Shown one piece after another: positions 1 through 64,000 of a stretch of 64,000 nucleotides of DNA. The notes beneath the pieces are model-generated. The model did no database searches, had not been told where the DNA came from, and saw only the letters and a program-made list of their open reading frames with translations. The stretch is from the NCBI GenBank assembly GCA_041917695.1, contig JAYRXE010000037.1:609013-673012 (forward strand). Reading direction: 5' to 3'. How positions within the stretch are numbered: the stretch's first letter is position 1; each line of letters begins with the position of its first letter. Made by a program: the position numbers and the translations under genes. Source of the stretch: Minisyncoccota bacterium (GTDB lineage Bacteria; Patescibacteriota; Minisyncoccia; UBA6257; GWB1-50-10).

Positions 1-290
1 AAGGCATAGTTTTCCGAATGAATGCCGAAGCCGTCGAGCCCGATGGGCTCAAACACCTCAAAGCCCTGCATTCGCTTGAAACGGCCGTAAATGTCGCTTC
101 CAGTGAAGGCATACATGTTTCCCACGTGCAAACCTTCAGCCGAGGGGTAGGGAAACATCATGAGGTTATAGAAGGGCTTTTTGCCGCGCGTCAGCCCAAA
201 ATCCGGCTCGTATGTCTTTTCCTCCCTCCAGAGACGGGAATATTTCTTCTCGATCTTCGAGAAGTCGTATTTTTTCATTATTCCTATCCT
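1..290 (-). CDS. leuS: Leucyl-tRNA synthetase, N-terminal part (gene continues beyond the window start)
   Basis: Reverse-strand translation from the ATG at 290 reads MKKYDFSKIEKKYSRLWREEKTYEP...FYNLMMFPYPSAEGLHVGNMYAFTGSDIYGRFKRMQGFEVFEPIGLDGFGIHSENYA. This is the class-I synthetase N-terminus with a HIGH-like motif (P-S-A-E-G-L-H-V-G-N), typical of LeuRS. The gene is truncated by the window edge and is absent from the ORF track for that reason. Confidence 0.75.
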
Positions 291-393
291 AACGAAAAAG
301 GCCGCTTTTGGAAAAGGAAAAGCATTAATTGACTGATATTTAAAAAAATGTTTTACTCTAAAAACATTACAAATTTAATACCGGAGGATTGAA

Positions 394-912
394 TTGAAGA
401 TCGCTGATTTCATGAAGATTCGCTATTTCCGCGGCAGATCGCAGACAGCCGTTCTCCTGATAGACATGCAAATATCCTTTTTGGAAGCTCTTTCAATTGA
501 GGCGGCGCGCAAATTGGTAACCGCGCAGAAAAATATTCTGGCATATTGCGAAGAAAAGAGGATACCCGTCATCGTCATTGAATATGACGGCAAAACATTA
601 ACTTTGCCTGAATTAATTCATGGCGCCTCAAACGCATTCCACCTCAAAAAATGCCATGATGATGCATTCAAAAAAACGAACCTTGAATGGTTGCTTAAAA
701 AGCTCGGGGTTCGCTCGCTCTTTCTTATGGGAATATACGCAGCCAGTTGCGTCCTTCAAACTGCCCAAACCTCGATCCAAAAAGGGTTTGAGGTGCGTAC
801 AAGTATGGACGTATGCGACCATCCGCAAGGCTACCGCACCTGGTACCACAAAAACGGGCGCGTTGCAGGCACCGCCGAAGAGGCTATCAAACAGTTTTTA
901 ACACCGCCATAA
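394..912 (+). CDS. Isochorismatase-family cysteine hydrolase
   Basis: TTG start with a GGAGG ribosome-binding site at 384-388. The translation contains LLIDMQ and the hydrolase-core signature of the isochorismatase/nicotinamidase family. Confidence 0.65.
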   Translation: MKIADFMKIRYFRGRSQTAVLLIDMQISFLEALSIEAARKLVTAQKNILAYCEEKRIPVIVIEYDGKTLTLPELIHGASNAFHLKKCHDDAFKKTNLEWLLKKLGVRSLFLMGIYAASCVLQTAQTSIQKGFEVRTSMDVCDHPQGYRTWYHKNGRVAGTAEEAIKQFLTPP

Positions 913-922
913 CCGGCGGTTT

Positions 923-1762
923 TTATTTGCCGATATTGAAAACCTTTTCGGTGTTTTCCCGCGTGATTTCCGCCATACGATCATAGGAAACGCCTCGCAA
1001 TTCGGCCAAGCGCTTCACTACATGCACGACATATGCCGGCTCGTTGCGCTTTCCGCGATACAAAAGGGGCGCCACGTAGGGCGCGTCCGTTTCCACCAAA
1101 ATCCGGTCTTCCGGCATGAGCGCGATGATCTCCTCATAATCGGTCCCGCCTGCCCGCTTCGGGAGCGTGATAGCTCCCCCGAAGGTGAAAGAAAAGCCCA
1201 TTTCCAAGAGCGCGCGCGCTTCTTCGGCATTTCCCGCAAAGAAATGCGAGACGCCGGGGGCGGCATTCAAAAAGCCTTTTTCCTCGTCCAAGATGCGCAA
1301 AAGGTCCGGATAGGCAGACCGGCAATGGATCATAAGGGGCTTGCCCGCCTCATGAGCCAGCCGCATCTGCGCTTTAAAGGCTTCGCGTTGGCGCGTTTTA
1401 TACGCTTCCTCGTCCCCCGTTATCCGAAAATAGTCGAGGCCGCACTCGCCGATGGCAACCACTTTGGGATGGAGCGCGAGAGTCTTATAAAAATCGTAAT
1501 CAAAAATTTCTTCCGCTGTTTCTTCGCCTTCGTCCTTGTCGTGAAACGACGGAGAAGTGTGTATGGGGTGAAGACCAACCGTCGCCCACAATCCCTCGCC
1601 GCTTTCCGCGAGCATAATTGCCGAAGCGCTCGCCTCCTTGGAGGTGCCGACATTGATCATCCCGATACCCGCTTCCCGCGCGCGAAGAAGCATCTCCGCG
1701 CGGTCCGCATCGAATGCGGGAAAATGAGCGTGCGTATGCGCGTCGTAGAGAGTGATTTTCAT
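923..1762 (-). CDS. tatD: TatD-family metal-dependent DNase/hydrolase
   Basis: DAHTH, GECGLDY, IHCR and ETDAPY motifs. It sits directly downstream of metG, a conserved synteny. Confidence 0.85.
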   Translation of the reverse strand: MKITLYDAHTHAHFPAFDADRAEMLLRAREAGIGMINVGTSKEASASAIMLAESGEGLWATVGLHPIHTSPSFHDKDEGEETAEEIFDYDFYKTLALHPKVVAIGECGLDYFRITGDEEAYKTRQREAFKAQMRLAHEAGKPLMIHCRSAYPDLLRILDEEKGFLNAAPGVSHFFAGNAEEARALLEMGFSFTFGGAITLPKRAGGTDYEEIIALMPEDRILVETDAPYVAPLLYRGKRNEPAYVVHVVKRLAELRGVSYDRMAEITRENTEKVFNIGK

Positions 1763-1765
1763 AAA

Positions 1766-3229
1766 TTACTGGAGGCGCGGGAAAAGCGCCTCGATCTTTT
1801 GCACCGTGACCACGCTATCTTTCCGTATAACGCCGGATTGGATTTTCTGCGCCGTCTCAGGAAGGAAGGGAAGCAGTTCGCGGGCGACGGATTCGAGAAT
1901 ATAGACCAAATTCCGCATCACGTTCTTTTTTCCATCCGTGTCTTTTATTTTCCACGGCGCCGTCCGGTTCGCGTATTCATCGCCGAACGAAATGAGTTCC
2001 CAGAGCACCGCAAGCGATTCATTGAAACGAAACGTTTCGCTCTCCTTCCGCACCTTCACCAGCAACTCTTGCGTCCTTTCCGCCACTCCGGAGTCCAACG
2101 CTTCACCTTCCCCGAACGCCATGCCATTGGCGAGCGTCGAAACGCGCGCGGCGAAATTACCGATGCCGTTCGCGAGGTCGGCGTTGTACCTGACCTTGAA
2201 TTTTTCCATGCTGAAATCGCCGTCCTCGTAGGCGGGAATCTCGCGCAGGAGATAGTACCGCACCGCATCGGCGCCGAATTCATTTATAAGCATCATGGGG
2301 TCTACGACGTTTCCAACCGTCTTCGACATTTTCTGCCCTTCGACCGTCACGTAGCCGTGTACGAATTCGCAAGTTGGAAGGGGCAATCCTGCGGACAGGA
2401 GCATCGCCGGCCAATAGGCCGCGTGGAAGCGGATAATTCCCTTCCCGATCACGTGGAGCTTCTCCGCGTCCCCTTCCCAAAATGCCGCATAGGGACCCTC
2501 CTTTTCCGGATAACCCAGTCCCGAGATGTAATTGGCGAGCGCGTCGTACCATACGTACATGGTTTGCGTCTCGTCCTCCGGCACCGGCACGCCCCATCCG
2601 CGGGCGCGGGAAGCCGGACGGGAAACGGAAAAATCCTGGAGGCCGCGGGAAGCGAGCGAAAGGATTTCGTTTTTCCGCGTCTCGGGAACGATGCGGAGCG
2701 TGCCGGTTTCAATCAATTCCTTTATTTTCCCCGAATAGTTCGAGAGCTTGAAAAAATAATTCTCTTCCTCGACTACTTCGAGTTTTTTTCCGGGATGCTC
2801 CGGGCATTCGCCGTTTATGAGTTCATCCGGCGAATAGAAAGCTTCACACCCGGTGCAATAGAGGCCTGAATATGATTTTTTATATATATCTTCCTTTTTC
2901 GTCGCGTTCCATAACGCTTGCGCGGCTTTAACGTGGCGCGGATCGCTCGTGCGGACGAATCCGTCTACCGACACGTTAAGTGCGGCTAAAAGCTCCTCGA
3001 ATTTCTTCGCATTGCGGTCGACGAGCTCCATCACGGTAACGCCCTCCGCTTCTGCGGCGGCGACGTTTTTCATCGCGTTCTCGTCCGCGCCGGAAAGAAA
3101 AAAAACCTCCCGGCCCGCCGCGCGATTCATGCGGGCGAGCGCGTCCGCCTGAACGAACTCAAGCGCATGTCCGATATGCGGCGCCGCGTTCACATACGGA
3201 ATGGCAGTCGTAATAAACAGTTTTTTCAT
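1766..3229 (-). CDS. metG: Methionyl-tRNA synthetase (short form lacking the C-terminal extension)
   Basis: HIGH (PHIGHA) and KMSKS (KMSKT) motifs. CxxC zinc knuckles (CTGC...CPEH) are present. Confidence 0.9.
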   Translation of the reverse strand: MKKLFITTAIPYVNAAPHIGHALEFVQADALARMNRAAGREVFFLSGADENAMKNVAAAEAEGVTVMELVDRNAKKFEELLAALNVSVDGFVRTSDPRHVKAAQALWNATKKEDIYKKSYSGLYCTGCEAFYSPDELINGECPEHPGKKLEVVEEENYFFKLSNYSGKIKELIETGTLRIVPETRKNEILSLASRGLQDFSVSRPASRARGWGVPVPEDETQTMYVWYDALANYISGLGYPEKEGPYAAFWEGDAEKLHVIGKGIIRFHAAYWPAMLLSAGLPLPTCEFVHGYVTVEGQKMSKTVGNVVDPMMLINEFGADAVRYYLLREIPAYEDGDFSMEKFKVRYNADLANGIGNFAARVSTLANGMAFGEGEALDSGVAERTQELLVKVRKESETFRFNESLAVLWELISFGDEYANRTAPWKIKDTDGKKNVMRNLVYILESVARELLPFLPETAQKIQSGVIRKDSVVTVQKIEALFPRLQ

Positions 3230-3230
3230 A

Positions 3231-4253
3231 TCAGGCTGCCGCGGCGCGGCGCTTTTCCTTTTTTTCCGCCAAATAATCGAAGGTCTCCTGCGCCATCACG
3301 GCAATGGGAACGGCAAGCAGAATACCGATAAAACCGGCGATTTTCCCGCCGGCGAGGAGCGAGGTGACCACCACGACGGGGTGGACGTTCATCGTTTTTC
3401 CGATAATCATCGGAATCAGGATGTGATTCTCGAATTGCTGGACCGCCACGAAAAAGACGAGCGCGTAGAGCCCCAAGACGAATGAATCCGAGACGGCGAC
3501 GAGAAACGCGATAACCCCGACGATAACCGGCCCGATCACCGGCACCAATTCGAGTATCATGGCAAGAATACCGAGCAAAATAGCGTACCGCACCCCGAGG
3601 AACCACAGTCCCGCGGCAACGAGAACGCCCACGACGACGGACAAGAGCAATTGGGCGCCGAACCATTTGCGTATCTTCACCTTAAAGCGGTTGAACACCT
3701 TTAAAACGTCCTTCTCATACGCATCCGGCAGGATAACGCCGAGCAAGCGTTCCGTGCCGTCCTTTTGGATGCACAAATAAAATGCGATAAGAAACGTGGC
3801 GACCACCGACACGACGGTCGTAAAGATGGAAGCGATGGTTCCCGCAAACGATACGTCGAATTCGGACAGGACGCCGAAAAATCGGTCGCGGCCGAAGGTG
3901 AGTGCATCCACCAAGTTGTCCGGCAAACCGACGCCGAAGATGGTATAGGTAATCTCGTGGATATGCTTTAAAAAGTTCGAGGCTTCGAGCATCAGCACCG
4001 GAATGAAGAAATACAAAGCGAGCGCGACGATAAGAGCGCCCGTCACGAAGACGAGGATCGTCCCCGGCAGGCGGCGGATCTTTTTCGTCTCGAGGTACGT
4101 GATGAGCGGATCAAGCGCGAGCGACAGCACGATGGCGACGAAAAGGATGCCGATTACGTCGCGTGCCAGGTATGCCGCGGTGATGAGAAGGCCAAAAACG
4201 AGGAGCTTCCACAGCGTGTGCCAGCTCACTTCGATTTGGGTAAATTCCTTCAT
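3231..4253 (-). CDS. AI-2E family transporter (PerM/YhhT-like, UPF0118)
   Basis: Polytopic membrane protein, 340 aa, with a charged C-terminal tail, as typical for the family. Its stop is 2 nt from the metG start. Confidence 0.7.
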   Translation of the reverse strand: MKEFTQIEVSWHTLWKLLVFGLLITAAYLARDVIGILFVAIVLSLALDPLITYLETKKIRRLPGTILVFVTGALIVALALYFFIPVLMLEASNFLKHIHEITYTIFGVGLPDNLVDALTFGRDRFFGVLSEFDVSFAGTIASIFTTVVSVVATFLIAFYLCIQKDGTERLLGVILPDAYEKDVLKVFNRFKVKIRKWFGAQLLLSVVVGVLVAAGLWFLGVRYAILLGILAMILELVPVIGPVIVGVIAFLVAVSDSFVLGLYALVFFVAVQQFENHILIPMIIGKTMNVHPVVVVTSLLAGGKIAGFIGILLAVPIAVMAQETFDYLAEKKEKRRAAAA

Positions 4254-4255
4254 GG

Positions 4256-5524
4256 TTACAGTTTCACTATATCACCGAACTTCCCGCCCTTGAACGGCCC
4301 GATGAGCGACAAGCTTTGCCGGTCGTCGGTGAAGAGCTCGCGGGCGAGGCGATGCACTTCCTTCGCCGTAACCGCCCGTATTTTCCGTTCGATGTCCTTC
4401 GGGGACTCGGATTTCCCGTAGACGGCCTCCTGTGCCCCGTAAAAATTGGCGATGCTGTTCGAGGTTTCGAGTGAAATGGAAAGGCGCCCGCACAGGTGTT
4501 TTTTTGACCGCTCAAGCTCTTCCCGCGTAATCCCGTTTTCCGCGATATCCTTGCATTCGGCGCGAATGGCCTTCAAAACAGCCTCCACTTTCCCGTGGTT
4601 CGCCCCGACGCCGATATAGAAAGCGCCCCGGTCGGAATTGAATTCGCTGTCGGCATATACGTAATATGCCGCGCCCAGTTCCTCGCGGACGGCGTGCCAC
4701 AACCGCGAACTCATGCTCCCTCCGAGCACGTCCTCGAGGACGGCAAGCGCGTGGCGGCGTTTGTCCCATCCCGAGAAAGACTCAAAACGCACCAAGAGAT
4801 GGGTCTGATCAACTTTCTTTTGAACGACTTTCTCCTTATATCCCCTGGGCGCCGGACGCATGCGAGCCTTTTTCGGCGATACGGGACCGCGCAAAGCCCC
4901 AAAACGCTTCCGGACGAGCGCAACGCCTTTGGCGACCGGAAAATTTCCCGCGACGACGACCACGGTGTTCTTCGGCACGTAGTGCCGGCGGTGATATGCG
5001 ACAAAATCCTTCCGCTTAAAGCGCTTGATATTATTTTCCGTACCGAGAGTATCTCTGCCGACCGGCTGATCTCCGTACACGAGATTGTTCGCGAGCAGAT
5101 AGACCTTCGTTTCCGGCTTATCTTCGTACATGTGCATCTCTTCGATGATGACGCCCCGCTCCTTCTCGATTTCTTTTTCGTCGAACGTCGAATTCAAATA
5201 AATATCGGAAACGATATCGAACGACTGTTCAAAAAAAGCGCTCCCCACTTTCACGTAATACGCGGTTACTTCCCGGTCGGTAAACGCGTTATACTGCGCA
5301 CCCATTTCATCCAGCTCCCGGGTGATCGCCCGGGACGAGGGCCGCTTTTCCGTTCCCTTGAAGCAGAGGTGCTCGAGGAAATGCGAAATGCCGTTCTCCG
5401 CCTTCGATTCATAATCGGCGCCGGTGTTGACGAGGACGATTGAAGTGACCGCCACGCTTTGAGGGTTTGGAATAAAGACCGCCCGGAGGCCGTTTGGGAG
5501 CGTTATTTTTTTATAGGCATGCAT
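4256..5524 (-). CDS. M16-family (pitrilysin/insulinase-like) zinc peptidase
   Basis: Inverted zinc-binding motif HFLEH near the N-terminus. Length is 422 aa. Confidence 0.8.
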   Translation of the reverse strand: MHAYKKITLPNGLRAVFIPNPQSVAVTSIVLVNTGADYESKAENGISHFLEHLCFKGTEKRPSSRAITRELDEMGAQYNAFTDREVTAYYVKVGSAFFEQSFDIVSDIYLNSTFDEKEIEKERGVIIEEMHMYEDKPETKVYLLANNLVYGDQPVGRDTLGTENNIKRFKRKDFVAYHRRHYVPKNTVVVVAGNFPVAKGVALVRKRFGALRGPVSPKKARMRPAPRGYKEKVVQKKVDQTHLLVRFESFSGWDKRRHALAVLEDVLGGSMSSRLWHAVREELGAAYYVYADSEFNSDRGAFYIGVGANHGKVEAVLKAIRAECKDIAENGITREELERSKKHLCGRLSISLETSNSIANFYGAQEAVYGKSESPKDIERKIRAVTAKEVHRLARELFTDDRQSLSLIGPFKGGKFGDIVKL

Positions 5525-5576
5525 AGACGTACTCCCATAGTATCGCGGAGGAGGCGCTCATGCAAAAAAACCAGGC

Positions 5577-6242
5577 CTATTCCTTCTTCAGATAATACGC
5601 GAAGTATATGAAGGGCGTGGAAACAAGCCCTACGAGGAGTTTCGCAAAAAATCCCGCCGCGGCGATACCCACCACCATCTCCGCGGACATCGCCCCGTAG
5701 AACGCCAGGGGGAAAAAGATAAGGCTGTCGATCATTTGAACAACCACGGCGGCCGAACCGTTCCTAATCCACAGATTTTTCGTCTTCTTCTTCAGCCGCT
5801 CATAAAAACCAATAGCTACCGATTGGCTGACGATGAAGGCAATAAGACTCGCGATTCCTATCCGCGGGACCATTTGGAAGACCCCGCGGATAGCTTCATC
5901 AAATACCCGGCTCGCCGGCGCGCCCCCGGCGCTCACCGTAAGCTCCGCGAGGATGAGGGAAAAGATGAGAAGCGCCGACGATTGCCACACCGCGCGCAAT
6001 GCCACCGCTTTCCCATGGAATTCAAGAATCAAGATGATGGCATAGAAAATCGAGGCATAAAAAACGTTTCCGGCATTCATGGTAAAACCGAACACGGAGA
6101 CTATTTTTGAGCCCAAGGTCGTAATAAGAAGAAGGTTCACCACGATGGTCCCGTAGAGCCACTCCTTCCCGAAACGCGAAAGCAGCGTGATGAAAAACAA
6201 CTCGATCAGTATCCGCCCGATATAGAGAATCCCCCCTTCCAT
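5577..6242 (-). CDS. YhhQ/DUF165 family membrane protein (putative queuosine-precursor transporter)
   Basis: A 221-aa polytopic membrane protein with a conserved QMIDS segment, as in the vitamin-uptake-like transporter family. Confidence 0.55.
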   Translation of the reverse strand: MEGGILYIGRILIELFFITLLSRFGKEWLYGTIVVNLLLITTLGSKIVSVFGFTMNAGNVFYASIFYAIILILEFHGKAVALRAVWQSSALLIFSLILAELTVSAGGAPASRVFDEAIRGVFQMVPRIGIASLIAFIVSQSVAIGFYERLKKKTKNLWIRNGSAAVVVQMIDSLIFFPLAFYGAMSAEMVVGIAAAGFFAKLLVGLVSTPFIYFAYYLKKE

Positions 6243-6295
6243 ATATTGATGATACCATCCTCCCTGCGAAGAGACCCGAAAAACATCCCTCGCGT

Positions 6296-8326
6296 GTGAT
6301 AGGATTAACCTATACGGCCCCTATGAAGAAGGACTCCCCGCGCATTTCCGAAAACTATTATCGGAATATCTTTTTTGCTTTTCTTATCACGCTCGCCGCG
6401 GGAGCCGCCCTCGTCTCTGCGATCGGACCCATAACCCGCACGCTTGATGCCGGAACGGCCAAGCGCTCAACTTCCTTTGCCGAGGACGGCATCAACGCGG
6501 AATTCCGGAAGCTTTCCCAAGAGGTACGGGAACTCGCGGCATCAAAAGTCATCTCCTTTTATTTGGAAAAAGGCGATAGGGAGAAGCTTCTCGCCTATTC
6601 CGTAGAAGAGGCCCGCCGGCGCGGATTGGACGGACTTCTCATCACCGACAAGGACGGCATGGTGCTTTCCCGCGCCTCGCTTGCGATGCGGCAAGGAGAC
6701 TACGTTTCCCAAACGACCGGCTGGGGACGCGCACTCACCATGGGCGAGAAGGTCGCCTCCATAGAAGCGACGACAAACGGCGGAACCTCCCTTATCGCGG
6801 GAGAGCCGCTTTTTAACAACGGGGAACAAATCGGCGGCGTTGCGGTAGGCTATGCTTTGAATGACGCCCGCGCGAAAAATTTTCGCGACACCTATTTTGG
6901 CGCCGGGAATGAAATTGTATTTGCGAACCGCGAAGGAAGCGCGCTTGGCAGCAGTTTTGAAAACGGCACCATCCCCGTATCCCTGCAGTCGTATTTCAAA
7001 ACCGAAGGGCCGCGCGAAAATACCGCCCCCATGCAGATTCGCATCAAGGACAAATATTACGTCGTAAGTGCCCTTACCCTCCACGGTCTTGCAGACGAAT
7101 CGGGCAAGCTTTTCATATTGACCCCCAATCCCGTGCCGGCCAACGCCTTGCTTTTCGCCGTTCTTCTCGCGCTGATCTTTTTGGTTTCCGAGGTATTCAT
7201 TCACCGCGCAAGCAAAGGCGCCAGGCGCGAACGCTCGCACATCATTCTTATTGTTGCCCTCACGCTTTCCATCTACTTTGCCTCCACGGCGCTCCTCGTC
7301 GCCGTTATGGACCGGCAGGCATCGGTCGCGCTCACGCCCGAATACTCCATGTATAACTCGACGATATCATTCCAGCCCGATGCGAATCTCGTGCGCGAAA
7401 ACACCGAACAAGTGATCAGTATTGAGACAAAAAGCGGCGGCGAGGCGGTGAATGTCGTGAGCGCCGAAGTTCTCTTCGACCCCCGGAAAGCGGAGATCCT
7501 TGAAATCAGCACGGCGCGGTCGTTTTGCGAGAAAGAATTTTTCCTTGAACGGGATATCGACAATGATGCGGGACGCGCGCAGATTACCTGCGTTCTGCCT
7601 TCGCCGGGCTTTGCCGGAGACGGCGTTCTCGCCGATCTTATTATCCGCCCCTTATCCATAGGAACCTTCTCGCTTACCTTTGGAACCAGTACGCAAGTGC
7701 TCGCAAACGACGGATTGGGCACCAGCGTCCTCCGCGATCAGACGAACGGTTCGTACCGCGTCGCCCCGCTTGATTTTTCTTCCAGCTCGGAATTCGTCCT
7801 GTATTCGCCGAGCCACCCCAACAGCGAGCGATGGTACGACAACAACATCCTTTCGTTCGTATGGCCCTCGGCATCGCGGGATACGACCTTCTTCTACGCC
7901 CTGAGCGACGCTCCTCTCTCGCCGGCTGAACTAAAAGCACGCGGCGTGCGGACTTCCTTGAGCGAAGCAACGACGACCGCGCCGCAGGACGGCATCTTCT
8001 TTTTCAACCTCCTTAAAGAAGGTGCGAAAACGCCCGCGACATACCTCGTACGCATCGACACAACGCCTCCAGAGGCGCCCCGCATAAAGGCCAGCACCTC
8101 GGTTCCGCGCCCGAATGAAGTCGTACGCTTCGAATTCGGAACCCGCGACGACGGAAGCGGCCTTCAACGCGGTTACTATGTAAAAATAGACGGGGGACTT
8201 TACCTTCCCGTGGGCGAACGGCTTTTCACCTCTTTTGCGAGACCGGGAACGCATACGGTTGTCATCCGCGCATTCGATAAAGCCAATAACTGGAGCGAGT
8301 CCGAAATGACGATTGAAGTCAAATAA
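6296..8326 (+). CDS. Membrane-anchored surface protein (hypothetical). It has an N-terminal TM segment, a sensor-like extracellular domain, a second TM segment, and C-terminal beta-rich cohesin-like and Ig-like domains
   Basis: Long ORF with clear TM segments at about aa 25-45 and 280-330. The C-terminal 350 aa are beta-rich. A bidirectional terminator follows at 8325-8351. The true start may be the ATG at 6323 (MKKDSP). Confidence 0.5.
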   Translation: MIGLTYTAPMKKDSPRISENYYRNIFFAFLITLAAGAALVSAIGPITRTLDAGTAKRSTSFAEDGINAEFRKLSQEVRELAASKVISFYLEKGDREKLLAYSVEEARRRGLDGLLITDKDGMVLSRASLAMRQGDYVSQTTGWGRALTMGEKVASIEATTNGGTSLIAGEPLFNNGEQIGGVAVGYALNDARAKNFRDTYFGAGNEIVFANREGSALGSSFENGTIPVSLQSYFKTEGPRENTAPMQIRIKDKYYVVSALTLHGLADESGKLFILTPNPVPANALLFAVLLALIFLVSEVFIHRASKGARRERSHIILIVALTLSIYFASTALLVAVMDRQASVALTPEYSMYNSTISFQPDANLVRENTEQVISIETKSGGEAVNVVSAEVLFDPRKAEILEISTARSFCEKEFFLERDIDNDAGRAQITCVLPSPGFAGDGVLADLIIRPLSIGTFSLTFGTSTQVLANDGLGTSVLRDQTNGSYRVAPLDFSSSSEFVLYSPSHPNSERWYDNNILSFVWPSASRDTTFFYALSDAPLSPAELKARGVRTSLSEATTTAPQDGIFFFNLLKEGAKTPATYLVRIDTTPPEAPRIKASTSVPRPNEVVRFEFGTRDDGSGLQRGYYVKIDGGLYLPVGERLFTSFARPGTHTVVIRAFDKANNWSESEMTIEVK

Positions 8327-8351
8327 AAAATCCGCCTTTCGGCGGATTTTC
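8325..8351. terminator. Bidirectional terminator (AAAAATCCGCC-tttc-GGCGGATTTT)
   Basis: Between the convergent 6296 gene and glyQS. Confidence 0.7.
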
Positions 8352-8352
8352 C

Positions 8353-9657
8353 TTACGAAAGTTTCGAAGCGAGAAATTCTCCGAGGTCATCCGCATGGAT
8401 GCGCTCCTGCGCCATCGTGTCTCGGTTCCGCACCGTTACCGTTCCATCCTCAAGCGTCTCAAAATCAACGGTAATGCAGAACGGCGTACCCGCCTCGTCC
8501 TGCGCGCGGTACCGCTTGCCGATATTCCCCCGGTCATCCCACGCAATCATGTGTTCCTTCTTCAAATCCGCGCAAATTCCTTCCGCGCGTTTCACCAACT
8601 CCGGCTTATTCGCCAAAAGCGGAAAGACGGCGGCCTTATAGGGAGCCAGCCGCGGATGAAGCTTCAAGACCGAGCGCGACTCGCCGTTCTCAAGCTTTTC
8701 TTCCGCATACGCATCCATGAGGAAAAAGAGCGCGGCGCGGTCGACCCCGCCCGACGTTTCGATGATGAACGGCAGATAACGCTCTTTCGTTTCCTCGTCG
8801 AAATACCCCATATCCTTCCCCGAAAATTTCTCGTGGCGGGAAAGGTCGAAATCGCCCCGGTGATGAATGCCTTCCATTTCCTTCCATTCATCCCCCGCAC
8901 GATACTCGATGTCGCATGCCGCCCGGGCGTAATGCGCGAGCTCGTCCGGCGCATGGTCCTTGAAATGCAGATTTTCCTCGCGCATCCCAAGGGATACGTA
9001 GAATTTCATGCGCTCCTCCTTCCAATATTCGAACCAATTCCGCGATTCCTCGTCCGAGGGCTTTACGTAGAATTGCACTTCCATCTGCTCGAATTCGCGC
9101 GACCGGAACGTGAAACCGCCCGGCGTGATTTCGTTCCGGAACGCCTTGCCGACCTGCGCGATGCCGAAGGGCAGCTTCACGCGCGATGAGTCAAGCACGT
9201 TTTTAAAATTCACATGCACGCCCTGCGTGATTTCTCCGCGGAGGTACGTTTTTGTCTTTTCGCCTTCAATGACGCCGAGATACGTCTCGACCATCAGATT
9301 GAACGCCTTCGGCTCGGTCAGCTCCCCGCCGCAATCGGGACAGACGTTTTTGTCCAATTGGTCCGCCCGAAAACGATGGTGGCATTTCTTGCACTCTACG
9401 AGAGGATCGCTGAAGGACTCCAAGTGGCCGGAAGCCTCCCATACCTTCGGGCTCATAAGGATTGCCGCATCGAGACCGACGATATCCGTGCGCGATTGCA
9501 CCACCCGGCGCCAAAACTCGTTTTTTATGTTGCGCTTCAATTCGACGCCCAACGGGCCGTAATCCCACGTCCCGGCAAGGCCGCCGTAGATTTCCGAACC
9601 TTGATAGATGAAGCCGCGGCGCTTCGCGAGCGATGCTATGTTTTCGAAATTATTCAT
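8353..9657 (-). CDS. glyQS: Glycyl-tRNA synthetase, dimeric (alpha2) type
   Basis: Class-II synthetase with the zinc-knuckle insertion CKKCHHRFRADQL...CPDCGG and the GGxDR-like motif (SGGVDRAALF). Confidence 0.9.
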   Translation of the reverse strand: MNNFENIASLAKRRGFIYQGSEIYGGLAGTWDYGPLGVELKRNIKNEFWRRVVQSRTDIVGLDAAILMSPKVWEASGHLESFSDPLVECKKCHHRFRADQLDKNVCPDCGGELTEPKAFNLMVETYLGVIEGEKTKTYLRGEITQGVHVNFKNVLDSSRVKLPFGIAQVGKAFRNEITPGGFTFRSREFEQMEVQFYVKPSDEESRNWFEYWKEERMKFYVSLGMREENLHFKDHAPDELAHYARAACDIEYRAGDEWKEMEGIHHRGDFDLSRHEKFSGKDMGYFDEETKERYLPFIIETSGGVDRAALFFLMDAYAEEKLENGESRSVLKLHPRLAPYKAAVFPLLANKPELVKRAEGICADLKKEHMIAWDDRGNIGKRYRAQDEAGTPFCITVDFETLEDGTVTVRNRDTMAQERIHADDLGEFLASKLS

Positions 9658-11537
9658 TATGGATTTACTTTTTCATCCCCCTTCTTATAGGTGGGGTCAT
9701 TCGGTATCTCTGCGGTAATCTTTTCATAAGATTTCTGAATTGCAACCCCGGTGAAGCTGTCGGTGGCGGTAAGCGTCGTTTTTTGGGTAAGCGGCAATAT
9801 CTTCCCGAGCTGGGTTTCGTTCGGAAGCGCTTCAACCTGGAAGACGGCTTCGAAGGCGTTCGAGGAGACGCCCACACCCGGCTCAACCGAAGGAATCTTC
9901 CACTCGACGGCGTTCGTGCGGTCGTTTACCGCCGGCACCGGGGCGCCGCCCGAGGATTTTACAACGCCGGTGAATTTGACCCCCGGTTCCAGCGCGCTTT
10001 TCACCACCACGTCTTTAAGCGTGGTCGCGTAATTTATGATCTTCCAATGGACGGTATATTGTGTCGGCTTGCCGACCTTGAGCGGCATGGAACCCGTGTT
10101 CACGATTCCCCCGGGGTCCTTCCGCCATGCGCTTGCCTCGATTTTCGCATCGCCGGCGATTTTTGTTTCGAACGACGTCCGGATGTAGGTGTTTTCCGCA
10201 CCGCTCCCCTGCGGTTTCGTGGGAGAGGTCGCTTCCACGGTGCCCGTTACGGTAAAATTGCGGTTCACCGCGCTTGGTGCGGGAAACGAGGGAAGTGTCG
10301 TCAAACGGAAAGGGATTTCGACGACCGCTTTCGGCGCCATGATTTTCAATCCCTTCACCTGGGCGGCCGCCCATGAAATCGTGCGCGCCGTCGAATCGAA
10401 ACTTCCCCCGCGCGGTTCCACTTTTGAAAAATCAACGACGCTGCTGTCGAGCTTTACCGCGACGACGACATCCTGCAAATCGATTCCCGAATTATTCTTC
10501 ACCGTAAGCACGTACGGAAGCAGGCTTCCCAATCTGCCGACATATCCGGGCGCGCCGGCGCCCCCGAAATCAACGAGGATCGGCTGGGGCTCCGCGGAAA
10601 GCAAAACAGATTCCTCAAGCACCTCGAAACGGGAGCCGTTCAAGTCCACTGAAAAAACCGCCGGAATCCGCACCGAGAGAGCCGTACTCGACGAGGCGGC
10701 GCCCCGGAAGGAAATCGTACCCTTTTCCCCCGGCGCGAGATCTTCCACATCCCACCGGGTTCCCGAGCCTCCGGCGGAACTCGATACAACCACAAATCCC
10801 GCCGGCGGACGGATTTCGAATGCGGCGGCGGGGAACGTATTCCCCGAAACGTTTTCATACGCGAGGTGTATGTCGAAAAGCGCGTTTTCGGACGGAAGCT
10901 GTTCCTTCTCGACGGATATCTTGAGCCCCGCGGCTTTTATCCCCACCTCTTTTGACGCTTCTATCTTCGCGCCGCCATAGGAGAACACGGCGTCAAAACG
11001 CTCGGTCGAACCCACGTCGCCGACGGCAAAAAGCGTGAATTTCTTCGTATACGTCGCGCCGGGCTCGATAGAGGGAACCGTTTCGGTGAACGCCTCTTCG
11101 CCGTCCGGAGCGAGAAGGCCTGAAGAAAGCGCAACCGCGAGCTCCCCCGAAATGGGACGCGTTTCGTCATTCACGATATCGATGCGCGCCTCAAAAGGGG
11201 TTCCGCGAAAACTTTGGAGTGGAGCATACAGATCGACACTCGCGGCGGTCCCCGTCGCGTTGCCCGCCAAAAAGCGGTTGTACCCCCACCAGGCGGCGCC
11301 GACCGCCACCCCCGCCACGATGGCGATAACGAGAAACGTGAGGATCTTCGACGTCCCTCTCGCAACTTTCCCCGACGACGCCCATGGCGAGGGCTCGCTC
11401 GGGAGGTTTTCGTACGACGGCGTCGGCTCAAGCGGCCGCTCGGAAGCCTCCAAAGGAGGCGCGGAAGGATTTTCTTTCTTCGGCGCCTGCGGCAAGGCTT
11501 CGCTATAGAACTTCCGTTCGATATCTTCGAGGGACAT
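9657..11537 (-). CDS. Large cell-surface protein with a proline-rich N-terminus, a single TM anchor and repeated beta-sandwich (DUF11/CARDB-like) domains
   Basis: The N-terminus reads PQAPKKENPSAPPLEASERPLEPTPSYENLPSEPSP, followed by a TM helix (ILTFLVIAIVAGVAVGAAWW). About 500 aa of repeated beta-rich modules follow. The gene overlaps the glyQS start by 1 nt. Confidence 0.55.
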   Translation of the reverse strand: MSLEDIERKFYSEALPQAPKKENPSAPPLEASERPLEPTPSYENLPSEPSPWASSGKVARGTSKILTFLVIAIVAGVAVGAAWWGYNRFLAGNATGTAASVDLYAPLQSFRGTPFEARIDIVNDETRPISGELAVALSSGLLAPDGEEAFTETVPSIEPGATYTKKFTLFAVGDVGSTERFDAVFSYGGAKIEASKEVGIKAAGLKISVEKEQLPSENALFDIHLAYENVSGNTFPAAAFEIRPPAGFVVVSSSAGGSGTRWDVEDLAPGEKGTISFRGAASSSTALSVRIPAVFSVDLNGSRFEVLEESVLLSAEPQPILVDFGGAGAPGYVGRLGSLLPYVLTVKNNSGIDLQDVVVAVKLDSSVVDFSKVEPRGGSFDSTARTISWAAAQVKGLKIMAPKAVVEIPFRLTTLPSFPAPSAVNRNFTVTGTVEATSPTKPQGSGAENTYIRTSFETKIAGDAKIEASAWRKDPGGIVNTGSMPLKVGKPTQYTVHWKIINYATTLKDVVVKSALEPGVKFTGVVKSSGGAPVPAVNDRTNAVEWKIPSVEPGVGVSSNAFEAVFQVEALPNETQLGKILPLTQKTTLTATDSFTGVAIQKSYEKITAEIPNDPTYKKGDEKVNP

Positions 11538-11541
11538 GGCG

Positions 11542-12078
11542 CTAGTCTATATATAATAGACGGGTTTCGGGTATTTTTGAACTGCACGAAACGCACCGGA
11601 ACGAATGGTCGTCCATGAGAAACGCCGTCACGGGTGTTTTTTTACACGACGCACAGACGGCGTGCCGGGCATCGTACCCCGTGAGTGCGAGAAACTCGCG
11701 CGCATCCCCGCGCCCCGCGCCGAATGACTCGCGGAGAAATTCCCACACGCCTCCGTCCGGCGCCTCTTCGGGAAAAAACTCGCGCATGAACGACGCGATT
11801 TTCATCGCGGATACGAGCGCTTTCCGCGACGCCCGCAGAGCGGGATAGCGCGAACGGGAAACCGCATCGGCGATGATAAGGCCGTGCTCGCCGACGAGCC
11901 GTACGCTCACTTCGGAGAAAGGGTCCAAATGCGCGGAGAATTTTGAATATCCCTTGCGGGAGGAAACGGCCTTTGCCTGCACCAGCCCCATATCGCGGGT
12001 ATAGAGCGTGAAAAGCTCGTCGTGTTCCCGCTGGGGGACGCGGTCGAGGACGATGGCATCCGTCACGAACTCCCGCAT
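11542..12078 (-). CDS. recO: DNA repair protein RecO
   Basis: N-terminal OB-fold region (AIVLDRVPQREHDELFTLYTRDMG) and a C-terminal C4 zinc finger (CASC...CVSC). Confidence 0.7.
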   Translation of the reverse strand: MREFVTDAIVLDRVPQREHDELFTLYTRDMGLVQAKAVSSRKGYSKFSAHLDPFSEVSVRLVGEHGLIIADAVSRSRYPALRASRKALVSAMKIASFMREFFPEEAPDGGVWEFLRESFGAGRGDAREFLALTGYDARHAVCASCKKTPVTAFLMDDHSFRCVSCSSKIPETRLLYID

Positions 12079-12081
12079 GCG

Positions 12082-13566
12082 TCAGCTTCGCGCCCCTTTG
12101 GGCGTCTTCCAGAAACCAAGGCGGTATTTCCCGCCGAACATGAGTCTGAGCTGGGCCTCAAACGCCGGCACCGAACCGAAGACCACGAAGGTGACGGGCA
12201 TGAAAAACCACTGCAGGAAATAGAAAACGTACTCCTTCAGGCGCGGGCGCGCCTCGGCTTCCTTCGGGGGCAAGAAATGCATGCTCAAAAACGCCGAGGT
12301 GATGATGCCAATGGAGCTCAGGTTGATGAGCCAGCCGGTCACGAGCGGCAAGTTGTACGAATAGACCGTCTGCTTGAACGCCTCGTCGCCGAGCCAATTC
12401 GGCATGACGCCGAACAAGAAGATGATGAAAGAGCTGGTCGACCATGAAAAGAAACCGTCAAAGATCTTTAAGGTCCAAAAACGCTTCACGCGGAACGGAA
12501 TGTCCTTCCGGCGGATGAATTCTGAGACGACGTACGGGAAATTCTCCACGCCCCACGCCCACCGGCGCTGCTGTTTATACAAGTTCTTCATCGCGCCGAA
12601 AAAGCTGTCGCCTTCGACCGCGTCCATGTAAACGGGGTAGAGGAGCGGAACGGTCTGCCACTCGCCCTTGTAATGGATGAGCGCCTGGAAAAAGATGCGC
12701 GAATCCTCGGAAACGATGTCGGTGTGCCAATAGCCGAGATCGACGAGCGCGCGGAAGGATATCGAATGCGAAGAAAAAGTGACGAGCTGCTCGCGGCGGG
12801 ATTGCTGCATGAGCTGCCAGAAGGTCGCCGAAAAACCGATGAGGCGCGGGAAAATGGAGGCGTGGTAAAAATTATTCGTGAAAAGCGGGACCGGCTGATA
12901 GCTTGCGCGCAGGCGGTCCGGCGTGGAAAGGAATTTGTACGCGAGAATCGCGAAATAATCCCTGCCGGGACGCGTGTCGATGTCGAATACGGAAACAATG
13001 ATGCGGTCGTACGGAATGAGTTCCGCGTCGATCACCTCCTGTTTGGCGGCTTTGACCGCCCACGTCTCATTCGCGCCTTTTCCGGCAAGCTCGCCCGGAA
13101 TGCCGTCCGGATGGGTTGAAACGAAAAAGCGGTGGAAACGCGGGCCGAATTCCGCGGTAATGCGCCCGGCTATCTCGCGGTCGCCTTCCCCGCCGCGCTC
13201 TTCAAGCGCGAGGACGACAATCATCCGCTTCAAGTCGTAATTCGCCGCCGCGAGGCTTTCGAAACTCTTGTGAACGACCTCGAAGGACTCCTTATACATG
13301 GGGAGGACGACCAAATGGTACAGGTTCCCCCACTCGCGGTGGTCGGCGGTGAGCTCCTGAAACCAGTCCTTCGCGAGATTTTTCTTGAGAATGGAAAACG
13401 ACGTGCGCAGGTGAAAAAAGAGGTAGAGCACCTTCAAGAACCAATAGAGGTCGTAGAGGACAATGAAGATGACCACCCACACCGGCGCCTTCCAGGAGAA
13501 AAAAACGAGCGCCCCCAGCGCTAAAAAGGACGCCGTCCCGGGAACTATTTCCAAAAACCGTTTCAT
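12082..13566 (-). CDS. Family-2 processive beta-glycosyltransferase (cellulose/chitin/hyaluronan-synthase-like), integral membrane
   Basis: D, D, D, Q(Q/R)xRW signature: DIDT and KQQRRWAWG. N- and C-terminal TM bundles flank the cytoplasmic GT-A domain. Confidence 0.75.
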   Translation of the reverse strand: MKRFLEIVPGTASFLALGALVFFSWKAPVWVVIFIVLYDLYWFLKVLYLFFHLRTSFSILKKNLAKDWFQELTADHREWGNLYHLVVLPMYKESFEVVHKSFESLAAANYDLKRMIVVLALEERGGEGDREIAGRITAEFGPRFHRFFVSTHPDGIPGELAGKGANETWAVKAAKQEVIDAELIPYDRIIVSVFDIDTRPGRDYFAILAYKFLSTPDRLRASYQPVPLFTNNFYHASIFPRLIGFSATFWQLMQQSRREQLVTFSSHSISFRALVDLGYWHTDIVSEDSRIFFQALIHYKGEWQTVPLLYPVYMDAVEGDSFFGAMKNLYKQQRRWAWGVENFPYVVSEFIRRKDIPFRVKRFWTLKIFDGFFSWSTSSFIIFLFGVMPNWLGDEAFKQTVYSYNLPLVTGWLINLSSIGIITSAFLSMHFLPPKEAEARPRLKEYVFYFLQWFFMPVTFVVFGSVPAFEAQLRLMFGGKYRLGFWKTPKGARS

Positions 13567-13570
13567 CTTT

Positions 13571-13948
13571 CTAATAAAGAATAATCCCCCAGAAGTCGTC
13601 GAGCGTCCACATGCCGCCCCCCGTCGAGATAATCACCAGCATGAGCGCGATAAACACCCAGAACAACCGGCGGTCGTCACCCAAAAAGAAGCGGTCCTTC
13701 CTGACGCGCATGACGACCAAATGGACGAGGAAAAGTATCGCGGCGAGCTGGGTGAAAAGTCCGAGTACGAGAAAAAGGCCACTTGTCGTTTTCACGACTG
13801 CGGCGACGCGGGCATACGCGCCCGTCGGTGCCCCGGGCGTGCGGAGGTTTTTCGCCAGGCGGACGCCGTTTTCAAAAACCAGTAATCCGACAACCCCGCG
13901 CAAGAGGAAAAGGGCGAAGGGGGCGAGCACGAAGAACGGTTGGACCAT
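13571..13948 (-). CDS. Small polytopic membrane protein (DoxX-like)
   Basis: 125 aa with 3-4 TM helices. It sits 5 nt upstream of the GT2 gene. Confidence 0.4.
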   Translation of the reverse strand: MVQPFFVLAPFALFLLRGVVGLLVFENGVRLAKNLRTPGAPTGAYARVAAVVKTTSGLFLVLGLFTQLAAILFLVHLVVMRVRKDRFFLGDDRRLFWVFIALMLVIISTGGGMWTLDDFWGIILY

Positions 13949-13969
13949 ATTATTGGATTATACGCCGGG

Positions 13970-13997
13970 TTGAGGAAAAGAAAAACGAACCTATAAT
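13970..13997 (+). promoter_or_regulatory. Putative sigma70 promoter for tsaD: -35 TTGAGG, 16-nt spacer, -10 TATAAT at 13992-13997, only 9 nt before the ATG
   Basis: A consensus -10 hexamer lies immediately upstream of the start codon at 14007. This implies a very short or absent leader. Confidence 0.5.
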
Positions 13998-14006
13998 CAG
14001 GATGTT

Positions 14007-15014
14007 ATGAAAATACTCGCCATCGAAACCTCCTGCGACGAAACCGCGCTTGCCCTTCTTCAGGCGTCAGGCGGTCTTACAAACCCTACATTCGCGCCGA
14101 TTAAAAATATCGTCGCTTCGCAAACCGAGATTCATAAGGCATTCGGGGGCGTCGTTCCCAATCTCGCGAAGCGCGAACATATCCGGACCCTCCCCCTCTT
14201 GTACAAAGAGATCGAGAAAGAACTCCCCGACATGGTCGCCGTCACCGTCGGCCCCGGCCTTGAACCCGCTCTCTGGGCCGGCATCACGTTTGCGGAAACC
14301 GTGCATGCCGAGCTCGTCAAAAAGAAGCGAAGCGTGAAGCTCGTGGGCGCAAACCACTTGGAAGGGCATCTCTGGAGCTTTCTTCTCGACAAGAAAATAA
14401 GCCTCGCAAAAACATTTCCCGCCGTCGCGCTTATCGTTTCCGGCGGACACACCATCCTCCTTTCGATGACATCGCTGACGTCGTGGAAACTGCTCGGAGA
14501 AACGAAAGACGACGCGGTGGGAGAAGCGTTCGACAAAGTGGCGCGCATGTTGAAATTCCCCTACCCGGGCGGGCCCGAAATCCAGAAAGCGGCTGCCGGC
14601 GGAAATCCCTCAATACCTTTCCCCCGCCCGATGCTCGGCACGCGCGATTATTATTTCAGCTTCTCAGGGCTGAAGACATCCGTCTTGTATTATTTGCGGG
14701 ACCATCCGCGCGCCAAAAAAGCCGATGTTGCGGCGTCGTTCCAAACCGCCGCTCTCGACGTACTCGTGAAAAAGACTCTGCGCGCGGCGGAGGAAACGAA
14801 AGCCAAAACAGTCATTCTTTCCGGCGGAGTCGCCGCAAACAAGGCGCTTCGCGAACGGTTAAAGACTGAAACGGACGCGCGGGGCATGCGCTTTCTCGCT
14901 CCGCCGATGGACTTCAACACCGACAACGCCATGATGATAGCGGCCGCCGCGTATCTTCGGCATCTCCGGAAAAAGCCGCTTCCGCTCATGGCAGACGGCA
15001 ATCTGAGCATCTAA
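14007..15014 (+). CDS. tsaD: tRNA N6-adenosine threonylcarbamoyltransferase
   Basis: ILAIETSCDET N-terminus and HxxGH metal site (HLEGH). Kae1/TsaD family. Confidence 0.9.
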   Translation: MKILAIETSCDETALALLQASGGLTNPTFAPIKNIVASQTEIHKAFGGVVPNLAKREHIRTLPLLYKEIEKELPDMVAVTVGPGLEPALWAGITFAETVHAELVKKKRSVKLVGANHLEGHLWSFLLDKKISLAKTFPAVALIVSGGHTILLSMTSLTSWKLLGETKDDAVGEAFDKVARMLKFPYPGGPEIQKAAAGGNPSIPFPRPMLGTRDYYFSFSGLKTSVLYYLRDHPRAKKADVAASFQTAALDVLVKKTLRAAEETKAKTVILSGGVAANKALRERLKTETDARGMRFLAPPMDFNTDNAMMIAAAAYLRHLRKKPLPLMADGNLSI

Positions 15015-15035
15015 AAGGCTGCGTTTTGAGGGTTA

Positions 15036-15064
15036 TTGACTTTTTTAAATAGTGGTGGTATAAT
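15036..15064 (+). promoter_or_regulatory. Consensus sigma70 promoter: -35 TTGACT, 17-nt spacer, -10 TATAAT
   Basis: Exact spacing and hexamers. It lies about 185 nt upstream of the small ORF at 15248. Confidence 0.65.
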
Positions 15065-15247
15065 AAAAACAGAAGATTAATAAACCCGCCCCATACCTCT
15101 TCCAACACCAACAGATTTTTTGGAGGAGCGTATCTCAATTTCCCCACCGCCCCTCATCACTGAGGGGCTCCTGCCTCTTAAGGGGCTCGGCGCGCGCAGG
15201 GAAAAGGGGTATAACAAACAAAGCAACTTATTAAAAGAAAGGGATAT

Positions 15248-15481
15248 ATGCCAACATCAATGCTTTTCAGGAAGATAGCCTTACGATGCCTCACGGTCGT
15301 CGCGTGGGTCTTTCTTTTTCTGAGGGAGAGTTCCTCATCAAAGGAACATTTTACCCAAAACATTGCACCGTTTCTGCGGGACCAGCTGTACCTTGGCAGT
15401 ATTCTTTTTTGGGCAATTGCGATGCTTATCCTCTGCGTGAGCATCTACACCCTCCGCGAAAAACACCCTTATCATCCGTGA
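15248..15481 (+). CDS. Small membrane protein (77 aa, two TM helices), hypothetical
   Basis: A GGGA ribosome-binding site lies 6 nt upstream. A strong rho-independent terminator (15487-15512) is directly downstream, and a consensus promoter is upstream. Confidence 0.35.
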   Translation: MPTSMLFRKIALRCLTVVAWVFLFLRESSSSKEHFTQNIAPFLRDQLYLGSILFWAIAMLILCVSIYTLREKHPYHP

Positions 15482-15486
15482 TTTTT

Positions 15487-15512
15487 ATCCGCCGTCCCCG
15501 GCGGATTTTTTA
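15487..15512 (+). terminator. Rho-independent terminator (ATCCGCCG-tccc-CGGCGGAT followed by a T6 tract)
   Basis: 8-bp GC-rich stem, 4-nt loop, U-tract. Confidence 0.7.
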
Positions 15513-15566
15513 TGCGCCAAAAACTTTATTAGTGGCGCGGTTTATGGAAGAATTTGAGTATCACCC

Positions 15567-17690
15567 ATGAAGCTTCCCGACGGCCCGTACAATCCGAAAG
15601 AGACCGAATCCCGCATTTATTCCGCCTGGGAACAGTCGGGCTATTTCAATCCGGACAATCTCCCCGGCGAGCGCCCCGAGACCTACGTGGTTTACATGCC
15701 GCTTCCGAACGTTACCGGCTCCCTCCACATGGGACATGCCTTGAATAATACGCTCCAGGACATCGTCATCCGTTTCCACCGCATGCGCGGAAAGCGGACG
15801 CTCTGGCTCCCCGGCACGGACCACGCGGGCATTTCCACCCAATACGTCGTCGACAAGGCGCTCCGCAAGGAAGGCGTGTCGCGCTTCGAACTGGGCCGGG
15901 AGAAGTTCATCGAGCGCGTTTGGAAATGGAAGGAGGAATACGGGGAGATCATCTACGGACAGCTGCGTAACCTCGGCGTTTCGGCGGACTGGTCGCGCAA
16001 GCGCTTCACGATGGATCCCGCGTATGCCGAGGACGTAATGAAAGCATTCGCCCATTACCACGAAAAAGGCCTCCTCTACCGCGGACTCCGCACGGTAAAC
16101 TGGTGCCCGCGGTGCGGCACCACGCTGTCTGACCTTGAGCTGGAATACGCGGACGAGAAGACGCGTCTGTGGCATTTCATCTACCCGCTCGCGGACGGAA
16201 GCGGAGAGGTTCGCGTCGCGACGACCCGGCCCGAGACGATGCTCGGCGATACGGCGATCGCGGTAAACCCGACCGACCCCCGCTGGAAAGCGCTTATCGG
16301 AAAAACCGTACGACTTCCCATCCAGGAACGCGAGATTCCCATTGTCGGCGACCCGTCAATCGAGACCGAATTCGGCACGGGCGCAGTGAAGGTGACGCCC
16401 GCGCACGACCTTACGGACTTCGAGCTGTCGAAACGCCACAACCTTCCGCTTCTCCAGGTCATCGACGAGCGCGGAAAAATGACGGCGGCTGCCGGCGCCG
16501 AATTCGAAGGATTGAAAACCTCGGAGGCGCGGGAGAAAGTCGTTCAAAAAATGAAAGACTTGGGTTTGTTTGAAAAAGAAGAATCCTACGAACACCGCGT
16601 CACTACCTGCGGGCGTTGCGGGCACGCCATCGAACCCATCCCCTCGATGCAGTGGTTTTTGAAAATGAAAGACTTGGCGGAGAAAGCCCTTGCCGCGGTT
16701 ACGGAGAAAAAAGTTTCCATCCGTCCCGAAAATTTCGAGCGCACCTATATGACCTGGCTCGAAAACGTCCGCGATTGGACCATTTCGCGGCAAATCTGGT
16801 GGGGCCATCGCCTTCCCGTGTGGTTTTGCGAACGGGAGCCCGAAAAATATGCGGTGGCTTCCGAGAAGCCGGCTTCGTGCCCCGTCTGCGGAACCTGCGG
16901 GATGAAGCAATCGGAAGACGTCCTCGACACGTGGTTTTCTTCCGCCCTCTGGCCCTTTGCCGGCTTACGCAAGGAAGACCGCACGCGGTATTATCCGGGA
17001 GACACGCTTATCACGGCGCGCGACATCGTGAATCTCTGGGTCGCCCGCATGGTCTTTTCGGGACTCGAATTCATGGGCGCCGCGCCGTTTTCAAACGTGC
17101 TCATCAACGGCACGATTCTGAACAAAGAAGGCCGGCGCATGTCGAAGTCCCTGGGCACCGGCGTCGACCCGCTGAAATACATCGCGGATTTCGGCGCGGA
17201 CGCGACGCGCTTCGCCGTCGTCTGGCAAGCCACCGGTCAGGACATCAAATGGGATGAAAGCGCCGTCGCCGCCGGAAAGAAATTCATGAACAAATTGTGG
17301 AATGCCGCGAAGTTCGTCCTCGCAAACAGCGAGGGGGTTCCCGCCGGAGAACCCCGCGCGGAAACCGATGCAGACGCCGCAATCCTTTCCGCGCTGGAAA
17401 CCGCGAGAAAGAAAGTGGAATCAGCCATTCTCGATTTCGATATGAGCGAGGGACTGAAGACGCTCTATGATTTCTTTTGGCACGACTTCTGCGACGTCTA
17501 CATCGAAAAATCAAAACCGCAACTTGCCGCGGACGGCACGCGCGAAACTACCGCACGGATACTCCTTCACGTGCTCGCCGAATCCCTCGCGCTTCTTCAC
17601 CCTTATCTTCCCTTCATCACTGAGGAAATCTATGGAGCGCTGCCGGAACGGAACGCCGAGCTCCTGATGGTCGCGGACATACGCGCATGA
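15567..17690 (+). CDS. valS: Valyl-tRNA synthetase (short form lacking the C-terminal coiled-coil)
   Basis: PNVTGSLHMGHA (HIGH region) and RMSKSLGTG (KMSKS). An extended -10-like TGgAAGAAT lies at 15545-15553. Confidence 0.9.
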   Translation: MKLPDGPYNPKETESRIYSAWEQSGYFNPDNLPGERPETYVVYMPLPNVTGSLHMGHALNNTLQDIVIRFHRMRGKRTLWLPGTDHAGISTQYVVDKALRKEGVSRFELGREKFIERVWKWKEEYGEIIYGQLRNLGVSADWSRKRFTMDPAYAEDVMKAFAHYHEKGLLYRGLRTVNWCPRCGTTLSDLELEYADEKTRLWHFIYPLADGSGEVRVATTRPETMLGDTAIAVNPTDPRWKALIGKTVRLPIQEREIPIVGDPSIETEFGTGAVKVTPAHDLTDFELSKRHNLPLLQVIDERGKMTAAAGAEFEGLKTSEAREKVVQKMKDLGLFEKEESYEHRVTTCGRCGHAIEPIPSMQWFLKMKDLAEKALAAVTEKKVSIRPENFERTYMTWLENVRDWTISRQIWWGHRLPVWFCEREPEKYAVASEKPASCPVCGTCGMKQSEDVLDTWFSSALWPFAGLRKEDRTRYYPGDTLITARDIVNLWVARMVFSGLEFMGAAPFSNVLINGTILNKEGRRMSKSLGTGVDPLKYIADFGADATRFAVVWQATGQDIKWDESAVAAGKKFMNKLWNAAKFVLANSEGVPAGEPRAETDADAAILSALETARKKVESAILDFDMSEGLKTLYDFFWHDFCDVYIEKSKPQLAADGTRETTARILLHVLAESLALLHPYLPFITEEIYGALPERNAELLMVADIRA

Positions 17691-18403
17691 TGGAAACGAT
17701 TCTCGTTCTCGCCATTATTCTCATCGCCGCGTGCCTGCCGTCGCTCGTATGGCTTCTCTTTTTCCTCCGCGAGGAATACCGCCCCGTGCCGGCCCGCTTT
17801 CTCATCTACACGTTTTCCGCCGGGGCGCTCTCAAGCCTTTTCGTGCTTGTATCGCAGTATTCGTGGAATACGCTTGTCATTCCCGAAAATGCGCACGTCA
17901 TCCTTTCATTTCTCGGCCTCGCGCTCATCGAAGAAACATTCAAATTCCTCGCCGCGTACCTTTCAGTCAGAAAAACGGTTGTTATACGGAACCACGAGGA
18001 CGTGATGATCCTTGCCGTCACCGCCGCCCTGGGCTTCGCGGCGGTTGAAAATATCTTTGCGCTTGCGGGCGCGACGGAGACATTCGATCTTCACTCCCTC
18101 TACGCGGTCGGATACGTGGTCGTCGTGCGCTTCATCGGGGCCGTCCTCCTCCACGCGCTTGCCGCCGGCATTATCGGCTACCACTGGTGCCGAGGGCATT
18201 TCCACGGAAAACTCGCCTCCCAGGCCGCGCGCGGCATTTTCTACGCCACCGCCGTCCATACCGCCTTCAACTACCTCATCGTGCGATTTCAGGATGAAAA
18301 CCTCCTCATTTATCCGGCGCTCTTCCTCTCGGTAATTCTCTTTTTCGTCCTTACCGATTTCGACGCGTTGAAAAAGGAAGAAGCGCTCGAAAAGCGCCTA
18401 TAA
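17687..18403 (+). CDS. PrsW-family intramembrane metalloprotease
   Basis: EExxK (LIEETFKF), FxxxE (FAAVENI) and H (HALAAG) motifs in successive TM helices. The gene overlaps the valS stop (ATGA). Confidence 0.7.
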   Translation: MMETILVLAIILIAACLPSLVWLLFFLREEYRPVPARFLIYTFSAGALSSLFVLVSQYSWNTLVIPENAHVILSFLGLALIEETFKFLAAYLSVRKTVVIRNHEDVMILAVTAALGFAAVENIFALAGATETFDLHSLYAVGYVVVVRFIGAVLLHALAAGIIGYHWCRGHFHGKLASQAARGIFYATAVHTAFNYLIVRFQDENLLIYPALFLSVILFFVLTDFDALKKEEALEKRL

Positions 18404-18428
18404 AAAACCCGCGCACGCGCGGGTTTTG
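18402..18428. terminator. Bidirectional rho-independent terminator (AAAAAACCCGCGC-acgc-GCGCGGGTTTT)
   Basis: GC-rich hairpin flanked by an A-tract and a T-tract. It lies between convergent genes. Confidence 0.7.
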
Positions 18429-18448
18429 GAATAAGCCTTCAGGGCTTT

Positions 18449-19105
18449 TTATATTTCCGTACTTCGTCTCCGCCAGATGAACCGTCCGGGGAAATACATG
18501 ACGAGCGGCTCCCGCACGGAACCCACAAAGTACGGCGTGAGAAATATTTCTCCCCGCTTTCCCGTTTTGTTCGTATGCGTGTAGACGCCGATATATTTCA
18601 CCGCGCCTCCCCTGCCCCGCACGGGAAAGACATTCAGCGCCTGCGGCATCAAAACGTTCCGATGCATGAAGTGCGTGAACATCACGCGAAACGGCACGTC
18701 GTATGAGAACATCCCATACCCGTCCTCGCGACTGCTTCCGCTTACCAGACGGTCCGCCCATCCCGCGTCAAAGAAAAGGCGCATTTCCCTTTCGGGAACG
18801 ATTGGCGAACATTCGCACAGCAGCGGATCCGGCGGGAGGATCGGGTCCAAATGCTTCTCAAACTGTTTCGGTTCCACGGAGATATGCAGCAGTTTTGAAA
18901 ACGAAAAGAGTGCATGAAGTTTCACGGGTTTGGACCGCGGGGGAAGCACGCACCCGGAAACAAGCGTAAAGCCTGAAGGAAACGAATGAAGGCTCTGCGC
19001 CATCTCTACCTCCGGTGAGTTGTTTAATTTTGCTCCCTTAGTTCTAGGCGACGCGGAGGGGCCTGTCAACGAGTGTGCTATAATGTGCCTATAAACGTAT
19101 TCCAC
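18449..19105 (-). CDS. Hypothetical protein; start uncertain (GTG at 19105 would overlap the hsp20 promoter, and an internal Met about 34 codons in is the more likely start)
   Basis: ORF of 218 aa with no recognisable motifs (one HxS, not a convincing 2H phosphoesterase). Confidence 0.35.
   Translation of the reverse strand: MEYVYRHIIAHSLTGPSASPRTKGAKLNNSPEVEMAQSLHSFPSGFTLVSGCVLPPRSKPVKLHALFSFSKLLHISVEPKQFEKHLDPILPPDPLLCECSPIVPEREMRLFFDAGWADRLVSGSSREDGYGMFSYDVPFRVMFTHFMHRNVLMPQALNVFPVRGRGGAVKYIGVYTHTNKTGKRGEIFLTPYFVGSVREPLVMYFPGRFIWRRRSTEI
19054..19084 (+). promoter_or_regulatory. Putative promoter of the hsp20 gene with an extended -10 (TGcTATAAT at 19076-19084)
   Basis: TG-n-TATAAT lies 23 nt upstream of the ATG at 19108. 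-35-like TGTCAA. Confidence 0.5.
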
Positions 19106-19107
19106 CT

Positions 19108-19551
19108 ATGGACGACAAGATAAACAAAGAAAATATTTTTGCGGAGCTCGCGAAGTCGCGCGCCGAACCGAAGGCTATCGGGAAGCACGCGGACGAGGAT
19201 TTCGACATTGAGGAGGAAGCGGAGGGCCAGCTCACCGTCGACGTGTACCAGGATACGGACAATATCATCGTCCAGTCCACGGTCGCGGGCGTCGGTGCCG
19301 ACGATCTCGAAGTGAACATCACGAACGAATCGGTGACCATCCGCGGCAAGCGCGAGCGAACGGAAAAGATCGCCGAGAAGGACTATTTCTACCAGGAGTG
19401 CTTTTGGGGCAAGTTCTCCCGCTCCATCATCCTTCCCGTCGAAATCGATCCGGAGGAATCGGTGGCAATCGTGAAAAACGGCGTGCTCACCATCACGATG
19501 CCGAAAGCGAACAAGCGGAAGGCAAAGAAGCTGAAGGTAAAACTCGGATAA
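19108..19551 (+). CDS. Hsp20/alpha-crystallin family small heat-shock protein
   Basis: Alpha-crystallin domain (LTVDVYQDTDNIIVQSTVAGVGADDLEVNI...GVLTITMPK). A terminator follows at 19562-19594. Confidence 0.85.
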   Translation: MDDKINKENIFAELAKSRAEPKAIGKHADEDFDIEEEAEGQLTVDVYQDTDNIIVQSTVAGVGADDLEVNITNESVTIRGKRERTEKIAEKDYFYQECFWGKFSRSIILPVEIDPEESVAIVKNGVLTITMPKANKRKAKKLKVKLG

Positions 19552-19561
19552 GAGAAACAAT

Positions 19562-19594
19562 AAAAACTCCCGACATCATCGGGAGTTTTTATTT
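19562..19594 (+). terminator. Rho-independent terminator (ACTCCCGA-catca-TCGGGAGT followed by TTTTTATTT)
   Basis: 8-bp stem plus U-tract. Confidence 0.7.
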
Positions 19595-19657
19595 GACACG
19601 CAATCCTGAAAGACTTAGAAACAAGGCAGTTCGAAAACAATTTAGAAAGGATTCGTC

Positions 19658-19927
19658 ATGAACTCTTCTTCACCCGCTCTCGCGAGAGCGAACGATAATT
19701 CATTTGTTTTCCTTATCATCATAGTCTCAAGCGCCATTCTGGCTTTCGTTTTCGCCCAATTGGGCGACTGGAGCGGAGTCGGCATCATGCTCGTCATCGC
19801 CGGCGCATCCCTTATCCTGTATGCGATTTTTAGCAAAAGAATACCGAGGGGAAAGGGGCATGTATACCTCTATGAGATAGGATGCCTTATCGTCCTTGTA
19901 GGATTCGGACTCGTTTATGCGCTGTAA
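19658..19927 (+). CDS. Small membrane protein (89 aa, 3 TM), hypothetical
   Basis: Preceded by AAGGA and followed by a strong bidirectional terminator at 19929-19963. Confidence 0.35.
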   Translation: MNSSSPALARANDNSFVFLIIIVSSAILAFVFAQLGDWSGVGIMLVIAGASLILYAIFSKRIPRGKGHVYLYEIGCLIVLVGFGLVYAL

Positions 19928-19928
19928 C

Positions 19929-19963
19929 CAAAAACCCCCGCTTCTGCGGGGGCTTTTATTTCT
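19929..19963. terminator. Bidirectional terminator (CCCCCGC-ttct-GCGGGGG flanked by an A-tract and a T-tract)
   Basis: 7-bp GC stem. It is shared by the convergent small ORF and hppA. Confidence 0.7.
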
Positions 19964-19975
19964 CAAAAATAAATT

Positions 19976-21946
19976 TTAGAGAAACGGGACGATGAGCAGG
20001 GCAACAATGTTGATGACTTTGATAAGCGGATTTATGGCGGGGCCGGCGGTGTCCTTGTAGGGGTCGCCGACGGTGTCTCCGGTCACGGCCGCCTTGTGGG
20101 CTTCCGAACCCTTCCCGCCGAAATTGCCGTCTTCAATGTATTTCTTCGCGTTGTCCCACGCGGCGCCGCCCGAGGTCATCGAAAGCGCGACGAAGAGTCC
20201 CGAGATGATCGTGCCGATCAAGAGTCCTCCCAAGGCCTGCGGGCCGAGGATGAAACCGACGATAAGCACGATGGCGAGCGGAAGGATGGAGGGTACCACC
20301 ATTTCGCGGAGTGCCGCCTTCGTGACGATATCCACCGCCTTGCCGTATTCCGGCTTCGCGGAACCGTCCATGATGCCTTTGATCTCGCGGAACTGACGGC
20401 GAATCTCGTTAACGATGGCACCTGCCGCCTTCCCAACCGACTTCATTGCAATCGAACCGAAGAGGTACGGGATTGCGCCTCCCAAGAGAAGGCCGATGAC
20501 CACTTCTGGGCTCTGGAGGTCGAAGGTGACCGTCCCGAAGACCTTTTTCAATTCTTCGGTGTAGCCCGCGAAGAGCACGAGCGCGGCGAGGCCCGCCGAA
20601 GCGATGGCGTAGCCTTTCGTGACGGCTTTCGTGGTGTTTCCGACCGCGTCCAACGCGTCGGTCACTTCGCGGACGTCCTGCGGAGCCTCCGACATTTCGG
20701 CGATGCCGCCGGCGTTATCCGTCACGGGGCCGAAGGAATCGATGGCAACGACGATGCCTGCAACCGAAAGCATGGCCGTCGCGGCGAGCGCGATGCCGTA
20801 AATGCCGAGTACGGAATACGCGCCCAAGGTGGCGAGCGCAATCACGATAATCGGCAGGAAGGTCGATTCCATGCCGACCGAGAGGCCCATGATGATATTC
20901 GTACCGTGGCCCGACGCGGACGATTCAGCGATGGATTTCACGGGACGGTATTTCTTCGCGGTGTAGTAATCGGTGATGACGACCATAAGCGCCGTCGTCG
21001 CAAGGCCGATAAGCGTGCACATGAAGACCTTGCCCGCGATATCCGGGAAATAGGTCGAGCTCGCAAAGTAGAAGAACACTGCGGAAGCGATGAGCGAGGC
21101 GATGAGCCCCTTATAGAGGGCCGTCATGATGCCTCCCTTCGACTTCGCACGGACGAAGAACATGCCGATGATGGACGCGATGATTGCAAGACCGCCCAGC
21201 ACGAACGGGAAGAGAAGCTCGTTTCCCGCGAGGCCAAGCGACGAACCCAAAAGGATTGCCGCCGTAAGCGTCACCGCATAGGTCTCAAAAAGATCCGCAG
21301 CCATGCCGGCGCAGTCGCCGACGTTGTCGCCGACGTTGTCCGCGATGACACCGGGGTTCCGGGGATCGTCTTCGGGGATGCCCGCTTCAACCTTGCCGAC
21401 CAGGTCGGTGCCGACGTCCGCGGCTTTCGTGAAGATGCCTCCTCCGAGACGGGCGAAGACGGAAATCAAGCTCGCGCCGAAACCGAGACCGATGAGCGGT
21501 TCGACCGCCCCCCCGGAGAGATAGTAAAATCCGGCGACGGAAAGCAACCCCATCGCGACGACGAGGATGCCCGTGACGGAGCCCGCCTTAAAGGCGAGCG
21601 ACAATGCCCGGCCGAGGCCGTGGCGCGCCGCTTCGGTCGTCTTCGAGTTCGAAGAGACCGCGACGTTCATGCCGATATATCCGGCGATGGCGGACATGAC
21701 GGCGCCAACCAAAAAGCCGAATGCGGCGAGCCAGCTTAACGCGAGACCGATCACTATAAACAGCGCGACCGCGACGTAGGCGACCGTCCTATACTGGCGG
21801 TTCAAATACGCCTTCGAGCCCGCCTTGATGGCGTCGGCGATGGCGACCATGCGCTCGTTCCCCCGCGGCTGGCGCGTGAGCCATCCCATCGTGAAAACGG
21901 TGTAGACGGCTGCGAGAACAATAGGGAGGAAAATGACTGTTTGCAT
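19976..21946 (-). CDS. hppA: Membrane-bound proton-translocating pyrophosphatase (K+-independent type)
   Basis: [18 protein letters not shown] and [21 protein letters not shown] motifs. GNTTKA (Lys rather than Ala) indicates the K+-independent class. Confidence 0.9.
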
Positions 21947-21947
21947 A

Positions 21948-23144
21948 TTAGTTTTTTTCTTCGTTGGTTTCTTCTGTGGGTGCGCCTTCGGCGACTTCCG
22001 CGGGCGCCTGTGCGATGCCGCCTTCCTGCACTTCGTCAGGATTCGACTGCGAACGCACGTCTATCTTCCAGCCGGTAAGGCGTGCGGCGAGCCGCACGTT
22101 CTGCCCCCCGCGGCCGATGGCGAGTGAGAGTTGGTCGTCCGGGACGAACACCTTCGCCTCGCGGCGCGGAAGGATCTCGACCGCTTTCACCTTCGCGGGC
22201 GAGAGGGCATTACCGACGTATTTCTCCGGATCTTCTGACCACGGAATGATATCGATCTTTTCCGAACCGAGTTCGCCGGTGATGGCCATGATGCGCATAC
22301 CGCGTTGGCCGACCGCCGACCCGACCGGGTCAACGCCGTCCTGTCCCGACCATACCGCGATCTTCGTGCGGCTGCCGGGTTCGCGGGCGATGCCCTTCAC
22401 TTCGACGATGCCGTCGGCGACTTCGGGGATTTCAAGCTCGAAGAGCTTCTCCACGAACTTGGGGTGCGCGCGCGAAAGGATGATGCCCGGTCGGCGCGTG
22501 TCCTGCTGGACGGCAACCACGTAAAAACGCATGCGGTCCCCCGCTTTGTAGTGTTCGCTCGGAATCGATTCCGAAGGGAACATGATGCCGACCGCCCTGC
22601 CGAGGTTCACGTACACGTTCCCCCGATCGAAACGTTCGACGGTGCCCGAAAGGATCTTTCCTTCCCGGTCTTTGAACTCGTCATAGATAGACGAACGCTC
22701 CGCGTCGCGGATCGACTGCAAGACGACCTGCTTCGCCGTCTGTGCGGCGATGCGTCCGAAATCGTCGTGGGCCTCAAGCGGGAACTCGAGTTCCTCGCCT
22801 TCGACCGCGTCCGCCTTTATCTTCTTCGCCTCGTCGAGGAAGAGATGGCGGTCCGGATTGTAGCGGGGAAATTCCGCTTCCTCCTCAACCGCGGGATTTT
22901 CCTCCTCCCCTTCTTCAACGATCCGCACGTGTTCGGGAATGACGACCGTCTTCACCTGCCAAAACGTCGACTTCCCCGAATCGAGATCGAGGGTCGCGCG
23001 GACCACTTCCGTCTTCTTGCGGTACTCCTTCTTATAGGCGGCCGCGATCGCGTTCTCGATTGCCGCGAGCACCTTGCCTGCCTCGATACCCTTCTCCGCG
23101 GCGATCTGGTTTATCGCCGTCGAGAGGCCTTTCAAATCCATCAT
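21948..23144 (-). CDS. nusA: Transcription termination/antitermination factor NusA
   Basis: N-terminal domain, S1 domain, and KH domains ([23 protein letters not shown]). Its stop is 1 nt from the hppA start. Confidence 0.85.
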
Positions 23145-23319
23145 TGTCTTTTATAGATATATAATTTTTCGACCTTATATATTTACCTTTCGGCATTACC
23201 CGTTCCGTGAAAAACATGCGAAAAGGGTAAACAAAAAACCGACTCTAAAGAGCGGCTTTCTATGGTTCTTACAATACTCCCCTCTCCCGTTTCGTCAAAC
23301 TCTCCAGGTTCGGGATATA

Positions 23320-23348
23320 TTGACAGACTGGCCTATTTATGCTATACT
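23320..23348 (+). promoter_or_regulatory. Consensus sigma70 promoter: -35 TTGACA (23320-23325), 17-nt spacer, -10 TATACT (23343-23348)
   Basis: Perfect -35, near-perfect -10, optimal spacing. An AGGAGG ribosome-binding site at 23383-23388 and an ATG at 23395 follow. Confidence 0.7.
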
Positions 23349-23394
23349 TATTTTAGTAATTAATTAATAACTTTTTAACTTTAGGAGGTTAAAA

Positions 23395-23934
23395 ATGAAA
23401 TATTGGATCCAATTAGTTTTATCCCTCACAGCCTTTGTGGGAATTTCGTATCTTGTAATCACAGATGTGAACGAAACACTACTTTTAACCGTTTACAAAT
23501 CTCCCACCACTGAGGTTTTAACGAAAGCGCCCGGGGAATTTATGCCTATGCGCAACTATTTCAGAACAAACGATGGTGAAATGCTGATCATTGATAGATT
23601 AGACAGCATAAAAGAATTGAATCGCTACAGCAAAGGAAGCGATGCATTGGTTATCGAAATGGAAGGTGACCAGGTACGTATCGCCGGTATCAGACCAGAA
23701 CTCGTAAGATGCGTATGGATAAGTGCCCCCAGCATTGTCCAAAAAATCAAATCGATAGAAGTTAAGTCTGACTTGGATAATGTATATATCACGTGCTTCG
23801 TGGAAAGAGATTGGGCACAGTCAATAATAGCGCTTACATTAGTATCCATCTTCTCTCTTCCATTCTTCTTTTACGCTGTGCACCGTCTCCAAAGGCTGAA
23901 AGAAGCGAGGCTGATTGAAAAGGCGACAATTTAA
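23395..23934 (+). CDS. Membrane protein of unknown function (N- and C-terminal TM helices) in a low-GC cassette
   Basis: Strong ribosome-binding site and promoter, terminator at 23947-23977. GC content about 38% against about 60% for its neighbours. Foreign codon usage (AGA/AGG Arg, ATA Ile, TTA Leu). Confidence 0.55.
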   Translation: MKYWIQLVLSLTAFVGISYLVITDVNETLLLTVYKSPTTEVLTKAPGEFMPMRNYFRTNDGEMLIIDRLDSIKELNRYSKGSDALVIEMEGDQVRIAGIRPELVRCVWISAPSIVQKIKSIEVKSDLDNVYITCFVERDWAQSIIALTLVSIFSLPFFFYAVHRLQRLKEARLIEKATI

Positions 23935-23946
23935 GATTCTAATTCA

Positions 23947-23977
23947 AAACCCGCTTGTTCAGCGGGTTTCTTTTTTA
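23947..23977. terminator. Bidirectional terminator (AAACCCGCT-tgttc-AGCGGGTTT followed by a T-tract)
   Basis: Hairpin between the convergent island ORF and the yraN-like gene. Confidence 0.7.
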
Positions 23978-24364
23978 CACATTCTCGTAGTGATGCTCGA
24001 GCCAGTCGTTTCCAATACGCGTAAGGCAGATGCAATCGCACCGCCAGCCCCTACACTCATCAACCAACTCGGGATGCAGGCGGGCATACGCTTCCGATGC
24101 TCGATGGAACTTTATGAGTTTTGACGGACTCATCTGGTCTTCCGGCCGAATCCCCTCGCTGAAATTCCTCATCGTCTTCACTTCGACAAAAACGAGGGTT
24201 TTATCCCCCGCTTTTGCGACGATGTCTATTTCTCCGAAAGGCTTCCGCCAGTTCAACTCTACTATCCGGCACCCCTTCTCTTCCAGAATCTCGGAAGCCT
24301 TTCTCTCTCCTTCCTTCCCCAGTTCCCTGCTTTCCATACCGGTTTTAATTATAGCACTTTCCAT
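23975..24364 (-). CDS. YraN/UPF0102 family endonuclease-like protein (restriction-endonuclease fold)
   Basis: GEIDIVA...LVFVEVKTM core matching the UPF0102 signature (GEIDLIA...LVFVEVKTR). The real start may be the Met at 24337. Confidence 0.6.
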   Translation of the reverse strand: MESAIIKTGMESRELGKEGERKASEILEEKGCRIVELNWRKPFGEIDIVAKAGDKTLVFVEVKTMRNFSEGIRPEDQMSPSKLIKFHRASEAYARLHPELVDECRGWRCDCICLTRIGNDWLEHHYENV

Positions 24365-24368
24365 TCTT

Positions 24369-24388
24369 AAAATGTTTACCGGTAAACA
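24369..24388. promoter_or_regulatory. Palindromic operator-like site 1: AAAATGTTTA-CCGG-TAAACA (perfect 16-bp palindrome TGTTTACCGGTAAACA at 24373-24388)
   Basis: Read directly from the sequence. It lies immediately upstream of the yraN-like gene. Confidence 0.5.
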
Positions 24389-24429
24389 ACTTACAAAAAA
24401 GCGTAGGATTCATGCGGTTACTGAGTATT

Positions 24430-24461
24430 CAAGCTAGGCCTTAAAATGTAGGCCTAGCTTG
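24430..24461. repeat. Perfect 12-bp inverted repeat CAAGCTAGGCCT-taaaatgt-AGGCCTAGCTTG (stable hairpin or cruciform)
   Basis: Read directly from the sequence. It lies between the two palindromic sites. Confidence 0.6.
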
Positions 24462-24538
24462 ACTATCAGGTTCAGTAAAAACACAACCCGGTTTTTCAAT
24501 TTATTCAGTTTTTCCTGGGTTTTTTGATTTTTTGTTTC

Positions 24539-24562
24539 AAAATGTTTATCGGTAAACATTTT
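24539..24562. promoter_or_regulatory. Palindromic operator-like site 2: AAAATGTTTA-TCGG-TAAACATTTT (10-bp perfect arms)
   Basis: Same half-sites as site 1, 170 bp away. Confidence 0.5.
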
Positions 24563-24646
24563 TAACATGAATTTTGGGCAAAAGTGCAAAAAAGCTAATA
24601 ACCATCTTCCTACCCGGTTCTCAAACCCACACTTCTCCCGATGAAC

Positions 24647-24675
24647 AAAAAAACCGCCCGAGGCGGTTTATTTTC
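24647..24675 (-). terminator. Rho-independent terminator for the phosphoesterase gene (AAACCGCC-cga-GGCGGTTT; T-tract on the minus strand)
   Basis: GC hairpin immediately after the stop at 24675. Confidence 0.65.
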
Positions 24676-25382
24676 TAGACTTTGACTGCTTGAGGCTTTC
24701 CAACGAGTACGGACTCCATCCGCACTTCTCCATCCTTCAAGAGAATATAGGAGCATTTATCGTCCACCCAGCACCCGGAGTTCAGATAGGTCGTTTTCCC
24801 CGACTTCATCGTCAGGCAATCGTGGGTGTGTCCGCAGAACACATAGTCCATGCCTTTTCCGGAAGCATATTCAAGGGCTCCCTTCGCCACCCGCTTGGAG
24901 ACCCTAAGCCAGACCTTATACCGCTTTTTGACGAATCCGCTCATGCGCTTCTTTTGACCGTCAAAACGCTGGATGAGCCGATAGGAGCGGTTCAACGTCG
25001 TCGCGAGCGGCTCGCTCTGGATGAGGAATTTATCGTACTGGTGCCCGTGGAGGACGACGCACCGCTTGCCGCTCCACGTGAAGGAAAAGTGGGTATGCGT
25101 CTCAATACCGAGGGATTTGAAGAACTGCTTCGCGAAGAAGTCATGGTTTCCGGCGACCCAGATGACCCGTTTTCCGGAAAGGGCGATTTCCCTGAGTCGT
25201 GTGAGCAGCTGCCAATGGTCGGGGGAAAGAAATCGGAGGTTCGGATTATCGAGAATGTCGCCGTTTAAAATAAGCGTGCCGAAGTCCGTGCGCGCCAAAA
25301 AGGCGGCGAGATCCTTCGCCCGGGCCATTCGCGAGCCCAAATGCAGGTCGGAGACGATAAGAATAGAGGAATCGATGTCCAT
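24675..25382 (-). CDS. Calcineurin-like metallophosphoesterase (LpxH-like family)
   Basis: SDLHLG, GDILD, GNHD and GHTH motifs in the canonical order. Confidence 0.75.
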   Translation of the reverse strand: MDIDSSILIVSDLHLGSRMARAKDLAAFLARTDFGTLILNGDILDNPNLRFLSPDHWQLLTRLREIALSGKRVIWVAGNHDFFAKQFFKSLGIETHTHFSFTWSGKRCVVLHGHQYDKFLIQSEPLATTLNRSYRLIQRFDGQKKRMSGFVKKRYKVWLRVSKRVAKGALEYASGKGMDYVFCGHTHDCLTMKSGKTTYLNSGCWVDDKCSYILLKDGEVRMESVLVGKPQAVKV

Positions 25383-25449
25383 TCAGCGGTTTGAATTTTA
25401 TACCAAATTCAATTTAAATAAAGGGGCATTCCATTTCTCCAAAAAATTA

Positions 25450-27567
25450 ATGACTAAGAAGCGGAAGAAGACCAAGCGCCAGAAAGAGACGCCTGTGCCG
25501 AAAAAAAATCGCGAGAAAGAGCATAAAGAAAAAGGGGAGAGTCCGTACGGATTCTCGTCACTGCATCCCGACATCAGAAAGAGCGTCATCGTCGTCTTGC
25601 TTTTCGGCATCGCCATCGTTTTCCTGCTCGCGGGCCTCGGCCAAGCGGGACCGTGGGGGAGCGCCATCTACAACGGACTGAAGAATCTTTTCGGGTGGGG
25701 GTATTATTTCATTCCCGCCATGTTCTTCCTCCTCGCGTTTTCCTTCATGTCTGAAGAGCGGAAGAATTTTCTCGGCCTTTCGACCATCGCCGCCGTCGTC
25801 TTCGTTTTTTCGGGCCTCGGTTTCATAGACCTCATCGCGCCGGAAAGCGGGGGACTTATCGGCAAAGGCGTCGGCTCGCTTGAGAGCGCATTCGGGAAGC
25901 CAACGTCGTTCGTCATCACGCTCATGCTGCTTATTGCGTCATTCATCATCGCCGTGAACCGACCGCTTAAGTTCGTGCGCGAAAAACTTGATGAGGATGA
26001 CGAAGATGAGGAGGAGGAAGAGATGCCTGTACACGAAGCCGTGATGGCGCTCCCCGAAGAAGATGACGAAGAGGAAGAGGCGGAAGCTGAAAAAGACACC
26101 CCTATAAAGGTGGCCGACACTCACGCGCCGGCATCTGAGAAACCGCTTAAGATGCGCACCGCGCAGATAAAGAACTACGTCGCGCCCCCGCTCTCGCTCC
26201 TTTCTTCCGCCGTCGATAAGCCCACTTCCGGCGATTTGCAGGCGAACGCGAACATCATCAAGCGCACGTTTGAAAGTTTCGGCATCGCCGTCGAAATGGG
26301 GGAGATAAACGTCGGGCCTACCGTCACGCGCTATACCTTGAAGCCCGCCGAAGGAACGCGCCTTTCACGCATCACCGCGCTCCACCAGGACCTCGCGCTC
26401 GCGCTTGCCGCGCACCCCATCCGCATCGAAGCGCCCATCCCGGGCAAATCGCTCGTCGGCATCGAGGTGCCGAACAAAGCGGCCGCCGTCGTCCGCCTCG
26501 GAAGCCTTCTCTTATATCCCGACTTCCAAAAATCCGGCGCCCTTTCATTCGCGCTCGGCCGGAACGTTTCGGGCGAACCGCTTTTCCCCGAAGTTTCAAA
26601 GATGCCCCACTTGCTCGTCGCGGGCGCCACAGGCTCGGGCAAGTCCATCACGGTGCATTCGCTCATCCTCTCCCTCCTTTTCAAAAATTCGCCTGAGATG
26701 CTCGGCCTCATCCTCGTAGACCCGAAGCGCGTCGAGCTTTCCATTTATGACGGCATCCCGCACTTGCTCGCTCCCGTCATCACCGAAACGAAGAAGACGA
26801 TGAGCGTCTTGAAGTGGGCCATCGACGAGATGGACCGCCGGTACCAGATTCTCCTCGAGTCCGGCTGCCGGGACATCAAGAGCTACCACAAGAGCCACCA
26901 CGACCTTCCGTACATCGTGATCGTCATCGACGAGCTCGCCGACGTCATGGCGCAGTTCGGCAGGGAAGTGGAAGGCTCCATCATCCGCCTTGCGCAGATG
27001 GCGCGCGCGACCGGCATCCACCTCGTGCTTGCCACCCAGCGCCCGTCCGTCGAAGTCATCACCGGCCTCATCAAAGCGAACATCACGACCCGTATCGCGC
27101 TTCAGGTGGCTTCCCAAATCGACTCGCGCACCATCCTCGACACCGCGGGCGCGGAAAAGCTTCTCGGTAAAGGCGACCTTCTCTTCACTTCCGCGGAACT
27201 TTCCAAGCCGACCCGCCTGCAGGGCGCGTTCGTCACGGAAGACGAGATCAAGAAGGTGGTGAGCTTCATCCGCGAGAACAACAAACCGACCGGCGATGAA
27301 TCAATCCTCGGCGGAGATGACGACGAATCTGTCGTCGAAGGCCGTTCGATGATTCCGCTCGACGAGTACGATAAGAACGGGGATGACGACGAATTGTACG
27401 AAGAGGCGATAGAGGTGGTGCGGAGCGCGCGGAAGGCGAGCGCGTCGCTCCTCCAACGCCGGCTTAAAGTCGGGTATGCGCGGGCGGCTCGGCTCCTGGA
27501 CCTCATGGAGGAACGGGGCGCGATCGGTCCCGGCGAAGGCGCAAAACCGCGGGAGGTATTCCTTTAG
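25450..27567 (+). CDS. ftsK: DNA translocase FtsK/SpoIIIE
   Basis: N-terminal 4-TM domain, acidic linker, motor domain with Walker A (GATGSGKS), and C-terminal gamma winged-helix (LLQRRLKVGYARAARLLDLMEERG). The track ORF start at 25021 overlaps the divergent gene. An alternative start at 25375 has an AGAGGA ribosome-binding site. Confidence 0.85.
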   Translation: MTKKRKKTKRQKETPVPKKNREKEHKEKGESPYGFSSLHPDIRKSVIVVLLFGIAIVFLLAGLGQAGPWGSAIYNGLKNLFGWGYYFIPAMFFLLAFSFMSEERKNFLGLSTIAAVVFVFSGLGFIDLIAPESGGLIGKGVGSLESAFGKPTSFVITLMLLIASFIIAVNRPLKFVREKLDEDDEDEEEEEMPVHEAVMALPEEDDEEEEAEAEKDTPIKVADTHAPASEKPLKMRTAQIKNYVAPPLSLLSSAVDKPTSGDLQANANIIKRTFESFGIAVEMGEINVGPTVTRYTLKPAEGTRLSRITALHQDLALALAAHPIRIEAPIPGKSLVGIEVPNKAAAVVRLGSLLLYPDFQKSGALSFALGRNVSGEPLFPEVSKMPHLLVAGATGSGKSITVHSLILSLLFKNSPEMLGLILVDPKRVELSIYDGIPHLLAPVITETKKTMSVLKWAIDEMDRRYQILLESGCRDIKSYHKSHHDLPYIVIVIDELADVMAQFGREVEGSIIRLAQMARATGIHLVLATQRPSVEVITGLIKANITTRIALQVASQIDSRTILDTAGAEKLLGKGDLLFTSAELSKPTRLQGAFVTEDEIKKVVSFIRENNKPTGDESILGGDDDESVVEGRSMIPLDEYDKNGDDDELYEEAIEVVRSARKASASLLQRRLKVGYARAARLLDLMEERGAIGPGEGAKPREVFL

Positions 27568-27593
27568 ATAGATAAAAACTTGAAGATAAAAAT

Positions 27594-27616
27594 AAAGCCG
27601 CATTAAAGCGGCTTTT
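27594..27616. terminator. Bidirectional terminator (GCCGC-attaaa-GCGGC with flanking A and T tracts)
   Basis: Short GC stem. It follows the ftsK stop. Confidence 0.45.
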
Positions 27617-27875
27617 GTGAAACTATGAAATACAGAGTAGGTAAGGCTAGAAAAACTATCGCCATCCCTATTCTGGAGAAAAGATGCATATCTTTTCCCA
27701 AAAAAATTACATACGTGAACCCTGCAAATGGGGCGACTATGAACGCTATCGCTATAAGAACCTTAATGGTAACGACATTAAGTTCGTTGAGGTCCCCGGC
27801 GAAGGGGATAGTCATGAGCGAAAAAAATATCGTTAGCGCCAACATAAGCGCCGGAATGGCTTTTCTTGATTCCAT
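27603..27875 (-). CDS. Small membrane protein (90 aa, 3 TM), hypothetical
   Basis: Hydrophobic ORF in an AT-rich intergenic region. No ribosome-binding site checked. Confidence 0.3.
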   Translation of the reverse strand: MESRKAIPALMLALTIFFSLMTIPFAGDLNELNVVTIKVLIAIAFIVAPFAGFTYVIFLGKDMHLFSRIGMAIVFLALPTLYFIVSQKPL

Positions 27876-27905
27876 TTTTTTACCTATTTGATTAGTAATT
27901 ATTAC

Positions 27906-27921
27906 TGTTATAAATATAACA
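27906..27921. promoter_or_regulatory. 16-bp palindrome TGTTATA-AA-TATAACA (context ACTGTTATAAATATAACATG), candidate SOS-box-like operator upstream of the rodZ-like/recA operon
   Basis: Perfect 7-bp arms. It resembles the CTGT-N8-ACAG LexA-box architecture. Confidence 0.4.
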
Positions 27922-28004
27922 TGTTATTAGCATTTTGTCAATATATCGAATATCGTTGAACTGAGGCCCCTTTTATGCGATAGTGGAAAAACTCAAAGCC
28001 CCCT

Positions 28005-28739
28005 ATGGAACCCGACGTACGCAAACTCTCCTCGATCCTTATCGAGGCCATGCAGGTGAAGAACATGAGCCTCGAAAAGCTCGCCTCGGTTTCGGGCGTT
28101 TCCGAACGCTTCATCGAGCCGCTTTTGCGCGATGATTACGGCCGCATGCCCGCCTCTCCCTATCTCCACGGCTACATTTTGAAGATCTCCCAGGCGCTCG
28201 CGATAGATGGCGAATACATCTGGGAAAATTACTTCAAGGCGAGCGATGCCATCCGGAAAGCCGGGAAAAGCGACTCCTTGCCGCGCAACCGCTTCGAGAA
28301 GGTGCGCATCGACCGCAAATACATCGTCGGCGCCGTGCTCGCCCTCCTCGCGCTCGTCTATATCGTCTCGCGCGTCCAGGCGTATTTCAGCCCCCCGCCT
28401 TTGTCTCTGGAGGATTTCTCGGAAAACATGGTGGTCGACGATTCGACCTACACCGTGCGGGGCTCGACGGACCCCAAAAACCAGCTGTTCCTGAACGGCG
28501 AGCAGATTTACCCGGCCGAATCGGGAGCTTTCGAGCGGGAGATTGAGCTCCAGCCCGGCTTCAACGCCCTCTCGTTCAAAATCAAAAAATTCCTCGGGCG
28601 GGAATACGTGATTGAGCACCAGATCTATTGGAAGACGGCGACCTCGACGCGGGGAACCATCCCGGCACTTGAATCGTCTGCAGAAAGGGAGGAAAATAGT
28701 GAGGAAACGGCGACCAACACGGAAAATTCCGTCGAATAA
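28005..28739 (+). CDS. RodZ-like protein (N-terminal helix-turn-helix, single TM helix, C-terminal extracytoplasmic domain)
   Basis: HTH ([45 protein letters not shown]) resembling the RodZ HTH_25 domain. TM at about aa 110-130. Confidence 0.55.
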
Positions 28740-28749
28740 CCCACCAACA

Positions 28750-29787
28750 ATGCCTCCCGCAAAAAGATCGAAAGAAAAGGAATCCGATAAAGAAGGGAAA
28801 GCAGGCGACCTCGAGTCATTGATCGAGAACCTGAAGTCGCGTTTCGGCGAAGGCGCGATCATGAAGCTTGGCGATCAGCTTCATACGCGAGTCGAAACGA
28901 TTCCCTCGGGTTCCTTTTCTTTGGATTTGGCGCTCGGCGGGGGATTGCCGAAGGGGCGTATCATCGAAATCTACGGGCCGGAAAGCTCCGGCAAGACCAC
29001 GCTCGCGCTCCACGCCGTCGCCGAAGTCCAGCGGCGGGGCGGGAAAGCCGCATTCATAGACGCCGAGCACGCGCTTGATCCCGAGTACGCGACACGCATC
29101 GGCGTAAAGATCAAAGACCTTATCATCTCCCAGCCCGACAACGGCGAAGAAGCCCTTAATATCCTCGAATCGCTCGTCCGGAGCGGCATCATCAACATCA
29201 TCGTCGTCGACTCGGTCGCCGCGCTTACGCCGCGCGCCGAAATCGAAGGCGAAATGGGGCAATCGCATGTCGGCCTGCAGGCGCGCCTTCTTTCGCAAGC
29301 GCTTCGCAAGCTCACCGGCATCGCCGCAAAAACCGGAACTATTATCATCTTCATCAACCAGCTCCGCATGAAGATCGGCATCATGTTCGGCAACCCTGAA
29401 ACGACTCCCGGCGGCATGGCGCTCAAGTTTTATGCCTCAGTCCGCATCGACATCCGCCGCACCGCGCAGATGAAGAAAGGCGAGGACGTTATCGGAAGCC
29501 AAATCAAGACGAAGGTCGTCAAAAACAAAGTGGCGCCTCCGTTCAAGGTCGCCGAGTTCAGCATTCTTTACGGCGAAGGAATCTCCTACGAATTCGACGT
29601 TTTGAACACCGCGCTCAAGTACGGCGTCGTGCAAAAGGCCGGCGCGAGCTACAGCTTTGACGGCCAAAAGATAGCGGTCGGGATCGACGCGTCGCGCGAG
29701 AAGCTAAAGGAGGATAAAAAGATGCTTGAGGCCATACGAAAAAAAACCGTCGAAGCCTCCCGCAACCAGGAAAAGGAGAAAGAGTAA
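28750..29787 (+). CDS. recA: Recombinase RecA
   Basis: Walker A (GPESSGKTT) and the canonical RecA core ([12 protein letters not shown]...). The start is assigned to the ATG at 28750, 10 nt after the upstream stop. Confidence 0.9.
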
Positions 29788-29813
29788 AAAATCCGCTTCA
29801 TGCGGATTTTTTG
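29786..29813. terminator. Bidirectional terminator (AAAAAATCCGC-ttcat-GCGGATTTTTT)
   Basis: Hairpin with an A-tract and a T-tract, between the convergent recA and folD. Confidence 0.7.
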
Positions 29814-29820
29814 CCATGTA

Positions 29821-30669
29821 TTACGCTGTCTTCCGATAGAAACGGGGCTTTAGGCGCGGCTCGCCCTGCGCCCCCGCGAGCATAAAGAAATTCTCAAAAA
29901 GCTTTGCGACGAGAATAGGCCCCGTCCCGCCCGGCGTCGGCGTATAGGAAACCTGGCGGTAATCCGCAGAAGGAGTGAAATCGCCCATGATTCCGCCGTT
30001 TTTCGACCCGTATCCGAAATCTATGACGAGGGCGCGCTCGCGAAGCATCGAACCGGTTACGAGGCCGGGCGCGCCGGCCCCCAAGACGACGACGTCGGCT
30101 TTTTTGATAAGCTCCATATCGCTTCCCTTGTCGAGCAAAAAGACTTCTTTCGCTTTCCCCATTGCATAATGCGCGACGGGACGCCCCACGAGCCTCCCGA
30201 GCCCCACGATTGCAACCACGGCATTTTCAATTTCCACGCCAGCGTCCTGAAACACTTCGATGAACGTCCCGACGGCGGGGGGAAGCACGGTGCCCCGTCC
30301 GGCATAAAATGCGCCGAGCGCGCGTTCGCCGAGCACGTCCGCATCCTTTTCCTTGGGAATCGCGTTCAAGGCATATTGGGCGTCTGCGGGAGAGGGAAGG
30401 GGGAGCTGGAGTATTGCCGCCCCGCAGGCGTTTCCTTCGGCAATGTTTTTTATTTTTTTCCGCAAATCGTCGCGGGAAATCGTTTCGGGAAAACGGTAGA
30501 TGCGGTAATCCACGCCGAGCGCGTCAGCCGTCTTCTTTTTCTGCTCCTGGAATTTTTTTGCTGCGGGATTATCGCCCACGATAAACGCCGCCAGGAATTT
30601 CCGCGTCTCTTTCCCTTCGAGGCGCGCAAGAACTTTCTCCGCAATTGCTTTTCCGTCTATTTTTTTCAT
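29821..30669 (-). CDS. folD: Bifunctional methylenetetrahydrofolate dehydrogenase/cyclohydrolase
   Basis: YTPTPGGTGPILVA and the Rossmann motif (GLGRLVGRP). Confidence 0.9.
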   Translation of the reverse strand: MKKIDGKAIAEKVLARLEGKETRKFLAAFIVGDNPAAKKFQEQKKKTADALGVDYRIYRFPETISRDDLRKKIKNIAEGNACGAAILQLPLPSPADAQYALNAIPKEKDADVLGERALGAFYAGRGTVLPPAVGTFIEVFQDAGVEIENAVVAIVGLGRLVGRPVAHYAMGKAKEVFLLDKGSDMELIKKADVVVLGAGAPGLVTGSMLRERALVIDFGYGSKNGGIMGDFTPSADYRQVSYTPTPGGTGPILVAKLFENFFMLAGAQGEPRLKPRFYRKTA

Positions 30670-31415
30670 GCGCTGAAACGAGTGATGAAGTTAGTTATCA
30701 TTTTTTTACCCATGGCGTCAGCCGGCTTAAGGGATGAGATGAATTTCTTGAAATCCTTTTCGCCTAAAAACCCTTCCTCAATTAACTTTGATTTTCTCAT
30801 TCGCGCAAGTCGGGCGATATGGGCCTTCGTAAGTTCCGGATGAAACTGGGTCAATCGAATAGCATCCCCAATCGCAATGGCTTCAATTTTCGTTTTGCGG
30901 GAGGTGGCGAGAAGAATGGAACCGATAGGCAATCTCTTCACCATGCATTTGTGGCTTTCCTGCGCTAAAAAGTTTACGGGGATGCCCTTAAAGAAAAAAT
31001 CCTTTCGGCCTGCTGGCAAAAGCCGCATGGACTTGGTTCCCATATCCCTGCCGGCGGGATTATAGACGACCGATCCTCCAAGCGCGCGAACGGTAAACTG
31101 CAGACCGCCACAGAATCCGACGATGGGGACGTGATTGCGGACAGCCCTTCGAATGAAGGAAAATGTCCTTTCTACCCACGGCCGTTCGCGCTTTTTGGTG
31201 ACATCGGCCAGTGAGCCACCCATGACGATAAAACGCACATCCTTGAGGGAAGGAAAGGGCCCTGTAAAGCAATTGATTTCCAAAAACTCGCGATGAGGGA
31301 TTTTAAACCGGTTCCGAAAATATTCTCCGTACGTTTTTCCCGCGTAGATTCTTTTTTCGATTTCTTTCTCATGCGTGCCGAGGATATTGAGAAAAAGCAC
31401 TTTCTTTTTTGGCAT
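30666..31415 (-). CDS. Class-I glutamine amidotransferase-like protein (GATase1 domain), function unknown
   Basis: GFCGGLQ nucleophile elbow and an FHPE His-Glu pair. It overlaps the folD start by 4 nt. Confidence 0.6.
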   Translation of the reverse strand: MPKKKVLFLNILGTHEKEIEKRIYAGKTYGEYFRNRFKIPHREFLEINCFTGPFPSLKDVRFIVMGGSLADVTKKRERPWVERTFSFIRRAVRNHVPIVGFCGGLQFTVRALGGSVVYNPAGRDMGTKSMRLLPAGRKDFFFKGIPVNFLAQESHKCMVKRLPIGSILLATSRKTKIEAIAIGDAIRLTQFHPELTKAHIARLARMRKSKLIEEGFLGEKDFKKFISSLKPADAMGKKMITNFITRFSA

Positions 31416-31416
31416 A

Positions 31417-32562
31417 CTACGAAAGGACGGCGTTTATCTTTTCAGCAAGCTCCTTCATGTCTTTTTCCTTCATCCCCCGCGTCGTTACGGCCGGCGTGCC
31501 GATGCGGATGCCGGAAGGGTCGTGCGGTTTCCGGGAATCGAAGGGCAGTAAATTCTTATTGACGATGATTCCCGCGCGTTCGAGGCGCTCCGTCGCTTCT
31601 TTTCCCGTTATTCCGCGTGAAACCGTATCAAGGAGAAACAGGTGCGTATCCGTGCCTCCGGAAACCACCCGCCACCCGAGGCGGATAAGCTCTCCCGAAA
31701 GCATGCGAGCGTTTTTGACCACCTGCTCTGCGTATTTTTTGAACGCAGGCTTGCGCGCCTCGCGAAGCGCCACGCCGACCGCCATGATGGCGTTCGCGTG
31801 GGGACCGCCCTGGATGCCGGGAAAGACCGCTTTTTCAATTTTCGGAAAGATCTCTTTCCTCGCGAAGATAAGCGCAGCGCGGGGACCGCGGAGCGTCTTA
31901 TGCGTCGTCGAGGTGACGACATCCGCATACGGAAAAGGCGAGGGATGGGCTCCGCCGGCGATAAGCCCGGCAATATGCGCCATATCGACCATGAGAAAGG
32001 CGCCGACGGAATCCGCAATAGCACGGAATTTTTTGAAATCGATGGTACGCGAATACGCGCTCCCCCCTGCGATAATGAGCGCGGGCTTTTCCCGCCGGGC
32101 GATCTTTGCAAGCATACCGTAATCGAGCCGTTCCGTTTTTCTATCAACCCCATACGGAATTTGGCGCCACCATGCGCCGGTAATACTTACCCGGCTCCCA
32201 TGCGTGAGGTGCCCGCCCATCGAAAGGTCCATTGCCATGATTTTTTTGCCCGGAGGCACGAGCGCGTACAAGACGGCAAGATTCGCGATCGAGCCCGAAT
32301 ACGCCTGTACGTCCACTCCCCATGATGCGCCCGAAAGCCCGAAAAGTTTTAGCGCGCTTTCCTTCACCGCATCCTCGAGCGCATCCACGTGCTCGTTTCC
32401 CGCGTAATACCGCATTCGGCTTTTTCCCTCGGCATACTTATTCGTAAAAACGGAACCGAGGGCGCGTAACACGTCTTTGGAAACGAAATTTTCCGACGCG
32501 ATGAGGTTTATCGCATTCTTCTGCCGGCGAGCTTCTTTCTTTTCAAGAAGAAAAAAATCCAT
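31417..32562 (-). CDS. glyA: Serine hydroxymethyltransferase (short form)
   Basis: PLP-lysine motif (VVTSTTHKTLRGPRAALI) and N-terminal LIASENF. Confidence 0.9.
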   Translation of the reverse strand: MDFFLLEKKEARRQKNAINLIASENFVSKDVLRALGSVFTNKYAEGKSRMRYYAGNEHVDALEDAVKESALKLFGLSGASWGVDVQAYSGSIANLAVLYALVPPGKKIMAMDLSMGGHLTHGSRVSITGAWWRQIPYGVDRKTERLDYGMLAKIARREKPALIIAGGSAYSRTIDFKKFRAIADSVGAFLMVDMAHIAGLIAGGAHPSPFPYADVVTSTTHKTLRGPRAALIFARKEIFPKIEKAVFPGIQGGPHANAIMAVGVALREARKPAFKKYAEQVVKNARMLSGELIRLGWRVVSGGTDTHLFLLDTVSRGITGKEATERLERAGIIVNKNLLPFDSRKPHDPSGIRIGTPAVTTRGMKEKDMKELAEKINAVLS

Positions 32563-32743
32563 TGCCTCGATTCTAACAAAAAAGCCGCCATTATACAGGC
32601 GGCGGGGAATCGGACCGGGGACTTCTAATTACCGAAAAGAAACGAAGCCTCCCACAGAATCATCGAAAGGATGATGAATGAGACGACGACAACGGCGACA
32701 ATCCGTTTGCGGCGTTCGCGCTTTGAAGAGGTATGCATGCGGT

Positions 32744-33313
32744 TTAGAAAAGTCCCATTTGCGGCGCCGGGGGCGCTTCCTCGTATTTCAGCTCGACCTT
32801 GGCCATCTGCGGATTGTTCCGCTGGGGGACCCACAAGTACCCCTGCCTCACGATGAGATCGAATATCTCCTTCGTGATCTTCACGTCCTGTTTGCAATAG
32901 TCCTTGAGCTTCTGCATCTCGCCGCGCGCGTACCAATCGATAGCATCGAGCCCGTGTCCCGTCTTTTTTATCCCTAAGTTCGCCTCGCCCAGAAGGTCGA
33001 GCGAAATGCGCCGGCCGAAACTTTTTTCTATCTCGTCCAGGATATCGAAATGGGGGATCGCCTCGAGATTGAAGTTGAAATATTTGTTCAAGACCGGTAC
33101 GTCAAACTTCTTGCTGTAAAATCCGATGATGAGTCCCGCCTTTTTCATCATCTCCTCCAACACGGGAAGCTCCTGCTCTTCAAAACAGAAATATTCGTCG
33201 CGGTCATAGGAATATGCGCCCACGACGGAGATATCCAGCTTCAACAAGTCGTTTTGCACGTTCGGATCGGAAAGAATATTTTTCGTTTCTATATCAAATA
33301 CGATTTTATCCAT
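32744..33313 (-). CDS. DEDD-family 3'-5' exonuclease (RNase H-like fold)
   Basis: The Exo I motif FDIET is at the N-terminus, and a downstream Y/H-containing motif is present. A minus-strand terminator lies at about 32580-32612. Confidence 0.55.
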   Translation of the reverse strand: MDKIVFDIETKNILSDPNVQNDLLKLDISVVGAYSYDRDEYFCFEEQELPVLEEMMKKAGLIIGFYSKKFDVPVLNKYFNFNLEAIPHFDILDEIEKSFGRRISLDLLGEANLGIKKTGHGLDAIDWYARGEMQKLKDYCKQDVKITKEIFDLIVRQGYLWVPQRNNPQMAKVELKYEEAPPAPQMGLF

Positions 33314-33384
33314 TGGGATTCACCTTATCGCCTGTCACCCGACGCGTCAAATAAAATGCCGCATTTCTGCGGCATTGTGTTCAA

Positions 33385-35229
33385 TTAATCGTTCAATTCC
33401 TTGGCAAGCATTTCTGCCTCTTCCACTAAGGCGCCCAGGCCTATCGCTATCCCGCTTTCCCAGAATTCCCGTTTTTCCGGATGCAATCCGAAAGGAGCAA
33501 GGAGCTCGTTCAGGTTTTTCGTACCGCCTGCGGAAAGCAATTCAAGATACGGCGTTTCAAACGCATCGCCCATCTCCCGCCATTTTGCATACAACCCCTG
33601 CGCCACCATGTGGCCGAAGGGGTAACTGTACACGTAAAACGGCCTGTACGCATGAAGATGCGGAATAAGCGCCCACATATGACTCGTATCCTCATAGGTG
33701 AACACATCGCCATCGGGACCGTAAAAGCGTTCCAACACCGAATGCCAGAGCGCGTCATAGTCGGCCGATGAGCGTTTCCTCACATCTCCCCATTCTGCAT
33801 ATCGCGCATCCATGCCGTGCATGCACCGTTCGAAGTCCGATATGCATACCTGGCGTATCACCGTCGAAATCATGTCATCAATCTTTCTCATGATGAGCGT
33901 TAAGAGTTCGCGTTTCTCGCCGGCGCTTTTCAAGCGTTCTTTCAGGAGGTCAAAGGTTGCCATTTCGCCGAATATGGACGCCGTCTCGCAATAGGCGATC
34001 GGTGAGCGCCACATGAGCTGGCCCTGCGCTTTCATGGAGAGCTCGGCATGGATGCCGTGCCCCGTTTCATGCGCATACACCATCACATCGCGCGGACTGC
34101 CGAGATAATTCAAGAAGGTAAAGGCCGCCGGACCATCCCGGAGCATGAGAAACCCCAGATTGAAAGCGCCTCTCCTTCTTTTTTCATCCACGTGCGCGTC
34201 CACCCGTCCTTTACGAAGTGCGCGTTCTGCAATGCGTTGCATCGTTTTACTGACGCGTCCGTACGCTTCAAAAACAATGTTCGCCGCCTCGGAAAAGGGA
34301 ATGATATGCGAACTTTTGCCCACCGGAGCATACACATCGCTCCACGCAAGCTTTGGAAGCCCCAATACAGCCGCCTTGAGGCGTCCGTACCGTAGAACAA
34401 GGGGCAGGCATTTTTCCCGCACCACCTCATGCAACATATCCACCGTTTCGTTGGTCAGCTTATTCTCTTCGTTGCGCGGTTCCATCGGCGTCCGGTACGC
34501 GCGGTCTTTCCATTCCACACTCCAGCCGCCTGCAATCCCGTACAAGGTTTGCGCCATGTATTCCGCATATATCCCACCTAACGCATCGTTGGTCGCTTTC
34601 AGGGCTTCTGCGCGCTCTTCCACAGACGCGGAAGTCTTTAAGAGACTTTGAAGCTTGGTAATTGTCGCCTTCTCCCCGTTAAAGGTAAGCGGCAGCAACT
34701 TTTCAAGCTCGCCCGAGAAATTGCTCAGCAGCATCGGCCCATAGGAAAGCCTTCGTGCCAGCGCCGCTTCCACCGCTTCGGGAAGCAGATGATTTTTCCG
34801 TAAACGAACCGCACCAATATACGGCTTATGCTTCAACACGTAGTCGTCTTTGAGATACCAGCCCTGAAGCACGTCTTCATCCAATGCGGCAAGTTCAATT
34901 TCAAAGAAGGCGGTGTTGCTCAAAAAGTCATCGATGGCACGCTCGACGCGCGCCTTCATTTTCTTAATGGGCTCGCTCGTAACGTCCAGGTCGTGCTGTA
35001 AGCTCACAAACCCTTCAATCTTCTCGACAAATCTCCCGCATGCGTCGTATTCAACAAGGGCTTCATAGAGATTGCTCTCCAATTTTCCTTTGTGCTTTTC
35101 GGCAAAAATCATCGATTCAAAGCTGATACGGTCTATATCGCTATCAAGCTCCAGATCGCCGATGCCTTTATAGAGAAAGCCTAAATCGAATCGCACGTTT
35201 TCCGTGCCCAGGTTTTTTATTTCGTTCAT
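33385..35229 (-). CDS. pepF: Oligoendopeptidase F (M3B family)
   Basis: HETGHGIH zinc-binding HExxH. Length 614 aa. Confidence 0.85.
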   Translation of the reverse strand: MNEIKNLGTENVRFDLGFLYKGIGDLELDSDIDRISFESMIFAEKHKGKLESNLYEALVEYDACGRFVEKIEGFVSLQHDLDVTSEPIKKMKARVERAIDDFLSNTAFFEIELAALDEDVLQGWYLKDDYVLKHKPYIGAVRLRKNHLLPEAVEAALARRLSYGPMLLSNFSGELEKLLPLTFNGEKATITKLQSLLKTSASVEERAEALKATNDALGGIYAEYMAQTLYGIAGGWSVEWKDRAYRTPMEPRNEENKLTNETVDMLHEVVREKCLPLVLRYGRLKAAVLGLPKLAWSDVYAPVGKSSHIIPFSEAANIVFEAYGRVSKTMQRIAERALRKGRVDAHVDEKRRRGAFNLGFLMLRDGPAAFTFLNYLGSPRDVMVYAHETGHGIHAELSMKAQGQLMWRSPIAYCETASIFGEMATFDLLKERLKSAGEKRELLTLIMRKIDDMISTVIRQVCISDFERCMHGMDARYAEWGDVRKRSSADYDALWHSVLERFYGPDGDVFTYEDTSHMWALIPHLHAYRPFYVYSYPFGHMVAQGLYAKWREMGDAFETPYLELLSAGGTKNLNELLAPFGLHPEKREFWESGIAIGLGALVEEAEMLAKELND

Positions 35230-35376
35230 TTTTCCTTCCGAATAAAGTTTTTAAATTAGAATCAGCTGTATATTAAATACAATTTTTTCTTAAAAAAGTC
35301 AATTACTCCGCCGTTGACGCGCAGGGAAAACACGGGCAGATTGAAGCCAGTAATTAACCAACTAAAAAGGACCAGC

Positions 35377-35952
35377 ATGGAACGTACCAAAGCTAAAAGC
35401 GAAAAAGCATTCGAAGAAAGACTCACATATCTTACCGCGACCTCAAAGCGGAAGCAGGCGCTCTACCGGAAAGGAATCGGTTTTTTCACGAGGCAAAAGA
35501 AACATCCCTTTCTTTTTCCGTGGCTTCTCCGGAAAGCCCGCGAAGAACTCGAGTTCTTCCCCGTCCCCGTACCCCGGAGTGCAGAAGCGAACGAAAGCCG
35601 AAAGCGCCTCACGGTGATTTTCGAGATTTTCACCTTTATCGCTCCCACGGCTCGCCCCGGCGAGATAATCCGCCTCCTGTATCTTCCTGAAATGCTTTTA
35701 CCCGTAAACCACGAATGGGGGATGGTTATTCTGAACATCCTCAAAAAATCCGGAGCCTACCAAGACCTGCGGAAAATTCATGTGTTCATGGAACTTGCCC
35801 GCAAGGTCAAAAATGAAAAATCACGCCGCGCACTGCGCGATGCCTCGCGGGAAGCCGCCCATTCGATCTACCTGCGCGAGCGGGAACGCCCGCTTTCGAC
35901 TGCCCTTCGGAAAGGAATGGAAAACACCTATCGCGCCATACAAAGCTATTAA
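35377..35952 (+). CDS. Hypothetical basic protein
   Basis: ATG at 35377 with AAGG 6 nt upstream. The track ORF starting with TTG at 35314 is probably over-extended. Tandem hairpins lie downstream (35952-35985, 36033-36062). Confidence 0.4.
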   Translation: MERTKAKSEKAFEERLTYLTATSKRKQALYRKGIGFFTRQKKHPFLFPWLLRKAREELEFFPVPVPRSAEANESRKRLTVIFEIFTFIAPTARPGEIIRLLYLPEMLLPVNHEWGMVILNILKKSGAYQDLRKIHVFMELARKVKNEKSRRALRDASREAAHSIYLRERERPLSTALRKGMENTYRAIQSY

Positions 35953-36032
35953 AACCTGCACACGCGGGTTTTTATTTTCATTGAAATCATCTCCGCCGCT
36001 CCCGACCCGATACGGGTTCGAATCCTTGCAAA

Positions 36033-36062
36033 AAAATGCCGGAATAAATCCGGCATTTTGCT
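36033..36062. terminator. Bidirectional terminator (ATGCCGGA-ataa-ATCCGGCAT flanked by A7 and T tracts). It terminates the minus-strand tRNA operon
   Basis: 8-bp stem. The U-tract is on the minus strand directly after the tRNA-Val 3' end. Confidence 0.7.
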
Positions 36063-36065
36063 TTG

Positions 36066-36139
36066 TGGGCGGTCGAGGATTCGAACCCCGGGCCTACTCG
36101 GTGTAAACGAGTCGCTCTAACCAACTGAGCTAACCGCCC
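36066..36139 (-). tRNA. tRNA-Val (anticodon UAC)
   Basis: Manual fold: acceptor GGGCGGT/ACCGCCC, D-arm GCTC-AGTTGGTTA-GAGC, anticodon loop TTTACAC, T-arm CGGGG-TTCGAAT-CCTCG, discriminator A. 74 nt. CCA is not encoded. Confidence 0.85.
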
Positions 36140-36154
36140 GTAACGCCCTTCCGG

Positions 36155-36227
36155 TGGGTCAGGAAGGATTTGAACCTTCGGTCGCCGAGGTATAAGCTCG
36201 GTGCTTTAACCACTAAGCTACTGACCC
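36155..36227 (-). tRNA. tRNA-Ile with anticodon UAU (reads AUA without a lysidine-modified CAU)
   Basis: Manual fold: acceptor GGGTCAG/CTGACCC, D-arm GCTT-AGTGGTTA-AAGC, anticodon stem CCGAG/CTCGG with loop CTTATAC (anticodon positions 34-36 = TAT), T-arm GAAGG-TTCAAAT-CCTTC. 73 nt. Confidence 0.65.
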
Positions 36228-36352
36228 GCGTTATGGCATAAGGAGAATAGCATTCGCCAACCGTCTCGTACAAGTACTCCGCCGTTGACTTCCCGCACAG
36301 GAGCGCGGTACATTTCTTTTGCTCACTTAACAACACTAATAGGAGAAAGAAG

Positions 36353-37096
36353 GTGTCTATGAAGTATCTCGGCATTACCGGCTTTACCCGCAAAGAGGAA
36401 GTTGAGGAGATCTTATCAGCTCTCCCCGCAACAACCCCTCCCACATCTATCATGATTGGCGTGCTTGCAAGCCAAAACACATTATATGGCGGAAAAGACA
36501 AGTATCCGAACCGCTACCCGTGCGTTACCGATATCGCATCGATTTTTTGCCGCGACAAACGGGCATTGAATCTCATCCATTACCACACCCCAGCCAAAGA
36601 CAATGATTTGCTCGCCGAACTTGAAACCCTCAAGGACCTTAGCGGACCCCTCATGCATGGTTTTCAGTTGAATATCGCATGGCCGAACCCTCTTACCGTT
36701 GAAAAATACGTTCAAAAATATCCCTTCCAAAAAATCGTTTTGCAGGTAGGCGCAAACGCCATGCAACTCGTCGAACACGACCCAGACGAACTCGCCCGCC
36801 GGCTCAAGGCATATGACGGGCTGATTTCTTCGGTACTGCTCGATATGAGCGGCGGCAGGGGAGAGATTCTCGATCCCGCCCAGTTGGGTGATTTTCTTGA
36901 CCGCTTGAACGGGTTCAGCATCGCGGTCGCCGGAGGCCTTTGCACGGAACATCTTCCCGTTATACGCCCGCTTCTTGAACAACACCCCCATCTCTCAATA
37001 GATGCTGAGGGAAAGTTGAGAGATGAGCACGACGTGCTCGATCTCACCGAGACAAAAGCGTACGCTCTCGACGGACTGAAGCTTTTATACCCATAA
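36353..37096 (+). CDS. TIM-barrel-like protein, weakly phosphoribosylanthranilate-isomerase-like; hypothetical
   Basis: AGGAGAAAGAAGG ribosome-binding site. C-terminal LLDMSGGRGE...AVAGGL resembles TrpF phosphate-binding segments. The start is GTG at 36353 or ATG at 36359. Confidence 0.45.
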   Translation: MSMKYLGITGFTRKEEVEEILSALPATTPPTSIMIGVLASQNTLYGGKDKYPNRYPCVTDIASIFCRDKRALNLIHYHTPAKDNDLLAELETLKDLSGPLMHGFQLNIAWPNPLTVEKYVQKYPFQKIVLQVGANAMQLVEHDPDELARRLKAYDGLISSVLLDMSGGRGEILDPAQLGDFLDRLNGFSIAVAGGLCTEHLPVIRPLLEQHPHLSIDAEGKLRDEHDVLDLTETKAYALDGLKLLYP

Positions 37097-37104
37097 AAAT
37101 AAAA

Positions 37105-37131
37105 GGAAAACCCCGCTCTGCGGGGTTTTAC
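37105..37131. terminator. Bidirectional terminator (AAAACCCCG-ctctg-CGGGGTTTT)
   Basis: Between the convergent 36353 gene and ftsH. Confidence 0.7.
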
Positions 37132-37132
37132 G

Positions 37133-38974
37133 TTACGCAAGGGATATCTTTTTGATGCCGAACCCTTCCAGCAACTTGTAAAATTCTTCCTGCTCCAAAG
37201 TTTCCTTTTCCATCAGGGCGTGCGCGATCGCATCGAGCGCCTTACGGTGCGAGGTGAGTATCTTCCGCGCAGTTTCCAATCCTTTTTTGATAAGCCCGCC
37301 CACCTCCTCATCTATCGTAACCGCCACTTTTTCAGAATAATCCTTTTCAGACGCCATCTCGCGGCCCAAGAAAACCATTCCCTGCGACTTCCCGAAAGTG
37401 CGGGGACCGAGCTTTTCGCTCATGCCGTATTGCGTCACCACTTTGTGCGCCATGTCGGTCGCCTGGCGCAGGTCGTTCGAAGAGCCCGTCGATACGTCCT
37501 TGAAGATCAAGGTCTCGGCCGCGAATCCGCCGAATGAAACGGCGAGATCGGATAGAAACTGGCTTTTCGTCCGCAAACGGCGCTCTTCAACCGGCAATTT
37601 CAACGTGTACCCGCCGGCGAAACCGCGGCTCACGATGGTCACCTTATGCACGGGGTCGCTTTCTTCGAGGGTGGCGGCAACGAGCGCATGGCCCGCTTCG
37701 TGATAGGCTGTGACGAGCTTTTCATGCTCCGTGATGGTGCGCGATTTTCGGGCGGGACCCAAGAGGACTTTCTCGATGGAATCCAAGATGTCTTCCTGCG
37801 TCACTTTCTTGCGGTTATGGCGCGCGGCATAGAGCGCCGCCTCATTCATGAGGTTTGCAAGCTCGGCGCCCGCAAAACCCGGCGTACGCACCGCGACCGT
37901 CCGAAGATCCACATCGTCAGACAAGGGCTTTCCCTTCGCGTGTATTTTCAAAATCGCTTCGCGATCGTTTATGTCCGGCATATCGAGCATGACCCGGCGA
38001 TCGAATCTTCCGGGCCGCAGAAGCGCGGCGTCTAGCACGTCAGGCCGGTTTGTCGCCGCCATCACGATGACATTCGTATCGCGGTCGAAACCGTCCATCT
38101 CGACGAGGATTTGGTTCAATGTCTGCTCCCGCTCGTCGTGGCCCCCGCCTAAACCCGTTCCACGTTCGCGCCCGACGGCGTCTATTTCATCGATGAAGAC
38201 GATCGAAGGCGCCGATTTTTTCGCGACCTGGAAGAGGTCGCGGACGCGGGAGGCTCCCACGCCGACAAACATTTCCACGAATTCGGACGCGGACAAGTGG
38301 AAGAAGGGGACGCCCGATTCTCCGGCGACCGCGCGGGCGAGAAGCGTTTTCCCCGTACCCGGCGAACCCATGAGAAGAACGCCGCGGGGGATTTTGGCGC
38401 CCATGTCCAAAAATTTTTTGGGGTTGCGGAGGAAGTCGACGATTTCCTCAAGCTCCTCCTTCGCTTCGCGAAGTCCGGCGACCTCCTTGAAGGTGACGCG
38501 GTCCTTATCCGGAGCGGAGATGCGGAGATTCGCTTTGCCGAAGGTGAACGCCTGGTTCACCCCGCCCTTTGCCTGCCGGAAGAGAAAGAAGAATATCGCC
38601 ATCATCACAATAAGGGGCAGGAGCGAGGGGATTAACAGGCTCGCCCAGTATTTCGTACCGCCCGGCTCCTCGATGCGGAGTTCCACCGATTTCAATTTTT
38701 CCGCATCCACTGCGTAATTCACGAGCGTCTCGGTGAGCCCCACATTCGGCTCTTTCTGCGCCGTCGTCTTCGTATCGTCGGCGAACGTCACGTCGAGCTC
38801 ATCTCCCTTCACGAGGATGCGCTTCACGCTTCCTTCGTTTATCTTCTGCGCAAGCGCATTCAAAGAAATCGATTCAGACGCGGGAGATGCGCCGTCGAGG
38901 AAAAAAGAAAAAAGGGTCGTTGCAAAAAAAAGGATGAGAATCGCAAAAAGGAGGTTTTTACTTAAATTTTTCAT
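37133..38974 (-). CDS. ftsH: ATP-dependent zinc metalloprotease FtsH
   Basis: Walker A (GSPGTGKT), SRH, and HEAGHAL zinc site. The start is assigned to the Met that gives the typical [13 protein letters not shown]... N-terminus. The track start at 39016 is 14 codons further upstream. Confidence 0.9.
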
Positions 38975-39041
38975 GTAATCGGTTGTTTCGGTAGCCCTAT
39001 CATAACGCATGAGCACCTAAAAACAAACCGGGTGCGTAAAA

Positions 39042-39068
39042 GAAAATCCGCTTCTCTAAAGCGGATTT
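39042..39068 (-). terminator. Rho-independent terminator downstream of rpsA (ATCCGC-9 nt loop-GCGGAT; U-tract on the minus strand)
   Basis: Hairpin plus TTCTTTT on the minus strand. Confidence 0.6.
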
Positions 39069-39089
39069 CCGGGTGAATTCGCGGGGCTG

Positions 39090-40193
39090 TTATTCGGCGA
39101 GCTTGAGGAGGATTTTGCGCTCTTCAGGCTTCGAAGAAACGACGACAAAGGAGTATTCCTTCCCCTGGGCGAGTTTCTTTTTCATTTCTTCAGCGGAACC
39201 GAAATCGGAAACGTGCACCTGGCCCTGGATCTCGCCGGCAAGGTTCACGATGGCGCCGTAGGGGTGCATGCCGTAGACGACCCCCGTCACCGTCTCGCCC
39301 TCGGCGTATTTTCCTTTCACATCAAGCCACGGATCGGTCTTTAACGCCTTCAACGAGAGCGAAATCTTTCCGTCCTTTATTTCGACGATCTTCGCCTTCA
39401 CTTCCTCGTCCACTTTCACCACTTCCTTCGGATTTTCGACGATGCGGTACGAAAGCTCGGACACGTGGATGAGCCCCTCGATAGCCGGATTGTCCGCAAA
39501 CCGGACAAATACGCCGAAGTCGGCGATGCCGGAAACGATGCCGGTGATGGTCTGCCCTTCGGCATAGTTCGCCAAGAGCTCTTTCGTGCTCAGTTCCTTC
39601 GTCGCGCGCTCGGAAATAATGAGTTTCTTCGTGCGGGGGTTCACGTCAATAAGCTTCACTTCAAGTTCTTTGCCCACGAGCGTGGAAAGCGCAGTCTGCA
39701 AATCATCCTTGTTTTCAAAAACGCTCTTCCCTTCGAAACCCGTCTCAAGCTGGGACACGGGCAGGAACGCCTGCAATCCCTTCAAGTCGGCGGTAAGCCC
39801 GCCCTTGTTGAAGCCGGCTATCTTCACCTTGAAGCTTTCTTCCTTCTCCTTCAGTTCGGAAACCAACTCCCATGACTTCTGCTTGTCGGCTTCGGTGAGG
39901 GAAAGTTCAATGTACCCGTCCTCGTTGTCGATGCGCACCACTTTCGCGGACACTTCGGAACCTTCAGAGAGATTCCTCACGATTTCCCGGGCGTTCTGCA
40001 TCTCCCCGCGGTAAACCGCGCCGACGCCGTAGGCGCCCAAATCGAGCGTCATGAGGCGCACGCCTTTTTCGATGACCTTCCCCTTCACCAGGTCCCCCTG
40101 GCGGAGCATGCGGAACGAATTCAATTCCTCCTTCGCCGCTTCGGGCAGGTTTTTGCCGTTGTCTTTTATCTCGGTTGCTGAAACGATAGCCAT
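39090..40193 (-). CDS. rpsA: 30S ribosomal protein S1 (four S1 domains, short form)
   Basis: Repeated S1/OB-fold modules (GxV...G.V.....GAIV/FGVFV motifs). Confidence 0.85.
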   Translation of the reverse strand: MAIVSATEIKDNGKNLPEAAKEELNSFRMLRQGDLVKGKVIEKGVRLMTLDLGAYGVGAVYRGEMQNAREIVRNLSEGSEVSAKVVRIDNEDGYIELSLTEADKQKSWELVSELKEKEESFKVKIAGFNKGGLTADLKGLQAFLPVSQLETGFEGKSVFENKDDLQTALSTLVGKELEVKLIDVNPRTKKLIISERATKELSTKELLANYAEGQTITGIVSGIADFGVFVRFADNPAIEGLIHVSELSYRIVENPKEVVKVDEEVKAKIVEIKDGKISLSLKALKTDPWLDVKGKYAEGETVTGVVYGMHPYGAIVNLAGEIQGQVHVSDFGSAEEMKKKLAQGKEYSFVVVSSKPEERKILLKLAE

Positions 40194-40367
40194 AAAATGA
40201 AAGTAGTTACTTTTTGTCGTATTCGCTCGGAAACACCTCTTCCAGGTGCTTCTCTCGCTTCATTCGACAATAGCCTTCCTATCATACGGAGAAGGGGGGT
40301 ACGCGTCAAGAATAACCGCTCAAAAACGATTGAAAAGAAGGCTGAATTACTCTAGAATCTACCTCGT

Positions 40368-40946
40368 ATGGTCATCACGTATCACGGCGGAAACTATTTC
40401 AAGATATCCTCGGGTCAGACGACGATCCTTCTGAACCCCGAAAACCAGCGTTCATACAAGGGAGCCTCGCTCATCCTTTTCACGGAAAAGGAGCTTGGCG
40501 CCGAAGACCGCGACGGGGGAGAGACCTTTCTTATCGACCATCCGGGCGAATTTGAAGTACAGGACATCCGCATCCGCGGATTCTCCGCGGGCGGTGACGC
40601 AAAGAAGATCCAAACCGTCTACCACCTCCTTTTTGACGACATTTCGCTCGCCCTCGTCGGCGCCATTACAAAAGAACTCCCCGCCGATTTCAGCGAACAC
40701 CTGGAGAACATCGACATCGCCCTCGTTCCGGCCCACGCCCCGCTCGGCGCGGCGGGACTCGCGAAATTCCTCCGCCAAATCGAACCGGGCATCATCGTCC
40801 CCGCCGGCGGGGAAAAAGAAAAAACCATGAAGGAATTCTTCAAGGAATTCGGCGCCGATGAAGCAACCTGCGAGGAAAAACTCGTCATCAAGAAAAAGGA
40901 CATCGGCGAAAAGGAAATGAAGGTGATTTGCCTGAAAAGCGAATAA
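40368..40946 (+). CDS. MBL-fold metal-dependent hydrolase (UPF0173-like)
   Basis: 192 aa with an MVITYHGGNYFKI N-terminus and HPGEF/His-rich segments typical of small metallo-beta-lactamase-fold hydrolases. Confidence 0.5.
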   Translation: MVITYHGGNYFKISSGQTTILLNPENQRSYKGASLILFTEKELGAEDRDGGETFLIDHPGEFEVQDIRIRGFSAGGDAKKIQTVYHLLFDDISLALVGAITKELPADFSEHLENIDIALVPAHAPLGAAGLAKFLRQIEPGIIVPAGGEKEKTMKEFFKEFGADEATCEEKLVIKKKDIGEKEMKVICLKSE

Positions 40947-40949
40947 GCC

Positions 40950-41345
40950 ATGCGGAAGGCACGGGAATTCATCCATGAACTCCGGCGCTCGGACGATGCC
41001 CGCAAGCGCCGGTTTTATTACGGCGGCGTCGTCGTCTCGATGGCGCTCGTCATTGCGCTGTGGTTTCTCTACATCAGCGTGTGGTCGCCACTCCCATCCA
41101 CCCGCCCGCGCGCCGCGGAAGGACGCGCGGAATCGGGGATAAGCCGGACCTTCCGGAAAGGATTCGAAGCGATCGGGCTCGATATCTCGCGCGCGTGGGG
41201 AAAGATTACCGGCCGTTTCGGGAGTGAAGTTTTCAAAACCCGTGATATAGTGATAGAAAAGCCGGAAGAGGGCTTTTCGTTTCCGACCTCCACCGCGAGT
41301 TCCAGCGAAACGAACGCCACGACGAGCACCTCGACCGCTCCCTAG
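40950..41345 (+). CDS. Hypothetical membrane-anchored protein with a Ser/Thr-rich tail
   Basis: One TM helix (VVVSMALVIALWFLYISVW) and a low-complexity C-terminus. Confidence 0.4.
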   Translation: MRKAREFIHELRRSDDARKRRFYYGGVVVSMALVIALWFLYISVWSPLPSTRPRAAEGRAESGISRTFRKGFEAIGLDISRAWGKITGRFGSEVFKTRDIVIEKPEEGFSFPTSTASSSETNATTSTSTAP

Positions 41346-41350
41346 CCCCT

Positions 41351-43828
41351 ATGCCTAAGAAAAAAGAAGAACCCATCATCCCCGCGGAAGCCTCGAGGGG
41401 AATCATCGAAGAACGCGAAATCACCACCGAACTCCGCGAATCGTACCTCGATTACGCGATGTCCGTCATCGTTTCCCGCGCCCTTCCGGACGTGCGGGAC
41501 GGCTTGAAGCCCGTCCAACGGCGCCTTTTGTGGACCATGTGGGAAAACGGCATGACACACCAGTCGAAGCACCGCAAATCAGCGGTCGCCGTCGCCGATA
41601 CCATGGGACGCTACCACCCCCACGGCGATTCTTCGATTTACGACACGATGGTGCGCCTCGCGCAGGATTTTTCGCTTCGCTATCCGCTCGTTGACGGCCA
41701 GGGAAACTTCGGTTCCATTGACGGCGACGGCGCCGCCGCCTTCCGCTATACCGAAGCGCGGCTCGCGAAGATCGCCGGCGAACTTTTGGGCGACATCGAC
41801 AAGGAAACCGTCGAATGGCAGGGAAACTACGACAACTCCCGCAAAGAGCCGATGTATGTTCCCGCCAAGCTCCCGAACCTCCTTTTAAACGGAACGGTCG
41901 GCATCGCGGTCGGCATGGCGACTTCCATTCCGCCCCACAATTTGGGCGAATTGGCCGACGGCATCGTCCACCTCATCGAGAATCCGGACGCCACCGTCCG
42001 CGACCTCATGAAATTCATTCCCGGTCCGGATTTCCCGACGGGCGGGATCATTTTCGACAAAAAAGCCATCGAGGCGGCGTACGCAACCGGGCGCGGTCCC
42101 GTTACGATGCGGGGCGTCGCCACGGTTGAAGAAAAAAAGAACGGCCATCAGATCATCATCACGGAAATCCCGTATCAGGTGAACAAATCGGCGCTCATCA
42201 CGAAGATCGCCGAACTTGTTACGGAAAAGAAAATCGAAGGCGTTCGCGACTTGCGGGACGAATCCGACCGCGAGGGCATCCGCATCGCCATCGATTTGAA
42301 GACCGACGCGGCCCCGCAAAAAATCCTGAACCGCTTGTACCAATACACGGAGCTCCAAAAGAATTTTTCCTTTAACATGCTCGCGCTCCAAAACGGCATC
42401 CAACCGCAAGTGCTTTCCTTGAAGGACATCCTTGAAGCCTATGTCGACCACCGGAAAGTGATGGTGCGCAGGCGGACGGAGTTTGACCTGAAGAAGGCCG
42501 AGGAACGCGCGCATATCTTGGAGGGGCTCGTGATGGCTTTGGGCGACATCGACAAGGTCATCCAGACCATCAAGAAATCGAAGAATCGCGAAGATGCCTT
42601 GAAAAACCTCATGGCGAAATTCAAATTCTCGGTCGCCCAGGGAAACGCCATCCTCGACATGCGGCTCTCCGCGCTCGCCGCGCTTGAACGCGAAAAACTC
42701 GAGAATGAATTGAAGGAAAAGAAAGCGCTCATCAAGGAGCTCCAGCTTATCCTGAAGAGTCCGAAGAAAATCCTCGACATCATCGTTCGGGAATTGAACG
42801 AGATGAAAGAGCAGTTCGGCGACGACCGCCGCACGAAGATCGTCGCGGGAGGACTCACCGAATTCAAAGAAGAGGATTTGATACCGAATGAAGAAACAAT
42901 GGTGGTGCTGACGCGCGACGGCTACATCAAACAGATGCCGCCGGCGCAATTCAGGAGCCAAAAGCGGGGCGGGAAGGGACTTATCGGCTTTGAATTGAAA
43001 GAAGAGGACTCCATCGAACAATTCATGTCCGCCGAAACGCACGACAACATCCTCTTCTTCTCCGAAAAGGGCAAGGTCTTCCAAACGAAAGTGTACGAGA
43101 TTCCCGTCGCCAGCCGGACGTCGCGCGGGAAATCCATCCACAATTACCTCGAGGTTCCCGGCAACGAAAAGATCATGGCCATGGTCGCGTATTCGGGCGA
43201 TGAAAAACGGAAGGAAGAGAACCAGTATTTGGTGATGACAACGCGGCACGCCGTCATCAAAAAGACCGCCGTGAAAGACTTCAAAAACGTGCGCCGGAAC
43301 GGTATCGTGGCGCTTACTCTAAAATCCGGCGATTCGCTCGCCTGGGTGAAAACGTCTTCCGGCAACGACGAGTTCCTCCTGTCTTCCGAACAGGGCCAGG
43401 CGATTCGCTTCAAGGAAAAAGACGTGCGGGCGATGGGCCGCACCGCCGCGGGCGTGAAAGCGATGAACCTGAAAAAGGGGGACCAGCTCGCCGGCATCGA
43501 TATCATCAAGAAGAGCGACGCAAAATCCGTACGGCTTCTCACCATGATGGCGAACGGCTTCGGCAAACAAACGGCCCTTACCGAATACAAGGTGCAAAAA
43601 CGCGGCGGCGGGGGCGTGAAGACGAGCAAGGTGACGGAGAAAACCGGCAAGGTCATCGCGACGAAGATGGTGGACGACACCATGGAAGAAATCCTCGCCT
43701 TTTCGAAGAAAGGGCAGGCTATCAAAATGCCGCTTAAAGACATCCGAACCGCGAGCCGCGCGACGCAGGGCGTGCGCGTCATGAACCTTGAGAAAGGGGA
43801 TGAGCTTGTCGGTTTCGTTTGCCTCTAA
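41351..43828 (+). CDS. gyrA: DNA gyrase subunit A (no gyrB adjacent in this window)
   Basis: DYAMSVIVSRALPDVRDGLKPVQRR and the active-site Tyr region (AAAFRYTEARL). Beta-pinwheel C-terminal repeats. Confidence 0.9.
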   Translation: MPKKKEEPIIPAEASRGIIEEREITTELRESYLDYAMSVIVSRALPDVRDGLKPVQRRLLWTMWENGMTHQSKHRKSAVAVADTMGRYHPHGDSSIYDTMVRLAQDFSLRYPLVDGQGNFGSIDGDGAAAFRYTEARLAKIAGELLGDIDKETVEWQGNYDNSRKEPMYVPAKLPNLLLNGTVGIAVGMATSIPPHNLGELADGIVHLIENPDATVRDLMKFIPGPDFPTGGIIFDKKAIEAAYATGRGPVTMRGVATVEEKKNGHQIIITEIPYQVNKSALITKIAELVTEKKIEGVRDLRDESDREGIRIAIDLKTDAAPQKILNRLYQYTELQKNFSFNMLALQNGIQPQVLSLKDILEAYVDHRKVMVRRRTEFDLKKAEERAHILEGLVMALGDIDKVIQTIKKSKNREDALKNLMAKFKFSVAQGNAILDMRLSALAALEREKLENELKEKKALIKELQLILKSPKKILDIIVRELNEMKEQFGDDRRTKIVAGGLTEFKEEDLIPNEETMVVLTRDGYIKQMPPAQFRSQKRGGKGLIGFELKEEDSIEQFMSAETHDNILFFSEKGKVFQTKVYEIPVASRTSRGKSIHNYLEVPGNEKIMAMVAYSGDEKRKEENQYLVMTTRHAVIKKTAVKDFKNVRRNGIVALTLKSGDSLAWVKTSSGNDEFLLSSEQGQAIRFKEKDVRAMGRTAAGVKAMNLKKGDQLAGIDIIKKSDAKSVRLLTMMANGFGKQTALTEYKVQKRGGGGVKTSKVTEKTGKVIATKMVDDTMEEILAFSKKGQAIKMPLKDIRTASRATQGVRVMNLEKGDELVGFVCL

Positions 43829-43924
43829 CCCTTTACCGCTTCGAATGCTACGCCTTGCAGAGGCGGGAACGGAATGCGCTATAATTGAAACATCTTGCGG
43901 GAAGCAACATAGCGCATAACCACG

Positions 43925-45220
43925 ATGCAAAAATTCAATCTTAAATACCTCGTTTTCGGCATTGCCGGCCTCTTTGTGCTTTTCGTCGCATTGGTTTTCA
44001 CGGGTGTCATCCCCGGCCTCCGCGAAAAAGCCGACAAGCCCACTGTTACGGGATCAATCACCGTATGGACGGTAGGGGAGGAAACGCGCGACCGTGAAAA
44101 AGCCTGGAAAGACCTGGTGAAATCGTTTCAGGGGACCTACCCCGGCGTGAAAGTCGAGAGCAGGAATTTCCGCACCTACGAATCGTATGAAAACGCCCTC
44201 GCGGATTCCTTCGGCTCCGGAGAGACTCCCGACGTCTTTATGGTTTCGAACACGGCATTCCCCCGGTACGAGAACAAGCTTGCCCCGGCGCCCGCCTCGC
44301 TCTTTTCCCTTGAATCGCTCCGCGCTCTCTTTCCAAAAACCGTTGAGAACGACTTCGTTTCAGAGGGGAAAATCTATGCGCTTCCGCTCTCGATCGACAC
44401 GCTCGCCCTCATTTATAACCGGAATCTCATCGACCAGGCCGCCGTTGCCGTCCCGAAAACCTGGGCTGAATTTGAAAGCGCCGTTCCGCAACTCACCCGC
44501 GCGGACGTGTCGGGTATCCAGTCCGCAGGCGCGGCGATTGGCACCGCCGGAAACGTTCCGTATGCCGCAGACATCATTTCGCTCCTCATGCTCCAGCGAA
44601 ACATTCCCATGACCGCGGGAAGCCGTGCGGTTTTCAACACCGCCCCGGGAAAAGACGCGCTGGGGTTCTACACGCAATTCGCCGACCGTGCAGGCGCCGC
44701 ATATTCCTGGAATGAAACCATGCCCCAGGCGACGGATTTCTTCGCCCAGGAAAAAGTGGGCATGCTGATCGGCTATCGCTCGACGATCGATGCGCTGAAA
44801 TCGAAGAATTCATTCCTGGATATCGGCGTCGCTGAAATTCCTTCCGATAGCGCTTCGTCCAAAAAATCTTTCGCCCGCTACATGGCTCTCGCCGTCTCAA
44901 AGCAGTCAAAAAGCCAGCCGGCGGCATGGGCGTTCGTATCAGCCGTCTCCACGAACGAAACGTGGCTCAAACCGTACTTGGCCCTCACGAAAGAAGCTCC
45001 CGCCCTCCGTTCCCTCGCCCTTCTTTCGAAAGACGACCCGGCTATCGGCGTATTTTCACGGCAGGCGCTTACGGCTACGACCTGGAAACAGGCGGACGAC
45101 CGCGCTGTCGCGAGCGCCTTTCAGGCGATGATCGAAAGCGTGAATACGAACGAGAAAACGCCGGAGCGGGCCCTTGATGACGCAGCCGCGGAGATCTCCC
45201 GCTCGATGCAAAAAAAATAA
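43925..45220 (+). CDS. Extracellular solute-binding protein (carbohydrate-type ABC substrate-binding fold) with an N-terminal TM anchor; no adjacent permease genes
   Basis: SBP_bac_1-like length and composition. It sits alone, followed by the pilin-like array. Confidence 0.55.
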   Translation: MQKFNLKYLVFGIAGLFVLFVALVFTGVIPGLREKADKPTVTGSITVWTVGEETRDREKAWKDLVKSFQGTYPGVKVESRNFRTYESYENALADSFGSGETPDVFMVSNTAFPRYENKLAPAPASLFSLESLRALFPKTVENDFVSEGKIYALPLSIDTLALIYNRNLIDQAAVAVPKTWAEFESAVPQLTRADVSGIQSAGAAIGTAGNVPYAADIISLLMLQRNIPMTAGSRAVFNTAPGKDALGFYTQFADRAGAAYSWNETMPQATDFFAQEKVGMLIGYRSTIDALKSKNSFLDIGVAEIPSDSASSKKSFARYMALAVSKQSKSQPAAWAFVSAVSTNETWLKPYLALTKEAPALRSLALLSKDDPAIGVFSRQALTATTWKQADDRAVASAFQAMIESVNTNEKTPERALDDAAAEISRSMQKK

Positions 45221-45224
45221 TCCT

Positions 45225-45704
45225 ATGCGCACCCTCATTTCACTCTTCTTTTTTTCACTAATCGCCCTTACCGCCGCTGTTCCTGCCGCCGCTCTCGCCC
45301 AGACGGGAAACGAAAGCATCACCAACATTTGGCGAGGCACGGGAAACGGAACAATCACCTGCAATCAGCGGGGCATGCAGTGCACGCTTTGCGACGGCAT
45401 CCGCGTTGCGAAGAATGTCACTGAATTTCTTACGGTGATTGCCGTCGCCCTTGCCGTCCTCATTATCATGTACGGCGCGCTCCGCATGATGACGTCTGGC
45501 GGAAATGAGAACTGGCTCTCTGCGGGGAAGGAGGCGATTCTTAAGGCACTCCTCGGCCTCGCCATCGTCGCCGCCTCGTGGCTCATCGTCGACACGGTAT
45601 TCAAGGCGCTTACTGAGAACGAAACGTGGAATTCGTTCGACCCGATTGGGTGCAAGAATGGCGCATTTATCCAGAATCCTCCGAAGGGGAACCAAAATCC
45701 GTAA
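45225..45704 (+). CDS. Pilin-like small secreted protein, paralog 1 (VirB2/TrbC-like topology: signal peptide, two hydrophobic helices flanking a GG-charged loop)
   Basis: Signal peptide ...AAALA|QTG. Helix, then RMMTSGGNENWLSAGKEA, then helix. The start is assigned to the ATG at 45225. Confidence 0.5.
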   Translation: MRTLISLFFFSLIALTAAVPAAALAQTGNESITNIWRGTGNGTITCNQRGMQCTLCDGIRVAKNVTEFLTVIAVALAVLIIMYGALRMMTSGGNENWLSAGKEAILKALLGLAIVAASWLIVDTVFKALTENETWNSFDPIGCKNGAFIQNPPKGNQNP

Positions 45705-45727
45705 CGGCTCTTCGGTATACTGAATAT

Positions 45728-46078
45728 ATGGAAAAGAATACCCCGAGAACGATTCCCCACGGCGCACGGCGTTTCTTCGCAGGCATTCCCTTCGTGTACG
45801 CCCAGGCGCCGGAAAGTATTGAACTCAGAAATCCGCTTGCAGCGGGAAACGACCTTGAATCGGTTTTGAAATCGGTCGGCGATTGGCTCATCCTCATCGC
45901 GACGCCGATTGCCATTTTCATGATTCTCGTCGGCGCGTTTTGGATACTCGTATCGGGAGGGGAGCCGGACAAGATTAAAAAAGGCAAGCAGACAATATTG
46001 TGGACCCTTATTGGCTATGCTATACTCTTGCTTGGAACTGAAATAGCCAATCTTATTTCAGGATTTTTCAGTCAATAG
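45728..46078 (+). CDS. Pilin-like small secreted protein, paralog 2
   Basis: Signal peptide ...VYA|QAP. ...ILVGAFWILVSGGEPDKIKKGKQTILWTLIGYAILLL... Confidence 0.5.
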   Translation: MEKNTPRTIPHGARRFFAGIPFVYAQAPESIELRNPLAAGNDLESVLKSVGDWLILIATPIAIFMILVGAFWILVSGGEPDKIKKGKQTILWTLIGYAILLLGTEIANLISGFFSQ

Positions 46079-46106
46079 AAAGGTCGGAGCAATTCAAACC
46101 CATTTC

Positions 46107-46457
46107 ATGAAGAAAGTATTTGCATTCGTATCCGTTTTCGCGATAGTCATGAGCCTCGCCTCGGTCGCGAGCGCGCAGTTTGGAGGCACGGCGACGTTCG
46201 TCACCGGCATCACCGGCATCGGCGGCGTCCAGAGCGTGCTTGAGAAAATCTCGACGTGGTTTCTCACCATCGTCATCGCACTTTCCGTTCTTTTCTTCGT
46301 TTATGCAGGTTTCCTTTACGTAACCTCCGGCGGAGACGATGACAAGGTCAAAAACGCCAAGAACTTTCTCCTCTACGGCGTCATCGGCATTGCGGTCGCG
46401 CTTCTCGCCGCGGCAATCACGAACGTCGTTCAGGGTCTTGTCGGCGAAACCGCCTAA
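46107..46457 (+). CDS. Pilin-like small secreted protein, paralog 3
   Basis: Signal peptide ...VASA|QFG. ...LFFVYAGFLYVTSGGDDDKVKNAKNFLLYGVIGIAVALL... Confidence 0.5.
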   Translation: MKKVFAFVSVFAIVMSLASVASAQFGGTATFVTGITGIGGVQSVLEKISTWFLTIVIALSVLFFVYAGFLYVTSGGDDDKVKNAKNFLLYGVIGIAVALLAAAITNVVQGLVGETA

Positions 46458-46479
46458 GGCACCCTTCTGAAGTACCGCT

Positions 46480-46800
46480 ATGCGTCTTCTAAAAGCACTT
46501 TCCTGCATAACGATCCTCGCCCTCTGCCTTGCGCCGGTAGTAGCCGGTGCGCAAAGCGGGGATCCGTTGCCGAGCCGCGTCGTAACGCTTGTTGACCGGG
46601 CGCAATCATGGTTTCTCAACATCATCATCAGCATCTCGGTCATTATGATTCTCGTCGGCGCATTCTACTTCGTCACCGCAGGCGGGGACGAAGACAAGGT
46701 TGAAACGGCGAAGAAATATATTCTCTACGCCGCCGTCGGCCTTGCCATCGCGCTCCTGGCGAAGGCAATCGTCGAAATCGTGCAAAGCTTCGTCGCATAA
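46480..46800 (+). CDS. Pilin-like small secreted protein, paralog 4
   Basis: Signal peptide ...VAGA|QSG. ...ILVGAFYFVTAGGDEDKVETAKKYILYAAVGLAIALL... Confidence 0.5.
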   Translation: MRLLKALSCITILALCLAPVVAGAQSGDPLPSRVVTLVDRAQSWFLNIIISISVIMILVGAFYFVTAGGDEDKVETAKKYILYAAVGLAIALLAKAIVEIVQSFVA

Positions 46801-46889
46801 GACGAAACGCATAAACAAAAAATCCCCACACGGGGATTTTTTGTTTGTCGCTTACCAAGCGGGACAAAAAGAAATATCATTAACTCCAC

Positions 46890-46974
46890 GCTGGGGTGGC
46901 GGAATTGGCAGACGCGCAAGGCTTAGGACCTTGTGAGAGTTTCTCTCGTGGGAGTTCAAGTCTCCCCCCTAGCA
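46890..46974 (+). tRNA. tRNA-Leu (anticodon UAG), class II with a long variable arm
   Basis: Manual fold: acceptor GCTGGGG/CCCTAGC (one G-U), anticodon stem CAAGG/CCTTG with loop CTTAGGA, 15-nt variable arm, T-arm GGGAG-TTCAAGT-CTCCC, discriminator A. 85 nt. Confidence 0.85.
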
Positions 46975-46981
46975 CAAAACC

Positions 46982-48022
46982 ATGGAACACGAATCTGAAA
47001 AGAAAACGCTCGCACGGCTCATGCCGTATGTTTCACTGTGCTTTTTTTTCCTCGTCTCTGCAGGAGCGGCGGCATTCCAGAATCAACGGATAAACCCCGG
47101 CATCTTCCGGACGATGTTCGCGGGACCGCAACAGCAGATCTTTTTTTCCGGCCTTCGCACGCTTGTGATATTCATACTTTTTGGCCTGCTTTTTTCTGCG
47201 GTGGGATTTTCCATACGGGCGGTGCTCCACCGGCACGATGCCGCCCGCGTTCGCGAGTACCTTAAAAAATCCCCGAAAACCACCGCTCAGATTGCACGCC
47301 GCATCGTTTCATCCTTTTGGCTCGTCATTATGAACCTCATGCTCGTGCCAATCGTCATTTCATCCATCAACCGTTCCGCCGTCGGACGATTATGGGACGA
47401 ACGCATTCTCGCTCTCGACCGCACACTCACCGGTCTTTACCCCTTCATCGCGCTCGGCAATATTGCATATCCTTCGTGGCTCTTTGAATCCATCGCCTTC
47501 TCTTACTTCCAAATCGGCTCCGCACTCGTTGTTTTTGCCATCGTGCTCCTCATGAAGAGCAAACGGCTTTACCACGAGTTCGTCGCGGCGTATTTCATAT
47601 CCTTTATCGCTCTCATCCTCCTGTGGTTTTCCTTTCCCACCATTTCTCCGGTCGCGCGTTTCATTAAAAACGACTTCGCGCTCCGCACTTCTCCCGCGGT
47701 GAGCCGGGAACTTCACAATTACCACCCCAGCGAGCGCCTCAAGGGCATCCATCGGGATTGGAGCATCACGTCGGCGACCGCCTTCCCGAGCGCGCATATC
47801 GTCTGGCTCACGCTCATCGGAATCTATCTCTTCCGGTTCAACCGGAAGGGGTTTCTCATTACCTTGCCTTTCCTGCTTCTTTCAGCGTCGGGCACGGTGA
47901 TTCTCGCGGTGCATTATCTCGCCGACGTCTTCGCCGGGATTCTCGTCGCCGTTTTGGGAATGATTATCGCCGATTGGCTCGCGAAAAAACCGCTCCCTCA
48001 CCGATTACGACGCCTGCCGTGA
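46982..48022 (+). CDS. PAP2-superfamily membrane phosphatase (type-2 phosphatidic-acid-phosphatase fold) with an extended N-terminal membrane domain
   Basis: C-terminal PSGH-like (SFPSAHI) and SRxxxxxHxxxD-like (HYLADVFAGI) motifs. About 8 TM helices. Confidence 0.55.
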   Translation: MEHESEKKTLARLMPYVSLCFFFLVSAGAAAFQNQRINPGIFRTMFAGPQQQIFFSGLRTLVIFILFGLLFSAVGFSIRAVLHRHDAARVREYLKKSPKTTAQIARRIVSSFWLVIMNLMLVPIVISSINRSAVGRLWDERILALDRTLTGLYPFIALGNIAYPSWLFESIAFSYFQIGSALVVFAIVLLMKSKRLYHEFVAAYFISFIALILLWFSFPTISPVARFIKNDFALRTSPAVSRELHNYHPSERLKGIHRDWSITSATAFPSAHIVWLTLIGIYLFRFNRKGFLITLPFLLLSASGTVILAVHYLADVFAGILVAVLGMIIADWLAKKPLPHRLRRLP

Positions 48023-48882
48023 AAACTTTTATGTATCTCTTTCAGCTCTTTGTTGGTGAGATGCGTATAGATTTGTGTCGTTGAGACATTCGCGTGCCCC
48101 AAGAGCGCCTGCACCGAACGGAGGTCGGCGCCGTTTATTAAAAGGTCGGTTGCAAACGAATGCCGTATTTGGTGCGGATGGACGCGTTTTGCAATGCCCG
48201 CTTTCCGCGCATACCGGTCGACTAACCTCTCCACAGTGCGGGAGGTGATGCGCCCGATGACCTTTCCGGCGCGGGAAAAACTCGCGAAAAGATACTCTTC
48301 GGGATCCGTGCGCTTTTCGAGATAGCGCTTGATCGCCGTCTTCGCTCCGTCGGAAAGGAAGACGATGCGCAATTTGTCGCCCTTTCCGCGAACGGAGAGC
48401 TCTCCGCGGACGAGGTCCATGCGGCGGGGGAGCGCGCACAATTCCGAGACGCGCAAGCCGGTGGAAAAAAGCGTTTCGAGAAGCGCTCGGTCCCGGAGCG
48501 CGGCGATATCGTTTCCTTCGGGCGCCTTGAGGAGCCTTTCCAATTCGGCATACTCAAGCGTTTCGATATCCCGCCGCGCTATTTTCGGGAGCTCAATCAC
48601 GTCCGGAGAGACCGGCGCCCCGCCCCGCTTCGCCAAAAACTTCAGGAAATTCCGTATGGCGATGACGTAATAGCTTTGCGTCGCTTTCTTGAGATTTTTG
48701 CGCGCGAGCGAAGCGCGGAAGGTCCGAATACTTCCCTCTGAGATGTCCGCCGTACTTTTCAGATTCGTCTCGGCGAAAAAAGCGCGCAAATAACGGCTGT
48801 AATTCTCAACTGTTTTCTCCGACCGGTTCTTTTCGATGACCAAATAGTCGAGGTATTCCTGGAGTGCCGTATCTGCCTTCAT
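47998..48882 (-). CDS. xerC: Site-specific tyrosine recombinase, XerC/XerD type
   Basis: N-terminal SAM-like domain (LQEYLDYLVIEKNRSEKTVENY). Catalytic R...K...HxxR...Y (ARGGAP, HQIRHSFAT, LGHANVSTTQIYTHL). 294 aa from the ATG at 48882. The long track ORF is over-extended. It overlaps the PAP2 gene convergently by 25 nt. Confidence 0.85.
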   Translation of the reverse strand: MKADTALQEYLDYLVIEKNRSEKTVENYSRYLRAFFAETNLKSTADISEGSIRTFRASLARKNLKKATQSYYVIAIRNFLKFLAKRGGAPVSPDVIELPKIARRDIETLEYAELERLLKAPEGNDIAALRDRALLETLFSTGLRVSELCALPRRMDLVRGELSVRGKGDKLRIVFLSDGAKTAIKRYLEKRTDPEEYLFASFSRAGKVIGRITSRTVERLVDRYARKAGIAKRVHPHQIRHSFATDLLINGADLRSVQALLGHANVSTTQIYTHLTNKELKEIHKSFHGRRRNR

Positions 48883-48915
48883 TGAGAGTAGTGTACCACG
48901 ATTTCCCTGCCTATT

Positions 48916-48944
48916 TTGACATTTTCCGGGCTTTACGGTAGAAT
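48916..48944 (+). promoter_or_regulatory. Consensus sigma70 promoter of rpsO: -35 TTGACA, 17-nt spacer, -10 TAGAAT; 10 nt before the ATG
   Basis: Exact hexamers and spacing. The predicted transcription start is 3-4 nt from the start codon, so the mRNA is leaderless or near-leaderless. Confidence 0.65.
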
Positions 48945-48954
48945 CCTTCCATCT

Positions 48955-49221
48955 ATGCTTTCTAAGACGAAAAAGACCCGCGTCATCGCGGACTATAAAC
49001 TGCACGAAACGGACACGGGTTCCGCCGAGGTGCAAATCGCGCTTTTGACGCGCCAGATCAAGGAACTCGCCGACCACCTGAAAAAACACCCGAAAGACCA
49101 CCACTCCCGCCGCGGCCTTCTGATGATGGTCGGCAAACGCCGCCGGTTCATGCAGTTTCTCCAGAAAAGCGACGTTAAAAAGTACGAGAAGCTTTCGAAG
49201 AAACTCGCGCTCGACCTCTAA
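48955..49221 (+). CDS. rpsO: 30S ribosomal protein S15
   Basis: MLSKTKKTRVIADYKLHETDTGSAEVQIALLTRQIKELADHLKKHPKDHHSRRGLLMMVGKRRR. Start assigned to the ATG at 48955. The track start is over-extended. Confidence 0.9.
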   Translation: MLSKTKKTRVIADYKLHETDTGSAEVQIALLTRQIKELADHLKKHPKDHHSRRGLLMMVGKRRRFMQFLQKSDVKKYEKLSKKLALDL

Positions 49222-49236
49222 GCTCTTCGTCCGGCC

Positions 49237-49788
49237 ATGCACGCAAACGAACGGGTCGGAATCTTCGTCGATGCCCAGAACATCTACCATTCGGCGAAAA
49301 ATCTCCGCGCCTCGCGGGTAAACTTTTCCGAGCTGAAACGCGCCCTCCTTGCGGGGCGTTCTGCTATACGCGCCTTTTCATACGTGGTGCGGAGCGAAGA
49401 AGAACTCCAGGAAAAAACCGGCGAGGAGTCTTTTTTTGAAGCCCTCAAAAACGCGGGCTTTGAATTAAGGCTGAAAGACATCCAGGTATACCCCGGAGGA
49501 TTTAAGAAAGCCGATTGGGACGTGGGACTCGCCATCGATGCCGTCCGTATCGCCTCCTCGCTGGATACGGTCATTCTCGTAACAGGAGACGGAGACTTCA
49601 TTCCGCTCGTTGAATACCTCAAATGGGGATTGGGAAAGCGGGTGGAAGTTGCGGGATTTTCACGGACGACCTCCGGCAAGCTCCGTGAAGTCGCCGACCA
49701 ATTCACCGAACTCGACAAGCTCCCCAAAATGCTCATCCCCATCAACCAAAAACGGGGGCGGGGACGATTCCCAAAAAAGGCGAAATAA
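49237..49788 (+). CDS. NYN/LabA-like domain protein (predicted PIN-like ribonuclease), inserted between rpsO and pnp
   Basis: GIFVDAQNIY...VILVTGDGDFIPLV pattern of NYN-domain proteins. Confidence 0.6.
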   Translation: MHANERVGIFVDAQNIYHSAKNLRASRVNFSELKRALLAGRSAIRAFSYVVRSEEELQEKTGEESFFEALKNAGFELRLKDIQVYPGGFKKADWDVGLAIDAVRIASSLDTVILVTGDGDFIPLVEYLKWGLGKRVEVAGFSRTTSGKLREVADQFTELDKLPKMLIPINQKRGRGRFPKKAK

Positions 49789-49804
49789 AAAATAAAACAC
49801 ATTT

Positions 49805-51862
49805 ATGGATCTCAATAAAAAAACATACCGAACCGTCCTTCACGGCGAAGACCTCTCGATTGAAGTCTCGGCGCTCGCGGGGCAGGCGAACGCCGCCGTC
49901 TTCGGAAAATGGGGCGGGACCACGGTCCTTGCGACCGCAGTCATGTCGAAGCTCGACAAGGGAGGGGATTTCTTTCCGCTCACCGTCGATTACGAGGAGC
50001 GTTTTTACGCAGCCGGAAAAATTCTCGGCAGCAAGTTCGTGCGCCGGGAAAACCGGCCCACCGACGAAGCGATCCTTTCCGCCCGCCTTATCGATCGGAC
50101 AATCCGCCCGCTCTTTGACCATCGCTTGAGGCGCGAAGTGCAGATCGTCGTCACCGTTCTCACCTACGACGAGCGCCATGATCCCGATGTCATCGGCCTT
50201 ATCGCCGTCTCCACGGCTCTCGGCATCTCCGATATCCCCTGGAACGGTCCCGTCGGCGGGGCGAAATACGCCCAACCGGACGGGGAAAAAGGGAAAGGCT
50301 ATCGCGCTTTCTTTGCGGGACCGAAAGGCCATATCAACATGATCGAGTTTGAAGGCAAGGAAGTTCCAAAGGAAGTTGCCCTGCAGGCTTTTGCGGAAGG
50401 CGAGCGCGACATTGCCGCGCTTGTCGACTTCCAGGAAAAAATAATCGCCGATATCGGCAAACCGAAAGCGGACGTGCATTTGGGAGCTCCCGACGAGGCG
50501 CTTGTCACCAAAGTACGGGAGTTTACCGACGGAAAAATTGAAGAAGCAATCCGCACAAAGACCATCGAACACTTGAAGGAACTGCTTTTCGCGTCGCTTA
50601 CGGCCGACGGAGCGGATGAAGCAACACTTCGCGCCGCCGAACAGATTTTTGAAACCGAATTCGACACCCATGTCCACGTTGATGCCTTGAAGAACAACCG
50701 ACGCCCGGACGGACGCGCCTTTGACGAGATTCGCGACCTCCACGCGGAAATCGCGCCCTTGCCGCTTACCCACGGTTCGGGCCTTTTTATCCGGGGCACG
50801 ACCCAAGTGCTTGCCGTCGCCACGCTCGACTCCCTGAAAGCCGAACAGCTTGTGGAATCGATGGAAGGACTCACCGCGAAACGCTTCATGCTCCATTACA
50901 ACTTCCCCAAATTCGCCACGGGTGAAACCGGCAAAGGCGGCAGGGGGCCCGGCCGGCGGGAAATCGGCCACGGGGCGCTTGCCGCAAAAGCGGTTTCCGC
51001 GATGATACCGCCCAAAGAAGAATTCCCGTATGCAATCCGCATCGTTGCGGAAACGCTTTCTTCAAACGGCTCTTCCTCCCAAGCCTCGACCTGCGCGGCC
51101 TCGCTCGCCCTCATGGATGCGGGAGTTCCCATCAAGCGCCACGTGGCGGGCATCGCCATCGGCCTCATGCTTGAAGAGAACGGGGACGGCTATAAGATTC
51201 TCACCGACATTCAAGGCCCCGAAGACCACTACGGCGACATGGATTTCAAAGTCGCCGGAACCCGCGAAGGACTTACCGCTATCCAGATGGACGTCAAAGT
51301 CCGCGGCATCACGAAAAAGATTTTTGAAGAAGCGCTTGTCGCGGGAGAAAAAGCCCGGATGCAAATCTTGGACGTCATGGAACGCGCTATTCCCGCGCCC
51401 CGTCCGGAAGTTTCCGAATATGCCCCGAAAGTGTCCATCATTCATCTTCCCGAGTACAAGATCGGCGAGGTGATCGGTTCGGGGGGTAAGAACATCCAGG
51501 GACTCATCGCGGCCGTCGGCGGAGAAGTGACCATCGATATCGAAGACGACGGCACGACCTATATCACCGGCGTCAAAAAGGATTTGGTGGAACGAACCAT
51601 CAAGTCCATCGAAGCCATCATCAAGGAATATGAAGTGGGGGAGGTCGTAACGGGTCCCGTCGTGAAAATCCTTGAGTTCGGAGCCATTGTCGACCTGGGG
51701 GGAGGGAATGACGGCATGATCCACGTGTCCGAATTGAAGGAAGGATTCGTGGACCGCGTCGAAGACGTCCTGAAACTCGGCGAAGTGGTCACGGCAAAGG
51801 TGGTGAAAATCGACCGAGAGCGCGGAAAAATAGGCCTTTCGTTGAAGGCTATGAAATCCTAA
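49805..51862 (+). CDS. pnp: Polynucleotide phosphorylase
   Basis: Two RNase-PH domains, a KH domain (GSGGKNIQGLIAAVG) and an S1 domain at the C-terminus. Confidence 0.9.
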   Translation: MDLNKKTYRTVLHGEDLSIEVSALAGQANAAVFGKWGGTTVLATAVMSKLDKGGDFFPLTVDYEERFYAAGKILGSKFVRRENRPTDEAILSARLIDRTIRPLFDHRLRREVQIVVTVLTYDERHDPDVIGLIAVSTALGISDIPWNGPVGGAKYAQPDGEKGKGYRAFFAGPKGHINMIEFEGKEVPKEVALQAFAEGERDIAALVDFQEKIIADIGKPKADVHLGAPDEALVTKVREFTDGKIEEAIRTKTIEHLKELLFASLTADGADEATLRAAEQIFETEFDTHVHVDALKNNRRPDGRAFDEIRDLHAEIAPLPLTHGSGLFIRGTTQVLAVATLDSLKAEQLVESMEGLTAKRFMLHYNFPKFATGETGKGGRGPGRREIGHGALAAKAVSAMIPPKEEFPYAIRIVAETLSSNGSSSQASTCAASLALMDAGVPIKRHVAGIAIGLMLEENGDGYKILTDIQGPEDHYGDMDFKVAGTREGLTAIQMDVKVRGITKKIFEEALVAGEKARMQILDVMERAIPAPRPEVSEYAPKVSIIHLPEYKIGEVIGSGGKNIQGLIAAVGGEVTIDIEDDGTTYITGVKKDLVERTIKSIEAIIKEYEVGEVVTGPVVKILEFGAIVDLGGGNDGMIHVSELKEGFVDRVEDVLKLGEVVTAKVVKIDRERGKIGLSLKAMKS

Positions 51863-51880
51863 GTACCGCGTCTTGGCGCC

Positions 51881-51908
51881 AAAAACCCCTCACGGGGTTT
51901 TTGTTTTT
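51881..51908 (+). terminator. Terminator after pnp (CCCC-tcac-GGGG followed by TTTTTGTTTTT)
   Basis: Short GC stem with a long U-tract. Confidence 0.5.
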
Positions 51909-51924
51909 ACCTCAAAAGCCTTGA

Positions 51925-51952
51925 TTTACAGCGAAATCAGAAGTGGTAGAAT
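51925..51952 (+). promoter_or_regulatory. Promoter with an extended -10 (TGgTAGAAT at 51944-51952; -35 TTTACA) ending 6 nt before the ATG at 51959
   Basis: TG-n-TAGAAT. The predicted transcription start coincides with the start codon (leaderless). Confidence 0.5.
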
Positions 51953-51958
51953 TGAGCC

Positions 51959-53020
51959 ATGGAACCCGACCGTCAAAACGGGAAAAAAGAGTCGAAACTC
52001 ATCGGAACCGGTGAAGGGGAGTCGCCCTTGGCCAGCGTTCCGTTCCAAAAAATAGAAATGCGCACCATGCAATCAGATATGTCTTCAATCGCGCAGTCGG
52101 GCGGAGGAAACCCCGCACCGTACTCGCCGGGAGCGACGCCGTCCGCGTCCTCCGCGCCCCAGGGAATTGCGCCGGGGTCGTTCAACGTGGCCGATATGTC
52201 GACGGGAGGAACGCCGCCGACCATTCCGCAAACGCCGACTCCGCCGTCGTATCCTTCTCCTTCAGGAAACGGCAACAAACACCTCTTCATGTGGCTCATG
52301 ATCGGTCTTGCGATTCTCATTATCGCGGCGGCCGCCTATTTCTTCCTCATTCCGTTCCTCCAGAATCCCACCGGCGAATTGCCGGCGGTTACGGAAACGC
52401 AGGAAACCACGGAAGTAACCGAAGAGGAACCGGCGACCACCCAGGAAAATTTGCCGGAAACGCTCGAAATACACGCCTCCTTCTTCAAAACGCCTGCGGA
52501 CCTCACCTCCGAGGTGAAGCCCGAGTCGTTTACCGCAGCCGGCGTCAAGGCGGCGATTCAGCCCGCTTCGACTACCGTCGCGCTCTTCAAAGAGCTCGTG
52601 ATAAAGACCCCGGAGAACAAGCCGGTAACCTTCAGCACCTTCTCCAAGCTCTTCTTCCCGACGTTCTTCACGTCGGACCGGACGTTGAATTTCCAGGACG
52701 ATTTTACCTTTGTTTCTTACACGAACAAATCGGGCACGTGGCTCGGCTTCGTCGCGAAACTTAAGGATTCGAGCGATATGGCTTTCGTGCAAAGCGAAAT
52801 GAACGCATTTCAATCCGAACCCGCCATTAAGGACTTCTACCTTACCGACCCGGGAACCCAGCTTTCCTGGAAGGACGGTAAAATCGGCAGCCGCGCGGCG
52901 TCAGTCCTTGAATTCTCAACTCGGGGACAGGAATTCGCCTACGTGTGGTTTGACCGCTACCTTATCGTGAGCTCAAATCTCGAAGGAGCGGCACAAATCG
53001 CCAAACACCTCGGCTATTAA
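51959..53020 (+). CDS. Hypothetical membrane-anchored protein with a Pro/Thr/Ser-rich N-terminal region and one TM helix
   Basis: Low-complexity N-terminal 100 aa, TM (LFMWLMIGLAILIIAAAAYFFLIPF), C-terminal globular domain. Confidence 0.45.
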   Translation: MEPDRQNGKKESKLIGTGEGESPLASVPFQKIEMRTMQSDMSSIAQSGGGNPAPYSPGATPSASSAPQGIAPGSFNVADMSTGGTPPTIPQTPTPPSYPSPSGNGNKHLFMWLMIGLAILIIAAAAYFFLIPFLQNPTGELPAVTETQETTEVTEEEPATTQENLPETLEIHASFFKTPADLTSEVKPESFTAAGVKAAIQPASTTVALFKELVIKTPENKPVTFSTFSKLFFPTFFTSDRTLNFQDDFTFVSYTNKSGTWLGFVAKLKDSSDMAFVQSEMNAFQSEPAIKDFYLTDPGTQLSWKDGKIGSRAASVLEFSTRGQEFAYVWFDRYLIVSSNLEGAAQIAKHLGY

Positions 53021-53024
53021 GCTC

Positions 53025-53348
53025 ATGAATGAATACCGCGAAAAACTTCTCGCCGAAAAGCAGGAGCTGGAACACCGCATCCACGCGCTTGCCGAACCGG
53101 AGAATTTCGGCGACGACGTAGACGGCTTGGACTCGAAAACCGACGAATCGGAAGAGTTTGCGGCGAATCTCGGCATGCAGACATCTTTCGAAGCGCGCTT
53201 GGAGCGCATCGAGAAAGCCCTGCGCAAGATCGAGCATGGCGAATACGGCATTTGCGAATCGTGCGGGAAGCCTATCGAAAAAGAAGTGCTTGATATCGAT
53301 CCCGAATCGGAATTGTGCCGAACGTGCAAACAAGCGGGTAAGGAATAA
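53025..53348 (+). CDS. DksA/TraR-family C4-type zinc-finger protein
   Basis: Coiled-coil N-terminus and CESCGKPI...CRTC zinc finger. Confidence 0.65.
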   Translation: MNEYREKLLAEKQELEHRIHALAEPENFGDDVDGLDSKTDESEEFAANLGMQTSFEARLERIEKALRKIEHGEYGICESCGKPIEKEVLDIDPESELCRTCKQAGKE

Positions 53349-53354
53349 TAGTCT

Positions 53355-54881
53355 ATGAGTTCCGTCCCTCGCCTTCTATCCGCAGAGCTTGAAGGAATAA
53401 CGGGGGAACCGGTATATGTGGAGGCCGACGTGAACGTCGGCCTCCATTCTTTTACCATTGTCGGCTTGGCGGACAAGGCTGTTTCCGAAGCGAAGGAACG
53501 GGTGAATTCAGCCCTGAAAAATGCGGGCGTGAAACCGCCGACTAAGGAAAATCGGCGCATCACCATCAACCTCGCCCCCGCAGACCTCAAAAAAGCCGGT
53601 TCGCGGTTTGATCTTCCGATTGCGCTCGCGTATCTGATGGCGACCGGACAGATGAAGCCTTTCCCAGCCGCGGACAAGCTTTTCGTCGGCGAATTGTCGC
53701 TCGACGGGACGCTTCGTCCCGTCACGGGCGTCATTAACATTGCCCGCCTTGCGAAACGTCTCCGTGTCGCCGAGCTTTTCGTGCCGCGCGAAAACGCGGA
53801 CGAAGCCGCGCTTATGGCAGGCGTGAAGATTATCCCCGTCGGGCACATCCGCGATGCGATACATCATCTTGAGGGGATCGCCCCCATCCGGCCGGCGGCG
53901 GCCGGCGTACTTGCGGGCGTTCATGCGCATTCAAAAACTTCGATAGACGACGTGCGTGGCCAGGAAAATGCCAAACGCGCGCTTCTCATCGCTGCGGCGG
54001 GCGGGCACAATATCCTTTTTTCGGGACCGCCGGGGGCGGGGAAAACCATGCTCGCCGAAGCATTCGCATCGCTTCTGCCTCCGCCTTCGGAAAACGAGAT
54101 TCTCGAAATCATGGAAGTGTGGAGCGCCGCCGGAGAAAAATTTGAACGGTACGCGCGTCCGTTCCGCTCACCTCATCACACCGCAAGTCCCAGCGCCATT
54201 CTCGGAGGCGGAACAAATCCGCGCCCCGGAGAAATCAGTCTCGCGCACCGCGGCGTCCTCTTTCTCGACGAACTGCCGGAATTCAGGCGGGACGTCCTCG
54301 AAGGACTCCGGCAACCGCTTGAAAACGGCACGGTCTGCGTCGCTCGTTCGAAAAAAAGCCTTGAATTTCCGGCTCGATTCATTTTCGTCGCCGCGATGAA
54401 CCCATGCCCCTGCGGATTTTTCGGCGATAAGGAGAAAGAATGCCGTTGCACCGCCTATGAGGTCTTAAAATACCAAAAACGCGTTTCAGGCCCACTCCTC
54501 GACCGCATTGATCTTCAGCTTTTCGTTCCGCGCGTACCGTATGAAGCGCTTGCCGAGAGACGGGAAAATCGGGAGATGAAACTGCGCGACCAGATTTTCC
54601 GCGCGCGCGAATTCCAGCAGACACGGCTCCGTTCGCTCGGGATTTCCGGCGAATCAAACGCAGAAATCGGCGCAAAGGATATCGAAGCAATCGCGGAACT
54701 TGAACCGGCGGGCGAAGCTTTTCTCAAGTCAGCCATGGAGAAGTCTTTTGTTTCCCCCCGAAGCTACCACAAGATACTTAAAGTAGCCCGAACTATCGCC
54801 GACCTCGACGGTGCGGAAACAATCGGAACGCCTCATCTTGCGGAAGCCTTCCATTACCGCCTTCGGGCGGGAGAGGTATAA
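53355..54881 (+). CDS. comM: YifB/ComM-family Mg-chelatase-like AAA+ ATPase
   Basis: Lon-like N-terminal domain, Walker A (GPPGAGKT), C4 motif (CPCGFFGDKEKECRC), C-terminal helical domain. An AAGGAA ribosome-binding site is upstream. Confidence 0.85.
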   Translation: MSSVPRLLSAELEGITGEPVYVEADVNVGLHSFTIVGLADKAVSEAKERVNSALKNAGVKPPTKENRRITINLAPADLKKAGSRFDLPIALAYLMATGQMKPFPAADKLFVGELSLDGTLRPVTGVINIARLAKRLRVAELFVPRENADEAALMAGVKIIPVGHIRDAIHHLEGIAPIRPAAAGVLAGVHAHSKTSIDDVRGQENAKRALLIAAAGGHNILFSGPPGAGKTMLAEAFASLLPPPSENEILEIMEVWSAAGEKFERYARPFRSPHHTASPSAILGGGTNPRPGEISLAHRGVLFLDELPEFRRDVLEGLRQPLENGTVCVARSKKSLEFPARFIFVAAMNPCPCGFFGDKEKECRCTAYEVLKYQKRVSGPLLDRIDLQLFVPRVPYEALAERRENREMKLRDQIFRAREFQQTRLRSLGISGESNAEIGAKDIEAIAELEPAGEAFLKSAMEKSFVSPRSYHKILKVARTIADLDGAETIGTPHLAEAFHYRLRAGEV

Positions 54882-54911
54882 ATAAAAAAGCGCTTCCGCG
54901 CCAATCATTCC

Positions 54912-55241
54912 TTACTCTTCGGTGGTCGTACTGTAATCAGGGGGAAAGAGCGCCGGTTTCAGGACTCCCATGTCGGATTCGAACCCTGAAAAGGCTTTTT
55001 CTATCGTCCGCGATGCGCCCAAAAACTCGACGCCGTTCGAAAAAGCGGAGGCGGTGAAATTCTTACCCGCGAATACCCCCTGCCGGGCGCGGAGCGGGCT
55101 CTCAGGAAGCCGGTACGCGGAAAAATCGAGGAATCCGAGGGCGATGGCAACGACCCCCAACGAAGCCACGAAAAGAAGCCGGTCGAAACCTTCCCGCTTT
55201 GCCAATTCCTTAAGCGTTTTCCTCATGGATGCTAGAATCAA
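54912..55241 (-). CDS. Small hypothetical membrane protein (low confidence)
   Basis: Occupies a 364-nt gap between comM and rsmA on the opposite strand. One TM helix. No motif support. Confidence 0.25.
   Translation of the reverse strand: MILASMRKTLKELAKREGFDRLLFVASLGVVAIALGFLDFSAYRLPESPLRARQGVFAGKNFTASAFSNGVEFLGASRTIEKAFSGFESDMGVLKPALFPPDYSTTTEE
55230..55238 (+). promoter_or_regulatory. Extended -10 element TGcTAGAAT, 7 nt upstream of the rsmA start codon
   Basis: Same TGnTAGAAT pattern as at 51944-51952. The -35 is weak. Confidence 0.45.
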
Positions 55242-55245
55242 TCAG

Positions 55246-56136
55246 ATGGTAATGAGTATAGCACAAGAAGGCGGGGGAGACCAGCTTTTTAAGGGTGTTC
55301 GCCCCAAGAAGTCCCTGGGCCAGCACTTCCTAAAGGATAAGAAGGTTATACGTGATATTTTAGCCCTCCTGGAGCCTGAAAAGGGCTGTATTTATGCGGA
55401 AATTGGCCCCGGGAAGGGACAGCTTACCTTTCCTTTTTTGGAACGGGAAAGGGAAAGGGGGAGCCATAATCGGTACTTTGCCCTTGAAAAAGATGATTTC
55501 CTGGCTGAAAACCTCAAAAAAGCCCTTAAAACCTATGATTTTAGCGCATTTGCAGAAGTCATCCACGGGGATGCAATCGACGAAATCCCCAGGTTAACCA
55601 CAAGGGCCTCTACGGAAGACCTAGTGGTGTTCGGTAATATCCCGTACTACCTCACCGGAAAACTCATGCGGACCCTGTGGGGCCTCCCCAAACCCCCGAA
55701 AAAGGCGGTTTTCATGGTCCAATGGGAGGTTGCAGAGCGTATCGGGGAAGAAAAAGGCCCCATGTCGAAGCTTCGCGCGGCGGTTGAGTTTTGGGGGAAG
55801 CCTTCCATAGCCTTTAAGGTCCCGAAAAACCGTTTCTCGCCGCCCCCCAAAGTTGATTCGGGAGTCGTTGTGATAACCGGAAAGGAGGGGAGCGAGAAAT
55901 GGCCCGACCGCCTGAAGGGAACTTACGAGGAAATCTTCGGCGCCCTTTTCTCCCAGCCGCGGAAGACTGCTCTCAACAATCTTTCCGCGATTTTTGGCGA
56001 TAAGAAGACCACCGAAGAATTCATCCGCTCCCTGAAACTCGAACCCGCGCAAAGACCGCACGAAATCTCATCAAAAAGCATTCTCGCGATGGCGGAAGTG
56101 TTGTATAATGAGCGCAATGGAGCGCAGAAAAAATAA
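55246..56136 (+). CDS. rsmA: 16S rRNA (adenine1518/1519-N6)-dimethyltransferase
   Basis: LGQHFL and EIGPGKGQLT SAM-binding motifs. Start candidates at 55225, 55246 and 55252. 55246 is chosen because of the -10 element at 55233-55238. Confidence 0.8.
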   Translation: MVMSIAQEGGGDQLFKGVRPKKSLGQHFLKDKKVIRDILALLEPEKGCIYAEIGPGKGQLTFPFLERERERGSHNRYFALEKDDFLAENLKKALKTYDFSAFAEVIHGDAIDEIPRLTTRASTEDLVVFGNIPYYLTGKLMRTLWGLPKPPKKAVFMVQWEVAERIGEEKGPMSKLRAAVEFWGKPSIAFKVPKNRFSPPPKVDSGVVVITGKEGSEKWPDRLKGTYEEIFGALFSQPRKTALNNLSAIFGDKKTTEEFIRSLKLEPAQRPHEISSKSILAMAEVLYNERNGAQKK

Positions 56137-56518
56137 GCTTGGTCTGCCTTTATTTTGCATTTTCGTATTTTTCGCAGTCGCGAGCTTTTTTACGGCGCCG
56201 CGCGCGTCGGCAATCGATATTTTTCGTCCTTATGGAGGCCGTGTAATTCCGCGCATCGGGACAATTTGCACCGGAGGGGAGCCGGCATTCGACGTCAAAA
56301 CGACGTACGGCACCGTGGAAGGCCCTTTTGCCACCACGCCGCTCACGCGCCGGTACCAATACTTCAGTATTTGGGGTTCGCCGCTTAGAAACATCCTTCT
56401 TCTTGCCTTTCCCTACCAAGCGCCCACCTGTGTAAAACCCTGCGACGAAGATCCCACGACGCCATGCCCCTTTACGGCATATTCGGTTTATTCGTTCGGC
56501 ATTTCACTCATTCCCTAA
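56117..56518 (+). CDS. Small secreted Cys-rich protein, hypothetical
   Basis: Signal peptide (LGLPLFCIFVFFAVASFFTAPRASA). About 9 Cys. It overlaps the rsmA end. Confidence 0.4.
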   Translation: MERRKNKLGLPLFCIFVFFAVASFFTAPRASAIDIFRPYGGRVIPRIGTICTGGEPAFDVKTTYGTVEGPFATTPLTRRYQYFSIWGSPLRNILLLAFPYQAPTCVKPCDEDPTTPCPFTAYSVYSFGISLIP

Positions 56519-56522
56519 CGCT

Positions 56523-57290
56523 ATGAAATCGCGCATGAACCCGAAAAGGAAATTTTATACCGCGCTCTGGATACTTGGCGGCGCGCTTTTCGTCTCAACG
56601 TGGATCATACTCGGCACCACCCACCCGGCAATCGATCCCATTTCGATGTTGCGCGGAGAAAAAACTTCGGACAACCGCTTCCTTTTCGGCGGGGAGAATG
56701 GAAGCGACCCACTGAACACTTCGGACTTCACCTCGAACGTCATCGAAAAATACGGTTTCCATATCGCCATCCAAAATCCGGACGGGCCGGTCGATAAATA
56801 CCTCGCCCTCCCTTCGGCGGAGAAACTTGAACTCGCGCTTCAGGAAGAACTCAAAAAAAGCATCCCGTACGACGCGGCGTCGGAAAGTGATTTGCGCGTG
56901 ACGAACGATACGTCGGACGCCACCGTGCGGCGATATCTGGAGAATTTGAAAAACACCGCCGCAAAACAGCGCATTGATTTCAATACGGATCTCGGCGTCG
57001 CCTTGAACGACCTCACTTCAAAAAACGATTCGGGAAAGCTCGAGAAGCTCGCAACGAAGTTTGATTCGCTTGCCGGGGATCTGCTTTCCGTCACCGTTCC
57101 CGGCTCCTGGAAAGTCTTCCATCTCGAACTCGTGAATATCCACCGCCATAAAGCGGCGGCACTCCATGCGCTTGCCGACATAGATAACGATCCGGTGAAA
57201 GCTGCCGTGGCCGCCGCGGAACTTCGGAGCATCGGAGCGGCAGAGCTGTCGCTTTCCGCTATCCTCTCGGAAAAAAGCAAAGACCTGTAA
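56523..57290 (+). CDS. Membrane-anchored extracytoplasmic protein, hypothetical
   Basis: N-terminal TM anchor (FYTALWILGGALFVSTWIIL), then a 220-aa soluble domain. Confidence 0.45.
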   Translation: MKSRMNPKRKFYTALWILGGALFVSTWIILGTTHPAIDPISMLRGEKTSDNRFLFGGENGSDPLNTSDFTSNVIEKYGFHIAIQNPDGPVDKYLALPSAEKLELALQEELKKSIPYDAASESDLRVTNDTSDATVRRYLENLKNTAAKQRIDFNTDLGVALNDLTSKNDSGKLEKLATKFDSLAGDLLSVTVPGSWKVFHLELVNIHRHKAAALHALADIDNDPVKAAVAAAELRSIGAAELSLSAILSEKSKDL

Positions 57291-57292
57291 GC

Positions 57293-59011
57293 ATGCACCG
57301 TTCAATGTATTCAAAAATCATCACCGCGGCACTTATTCCCGTACTCATCACCGGCGGCTTTTTCTTCCCGCACAAAGCGCGAGCGCAATCGGTGGATAAA
57401 TGCCTTTCAGGAGCCCTTTCCGGCATCATGGGTGATATTTTGGGCGGGTTTCTCCCGTCGATTCCTGGCCTGGATCAGAAGGTCCCCACGTCCGACCAAG
57501 GCGCCCAAAAAGGAACGCGCGCGTTTCAGTTCGACGAATGCATCAAAAGCATCACTGATGCCGCGCTCAAGGTTGCGCTCCAGAACCTGAAGAAAAAACT
57601 TCTCGACAACATGGTTGACGATACCATTGCCTGGATTCGCGACGACCGCGAGCCGAAATACATAACGAACTTCAAAGACTTCACGGAAAGCGCCGTCGAG
57701 GAAGCGGCGAATAACACCCTCCGCGAAATCGACCTCGCGAACCTCTATCCGGACCCTGCGCTTCAGGAAGGCATCAAAGCGGCGATCATGGAACGCGTCC
57801 GCTCGGTCAGATTTTCCGACACCATTGCGTGCACCCTTACCGATGAAGTGAATGTCGATGAATTCAAAGGTGATTTTAGAAAAGGCGGCTTTGCCGGACT
57901 CCAAGTCGCTTCCATGCCGAATAATAACCCCGAAGACGTTGCAATGATGGCGCGTCTTTTCGCCCAGGCGAATGAAGAACAGCAACTTGCTGCAAAGAAC
58001 GCTCTTTCCTCGGGCCTCACACAATCCGATGTTGATTGCACCCAATGGGTGCTCGCGAAATCGAGCGGCGGCATCGGCGGAGCGGCGGGCGCATATTACA
58101 AAGACGCCAACGGTAACATGAAGATTGAAATCACGGAACCTCAACAGGAAGCGCCCGTTTCGAATATTCCCAACACGAAATACATTTGCCAGGATGACGC
58201 GACCGGAAGCGGCCAATATGTATCCACTCCGCCTACCGTTGTTGACGCTATCGCCGCCAAAGTGGCGACGCAGGATATTGATTACGTATTAGGCATGGAT
58301 GATATCCAGGGCTATATTTCCGGAATCGCCGACGCGGTCTTCAATCGAATTCTTAAGGGCGGATTCAATCTCTTTGAACGGGGAGGGGACCCAAGCTCAT
58401 ATCTTGAAGGCCTCGAGGGGGATATTGAAAACTATCAAAGCATCGAAACGGGAGAGAAGCTTCAAGGCCAGGCGAATGAACAGGTAAAACGCGCGCTTAT
58501 CTCCAAGACCAATCTTCTCATCGATACGGCTTCAACAAGCCTTTCGGCAACGAATGCGGCGCTTACGAAAGCAACTGCGCTCTTACCAATGATGAATGCG
58601 ACCTCAAGCCCCGAGGGGCTTGCCGTGTGCATGGATTACCATCCCGCCTTCTTCCCGGCATTTATAAATCCCGACCCGACTCCTTCGTGGTGGCCCACGG
58701 GAAACCGGACCGTCATCATGCAAAAACTCCGCGCCGTTTCGGGAACTCTCACGGGCCTCACTAATCCTTTCAAGACGTTTTGGGAGAATGGGAAAACAAG
58801 CGCCGCTGATTACCAGACCCAAGCCCAGGCGATCACCGGTTCGACTCCGCCGAATGTGATTTCGACGCTCCAGGCGAATGTGAACGCATTGGAAGCCTCG
58901 CTGAACGCAAAAACAGGGGAATCGAGCGCCCATAATTCCCTCGTGAACGATTTCTATGCGCAGGGAGCGCGGGAGCGCAACCGGTGCGTCGGTCCGGCAA
59001 ATTCGAGCTAA
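57293..59011 (+). CDS. Large secreted protein, hypothetical
   Basis: Signal peptide (...HKARA|QSV). 572 aa, no recognised motifs. Its stop overlaps the next start (TAATG). Confidence 0.45.
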   Translation: MHRSMYSKIITAALIPVLITGGFFFPHKARAQSVDKCLSGALSGIMGDILGGFLPSIPGLDQKVPTSDQGAQKGTRAFQFDECIKSITDAALKVALQNLKKKLLDNMVDDTIAWIRDDREPKYITNFKDFTESAVEEAANNTLREIDLANLYPDPALQEGIKAAIMERVRSVRFSDTIACTLTDEVNVDEFKGDFRKGGFAGLQVASMPNNNPEDVAMMARLFAQANEEQQLAAKNALSSGLTQSDVDCTQWVLAKSSGGIGGAAGAYYKDANGNMKIEITEPQQEAPVSNIPNTKYICQDDATGSGQYVSTPPTVVDAIAAKVATQDIDYVLGMDDIQGYISGIADAVFNRILKGGFNLFERGGDPSSYLEGLEGDIENYQSIETGEKLQGQANEQVKRALISKTNLLIDTASTSLSATNAALTKATALLPMMNATSSPEGLAVCMDYHPAFFPAFINPDPTPSWWPTGNRTVIMQKLRAVSGTLTGLTNPFKTFWENGKTSAADYQTQAQAITGSTPPNVISTLQANVNALEASLNAKTGESSAHNSLVNDFYAQGARERNRCVGPANSS

Positions 59012-61572
59012 TGTTCTCAAAAATCTTCACCCAAGGAACCAGGAAAACCGCCCGCATCGTCGCGGGTATTTCCCTTTTCTTTGCGCTCGCGATAAGTGCC
59101 ACCCCCGCCGTCGCCCACGCACAGGCGCTGAAATCGATTGTGAGCGCGGTCGGAGGACCCGTGGTAAGCGGGGTTCTTAACGCACCCGAAATCGTGAAGA
59201 CCGCGACGAGCAAGGTGACTGAAGCCACGCTTGAAGCAACCTTCGCGCCGGTCACCCTTCTCACGGGCCTGGTGCGCATCATGGGTGGTTTCGTGCTCGC
59301 GCTCGTTTCCTACATTCTCGGTTTCATCATCGACCTCAATTTCAACATCCTGAATCCCGACCTCGCAACGTATAAATTCATCGCGACGGGATGGAGCATC
59401 ACCCGCGACATCGCGAATCTCGGGTTTGTGCTTTTCATCATCCTTATCGCCCTCGCGACCATCGTCCGTTTCCAGGATTACGAAGCAAAACGGCTCTTGC
59501 CGAAACTCATCGCCGCGGCCATTCTCGTGAACTTCAGCCTCGCCATCCCGACGGTGCTCTTGAATTTTACGAACGTCATGACGAACTACTTCCTCGACCG
59601 CATCGGCGATCCCTCCGCTCAAGGACTTGAAGGGGTAAGCGGAAGCGTGCGTTTCGCGGTGGAACTCGCCACGCTTTTCAAGCCCCAAAGCTTCATCCTG
59701 ACCGATCCTTCCGCCCAGGACATCTCGTATCTCGCGGGAGGCCCCATCACCGGCGGCGCCGCAGAAGGCTATTTGAACTTCTCGTCTTCGATGACGGCGC
59801 GTCTCGTGAACATGATATTCCTGGCCATCTGCATATTCGTCATCGGCACCCTGGCTATCCTTTTCGTCATACGATTCGTATGGCTCAGCTTCCTTCTCGC
59901 CATCGCACCTATCACCTGGCTCACCTGGGTGATTCCCGGCCTCGAAGGCAATTTCAGCAGTTGGTGGAAGAAATTCATGCAACACGCGTTCTTCATGCCC
60001 CTTTCCATCTTCTGCATCTACCTCGTGATTCTCACGGGAGACGGATTCTACGCCATCGCGCAAAACCGGGATACCTCGCTCTTCAGCGCTTCCGGCGTCT
60101 CCGACCTCTTCAAACAGACGATGATGTACGGTTCCGTGCAAATACTCTTGGCGGCGTTCATGATCGGTTCGCTTATCGTGGGTCAAAAACTCTCCATCGA
60201 AGGCGCGGGGAAATCGCTTTCCATCGGCAAATCGTGGGCGAACGCGACGCGCGGATGGGCGAAGAAACGGACCCTCGAAGGCGGAAAACGCGCAGCTTCC
60301 TCCAGCATGGGTCGGGGTCTCGCCCAAAGGATGGCCCTTTCAAACAACGCCGTAATAAGCTCTCTCGGCAAACGCCTTCACGGAACAACGCTCGGGTGGG
60401 CTGCCGAACGCGAAAAACAAGCCGACAAGAATGTTCAAAAATACACCGGCGGGGATTTGGAGCTTGCGGCGGCATTCCATAAAAACGCGCTTTTCGCCGA
60501 AGAAAAGGCAGGATATGAACGGATGGTCAGCAAGGCCGGCGGGGATGTAAATAAAGACGTAAAAGACAAGGAAGAAAAGCTAGAAACCGCTGAGGAAAAG
60601 GAATTGCAGGAAGCGGCCCGCTCGCTTAAAGCGCAAAAATATGCATCGGAAATTGCGAACAAGATTCATGTTCTTGAAAATGATTTAACTAATAAGCCGG
60701 CTGAAATCACCGCAAACAACGCGGAAATCCAGCGTCTTGAGAATGAAATCCAAACCCTCGAATCAAAAATCAGATTTGAAACCGATCCCGCAAAGAAAAG
60801 CGCGCTCGAACGGCAAAAGACCGGTTTGGAAGGGCAGAAGTCAGCCTTACAAACAAAGGATGCTTCGCTCAACAAAGAGCTTAAGGAGCTGGGTGACAAA
60901 CTTGATGGCGCGCGGAAAGAATATGTCCGCGCAAACGCCCAGTTTGAAAAGGCGCTTGATTCGGCTGAAGACGCCGCTGAAAAGAAGGGTGACGCCGCGA
61001 AGAATCTTGCAAAAGCGCAAACTACGCAGGACGATTTCAACCTGCGCGTCATGCAGCGCCTTGATGCTAACACCCGCAACCAGCTGAAATCCTCGAATTT
61101 CGATCTCTCAAAGACAAATCTTGCCGGCTCCCGAAAAGCGAAAGACAAACAGATTCCCGAACTCCAAATGGACAAGCTCCAAAAGGAGATGAAGCGTCTC
61201 GCGGACGAAGTTAAGAAAGCTGATGATGCTTACACCAACGCCTCAAAACCGGGTTCCTTCGCAAAACCGGAAGAGATAGCGGCGGCGCTTGAATGGAAGA
61301 ATAAGAAGTCGGAAGAACATACCCAGCTTCAAATGCAGGTAACGAGATTCAAGACTGCGCAGACCGAACTTGAAAATTCCCGGCGCGACCTCTCAACCTT
61401 CACTACGAGGGGAGGGAGTAGGACGGACCCCCGGTACGCCGCACTTCTTGAGAAAATGGAAAAAGCCGAAAAGAATTACTGGCGCGTAGCGAAATTCAAC
61501 CCCTCCCGTCCCGCAGGATTCAACCAGAAGGGAAAGGGCGGGAAGAAAGAAGATAAAGACGACGACGAATAA
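59011..61572 (+). CDS. VirB6/TrbL-like polytopic membrane protein with a roughly 400-aa C-terminal coiled-coil extension (putative type IV secretion inner-membrane component)
   Basis: Signal peptide, then about 6 TM helices, then a very long heptad-rich charged tail (KELQEAARSLKAQKYASEIANKIHVLENDLTNK...). Translationally coupled to the upstream gene. Confidence 0.45.
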   Translation: MFSKIFTQGTRKTARIVAGISLFFALAISATPAVAHAQALKSIVSAVGGPVVSGVLNAPEIVKTATSKVTEATLEATFAPVTLLTGLVRIMGGFVLALVSYILGFIIDLNFNILNPDLATYKFIATGWSITRDIANLGFVLFIILIALATIVRFQDYEAKRLLPKLIAAAILVNFSLAIPTVLLNFTNVMTNYFLDRIGDPSAQGLEGVSGSVRFAVELATLFKPQSFILTDPSAQDISYLAGGPITGGAAEGYLNFSSSMTARLVNMIFLAICIFVIGTLAILFVIRFVWLSFLLAIAPITWLTWVIPGLEGNFSSWWKKFMQHAFFMPLSIFCIYLVILTGDGFYAIAQNRDTSLFSASGVSDLFKQTMMYGSVQILLAAFMIGSLIVGQKLSIEGAGKSLSIGKSWANATRGWAKKRTLEGGKRAASSSMGRGLAQRMALSNNAVISSLGKRLHGTTLGWAAEREKQADKNVQKYTGGDLELAAAFHKNALFAEEKAGYERMVSKAGGDVNKDVKDKEEKLETAEEKELQEAARSLKAQKYASEIANKIHVLENDLTNKPAEITANNAEIQRLENEIQTLESKIRFETDPAKKSALERQKTGLEGQKSALQTKDASLNKELKELGDKLDGARKEYVRANAQFEKALDSAEDAAEKKGDAAKNLAKAQTTQDDFNLRVMQRLDANTRNQLKSSNFDLSKTNLAGSRKAKDKQIPELQMDKLQKEMKRLADEVKKADDAYTNASKPGSFAKPEEIAAALEWKNKKSEEHTQLQMQVTRFKTAQTELENSRRDLSTFTTRGGSRTDPRYAALLEKMEKAEKNYWRVAKFNPSRPAGFNQKGKGGKKEDKDDDE

Positions 61573-61577
61573 CCACC

Positions 61578-62921
61578 ATGCCCGTTTCTCAAAAAAACCA
61601 AGCACCCCTCGCAGAAGAGTATCAGGAAATCCTGGTTCGGCTTCCGATATGGGATGACGGCGTGTGGGAGCCTCTGCAAAAGAAGGATTTTAAGGCCGCC
61701 ATGGACCGCTTCTTCACGCTGATGGGGTATTACACGCGAAAGACCGTCCAGGATATTTATTGGAAAAATATCATCCAGGGCGATGAAGCGGTGCGGGGCA
61801 GCGTCACTTCCGACGAATGGCGGATGCAAATCGTCCCGCGATTGGCGCAGATATTCCTTGAAATAGGGGAGGAGACGCTTTTTGAAAAAATCTATTCATC
61901 TCTTGATTGGGAATGGCTCGCGGCGTTTCATTTTTCGGTCGTCGGCGAGATTCCCGGAATCAGCGTTGATGAGAAGGCCTCGTATTTAACCAAGGAAAAG
62001 CCGTGGCTTCTCGATTTTTTCATTGGAAGCCCTATGAATGCGCTTGCAGAAGGTCTTTTGTTCGATGTCTCGGAAGGCTTGCCTCGTCCCACCCAATCGC
62101 TTGCTTCCTACCCCGCAGAACTTTCACCGGCGCTCAAAAAAGCCTTCTTCTCCGTGCCTTCCGCAAAAAAAATAACCACTCTTTCTTCAGAATTGAAGTG
62201 GGAGCGCCAACAAACGGTTGATTTTTCATACGTCGTAGGGCTCTTCCTTTTAGGCGTCGAGGAAAAAGAGCGCTGGGAAGAATTATTTGAAAAAATCTTC
62301 TCCGGTTATTCCCCCGAACAAAAAGAAAACGTTTCAAAGCTTGCCTACCGCTTGCTGGTAAAGCCGCTTGAGGGCGATACGCGCGACCTCAGAAAAGGGA
62401 CCGAATCAGTCATCCAGGAAAAGGAAGTCTCCGTTCCGGTCGCGGTCGTCGAGGAAAAATCCGAGAAGGCGGTCAAGATAAACAAGGTTGAATTCCCGAA
62501 GGCGGCGGAAAACCAGGCGGTGGATCCCAGCGCGCCTTTCATGCTCCGCACCGAAGAGGACAGCGCCCTGAAAAAGACTCCGGCAGGAAACCCGGAAAAA
62601 GGCTTTTCTTTCCCGTTCGGATTCTTCAAGCGGAGCGCTCAACCCACACAGGCCCCCCGCGTTTCGGTAAAAATCGAATCCGCCGCGGAGCCTGCGGGAC
62701 CGACGGGTACGCCCAAAGTGCAAAAACCGGCGCAGAGTGTTTTCGAAACCGTCCAAAAAGACATCGCCCCCGCTCCGGCCGAAGGAGATTCCGTTTTCGG
62801 GTCTCTCGGAAAGGACTTGAAGGAGGCGGGAGCAAAGAAAACCGTCCATTACAGCCAATTCCACACCCCCTTGCCGGAGCCGGCTCCGCATATAGAGGGA
62901 AACACGGTATCCTTCAAATAA
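61578..62921 (+). CDS. Hypothetical soluble protein with an acidic/Pro-rich C-terminal half
   Basis: 447 aa, no TM helices, no motifs recognised. It sits between the VirB6-like and VirB3-like genes. Confidence 0.4.
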   Translation: MPVSQKNQAPLAEEYQEILVRLPIWDDGVWEPLQKKDFKAAMDRFFTLMGYYTRKTVQDIYWKNIIQGDEAVRGSVTSDEWRMQIVPRLAQIFLEIGEETLFEKIYSSLDWEWLAAFHFSVVGEIPGISVDEKASYLTKEKPWLLDFFIGSPMNALAEGLLFDVSEGLPRPTQSLASYPAELSPALKKAFFSVPSAKKITTLSSELKWERQQTVDFSYVVGLFLLGVEEKERWEELFEKIFSGYSPEQKENVSKLAYRLLVKPLEGDTRDLRKGTESVIQEKEVSVPVAVVEEKSEKAVKINKVEFPKAAENQAVDPSAPFMLRTEEDSALKKTPAGNPEKGFSFPFGFFKRSAQPTQAPRVSVKIESAAEPAGPTGTPKVQKPAQSVFETVQKDIAPAPAEGDSVFGSLGKDLKEAGAKKTVHYSQFHTPLPEPAPHIEGNTVSFK

Positions 62922-62922
62922 C

Positions 62923-63432
62923 ATGTCCACGTTCCAGGTTCCCCAGTTCGTTGACCAAAAGCCGAAGATTATCGGCTCTTTGAATATGGTGCAGTTCGGT
63001 TATATCGCAGTGGCCGGACTCATCATTTTCGGGCTCTACTACGTATTCAATCTTTTCGTGTGGATAATCGTCGCCCTTCCCATTGCCGGCGTCGCCGGCT
63101 TTCTCGCCTTCGCAAAGATCAACGGCCAGGAATCGCATAAAATCCTCGGTTCGATGCTGAGCTTCGTCGGGGGCTCAAAGACCTACGTGTGGCAGCGGCC
63201 GTCGCCGAAGGTCGTCGACCCCGTCGCCCAAACGTCCATTGAGAAAGCGCGGCATTCGATGAGCATCCAGGAAAAGATAAAATCCATCGCCCTCCACGTG
63301 ACAACCGGCAACGCCTTTGCAAAAGGCAAGGCGGCCCCGGAAGAACCGGGTATCGTGCGCGAAAAACCGGGATTCGAAGTTGCTACCTTTGAAACCGGCG
63401 AGGAAAAACTGGTAAAGCGCGTGGATTACTAG
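62923..63432 (+). CDS. PrgI/VirB3-like small membrane protein (two adjacent TM helices)
   Basis: QFVDQKPKIIG followed by two TM helices (YIAVAGLIIFGLYYVF, VWIIVALPIAGVAGFLAFA), as in PrgI-family proteins that precede VirB4 genes. Confidence 0.4.
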   Translation: MSTFQVPQFVDQKPKIIGSLNMVQFGYIAVAGLIIFGLYYVFNLFVWIIVALPIAGVAGFLAFAKINGQESHKILGSMLSFVGGSKTYVWQRPSPKVVDPVAQTSIEKARHSMSIQEKIKSIALHVTTGNAFAKGKAAPEEPGIVREKPGFEVATFETGEEKLVKRVDY

Positions 63433-63477
63433 ACTCCGATTGGTAAAGAAAGGGCCAGTCGGCTAAAATAGGGGAGT

Positions 63478-64000
63478 ATGGCAGAGGTGCAGAAAGCATC
63501 CCAGGACTTCGTTCAAATCGATAAGATAGATCGCGGAGTCGCGTATCTGAAAAAAGGCGGGCTTTTCCGCATTGTTATGGTTTCCGGCATCAATTTCGAT
63601 TTGAAATCGGAGGATGAACAAAATCTCATCCTTGATTCCTTCCAAAATTTTATCAATACCCTTGATTTCAGCGTCCAATTTTTCATCCACTCGCGGAAAG
63701 TGAATGTGGCCCGCTACTTGGACCAGATGAAAGCGCGGCAGGAAGAAGAGACCAACCAGCTTTTAAAGATTCAAATTGAGGAATATATCGCATTCATCCG
63801 GCAATTTGTCGAGGAAAATCAAATCATTGCGAAGACCTTCTTCGTGGTCGTTCCCCATCACAAGCTCGTCAAGCTTCCGACGGCCACCGGCCTTTTGGGA
63901 GGCATATTCGGAAAACCCCAGACGCCTGCGGAACCGCAGATGAGCGACGAAGAAACGCTCCAACAGCTTTCCCAGCGCGTGGAACAAGTAATCGGCGGAC
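63478..64000 (+). CDS. VirB4/TraE/PrgJ-like type IV secretion ATPase, N-terminal part (continues beyond the window end)
   Basis: N-terminal motif IDKIDRGVAYLKKGGLFRIVMVSGINFDLKSEDEQNLIL is characteristic of VirB4-family N-termini in Gram-positive-type systems. The Walker A would lie beyond the window. Confidence 0.5.
   Translation, partial: MAEVQKASQDFVQIDKIDRGVAYLKKGGLFRIVMVSGINFDLKSEDEQNLILDSFQNFINTLDFSVQFFIHSRKVNVARYLDQMKARQEEETNQLLKIQIEEYIAFIRQFVEENQIIAKTFFVVVPHHKLVKLPTATGLLGGIFGKPQTPAEPQMSDEETLQQLSQRVEQVIGG

Follow-up and report, generated by a model that had tools for sequence, protein, structure and literature searches.

A tandem array of four VirB2/TrbC-like pilin genes in an operon led by a solute-binding protein gene

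The four consecutive small genes described here, which lie in a window of 64,000 nt (the whole stretch of DNA that was analysed), probably encode four specialised, non-redundant VirB2-like pilins of a chromosomal, monoderm-type T4SS, encoded in an ancient operon headed by the gene of a solute-binding protein (SBP; Table 1). We hold this reading with moderate confidence; membership of the four proteins in the VirB2/TrbC-like family of T4SS pilins is supported by the profile searches reported below. Their likely function would be to build, as four specialised subunits, a surface filament or conduit that depends on the T4SS, with the surface sugar-binding protein being expressed alongside them for contact with a host. 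Patescibacteria account for a large share of bacterial diversity. They live attached to the cells of a host, and the one species amenable to genetic work cannot grow on its host without the T4SS and its pilin array.

Table 1. Features of the pilin operon and of the T4SS-like module downstream of it (positions in the window).
Feature	Position	Strand	Description
Solute-binding-protein-fold gene	43925..45220	+	431 aa; SBP_bac_1 PF01547 at 91 bits
Pilin 1	45225..45704	+	159 aa; subtype g1; PF18895 at 36.1 bits
Pilin 2	45728..46078	+	116 aa; subtype g2; PF18895 at 37.4 bits
Pilin 3	46107..46457	+	116 aa; subtype g3, canonical member; PF18895 at 44.9 bits
Pilin 4	46480..46800	+	106 aa; subtype g4; PF18895 at 38.6 bits
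Strong stem-loop	46809..46851	+	Directly 3' of pilin 4; A-tract, GC stem, T-tract
tRNA-Leu(UAG)	46890..46975	+	ARAGORN
Monoderm-type T4SS-like module, chromosomal	56108..64000	+	Begins 9.3 kb downstream of the array
Module: three signal-anchored or secreted proteins			136, 255 and 572 aa
Module: 'extended VirB6-like' protein	58984-61572	+	862 aa; polytopic, seven hydrophobic segments, coiled-coil tail
Module: 447-aa protein			447 aa
Module: PrgI/VirB3-like protein	62923-63432	+	PrgI PF12666 at 33.5 bits (cut-off 27)
Module: VirB4/TrsD-like ORF start	63475 to window end	+	N-terminal model matches

Architecture and family assignment of the four proteins

The four pilin ORFs are separated by gaps of 22-28 nt and have the sizes originally predicted, except that the first gene encodes 159 rather than 160 aa. 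The shared two-helix topology proposed for them is found in all four, in that a hydrophobic leader with (A/V)-x-A and then Gln at its end, approximately 15-45 exposed residues, a helix, a polar loop and a second hydrophobic helix follow one another in each protein. The two hydrophobic helices and the short polar loop are evident from the hydropathy profile and form a hairpin in the AlphaFold2 model of pilin 3 (mean pLDDT 80, with values of 84-94 across the hairpin), where the leader helix spans residues 3-23 and the hairpin helices span residues 38-72 and 78-115. A Sec signal peptide had been predicted throughout; a putative one, with a hydrophobic leader and the (A/V)-x-A-Gln site, is clear in pilins 1, 3 and 4 but marginal in pilin 2, the weak leader of which has a hydrophobic core of about 10 residues and is, as called, not recognisable in two of three orthologs. 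The loop between the helices follows the pattern S/T/A-G-G-acidic...K...K, with the loop of pilin 1, SGGNENWLSAGKE, departing from the conserved motif that had been described. The topology rests on leader cleavage because the loops are not clearly positive.

In addition to these common elements, pilin 1 contains three Cys residues (C-x6-C-x2-C-D) that immediately precede helix 1, its C-terminal tail shows the pattern W-x8-C, and pilin 2 contains an exposed N-terminal NPL motif. Pairwise identity among the four proteins, put at about 30-40% in the original prediction, is 22-38% by alignment, with pilin 4 being the nearest paralog of pilin 3 (37.5% identity).

All four proteins exceed the curated gathering cut-off of the Pfam family PF18895, T4SS_pilin (26.6 bits, whole protein), with E-values of 7e-9 to 1e-11, which chance could not plausibly produce, and identical proteins in public metagenomes carry a precomputed assignment to the same family. 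When the 717 six-frame ORFs of the window were searched with a profile built from the four, just these four were recovered, and the match after them had E = 0.37. The other family named in the original prediction, PF04956 (TrbC/VirB2, cut-off 27.9 bits), is matched below threshold by pilins 1 and 2 (17.5 and 23.2 bits, respectively) and gave no match for pilins 3 and 4, such that the predicted assignment to the T4SS pilins is borne out here by PF18895. Across the wider family, nine of ten diverse homologs from the first array position pass PF18895, one of the ten, a g1-type protein, passes PF04956 as well (30.4 bits), and many homologs carry precomputed matches to both, some having been named 'VirB2 component (pilin)' by their sources.

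The NCBIfam model NF045849 (Mbov_0395 pilin-like conjugal transfer protein, cut-off 40 bits) is matched below threshold by pilins 2, 3 and 4 (19.0, 30.6 and 24.1 bits, respectively) and not by pilin 1, and the NCBIfam search as a whole returned sub-threshold matches only. The hhalign comparison with a small VirB2/TrwL profile, for which the VirB2 sequence was validated against annotated Ti plasmids, gave a weak match (probability 37%, E = 3.6e-4) that aligns helix 1 and the A-x-A-Q cleavage site with their counterparts, which is suggestive rather than proof. A profile search of all PDB sequences recovered no pilin, its sole match being a designed repeat protein that matches by chance, and fold searches with the hairpin model do not discriminate among thousands of helical hairpins, the best pilin being 8dfu (E = 1.8). 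Searching plasmids with pilin 2 by tblastn returned four weak actinobacterial matches. One of these plasmid proteins is annotated 'pilin', with no recognisable T4SS genes annotated nearby.

Such a generic helical-hairpin fold would also be expected if the name pilin were an artefact and the proteins were two-helix membrane proteins of an unrelated kind (holins, ATP synthase c-like proteins or a DUF family), an explanation that we consider highly improbable. The holin and DUF4190 alternatives, raised together with the original prediction, were looked for with Pfam, and the scan of the pilins showed no holin, ATP-synt_C or DUF4190, other membrane families appearing as weak chance matches. Furthermore, matches to TrbC/VirB2 range from sub-threshold to threshold across the family, a cleavable leader followed by two helices is the layout of VirB2, and association of the family with T4SS genes is documented (PMC12102498).

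Subtype order and variation among relatives

The same arrays are found in related genomes, where the best match of each paralog is the gene at the same position. These positional orthologs are 44-64% identical (60-62% for pilin 3) in relatives with GyrA sequences 76-80% identical. The first position is occupied by a g1-type pilin in 61-63 of 64 classified arrays, and at least three Cys residues are present in 68 of 72 first pilins versus 34 of 161 later ones, with four Cys conserved in an alignment of pilin 1 with the first-after-SBP pilins of other lineages. Similarly, the motif NP[LIVM] is present in 36 of 47 g2-type pilins versus at most two in each other subtype. The order g1 > g2 > g3 (/g4) is retained even at loci where the SBP is just 34-43% identical and is thus conserved across deep lineages. 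The original view that the array is old is upheld. Lineages differ in the number of their g3/g4-type genes, so that an array may have anywhere from 1 to 7 pilins, and the pilins of some lineages carry large extracellular extensions. Fused di-pilin proteins were considered as a g2-g3 'Rosetta stone' and set aside, the subtype classification being too noisy. The paralogs are ancient, ordered and subtype-specific, a pattern that favours a heteromeric assembly made of specialised subunits.

The same data bear on the suggestion, part of the original prediction, that the array may be diversifying, possibly under antigenic or host-specificity variation. In such a scheme the genes would encode interchangeable major pilins, as proposed for the VirB2 paralogs of Bartonella and Anaplasma; it is the reading of Patescibacterial arrays offered in the published survey (PMC12102498), and the low identity of the paralogs and the variable number of g3/g4-type genes would fit it. 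However, the one-to-one positional orthology, the fixed order over deep divergence and the subtype-specific exposed motifs all speak against it, as does the variation among co-occurring strains (99.4-99.6% identical DNA), in which the array has just 5 SNPs in 1503 bp, no more polymorphism than in the adjacent housekeeping genes, and the only two non-synonymous changes are both in leader peptides. Repeats and pseudogene cassettes were likewise not seen in the array. We therefore regard diversification for antigenic or host-range variation as very unlikely here, and ancient, ordered paralogs of this kind also speak against that reading in the literature.

The relatives are named Liptonbacteria, Falkowbacteria and Parcubacteria. 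The genome_contigs scan yielded no close relative, the best SBP match being 38% identical, with GyrA 61-63% identical to that of MAGs labelled Saccharibacteria and Liptonbacteria.

The solute-binding protein gene and the downstream T4SS module

The SBP gene, described originally as an 'orphan' preceding the array, is indeed an SBP_bac_1 gene directly upstream, but its position is not incidental: it is conserved as the gene that heads the operon, and it encodes a membrane-anchored protein of the sugar/oligosaccharide type. Sugar-binding SBPs of known structure, among them GacH and MalE-type proteins, are matched by its profile. The protein lacks a lipobox and has a single hydrophobic anchor at the N-terminus (residues 3-34), and its gene ends with a stop codon 4 nt upstream of pilin 1. 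Homologs of the SBP were collected at 80 metagenome loci (47 SBP clusters at 70% identity), of which 8 end within 400 nt of the SBP and are not informative; in all 72 informative loci pilins follow directly, and in none are they upstream. The gap between the two has a median of 12 nt, ATGA overlaps are frequent, and the adjacency is kept across 10 distinct upstream contexts, whereas among more distant SBP homologs it was found in 0 of 30 loci. Locus L054 was set aside because of its short length. The 46 window ORFs scanned include no BPD_transp or ABC_tran match, leaving the SBP without an ABC permease/ATPase partner among them. The CPR homologs similarly lack permease-like neighbours, unlike a Bacillus homolog (L026), downstream of which two ORFs (312 and 268 aa) resemble, by position only, the customary ABC permease pair.

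Downstream of pilin 4, the stem-loop has a minimum free energy of -25.4 kcal/mol (z = -8.5 versus shuffles) and is likely a bidirectional intrinsic terminator closing the operon. This stem-loop was missed by a simple consensus scan. The tight gene spacing and the terminator support the reading of a single operon. The tRNA-Leu that had been noticed after the array is confirmed by ARAGORN, and the same tRNA-Leu occurs within 4 kb of the array, mostly just downstream, in 23 of 50 related loci scanned. A mobile element was considered in view of the tRNA and a nearby 'integrase' and was rejected, given that the GC content is flat, the tRNA-Leu is a conserved neighbour and the 'integrase' proves to be an Xer-type recombinase of 294 aa with conserved synteny; the tRNA-Leu belongs to a conserved chromosomal neighbourhood and does not signal an island.

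The VirB4/VirB6-like module placed at about 10 kb in the original prediction is present at 9.3 kb, with its PrgI-like protein above the Pfam cut-off. The N-terminal parts of the models for Mbov_0397 ICE VirB4, TrsD and CD1110 VirB4-like proteins are matched by the truncated VirB4-like ORF, with sub-threshold scores because the ORF is cut off at the end of the window. The 862-aa protein may be called VirB6-like by position and topology only. KsgA is encoded directly upstream of the module, as reported for Patescibacterial virB4 loci, and this KsgA-T4SS context, together with the named relatives and a longest contig of 680 kb, points to a CPR affiliation of the genome. The array and virB4 are not contiguous, some 17 genes lying between them. 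A role for the four proteins in the T4SS is nevertheless supported because the PrgI, VirB4/TrsD-like and VirB6-like genes share the strand of the array, at a distance of 9-17 kb downstream, and the window contains no other pilin gene.

Two further explanations hinge on this arrangement. In the first, the SBP-pilin operon would encode an apparatus independent of the T4SS, such as a ring, pore or fibre of hairpins that captures or imports host glycans together with the SBP. The invariant adjacency of SBP and pilins, the resemblance of the SBP to sugar-binding proteins and its lack of a transporter partner among the ORFs scanned would agree with such an apparatus, as would the reliance of CPR bacteria on scavenging and the loose linkage to virB4. 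In fact, no BLAST match to the T4SS-module proteins of the window was detected within the 8-kb flanks of the distant SBP-pilin loci L012-L015, a test that is insensitive because the module proteins are highly divergent. Against it, no importer made of such hairpins is known, the family takes its definition from T4SS genes and shows a statistical association with them in Patescibacteria (of 1948 assemblies, 1135 have the pilin gene close to virB4; PMC12102498), and the pilins of Southlakia epibionticum lie inside the T4SS cluster, where the available part of the source (PMC10633639) shows no SBP_bac_1 gene. A T4SS-independent apparatus is thus distinctly unlikely.

The second would retain the T4SS and dispense with the pilus, the four proteins being helical-hairpin parts of a channel or short stalk in the membrane or wall, as in mycoplasma ICEs. 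Systems of the monoderm (MPF-FATA-like) type, to which the module belongs, are generally without pili (PMC12102498), the best NCBIfam similarity is to Mbov_0395, and the nearest model of the VirB4-like ORF is that of the mycoplasma ICE VirB4. However, those NCBIfam scores all remain below the cut-off of 40 bits, reviews regard the Patescibacterial proteins as potential pilus formers, and 4-11 paralogs with conserved exposed motifs and, in some lineages, large extracellular extensions seem to exceed the needs of a channel lining. We judge this explanation unlikely, although somewhat less so than an apparatus without the T4SS.

Proposed assembly and comparison with known systems

For the favoured reading, in which the four proteins are specialised pilins of the T4SS, the following pathway may be envisaged. 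The SBP, g1, g2, g3 and g4 genes would be expressed as one transcript running from downstream of gyrA to the terminal hairpin. From the sequences and VirB2 biology, each pilin is predicted to enter the membrane through Sec and to be cleaved behind (A/V)-x-A. The mature protein would then sit in the membrane as a helix-loop-helix hairpin, with the N-terminal Gln and the C-terminus on the outside and the polar loop on the cytoplasmic side. By analogy, the VirB4-type ATPase, with the VirB6-like and PrgI-like proteins, would extract the pilins from the membrane, and the extracted pilins might polymerise to a heteromeric surface filament or a wall-spanning conduit. More speculatively, the two exposed tails of g1 could be tied by disulfides or metal, and g1, encoded beside the SBP, could be a specialised tip or base element that recognises host glycans with the SBP during epibiotic attachment; the role given to the SBP here is pure conjecture. 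The operon would then be a discrete module, deeply conserved in CPR bacteria, that comprises an anchored sugar-type SBP translationally coupled to a cysteine-locked g1, after which NPL-type and canonical pilins come in a set order, with the SBP and g1 forming a host-glycan-sensing tip or base of either a heteromeric T4SS filament or a capture organelle that depends on the SBP and not on the T4SS, a tentative proposal that we consider possible rather than probable. If true, it would be the first link of substrate-binding-protein biology to a secretion-system pilus, and Patescibacterial 'pilin arrays' would be multi-subunit machines, not variation cassettes. The ancient order of the paralogs, and the existence of a large array subclass strictly coupled to an orphan anchored sugar-type SBP and a cysteine-bearing first pilin, both provide concrete, testable candidates for host recognition, namely the SBP ligand, an SBP-g1 complex and the disulfide or metal lock.

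The divergent paralogs in fixed order, with putative roles divided between tip or initiation and shaft, recall the major and minor pilin sets known from type IV pili and from the pseudopili of type II secretion. This is an analogy that implies no homology, as fold and assembly machine are wholly different. Compared with the classical VirB2/TrbC pilins (Agrobacterium VirB2 and R388 TrwL; PF04956), the proteins share a long, putatively cleavable leader ending in A-x-A before Gln, two hydrophobic helices with a short loop, a small mature size and a presumed dependence on VirB4 and VirB6 for assembly; however, the classical pilins belong to T4SSs of diderms with one major pilin and VirB5, whereas here four different subunits occur in a monoderm host. 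The Mbov_0395 proteins of mycoplasma ICEs (NF045849) are likewise small two-helix proteins of monoderm T4SSs and give three of the four paralogs their best NCBIfam match, with the adjacent VirB4-like ORF also being nearest to a mycoplasma ICE model. In contrast to these, the genes described here are chromosomal rather than part of an ICE, multicopy and linked to an SBP, and all scores are below the cut-off.

The closest counterparts are the arrays of Patescibacteria, in which they are reported to be widespread. VirB2-like arrays have been defined as at least two PF18895/PF04956 genes in tandem, or with one non-pilin gene between them, in a Patescibacteria genome with VirB4, and 441 of them, of 2-11 genes and with a mean paralog identity of 25%, were found in 383 assemblies (Quinonero-Coronel et al., 2025; PMC12102498). 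The four tandem PF18895 genes, accompanied by a VirB4/TrsD-like ORF in a CPR genome, correspond to that definition. Epibiotic growth of Southlakia epibionticum depends on its essential six-pilin array (SEML1_0014-0019; Wang et al., 2023; PMC10633639); the main text of McLean 2020 has no passage on pilins. In common with these arrays, the present one consists of tandem PF18895 genes on a CPR chromosome with a monoderm-type T4SS, has no evident relaxase nearby and combines low paralog identity (here 22-38%) with a gene number within the published range. Unlike them, it lies outside the virB4 cluster, 9-17 kb upstream, whereas the Southlakia pilins are within theirs, and the lead SBP_bac_1 gene, the cysteine-bearing first subtype and the fixed order of subtypes are features that the available parts of both papers do not mention. 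The array itself thus looks like an ordinary member of a published class, and the fixed-order operon led by an SBP appears to be previously unreported.

Family, topology and setting of the pilin array

The four tandem genes are members of the Pfam family PF18895 ('T4SS_pilin'), with scores of 36-45 bits against a curated cut-off of 26.6, and the core of the original prediction, which read them as T4SS pilin-like paralogs, is right. The shared topology that it described is borne out by ORFs, hydropathy profiles and alignment, each protein comprising a hydrophobic leader that ends in (A/V)-x-A, with Gln as the next residue, then an exposed stretch and two hydrophobic helices joined by a short polar loop (S/T/A-G-G with acidic residues and Lys). 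Some details required correction: the leader is evident in paralogs 1, 3 and 4 but weak in paralog 2 (hydrophobic core of ~10 residues, with two of three orthologs lacking a recognisable leader), the proposed loop motif holds except in paralog 1, the first protein has 159 rather than 160 aa, and pairwise identities are 22-38% rather than 30-40%. For paralog 3, AlphaFold2 (51-sequence alignment, mean pLDDT 80) predicts a leader helix and, C-terminal to it, a long helical hairpin, which is the fold expected of a pilin. A profile built from the four paralogs found no fifth copy in the 64-kb window.

It is probable, though short of proven, that PF18895 forms a remote branch of the VirB2/TrbC family. 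In contrast to the PF18895 matches of all four paralogs, the other proposed Pfam search (TrbC/VirB2, PF04956) gave only sub-threshold matches, for paralogs 1 and 2, although some relatives pass its threshold. Alignment by hhalign with a profile of genuine VirB2/TrwL/TrbC proteins from annotated plasmids is a weak match (37% probability) in which the A-x-A-Q cleavage sites and the first helices nonetheless line up, and a PDB sequence-profile search matched no pilin. That the genes belong to an unrelated two-helix family is very improbable.

The window covers core chromosomal sequence from a bacterium with a small genome; its GC content is flat, and it carries genes for aminoacyl-tRNA synthetases, NusA, FtsK, RecA, FtsH, GyrA and PNPase. 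Successive pilin ORFs are 22-28 nt apart, an operon-like spacing, and are followed by a strong hairpin, the likely terminator; the tRNA-Leu anticipated after the array was found. An island-integrase reading of the recombinase gene beyond PAP2 was rejected: a mechanical 430-aa ORF (47998-49290, - strand) is over-extended relative to the gene calls, and the Xer-type tyrosine recombinase is conserved in synteny, which indicates a housekeeping enzyme. Several metagenomes contain proteins identical to ones encoded in the window, in one case on a 680-kb contig, and the homologs that carry a name belong to MAGs of Parcubacteria, Gracilibacteria and Saccharimonadales.

Features of the array and its surroundings
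Feature	Position	Strand	Remarks
tRNA-Ile (UAU)	36153-36227	-	adjoins tRNA-Val(UAC)
GyrA	41351-43828		upstream of the SBP gene
SBP_bac_1 protein (SBP)	43925-45220		431 aa; stop 4 nt before pilin 1
Pilin 1	45225-45704	+	159 aa
Pilin 2	45728-46078	+	116 aa
Pilin 3	46107-46457	+	116 aa
Pilin 4	46480-46800	+	106 aa
Hairpin	46809-46851		directly after pilins; -25.4 kcal/mol, z = -8.5
tRNA-Leu(UAG)			after the hairpin
PAP2 membrane protein	46982-48022		after tRNA-Leu(UAG)
Xer-type recombinase	47998-48882	-	294 aa (gene calls on identical contigs); then rpsO
T4SS-like module	from 56108		directly after ksgA; starts with three signal-anchored or secreted proteins
862-aa protein	58984-61572		seven hydrophobic segments, then long coiled coil
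PrgI/VirB3 family protein	in module		above Pfam cut-off
VirB4/TrsD-like ORF	window end		beginning only

Two features of the surroundings may be recorded separately. Within the 19.6 kb compared between strains, the PAP2 gene is by far the most SNP-dense (22 per kb, 8 non-synonymous, versus 0-9 per kb elsewhere); its ortholog in relatives is only 41% identical, and one relative has two copies. In most bacteria AUA is decoded by a lysidine-modified CAU tRNA; the UAU tRNA-Ile, also seen in another locus (L012, 15-87), is therefore a hint that this lineage reads AUA in an unusual way.

An old and ordered set of paralogs

The same array was found in related contigs, which share the neighbourhood of GyrA, SBP, four pilins in conserved order, tRNA-Leu, PAP2, Xer and rpsO. 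The best match of each window paralog is the gene at the same position, with identities of 44-49% (subtype g1), 57-64% (g2), 60-62% (g3) and 50-61% (g4), compared with 76-80% for GyrA and 50-56% for the SBP, so the duplications predate these lineages. Of the suggestion that the array is old or diversifying, the first half thus stands and the second is not supported: co-occurring strains (99.4-99.6% DNA identity) differ by 5 SNPs in 1503 bp of array, of which two are non-synonymous, both within leader peptides, and this variation does not exceed that of flanking genes.

When 72 far more distant arrays were classified with profiles of the four ortholog groups, the first pilin was g1 in 61-63 of the 64 classified arrays, the second usually g2 and later ones g3 or g4, the types in which lineage-specific expansion mainly occurs. 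Subtype g1 is marked by three cysteines preceding helix 1 (C...C-x2-C-D/H) and by a tail with W-x(n)-C beyond helix 2; three or more Cys are present in 68/72 first pilins versus 34/161 later pilins; an exposed NP[LIVM] motif occurs in 36 of 47 g2 cases and in at most two of each other subtype. Together with the low strain variation, this conserved order and these subtype marks are the signature of specialised, non-interchangeable subunits. The pattern does not look like antigenic variation, and paralogs serving as variation cassettes, for which low mutual identity might be cited, are scarcely credible given the fixed order.

In many public proteins one polypeptide comprises 2 to 17 PF18895-like units in tandem (P0087-P0236; also P0013 and P0016-P0035), as in P0091, with 17 units in 1775 aa; in SBP-led loci, 8 of 201 pilin ORFs have at least two. 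These 'poly-pilins' may be genuine fusions, which would make topological sense since both ends of each unit lie outside the cell, or read-through artefacts of gene calling with the wrong genetic code.

Linkage to a solute-binding protein

This SBP is full-length and of the sugar/oligosaccharide type; by profile, the solved structures nearest to it are GacH and MalE-type proteins. A single membrane anchor lies at its N-terminus, an IPGL motif is conserved and a lipobox is absent. The window ORFs scanned included neither an ABC permease nor an ABC ATPase. When one genome per species was scanned with an SBP profile, pilins directly followed the SBP in Liptonbacteria (4), Falkowbacteria (8) and another MAG (5), and in one MAG three lay divergently upstream. 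A metagenome scan using SBP-derived patterns only yielded 80 loci (SBP 34-43% identical to that of the window; 47 clusters at 70% identity, 19 at 50%), in which same-strand pilin cores (1-7) follow the SBP in 72/72 loci with at least ~400 nt downstream; the eight loci without a match end within 400 nt of the SBP, and none of the 80 has a pilin upstream of it. The median gap is 12 nt, with many ATGA overlaps. Upstream, GyrA is the neighbour in 42 of 66 loci and nine other contexts occur, so the pairing is tighter than the surrounding synteny; the linkage is obligate. No pilin was present at 30 control loci with more distant SBP homologs, including Peregrinibacteria, Gracilibacteria and Firmicutes.

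In the Peregrinibacteria and Gracilibacteria control loci the SBP is surrounded by genes putatively for envelope glycans, an assignment from N-terminal sequence only. In loci of this type (L016, L018, L020, L021, L023, L024, L033) several SBPs are lipoprotein-like (Cys-containing leaders), their genes lie between one for a GT2-like glycosyltransferase and one for a polytopic membrane protein of 415 aa (N-terminal sequence only), and no ABC permease neighbour is obvious, which suggests a general tie between orphan SBP-fold proteins of CPR bacteria and functions of the cell envelope. In Bacillus (L026, the only Firmicutes locus inspected) two permease-like ORFs follow the SBP. In some lineages large Cys-rich extracellular extensions occur on SBP-adjoining pilins, as in L013 (10008-10874, with a possible lysozyme- or transglycosylase-like C-terminal domain) and L015 (9377-10366, 10448-11044), and P0070 has a possible peptidase-like tail; such pilin-enzyme fusions would be in keeping with contact with, or breaching of, the host wall.

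Secretion module, proposed assembly and published arrays

The T4SS module expected near the array is present, with PrgI/VirB3 and VirB4/TrsD-like genes; in Patescibacteria, virB4 typically has ksgA beside it (PMC12102498). By position and topology only, the 862-aa protein would be an 'extended VirB6'-like candidate, having no Pfam TrbL/VirB6 match; for such a candidate it is unusually extended, with a ~400-residue SMC-like coiled coil (TIGR02168 similarity, E = 9e-6), and encoded upstream of PrgI/VirB4. Some SBP-pilin loci of the species-representative scan share no further neighbour with the window. An SBP-dependent apparatus independent of the T4SS is distinctly unlikely.

By analogy with VirB2 biology, the pilins would be inserted by Sec, cleaved to leave an N-terminal Gln and held as hairpins in a membrane pool, from which VirB4 would extract them; on a VirB6/VirB3 platform they would then polymerise into a filament of several subunit types, or into a conduit across the wall, for host contact. 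More speculatively, g1, its tails tied by disulfides or metal, might with the SBP form a glycan-recognising tip or base. The proteins might instead remain membrane-resident channel parts with no pilus, an unlikely though not negligible alternative.

In 2025 a survey recorded VirB2-like pilins (PF18895/PF04956) in 1,948 Patescibacterial assemblies, with 441 arrays of 2-11 genes in 383 assemblies, a mean identity within arrays of 25%, and the suggestion that array variability may aid adaptation to different hosts (PMC12102498); a 2025 review describes the Patescibacterial systems as unique among monoderm T4SSs in their potential to form conjugative-type pili (PMC12857230). Among protein-structure clusters specific to freshwater, no Pfam domain is more abundant than PF18895, and a profile search matched 116,594 representative clusters (E <= 0.001) of 1.84 billion representatives. 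Taken by itself, the array is therefore an ordinary example of a recently published class. No mention of SBP-pilin linkage was found in the literature, and the six PF18895 genes within the T4SS cluster of Southlakia epibionticum, essential for epibiotic growth (PMC10633639), have no such SBP in the part of the description available. What this analysis adds is the conserved SBP-led, subtype-ordered operon architecture, which yields testable hypotheses on how the filaments are built and what they recognise.

Follow-up and report, generated by a model that had tools for sequence, protein, structure and literature searches.

The co-directional gene cluster at the end of the window, that is, of the whole 64,000-nt stretch of DNA analysed here, is very probably the 5' half of a chromosomal type IV secretion system (T4SS) of the Patescibacteria clade in a Paceibacteria (Parcubacteria, CPR) bacterium, encoding a derivative of the monoderm conjugation class MPF-FATA that has lost its DNA-processing parts; the confidence given applies to both statements taken together. 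A first, sequence-only reading had seen a Gram-positive-type T4SS module here, and the domain scores supported it: the PrgI-like protein scored above its gathering score and the VirB4-like ATPase above its cut-off. The system has already been described in the literature. Since nearly all ultra-small Patescibacteria carry the published T4SS cluster, the first reading was right and the find is ordinary for this group. The locus does not represent a new type of system but serves as a clean example from Paceibacteria. What it yields is a list of conserved unannotated partners, namely the p572 family (about 1,500 clusters), p255, the p447 family and a TolB-like propeller, which belong in structural and genetic work on cultivated Patescibacteria.

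Gene order and chromosomal setting

The cluster is tightly packed and co-directional and reads as an operon. All seven co-directional ORFs that had been proposed were recovered, the intergenic gaps in the run range from -29 to +45 nt, and the TAATG stop/start overlap that had been placed at 59011 was confirmed at 59009-59013. A promoter and terminator scan of the cluster gave no convincing internal signal above chance. The ORFs are real genes rather than chance ORFs: for each of the six complete ones the related species L089 has an orthologue, with the order preserved, and the families of five of them recur at the corresponding place in 40 to 74 of the best 80 related loci. The exception is a 136-aa protein, whose homologues are limited to the close clade. 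All counts out of 80 refer to these best 80 loci, which were kept for comparison; the C-terminal part of VirB4 matched more than 597 species. For the region past the window end we used L001, a contig 99.6% identical to the window. The ATPase, the pilins and all of the TrsD-like gene past codon 174 were read from L001 and lie outside the window. Overall, the order KsgA-p255-p572-VirB6-X-PrgI-TrsD-VirB4-mem-p231-pilin-propeller is shared by dozens of species.

The upstream border is formed by the KsgA/RsmA rRNA adenine dimethyltransferase (55225..56136, + strand; Pfam RrnaAD, E 5e-36; start according to the JGI call in L001), which is a conserved housekeeping gene and not a T4SS component. KsgA lies upstream of the module in 40 of the 80 loci and has been reported near virB4 in Paceibacteria (PMC12102498). 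The neighbours in the window are housekeeping genes (GyrA, FtsK, PNPase and KsgA), and DnaA and DnaN lie downstream of the cluster in L009. We searched the window, L001 and L089 by tblastn with relaxase and coupling protein (T4CP) queries from pCF10 and R388, and at this BLAST-level sensitivity and within 72 kb only FtsK was matched, which bears out the chromosomal housekeeping setting without a relaxase described earlier. The accompanying remark that no integrase was visible proved wrong: an Xer-like tyrosine recombinase (47998-49290, minus strand) with an Xer-type domain layout and a conserved position sits 7 kb upstream of the cluster.

This recombinase, together with the VirB6-PrgI-VirB4 order and a CD1110-type VirB4 as in Firmicutes conjugative elements such as pCF10, would suit a decayed or cryptic Gram-positive-type integrative and conjugative element (ICE) that has lost its relaxase. 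We consider such an origin very unlikely. The recombinase is of Xer type and adjoins PAP2 in L089 too, and housekeeping genes lie between it and the cluster. The G+C content of the region is not deviant. The cluster keeps the same chromosomal site, between ksgA and dnaA/dnaN, across dozens of species, with the VirB4 C-terminal part 55-79% identical to Patescibacteria/Paceibacteria genomes. Neither a relaxase or T4CP nor a boundary integrase nor variable presence among genomes was found. The recurrence of one gene order in dozens of species, combined with the lack of a relaxase and coupling protein, means that the cluster is inherited vertically across the class and is not a mobile element.

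PrgI-like and VirB4-like proteins

The PrgI/VirB3-like protein (62923..63432, + strand, 169 aa) has two transmembrane (TM) segments and matched Pfam PF12666 (33.5 bits; gathering score, 27), in agreement with its earlier assignment. In 74 of the 80 loci the VirB4 genes are immediately preceded by PrgI, here at a distance of 45 nt.

The TrsD-like gene that follows (63478..64000, + strand, cut by the window end at codon 174 of 215) had been taken for the N-terminus of a VirB4. It does encode a VirB4-family N-terminal domain, matching the NCBIfam models VirB4_plasma (E 3e-10) and TrsD (E 3e-9), both below cut-offs, but it is a separate ORF and does not continue into a single long VirB4. In L001 it ends after 215 aa, and a 581-aa ATPase ORF starts one base later. 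Along the CD1110 VirB4 model, the TrsD-like ORF covers positions 2-115 and the next ORF positions 186-733. VirB4 is split in this manner in 62 of the 67 assessable species and fused in the other five. Because the two ORFs tile one VirB4 model and are fused in some related species, they look like a split VirB4 and not like a VirB4 with an extra paralogue.

On the extended contig, the ATPase ORF reached 384.7 bits with NCBIfam conju_CD1110 (cut-off 325; E 8.8e-115) and also matched Pfam P-loop_TraG (E 1.7e-29) and AAA_10 above threshold. The prediction of a VirB4-family ATPase therefore held, as opposed to an FtsK protein or an ABC transporter. The best VirB4 models were CD1110 (Firmicutes) and the Mycoplasma ICE VirB4. 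Compared with single proteins, the ATPase was 28% identical to pCF10 PrgJ over 558 aa (E 5e-47), and the match to TrwK had an E value of 0.002. The best 80 VirB4 loci kept were all labelled as Patescibacteria/CPR lineages or as unclassified MAGs.

PADLOC mad8 also matched the ATPase (E 8.5e-22), and a segment of the MAD2/MTase_II models matched the TrsD-like ORF (E about 1e-5), as might be seen in a MADS-like anti-phage defence locus using a VirB4/HerA-type ATPase. However, these scores are far under that of the CD1110 match. The cluster contains no methyltransferase or other MADS gene and gave no other PADLOC match, and PrgI, the VirB6 fold and the VirB2-like pilins are foreign to MADS. We rejected the defence reading, to which we assign a negligible probability, since only the shared ATPase domain matches (mad8).

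The VirB6-like protein and p447

The extended VirB6-like polytopic membrane protein (59011..61572, + strand, 853 aa) consists of a TM domain, spanning residues 1 to about 400, and a coiled-coil-like tail of about 460 aa. The hydropathy scan gave an N-terminal signal-like segment and about 6 TM segments. The tail is rich in K, E and A and gave weak matches to SMC/JetC coiled coils. The length of the family varies widely, from 581 to 1560 aa.

The VirB6-like assignment of the sequence-only reading stood by predicted fold, which is that of a VirB6-type polytopic channel, but not by sequence. The 853-aa protein had no match to Pfam TrbL at E<=10, and the family profile was not significantly similar to the single TrwI and PrgH sequences (hhalign). 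A PDB sequence search with the full-length family profile returned coiled-coil noise only, and a tblastn search of plasmids with the TM domain gave only E values of 0.3-0.9. Among the VirB6-family relatives, 6 of 36 matched TrbL, with a best E value of 2e-4, which is below threshold. Lacking a significant TrbL/VirB6 sequence match, the VirB6 identity therefore rests on the predicted fold, the sub-threshold matches in relatives and the gene position. About 60% of the VirB6-family homologues carry the precomputed label PF19590.5, which we take to be a TrbL-like family and did not count as evidence for this identity. Compared with R388 TrwI, A. tumefaciens VirB6 and the "extended VirB6" proteins described in a review of the Patescibacteria T4SS (PMC12857230), the 853-aa protein showed no significant sequence similarity; its tail is long, coiled-coil-like and length-variable, and it belongs to a monoderm system without VirB7, VirB9 and VirB10.

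Between VirB6 and PrgI lies p447 (61578..62921, + strand, 447 aa), a soluble protein without a TM segment in the hydropathy scan. Its N-terminal 178 aa are lineage-specific and are followed by a conserved helical domain and a tail rich in Pro. The protein had no match in Pfam; it has a full-length orthologue in L089 (42% identity). In related loci, 42 of the 43 genes occupying this position belong to one family, and p447 matched the profile of this positional family over residues 179-437 (E 5e-13).

Secreted and anchored accessory proteins

The first three proteins of the cluster each have one N-terminal hydrophobic segment in the hydropathy scan, which bore out the topology claimed before. 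The first is a small secreted Cys-containing protein (56117..56518, + strand, 133-136 aa) with a signal-like N-terminus and 5 Cys. It had been placed at 56108-56518; the 136-aa ORF, open from 56108, is there, but its start is likely 56117 (MERRKNK...), according to the orthologue and the JGI call. A 53%-identical orthologue occupies the same position in L089, the positional homologues in L009 and L013 are only weak (E about 5e-4), and there was no match in Pfam, NCBIfam or PADLOC. It is a lineage-restricted first gene of the cluster.

The second protein, p255 (56523..57290, + strand, 255 aa), is predicted to be N-terminally anchored or secreted, extracytoplasmic and mostly helical. Profile iteration located its family at the corresponding place in 40 related loci, and relatives carry the bacterial TSP3 repeat, which is extracellular. 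The protein is a conserved accessory component. In L016, L018, L020, L026 and L027, the p255 and p572 families are fused as a single ORF. We also considered p255 as a VirB8-like protein and found no support, as it appears helical and its profile matched no PDB sequence. Profiles of p255, p231 and p393 compared with PrgL, TrwG and the VirB8 structures in the PDB revealed no VirB8/PrgL-like bitopic protein, and VirB8 has rarely been found in this phylum (PMC12102498).

The third protein, p572 (57293..59011, + strand, 572 aa), is a putative secreted protein with a signal-like N-terminus and 7 Cys, among them conserved residues. Its family is present in 42 related loci and comprises 1,535 representative clusters at E<=1e-3, of which 595 remain at E<=1e-10; a word-based homologue search retrieved only 9-10 relatives. 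There was no match in Pfam, NCBIfam or PDB, and an AlphaFold model from 8 sequences (pLDDT 49.6) was too poor for use. The protein belongs to a large, uncharacterised family found alongside the T4SS of Paceibacteria. Finally, profiles of p255, p572, mem307, p231, p393 and the p447 family matched none of the T4SS proteins of pCF10 and R388.

Comparison with known systems

The cluster shows no essential difference from the Patescibacteria-clade T4SS (Quinonero-Coronel et al. 2025, PMC12102498), including that of Ca. Southlakia epibionticum (SEML1_0006-0019, PMC10633639). Both are chromosomal and lack a relaxase, and the VirB4 here is probably of the MPF-FATA type, as in the published system; both have a TrsD-like gene by virB4, PrgI/VirB3 and VirB6, as well as VirB2-like pilins of PF18895 in arrays. 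The KsgA/DnaA/DnaN neighbourhood is likewise shared with the clusters reported for Paceibacteria, where KsgA and DnaA lie nearby (PMC12102498). What the cluster adds is detail on a set of conserved, Paceibacteria-specific accessory genes left unannotated in those papers: p255, p572, the p447 family, the Gly-rich membrane protein, p231 and the TolB-like propeller.

The MPF-FATA prototype, the Prg/Pcf system of Enterococcus faecalis pCF10, has a similar order of PrgH (VirB6-like), PrgI and PrgJ (VirB4), and PrgJ is annotated as CD1110, the same NCBIfam family as the ATPase to which it is 28% identical. By contrast, the T4CP PcfC, the relaxase PcfG, the hydrolase PrgK, the VirB8-like PrgL and the adhesins of pCF10 had no counterparts detectable by sequence here. 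Unlike pCF10, which lacks a pilin, our cluster has VirB2-like pilins (in L001), a split VirB4, an extra gene between VirB6 and PrgI and a 460-aa VirB6 tail. The Trs system of pGO1 also has a stand-alone small protein with homology to the N-terminus of VirB4 (NCBIfam TrsD, E 3e-9 to 4e-10), although our cluster scores below the 200-bit cut-off of that family.

Possible function

We suggest that VirB6, PrgI, TrsD and VirB4 would form a membrane translocon that energises assembly of a VirB2-type pilus, while the secreted and anchored accessory proteins may make the cell-wall-spanning or host-contact part. The machine would act in the interaction with a host cell, be it epibiotic or parasitic, in which protein or another macromolecule is exchanged, and not in conjugation. 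To our knowledge, the Patescibacteria T4SS is the only T4SS essential for the growth of its bearer. The Saccharibacteria version is essential for epibiotic growth (PMC10633639, Wang et al. 2023), and the earlier suggestion of host interaction rather than conjugation agrees with the published view (PMC10633639, PMC12102498). For Paceibacteria, we infer such a role by extrapolation from Tn-seq in Saccharibacteria and from microscopy reported in a preprint.

We also weighed a role in DNA uptake, in which the machine would import DNA in concert with ComM and competence genes, as a counterpart of the ComB T4SS of H. pylori or of archaeal Ced. Just ahead of the cluster are the genes for ComM and a DksA/TraR zinc-finger protein, no relaxase or T4CP was found, the VirB4 C-terminal part weakly matched CedB (E 9e-10) and CedD, and in class ABY1 competence genes lie near the T4SS (PMC12102498). 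However, the linkage to ComM and DksA/TraR that the first reading had pointed out is incidental: L089 has no ComM between DksA and KsgA, and of the 80 loci just 7 contained it. The CedB and CedD scores are far under that of the conjugation-type CD1110 VirB4. Moreover, according to the review, deletion of comEC in Saccharibacteria abolishes competence but not viability, whereas the T4SS is essential (PMC12857230, citing Wang 2023). DNA uptake is thus improbable as the role of this machine.

The accessory set (p255, p572, the p447 family, the VirB6 tail, the Gly-rich membrane protein, p231 and the TolB-like propeller) is conserved across Paceibacteria and has no detectable relatives in classical T4SSs. 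A tentative idea, which we regard as possible but rather unlikely, is that these proteins are true new structural subunits that replace the missing functions of VirB8, VirB5 and VirB1 in a pilus-bearing, wall-spanning apparatus, and that this apparatus could import host macromolecules, e.g. RNA. RNA uptake has been proposed (bioRxiv 10.64898/2026.06.21.733656).

Pilins and other genes downstream of the window

Past the window end, L001 carries genes for a membrane protein rich in Gly, for a secreted protein, for no fewer than three paralogous VirB2-like pilins and for a TolB-like propeller with a membrane anchor. Two of the genes matched T4SS_pilin PF18895 (31.2 and 35.1 bits; gathering score, 26.6), and a third paralogue begins at the contig end. 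Two of the pilin paralogues have large Cys-rich C-terminal domains, which had no match in PDB or Pfam. Among all these proteins we identified no clear VirB1-like cell-wall hydrolase. In one of these fusions, SxHxxGxAxD and WH motifs resemble, by eye, those of LAS/M15 peptidases, with no Pfam or PDB sequence match, and another pilin-fusion protein showed a faint match to SLT_3 (E 0.049).

Cluster layout and a split VirB4

All seven co-directional ORFs that the sequence-only reading had assigned to a T4SS-like module (56108-64000) were found in place, with intergenic spacings of -29 to +45 nt and a TAATG stop/start overlap at 59009-59013. A hydropathy scan also bore out the proposed topology: the 136-, 255- and 572-aa proteins (p136, p255 and p572) each have a single N-terminal hydrophobic segment, the 853-aa VirB6-like protein (59011-61572) has a signal-like segment and ~6 TM segments, and the 447-aa protein (p447) and the 169-aa protein have none and two TM segments, respectively. 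The last of these (62923-63432) matched PF12666 with 33.5 bits, above the gathering score of 27, confirming it as PrgI/VirB3. The 853-aa protein itself did not match Pfam TrbL. Among its 127 homologues, those with a named source all come from Patescibacteria or unclassified MAGs except one partial 'Chloroflexi' protein, and the Pfam model hit most often within the family is TrbL, by 6 of 36 members with a best E of 2e-4. Its 460-aa tail is K/E/A-rich with weak SMC/JetC coiled-coil matches; the juxtamembrane segment is basic, which hints at a cytoplasmic tail.

A JGI metagenome contig, L001, which encodes the PrgI-like protein, is 99.6% identical to window positions 52923-64000 and extends 8 kb further. 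In L001, the ORF leaving the window (63478 onward) is 215 aa long, and a 581-aa ORF starts one base later. The former aligns to positions 2-115 of the NCBIfam CD1110 VirB4 model and also matches TrsD. The latter covers positions 186-733 of the same model with 384.7 bits (cut-off 325), matches Pfam P-loop_TraG (E 1.7e-29), and aligns with PrgJ of pCF10 at 28% identity (E 5e-47), whereas TrwK of R388 reached only E 0.002. From these alignments we assign the 581-aa ORF to the CD1110 family of VirB4 and read the two ORFs as one split VirB4. The VirB4-like ATPase placed at 63478 was thus correct as to family, through L001, but not as a single ORF. Of the related species, 62 have VirB4 as two ORFs and 5 as one.

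Some MADS defence models (PADLOC/NCBIfam) also hit this stretch (L001 10556-12950): mad8 shares the domain of the VirB4 C-part (E 8.5e-22), and MAD2 that of the TrsD-like N-part (E about 1e-5). These T4SS genes could therefore be mistaken for defence genes by annotation pipelines; the interpretation of the locus itself as a MADS system is contradicted.

Pilin genes beyond the window

Following the 581-aa ORF, L001 encodes a 307-aa Gly-rich membrane protein (12958-13881, plus strand), the secreted 231-aa p231, a 495-aa pilin fusion (14573-16060), an anchored 179-aa protein, the anchored 393-aa p393 (16636-17817), and a second pilin fusion (17753-18877) ~7 kb past the window end; a third pilin paralogue begins at the contig end. 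PF18895 (T4SS_pilin) scored above threshold in two of these downstream genes. The first fusion joins a T4SS_pilin N-terminus to a 370-aa C-terminal domain with 19 Cys, whose sole match was a faint one to the lysozyme-like SLT_3 (E 0.049). The second has a VirB2-like N-terminus and a Cys-rich C-terminal domain, which matched nothing in Pfam or, by sequence, in the PDB; its motifs 'SNHGAGCALD' (SxHxxGxAxD) and 'EPWHY' look by eye like those of LAS/M15 (VanY-like) peptidases, making it a candidate VirB1-type wall hydrolase.

Conservation across Paceibacteria

The VirB4 C-part matched more than 597 GTDB species genomes at 55-79% identity, and those with names belong to Patescibacteria, chiefly Paceibacteria (Paceibacter, Jorgensen-, Harrison-, Kaiser- and Nomurabacteria). 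Using tblastn and iterated profile searches, we examined synteny in 80 of the matching loci. The order is fixed: KsgA, p255, p572, VirB6-like, a ~300-aa protein, PrgI, TrsD-like, VirB4, a small membrane protein, p231, pilin(s) and p393, with DnaA and DnaN a few kb further downstream in related loci. The membrane protein family was found in 52 loci, p231 in 66 and p393, downstream of the pilin genes, in 55; p255 and p572 were found in 40 and 42, counts that are limited by upstream flanks too short in many loci to reveal the first genes. The gene at the p447 position belongs to one family in 42 of 43 cases. Although p447 seemed to lack relatives, its residues 179-437 match the profile of this family (E 5e-13). 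In a closer species (L089), the same order holds full-length orthologues of p136 (53% identical) and p447 (42%), as well as one of the membrane protein (34%) whose gene is called on the plus strand. Because the plus-strand membrane protein gene recurs in this way, we take it to be the conserved one at L001 12958-13881, rather than the 247-aa gene that the JGI caller placed opposite it (13012-13755, minus strand). In five species (L016, L018, L020, L026 and L027) the p255 and p572 families form a single ORF of 711-872 aa, which argues that the two proteins act together.

A chromosomal locus

The housekeeping setting proposed earlier was confirmed, the window neighbours being FtsK, GyrA, a solute-binding protein, PAP2, a Xer-type recombinase, PNPase, a DksA/TraR zinc-finger protein, ComM and KsgA. 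The 848-aa FtsK (25021-27567) is the sole T4CP-like P-loop match in the window; it has the domains 4TM, alpha, motor and gamma and was rejected as a coupling protein. An integrase had been reported missing. A tyrosine recombinase (Phage_int_SAM_1 and Phage_integrase) does adjoin PAP2 at 47998-49290 on the minus strand, but it is Xer-type, keeps its position in L089, and is probably a chromosome dimer resolvase rather than a mobile-element integrase. The reported lack of a relaxase held: tblastn of the window, L001 and L089 detected neither a relaxase nor a coupling protein. Together with the fixed gene order and the unremarkable G+C of the region, this contradicts a decayed ICE.

The sequence-only reading had also noted the adjacent ComM, a position that might point to a ComB- or Ced-like DNA importer. 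L089 lacks ComM at this position and few of the 80 loci have it; its adjacency is therefore incidental. Moreover, comEC deletion leaves viability unaffected (PMC12857230), which speaks against an essential role in DNA uptake and contradicts the importer.

PNPase (polynucleotide phosphorylase; 49805-51862) lies 4 kb upstream of the cluster, as it does in L089. For this phylum, a 2026 preprint connects host RNA feeding with PNPase and VirB4; the proximity here may be coincidental. Next to PNPase, a 353-aa Pro-rich membrane protein (51959-53020) had no Pfam match; in L089 a 348-aa protein occupies the equivalent place, flanked by PNPase and the DksA/TraR-like gene.

Relation to the described system and accessory proteins

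The cluster, a conserved gene set fixed in the chromosome, is the system of Quinonero-Coronel et al. 2025 (PMC12102498), and thus of an already well-described kind; the T4SS interpretation stands with small corrections. In that study, Patescibacteria VirB4 forms a monophyletic clade nested in MPF-FATA (2,407 of 3,035 genomes), TrsD is the component found with it most often, the system includes PrgI/VirB3, VirB6 and arrays of PF18895 pilins, there are hardly any relaxases, T4CPs are seldom near virB4, and the Paceibacteria virB4 neighbourhood contains KsgA, DnaA and DnaN. A 2025 FEMS review covers the system and reports 'extended VirB6' proteins whose C-terminal domains are large and hydrophilic (PMC12857230). 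In Saccharibacteria, the T4SS has pilins, lacks a recognisable coupling protein or relaxase, and is essential for epibiotic growth by Tn-seq (Wang et al. 2023, PMC10633639). A 2026 preprint describes host RNA acquisition and, where parasite and host meet, tubular structures that may be T4SS pili. By analogy with known T4SS architecture, VirB6, PrgI and the split VirB4 would form a membrane translocon and drive VirB2-type pilus assembly, the secreted and anchored proteins would supply a wall-spanning or host-contact part, and the system would exchange material with the host cell rather than conjugate.

What remains of interest are the accessory families, which are conserved but unannotated; none of them matched T4SS proteins of pCF10 or R388. 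The p572 family comprises 1,535 representative clusters at E<=1e-3 (595 at E<=1e-10) and had no match in Pfam, NCBIfam or PDB; its predicted model was too poor for use (pLDDT 49.6). Relatives of p231 contain a cadherin-like beta-sandwich and those of p255 a bacterial TSP3 repeat, and an extracellular location fits both. The p393 profile matched TolB in the PDB (E 6e-8), by which we assign this family as a membrane-anchored TolB-like beta-propeller.
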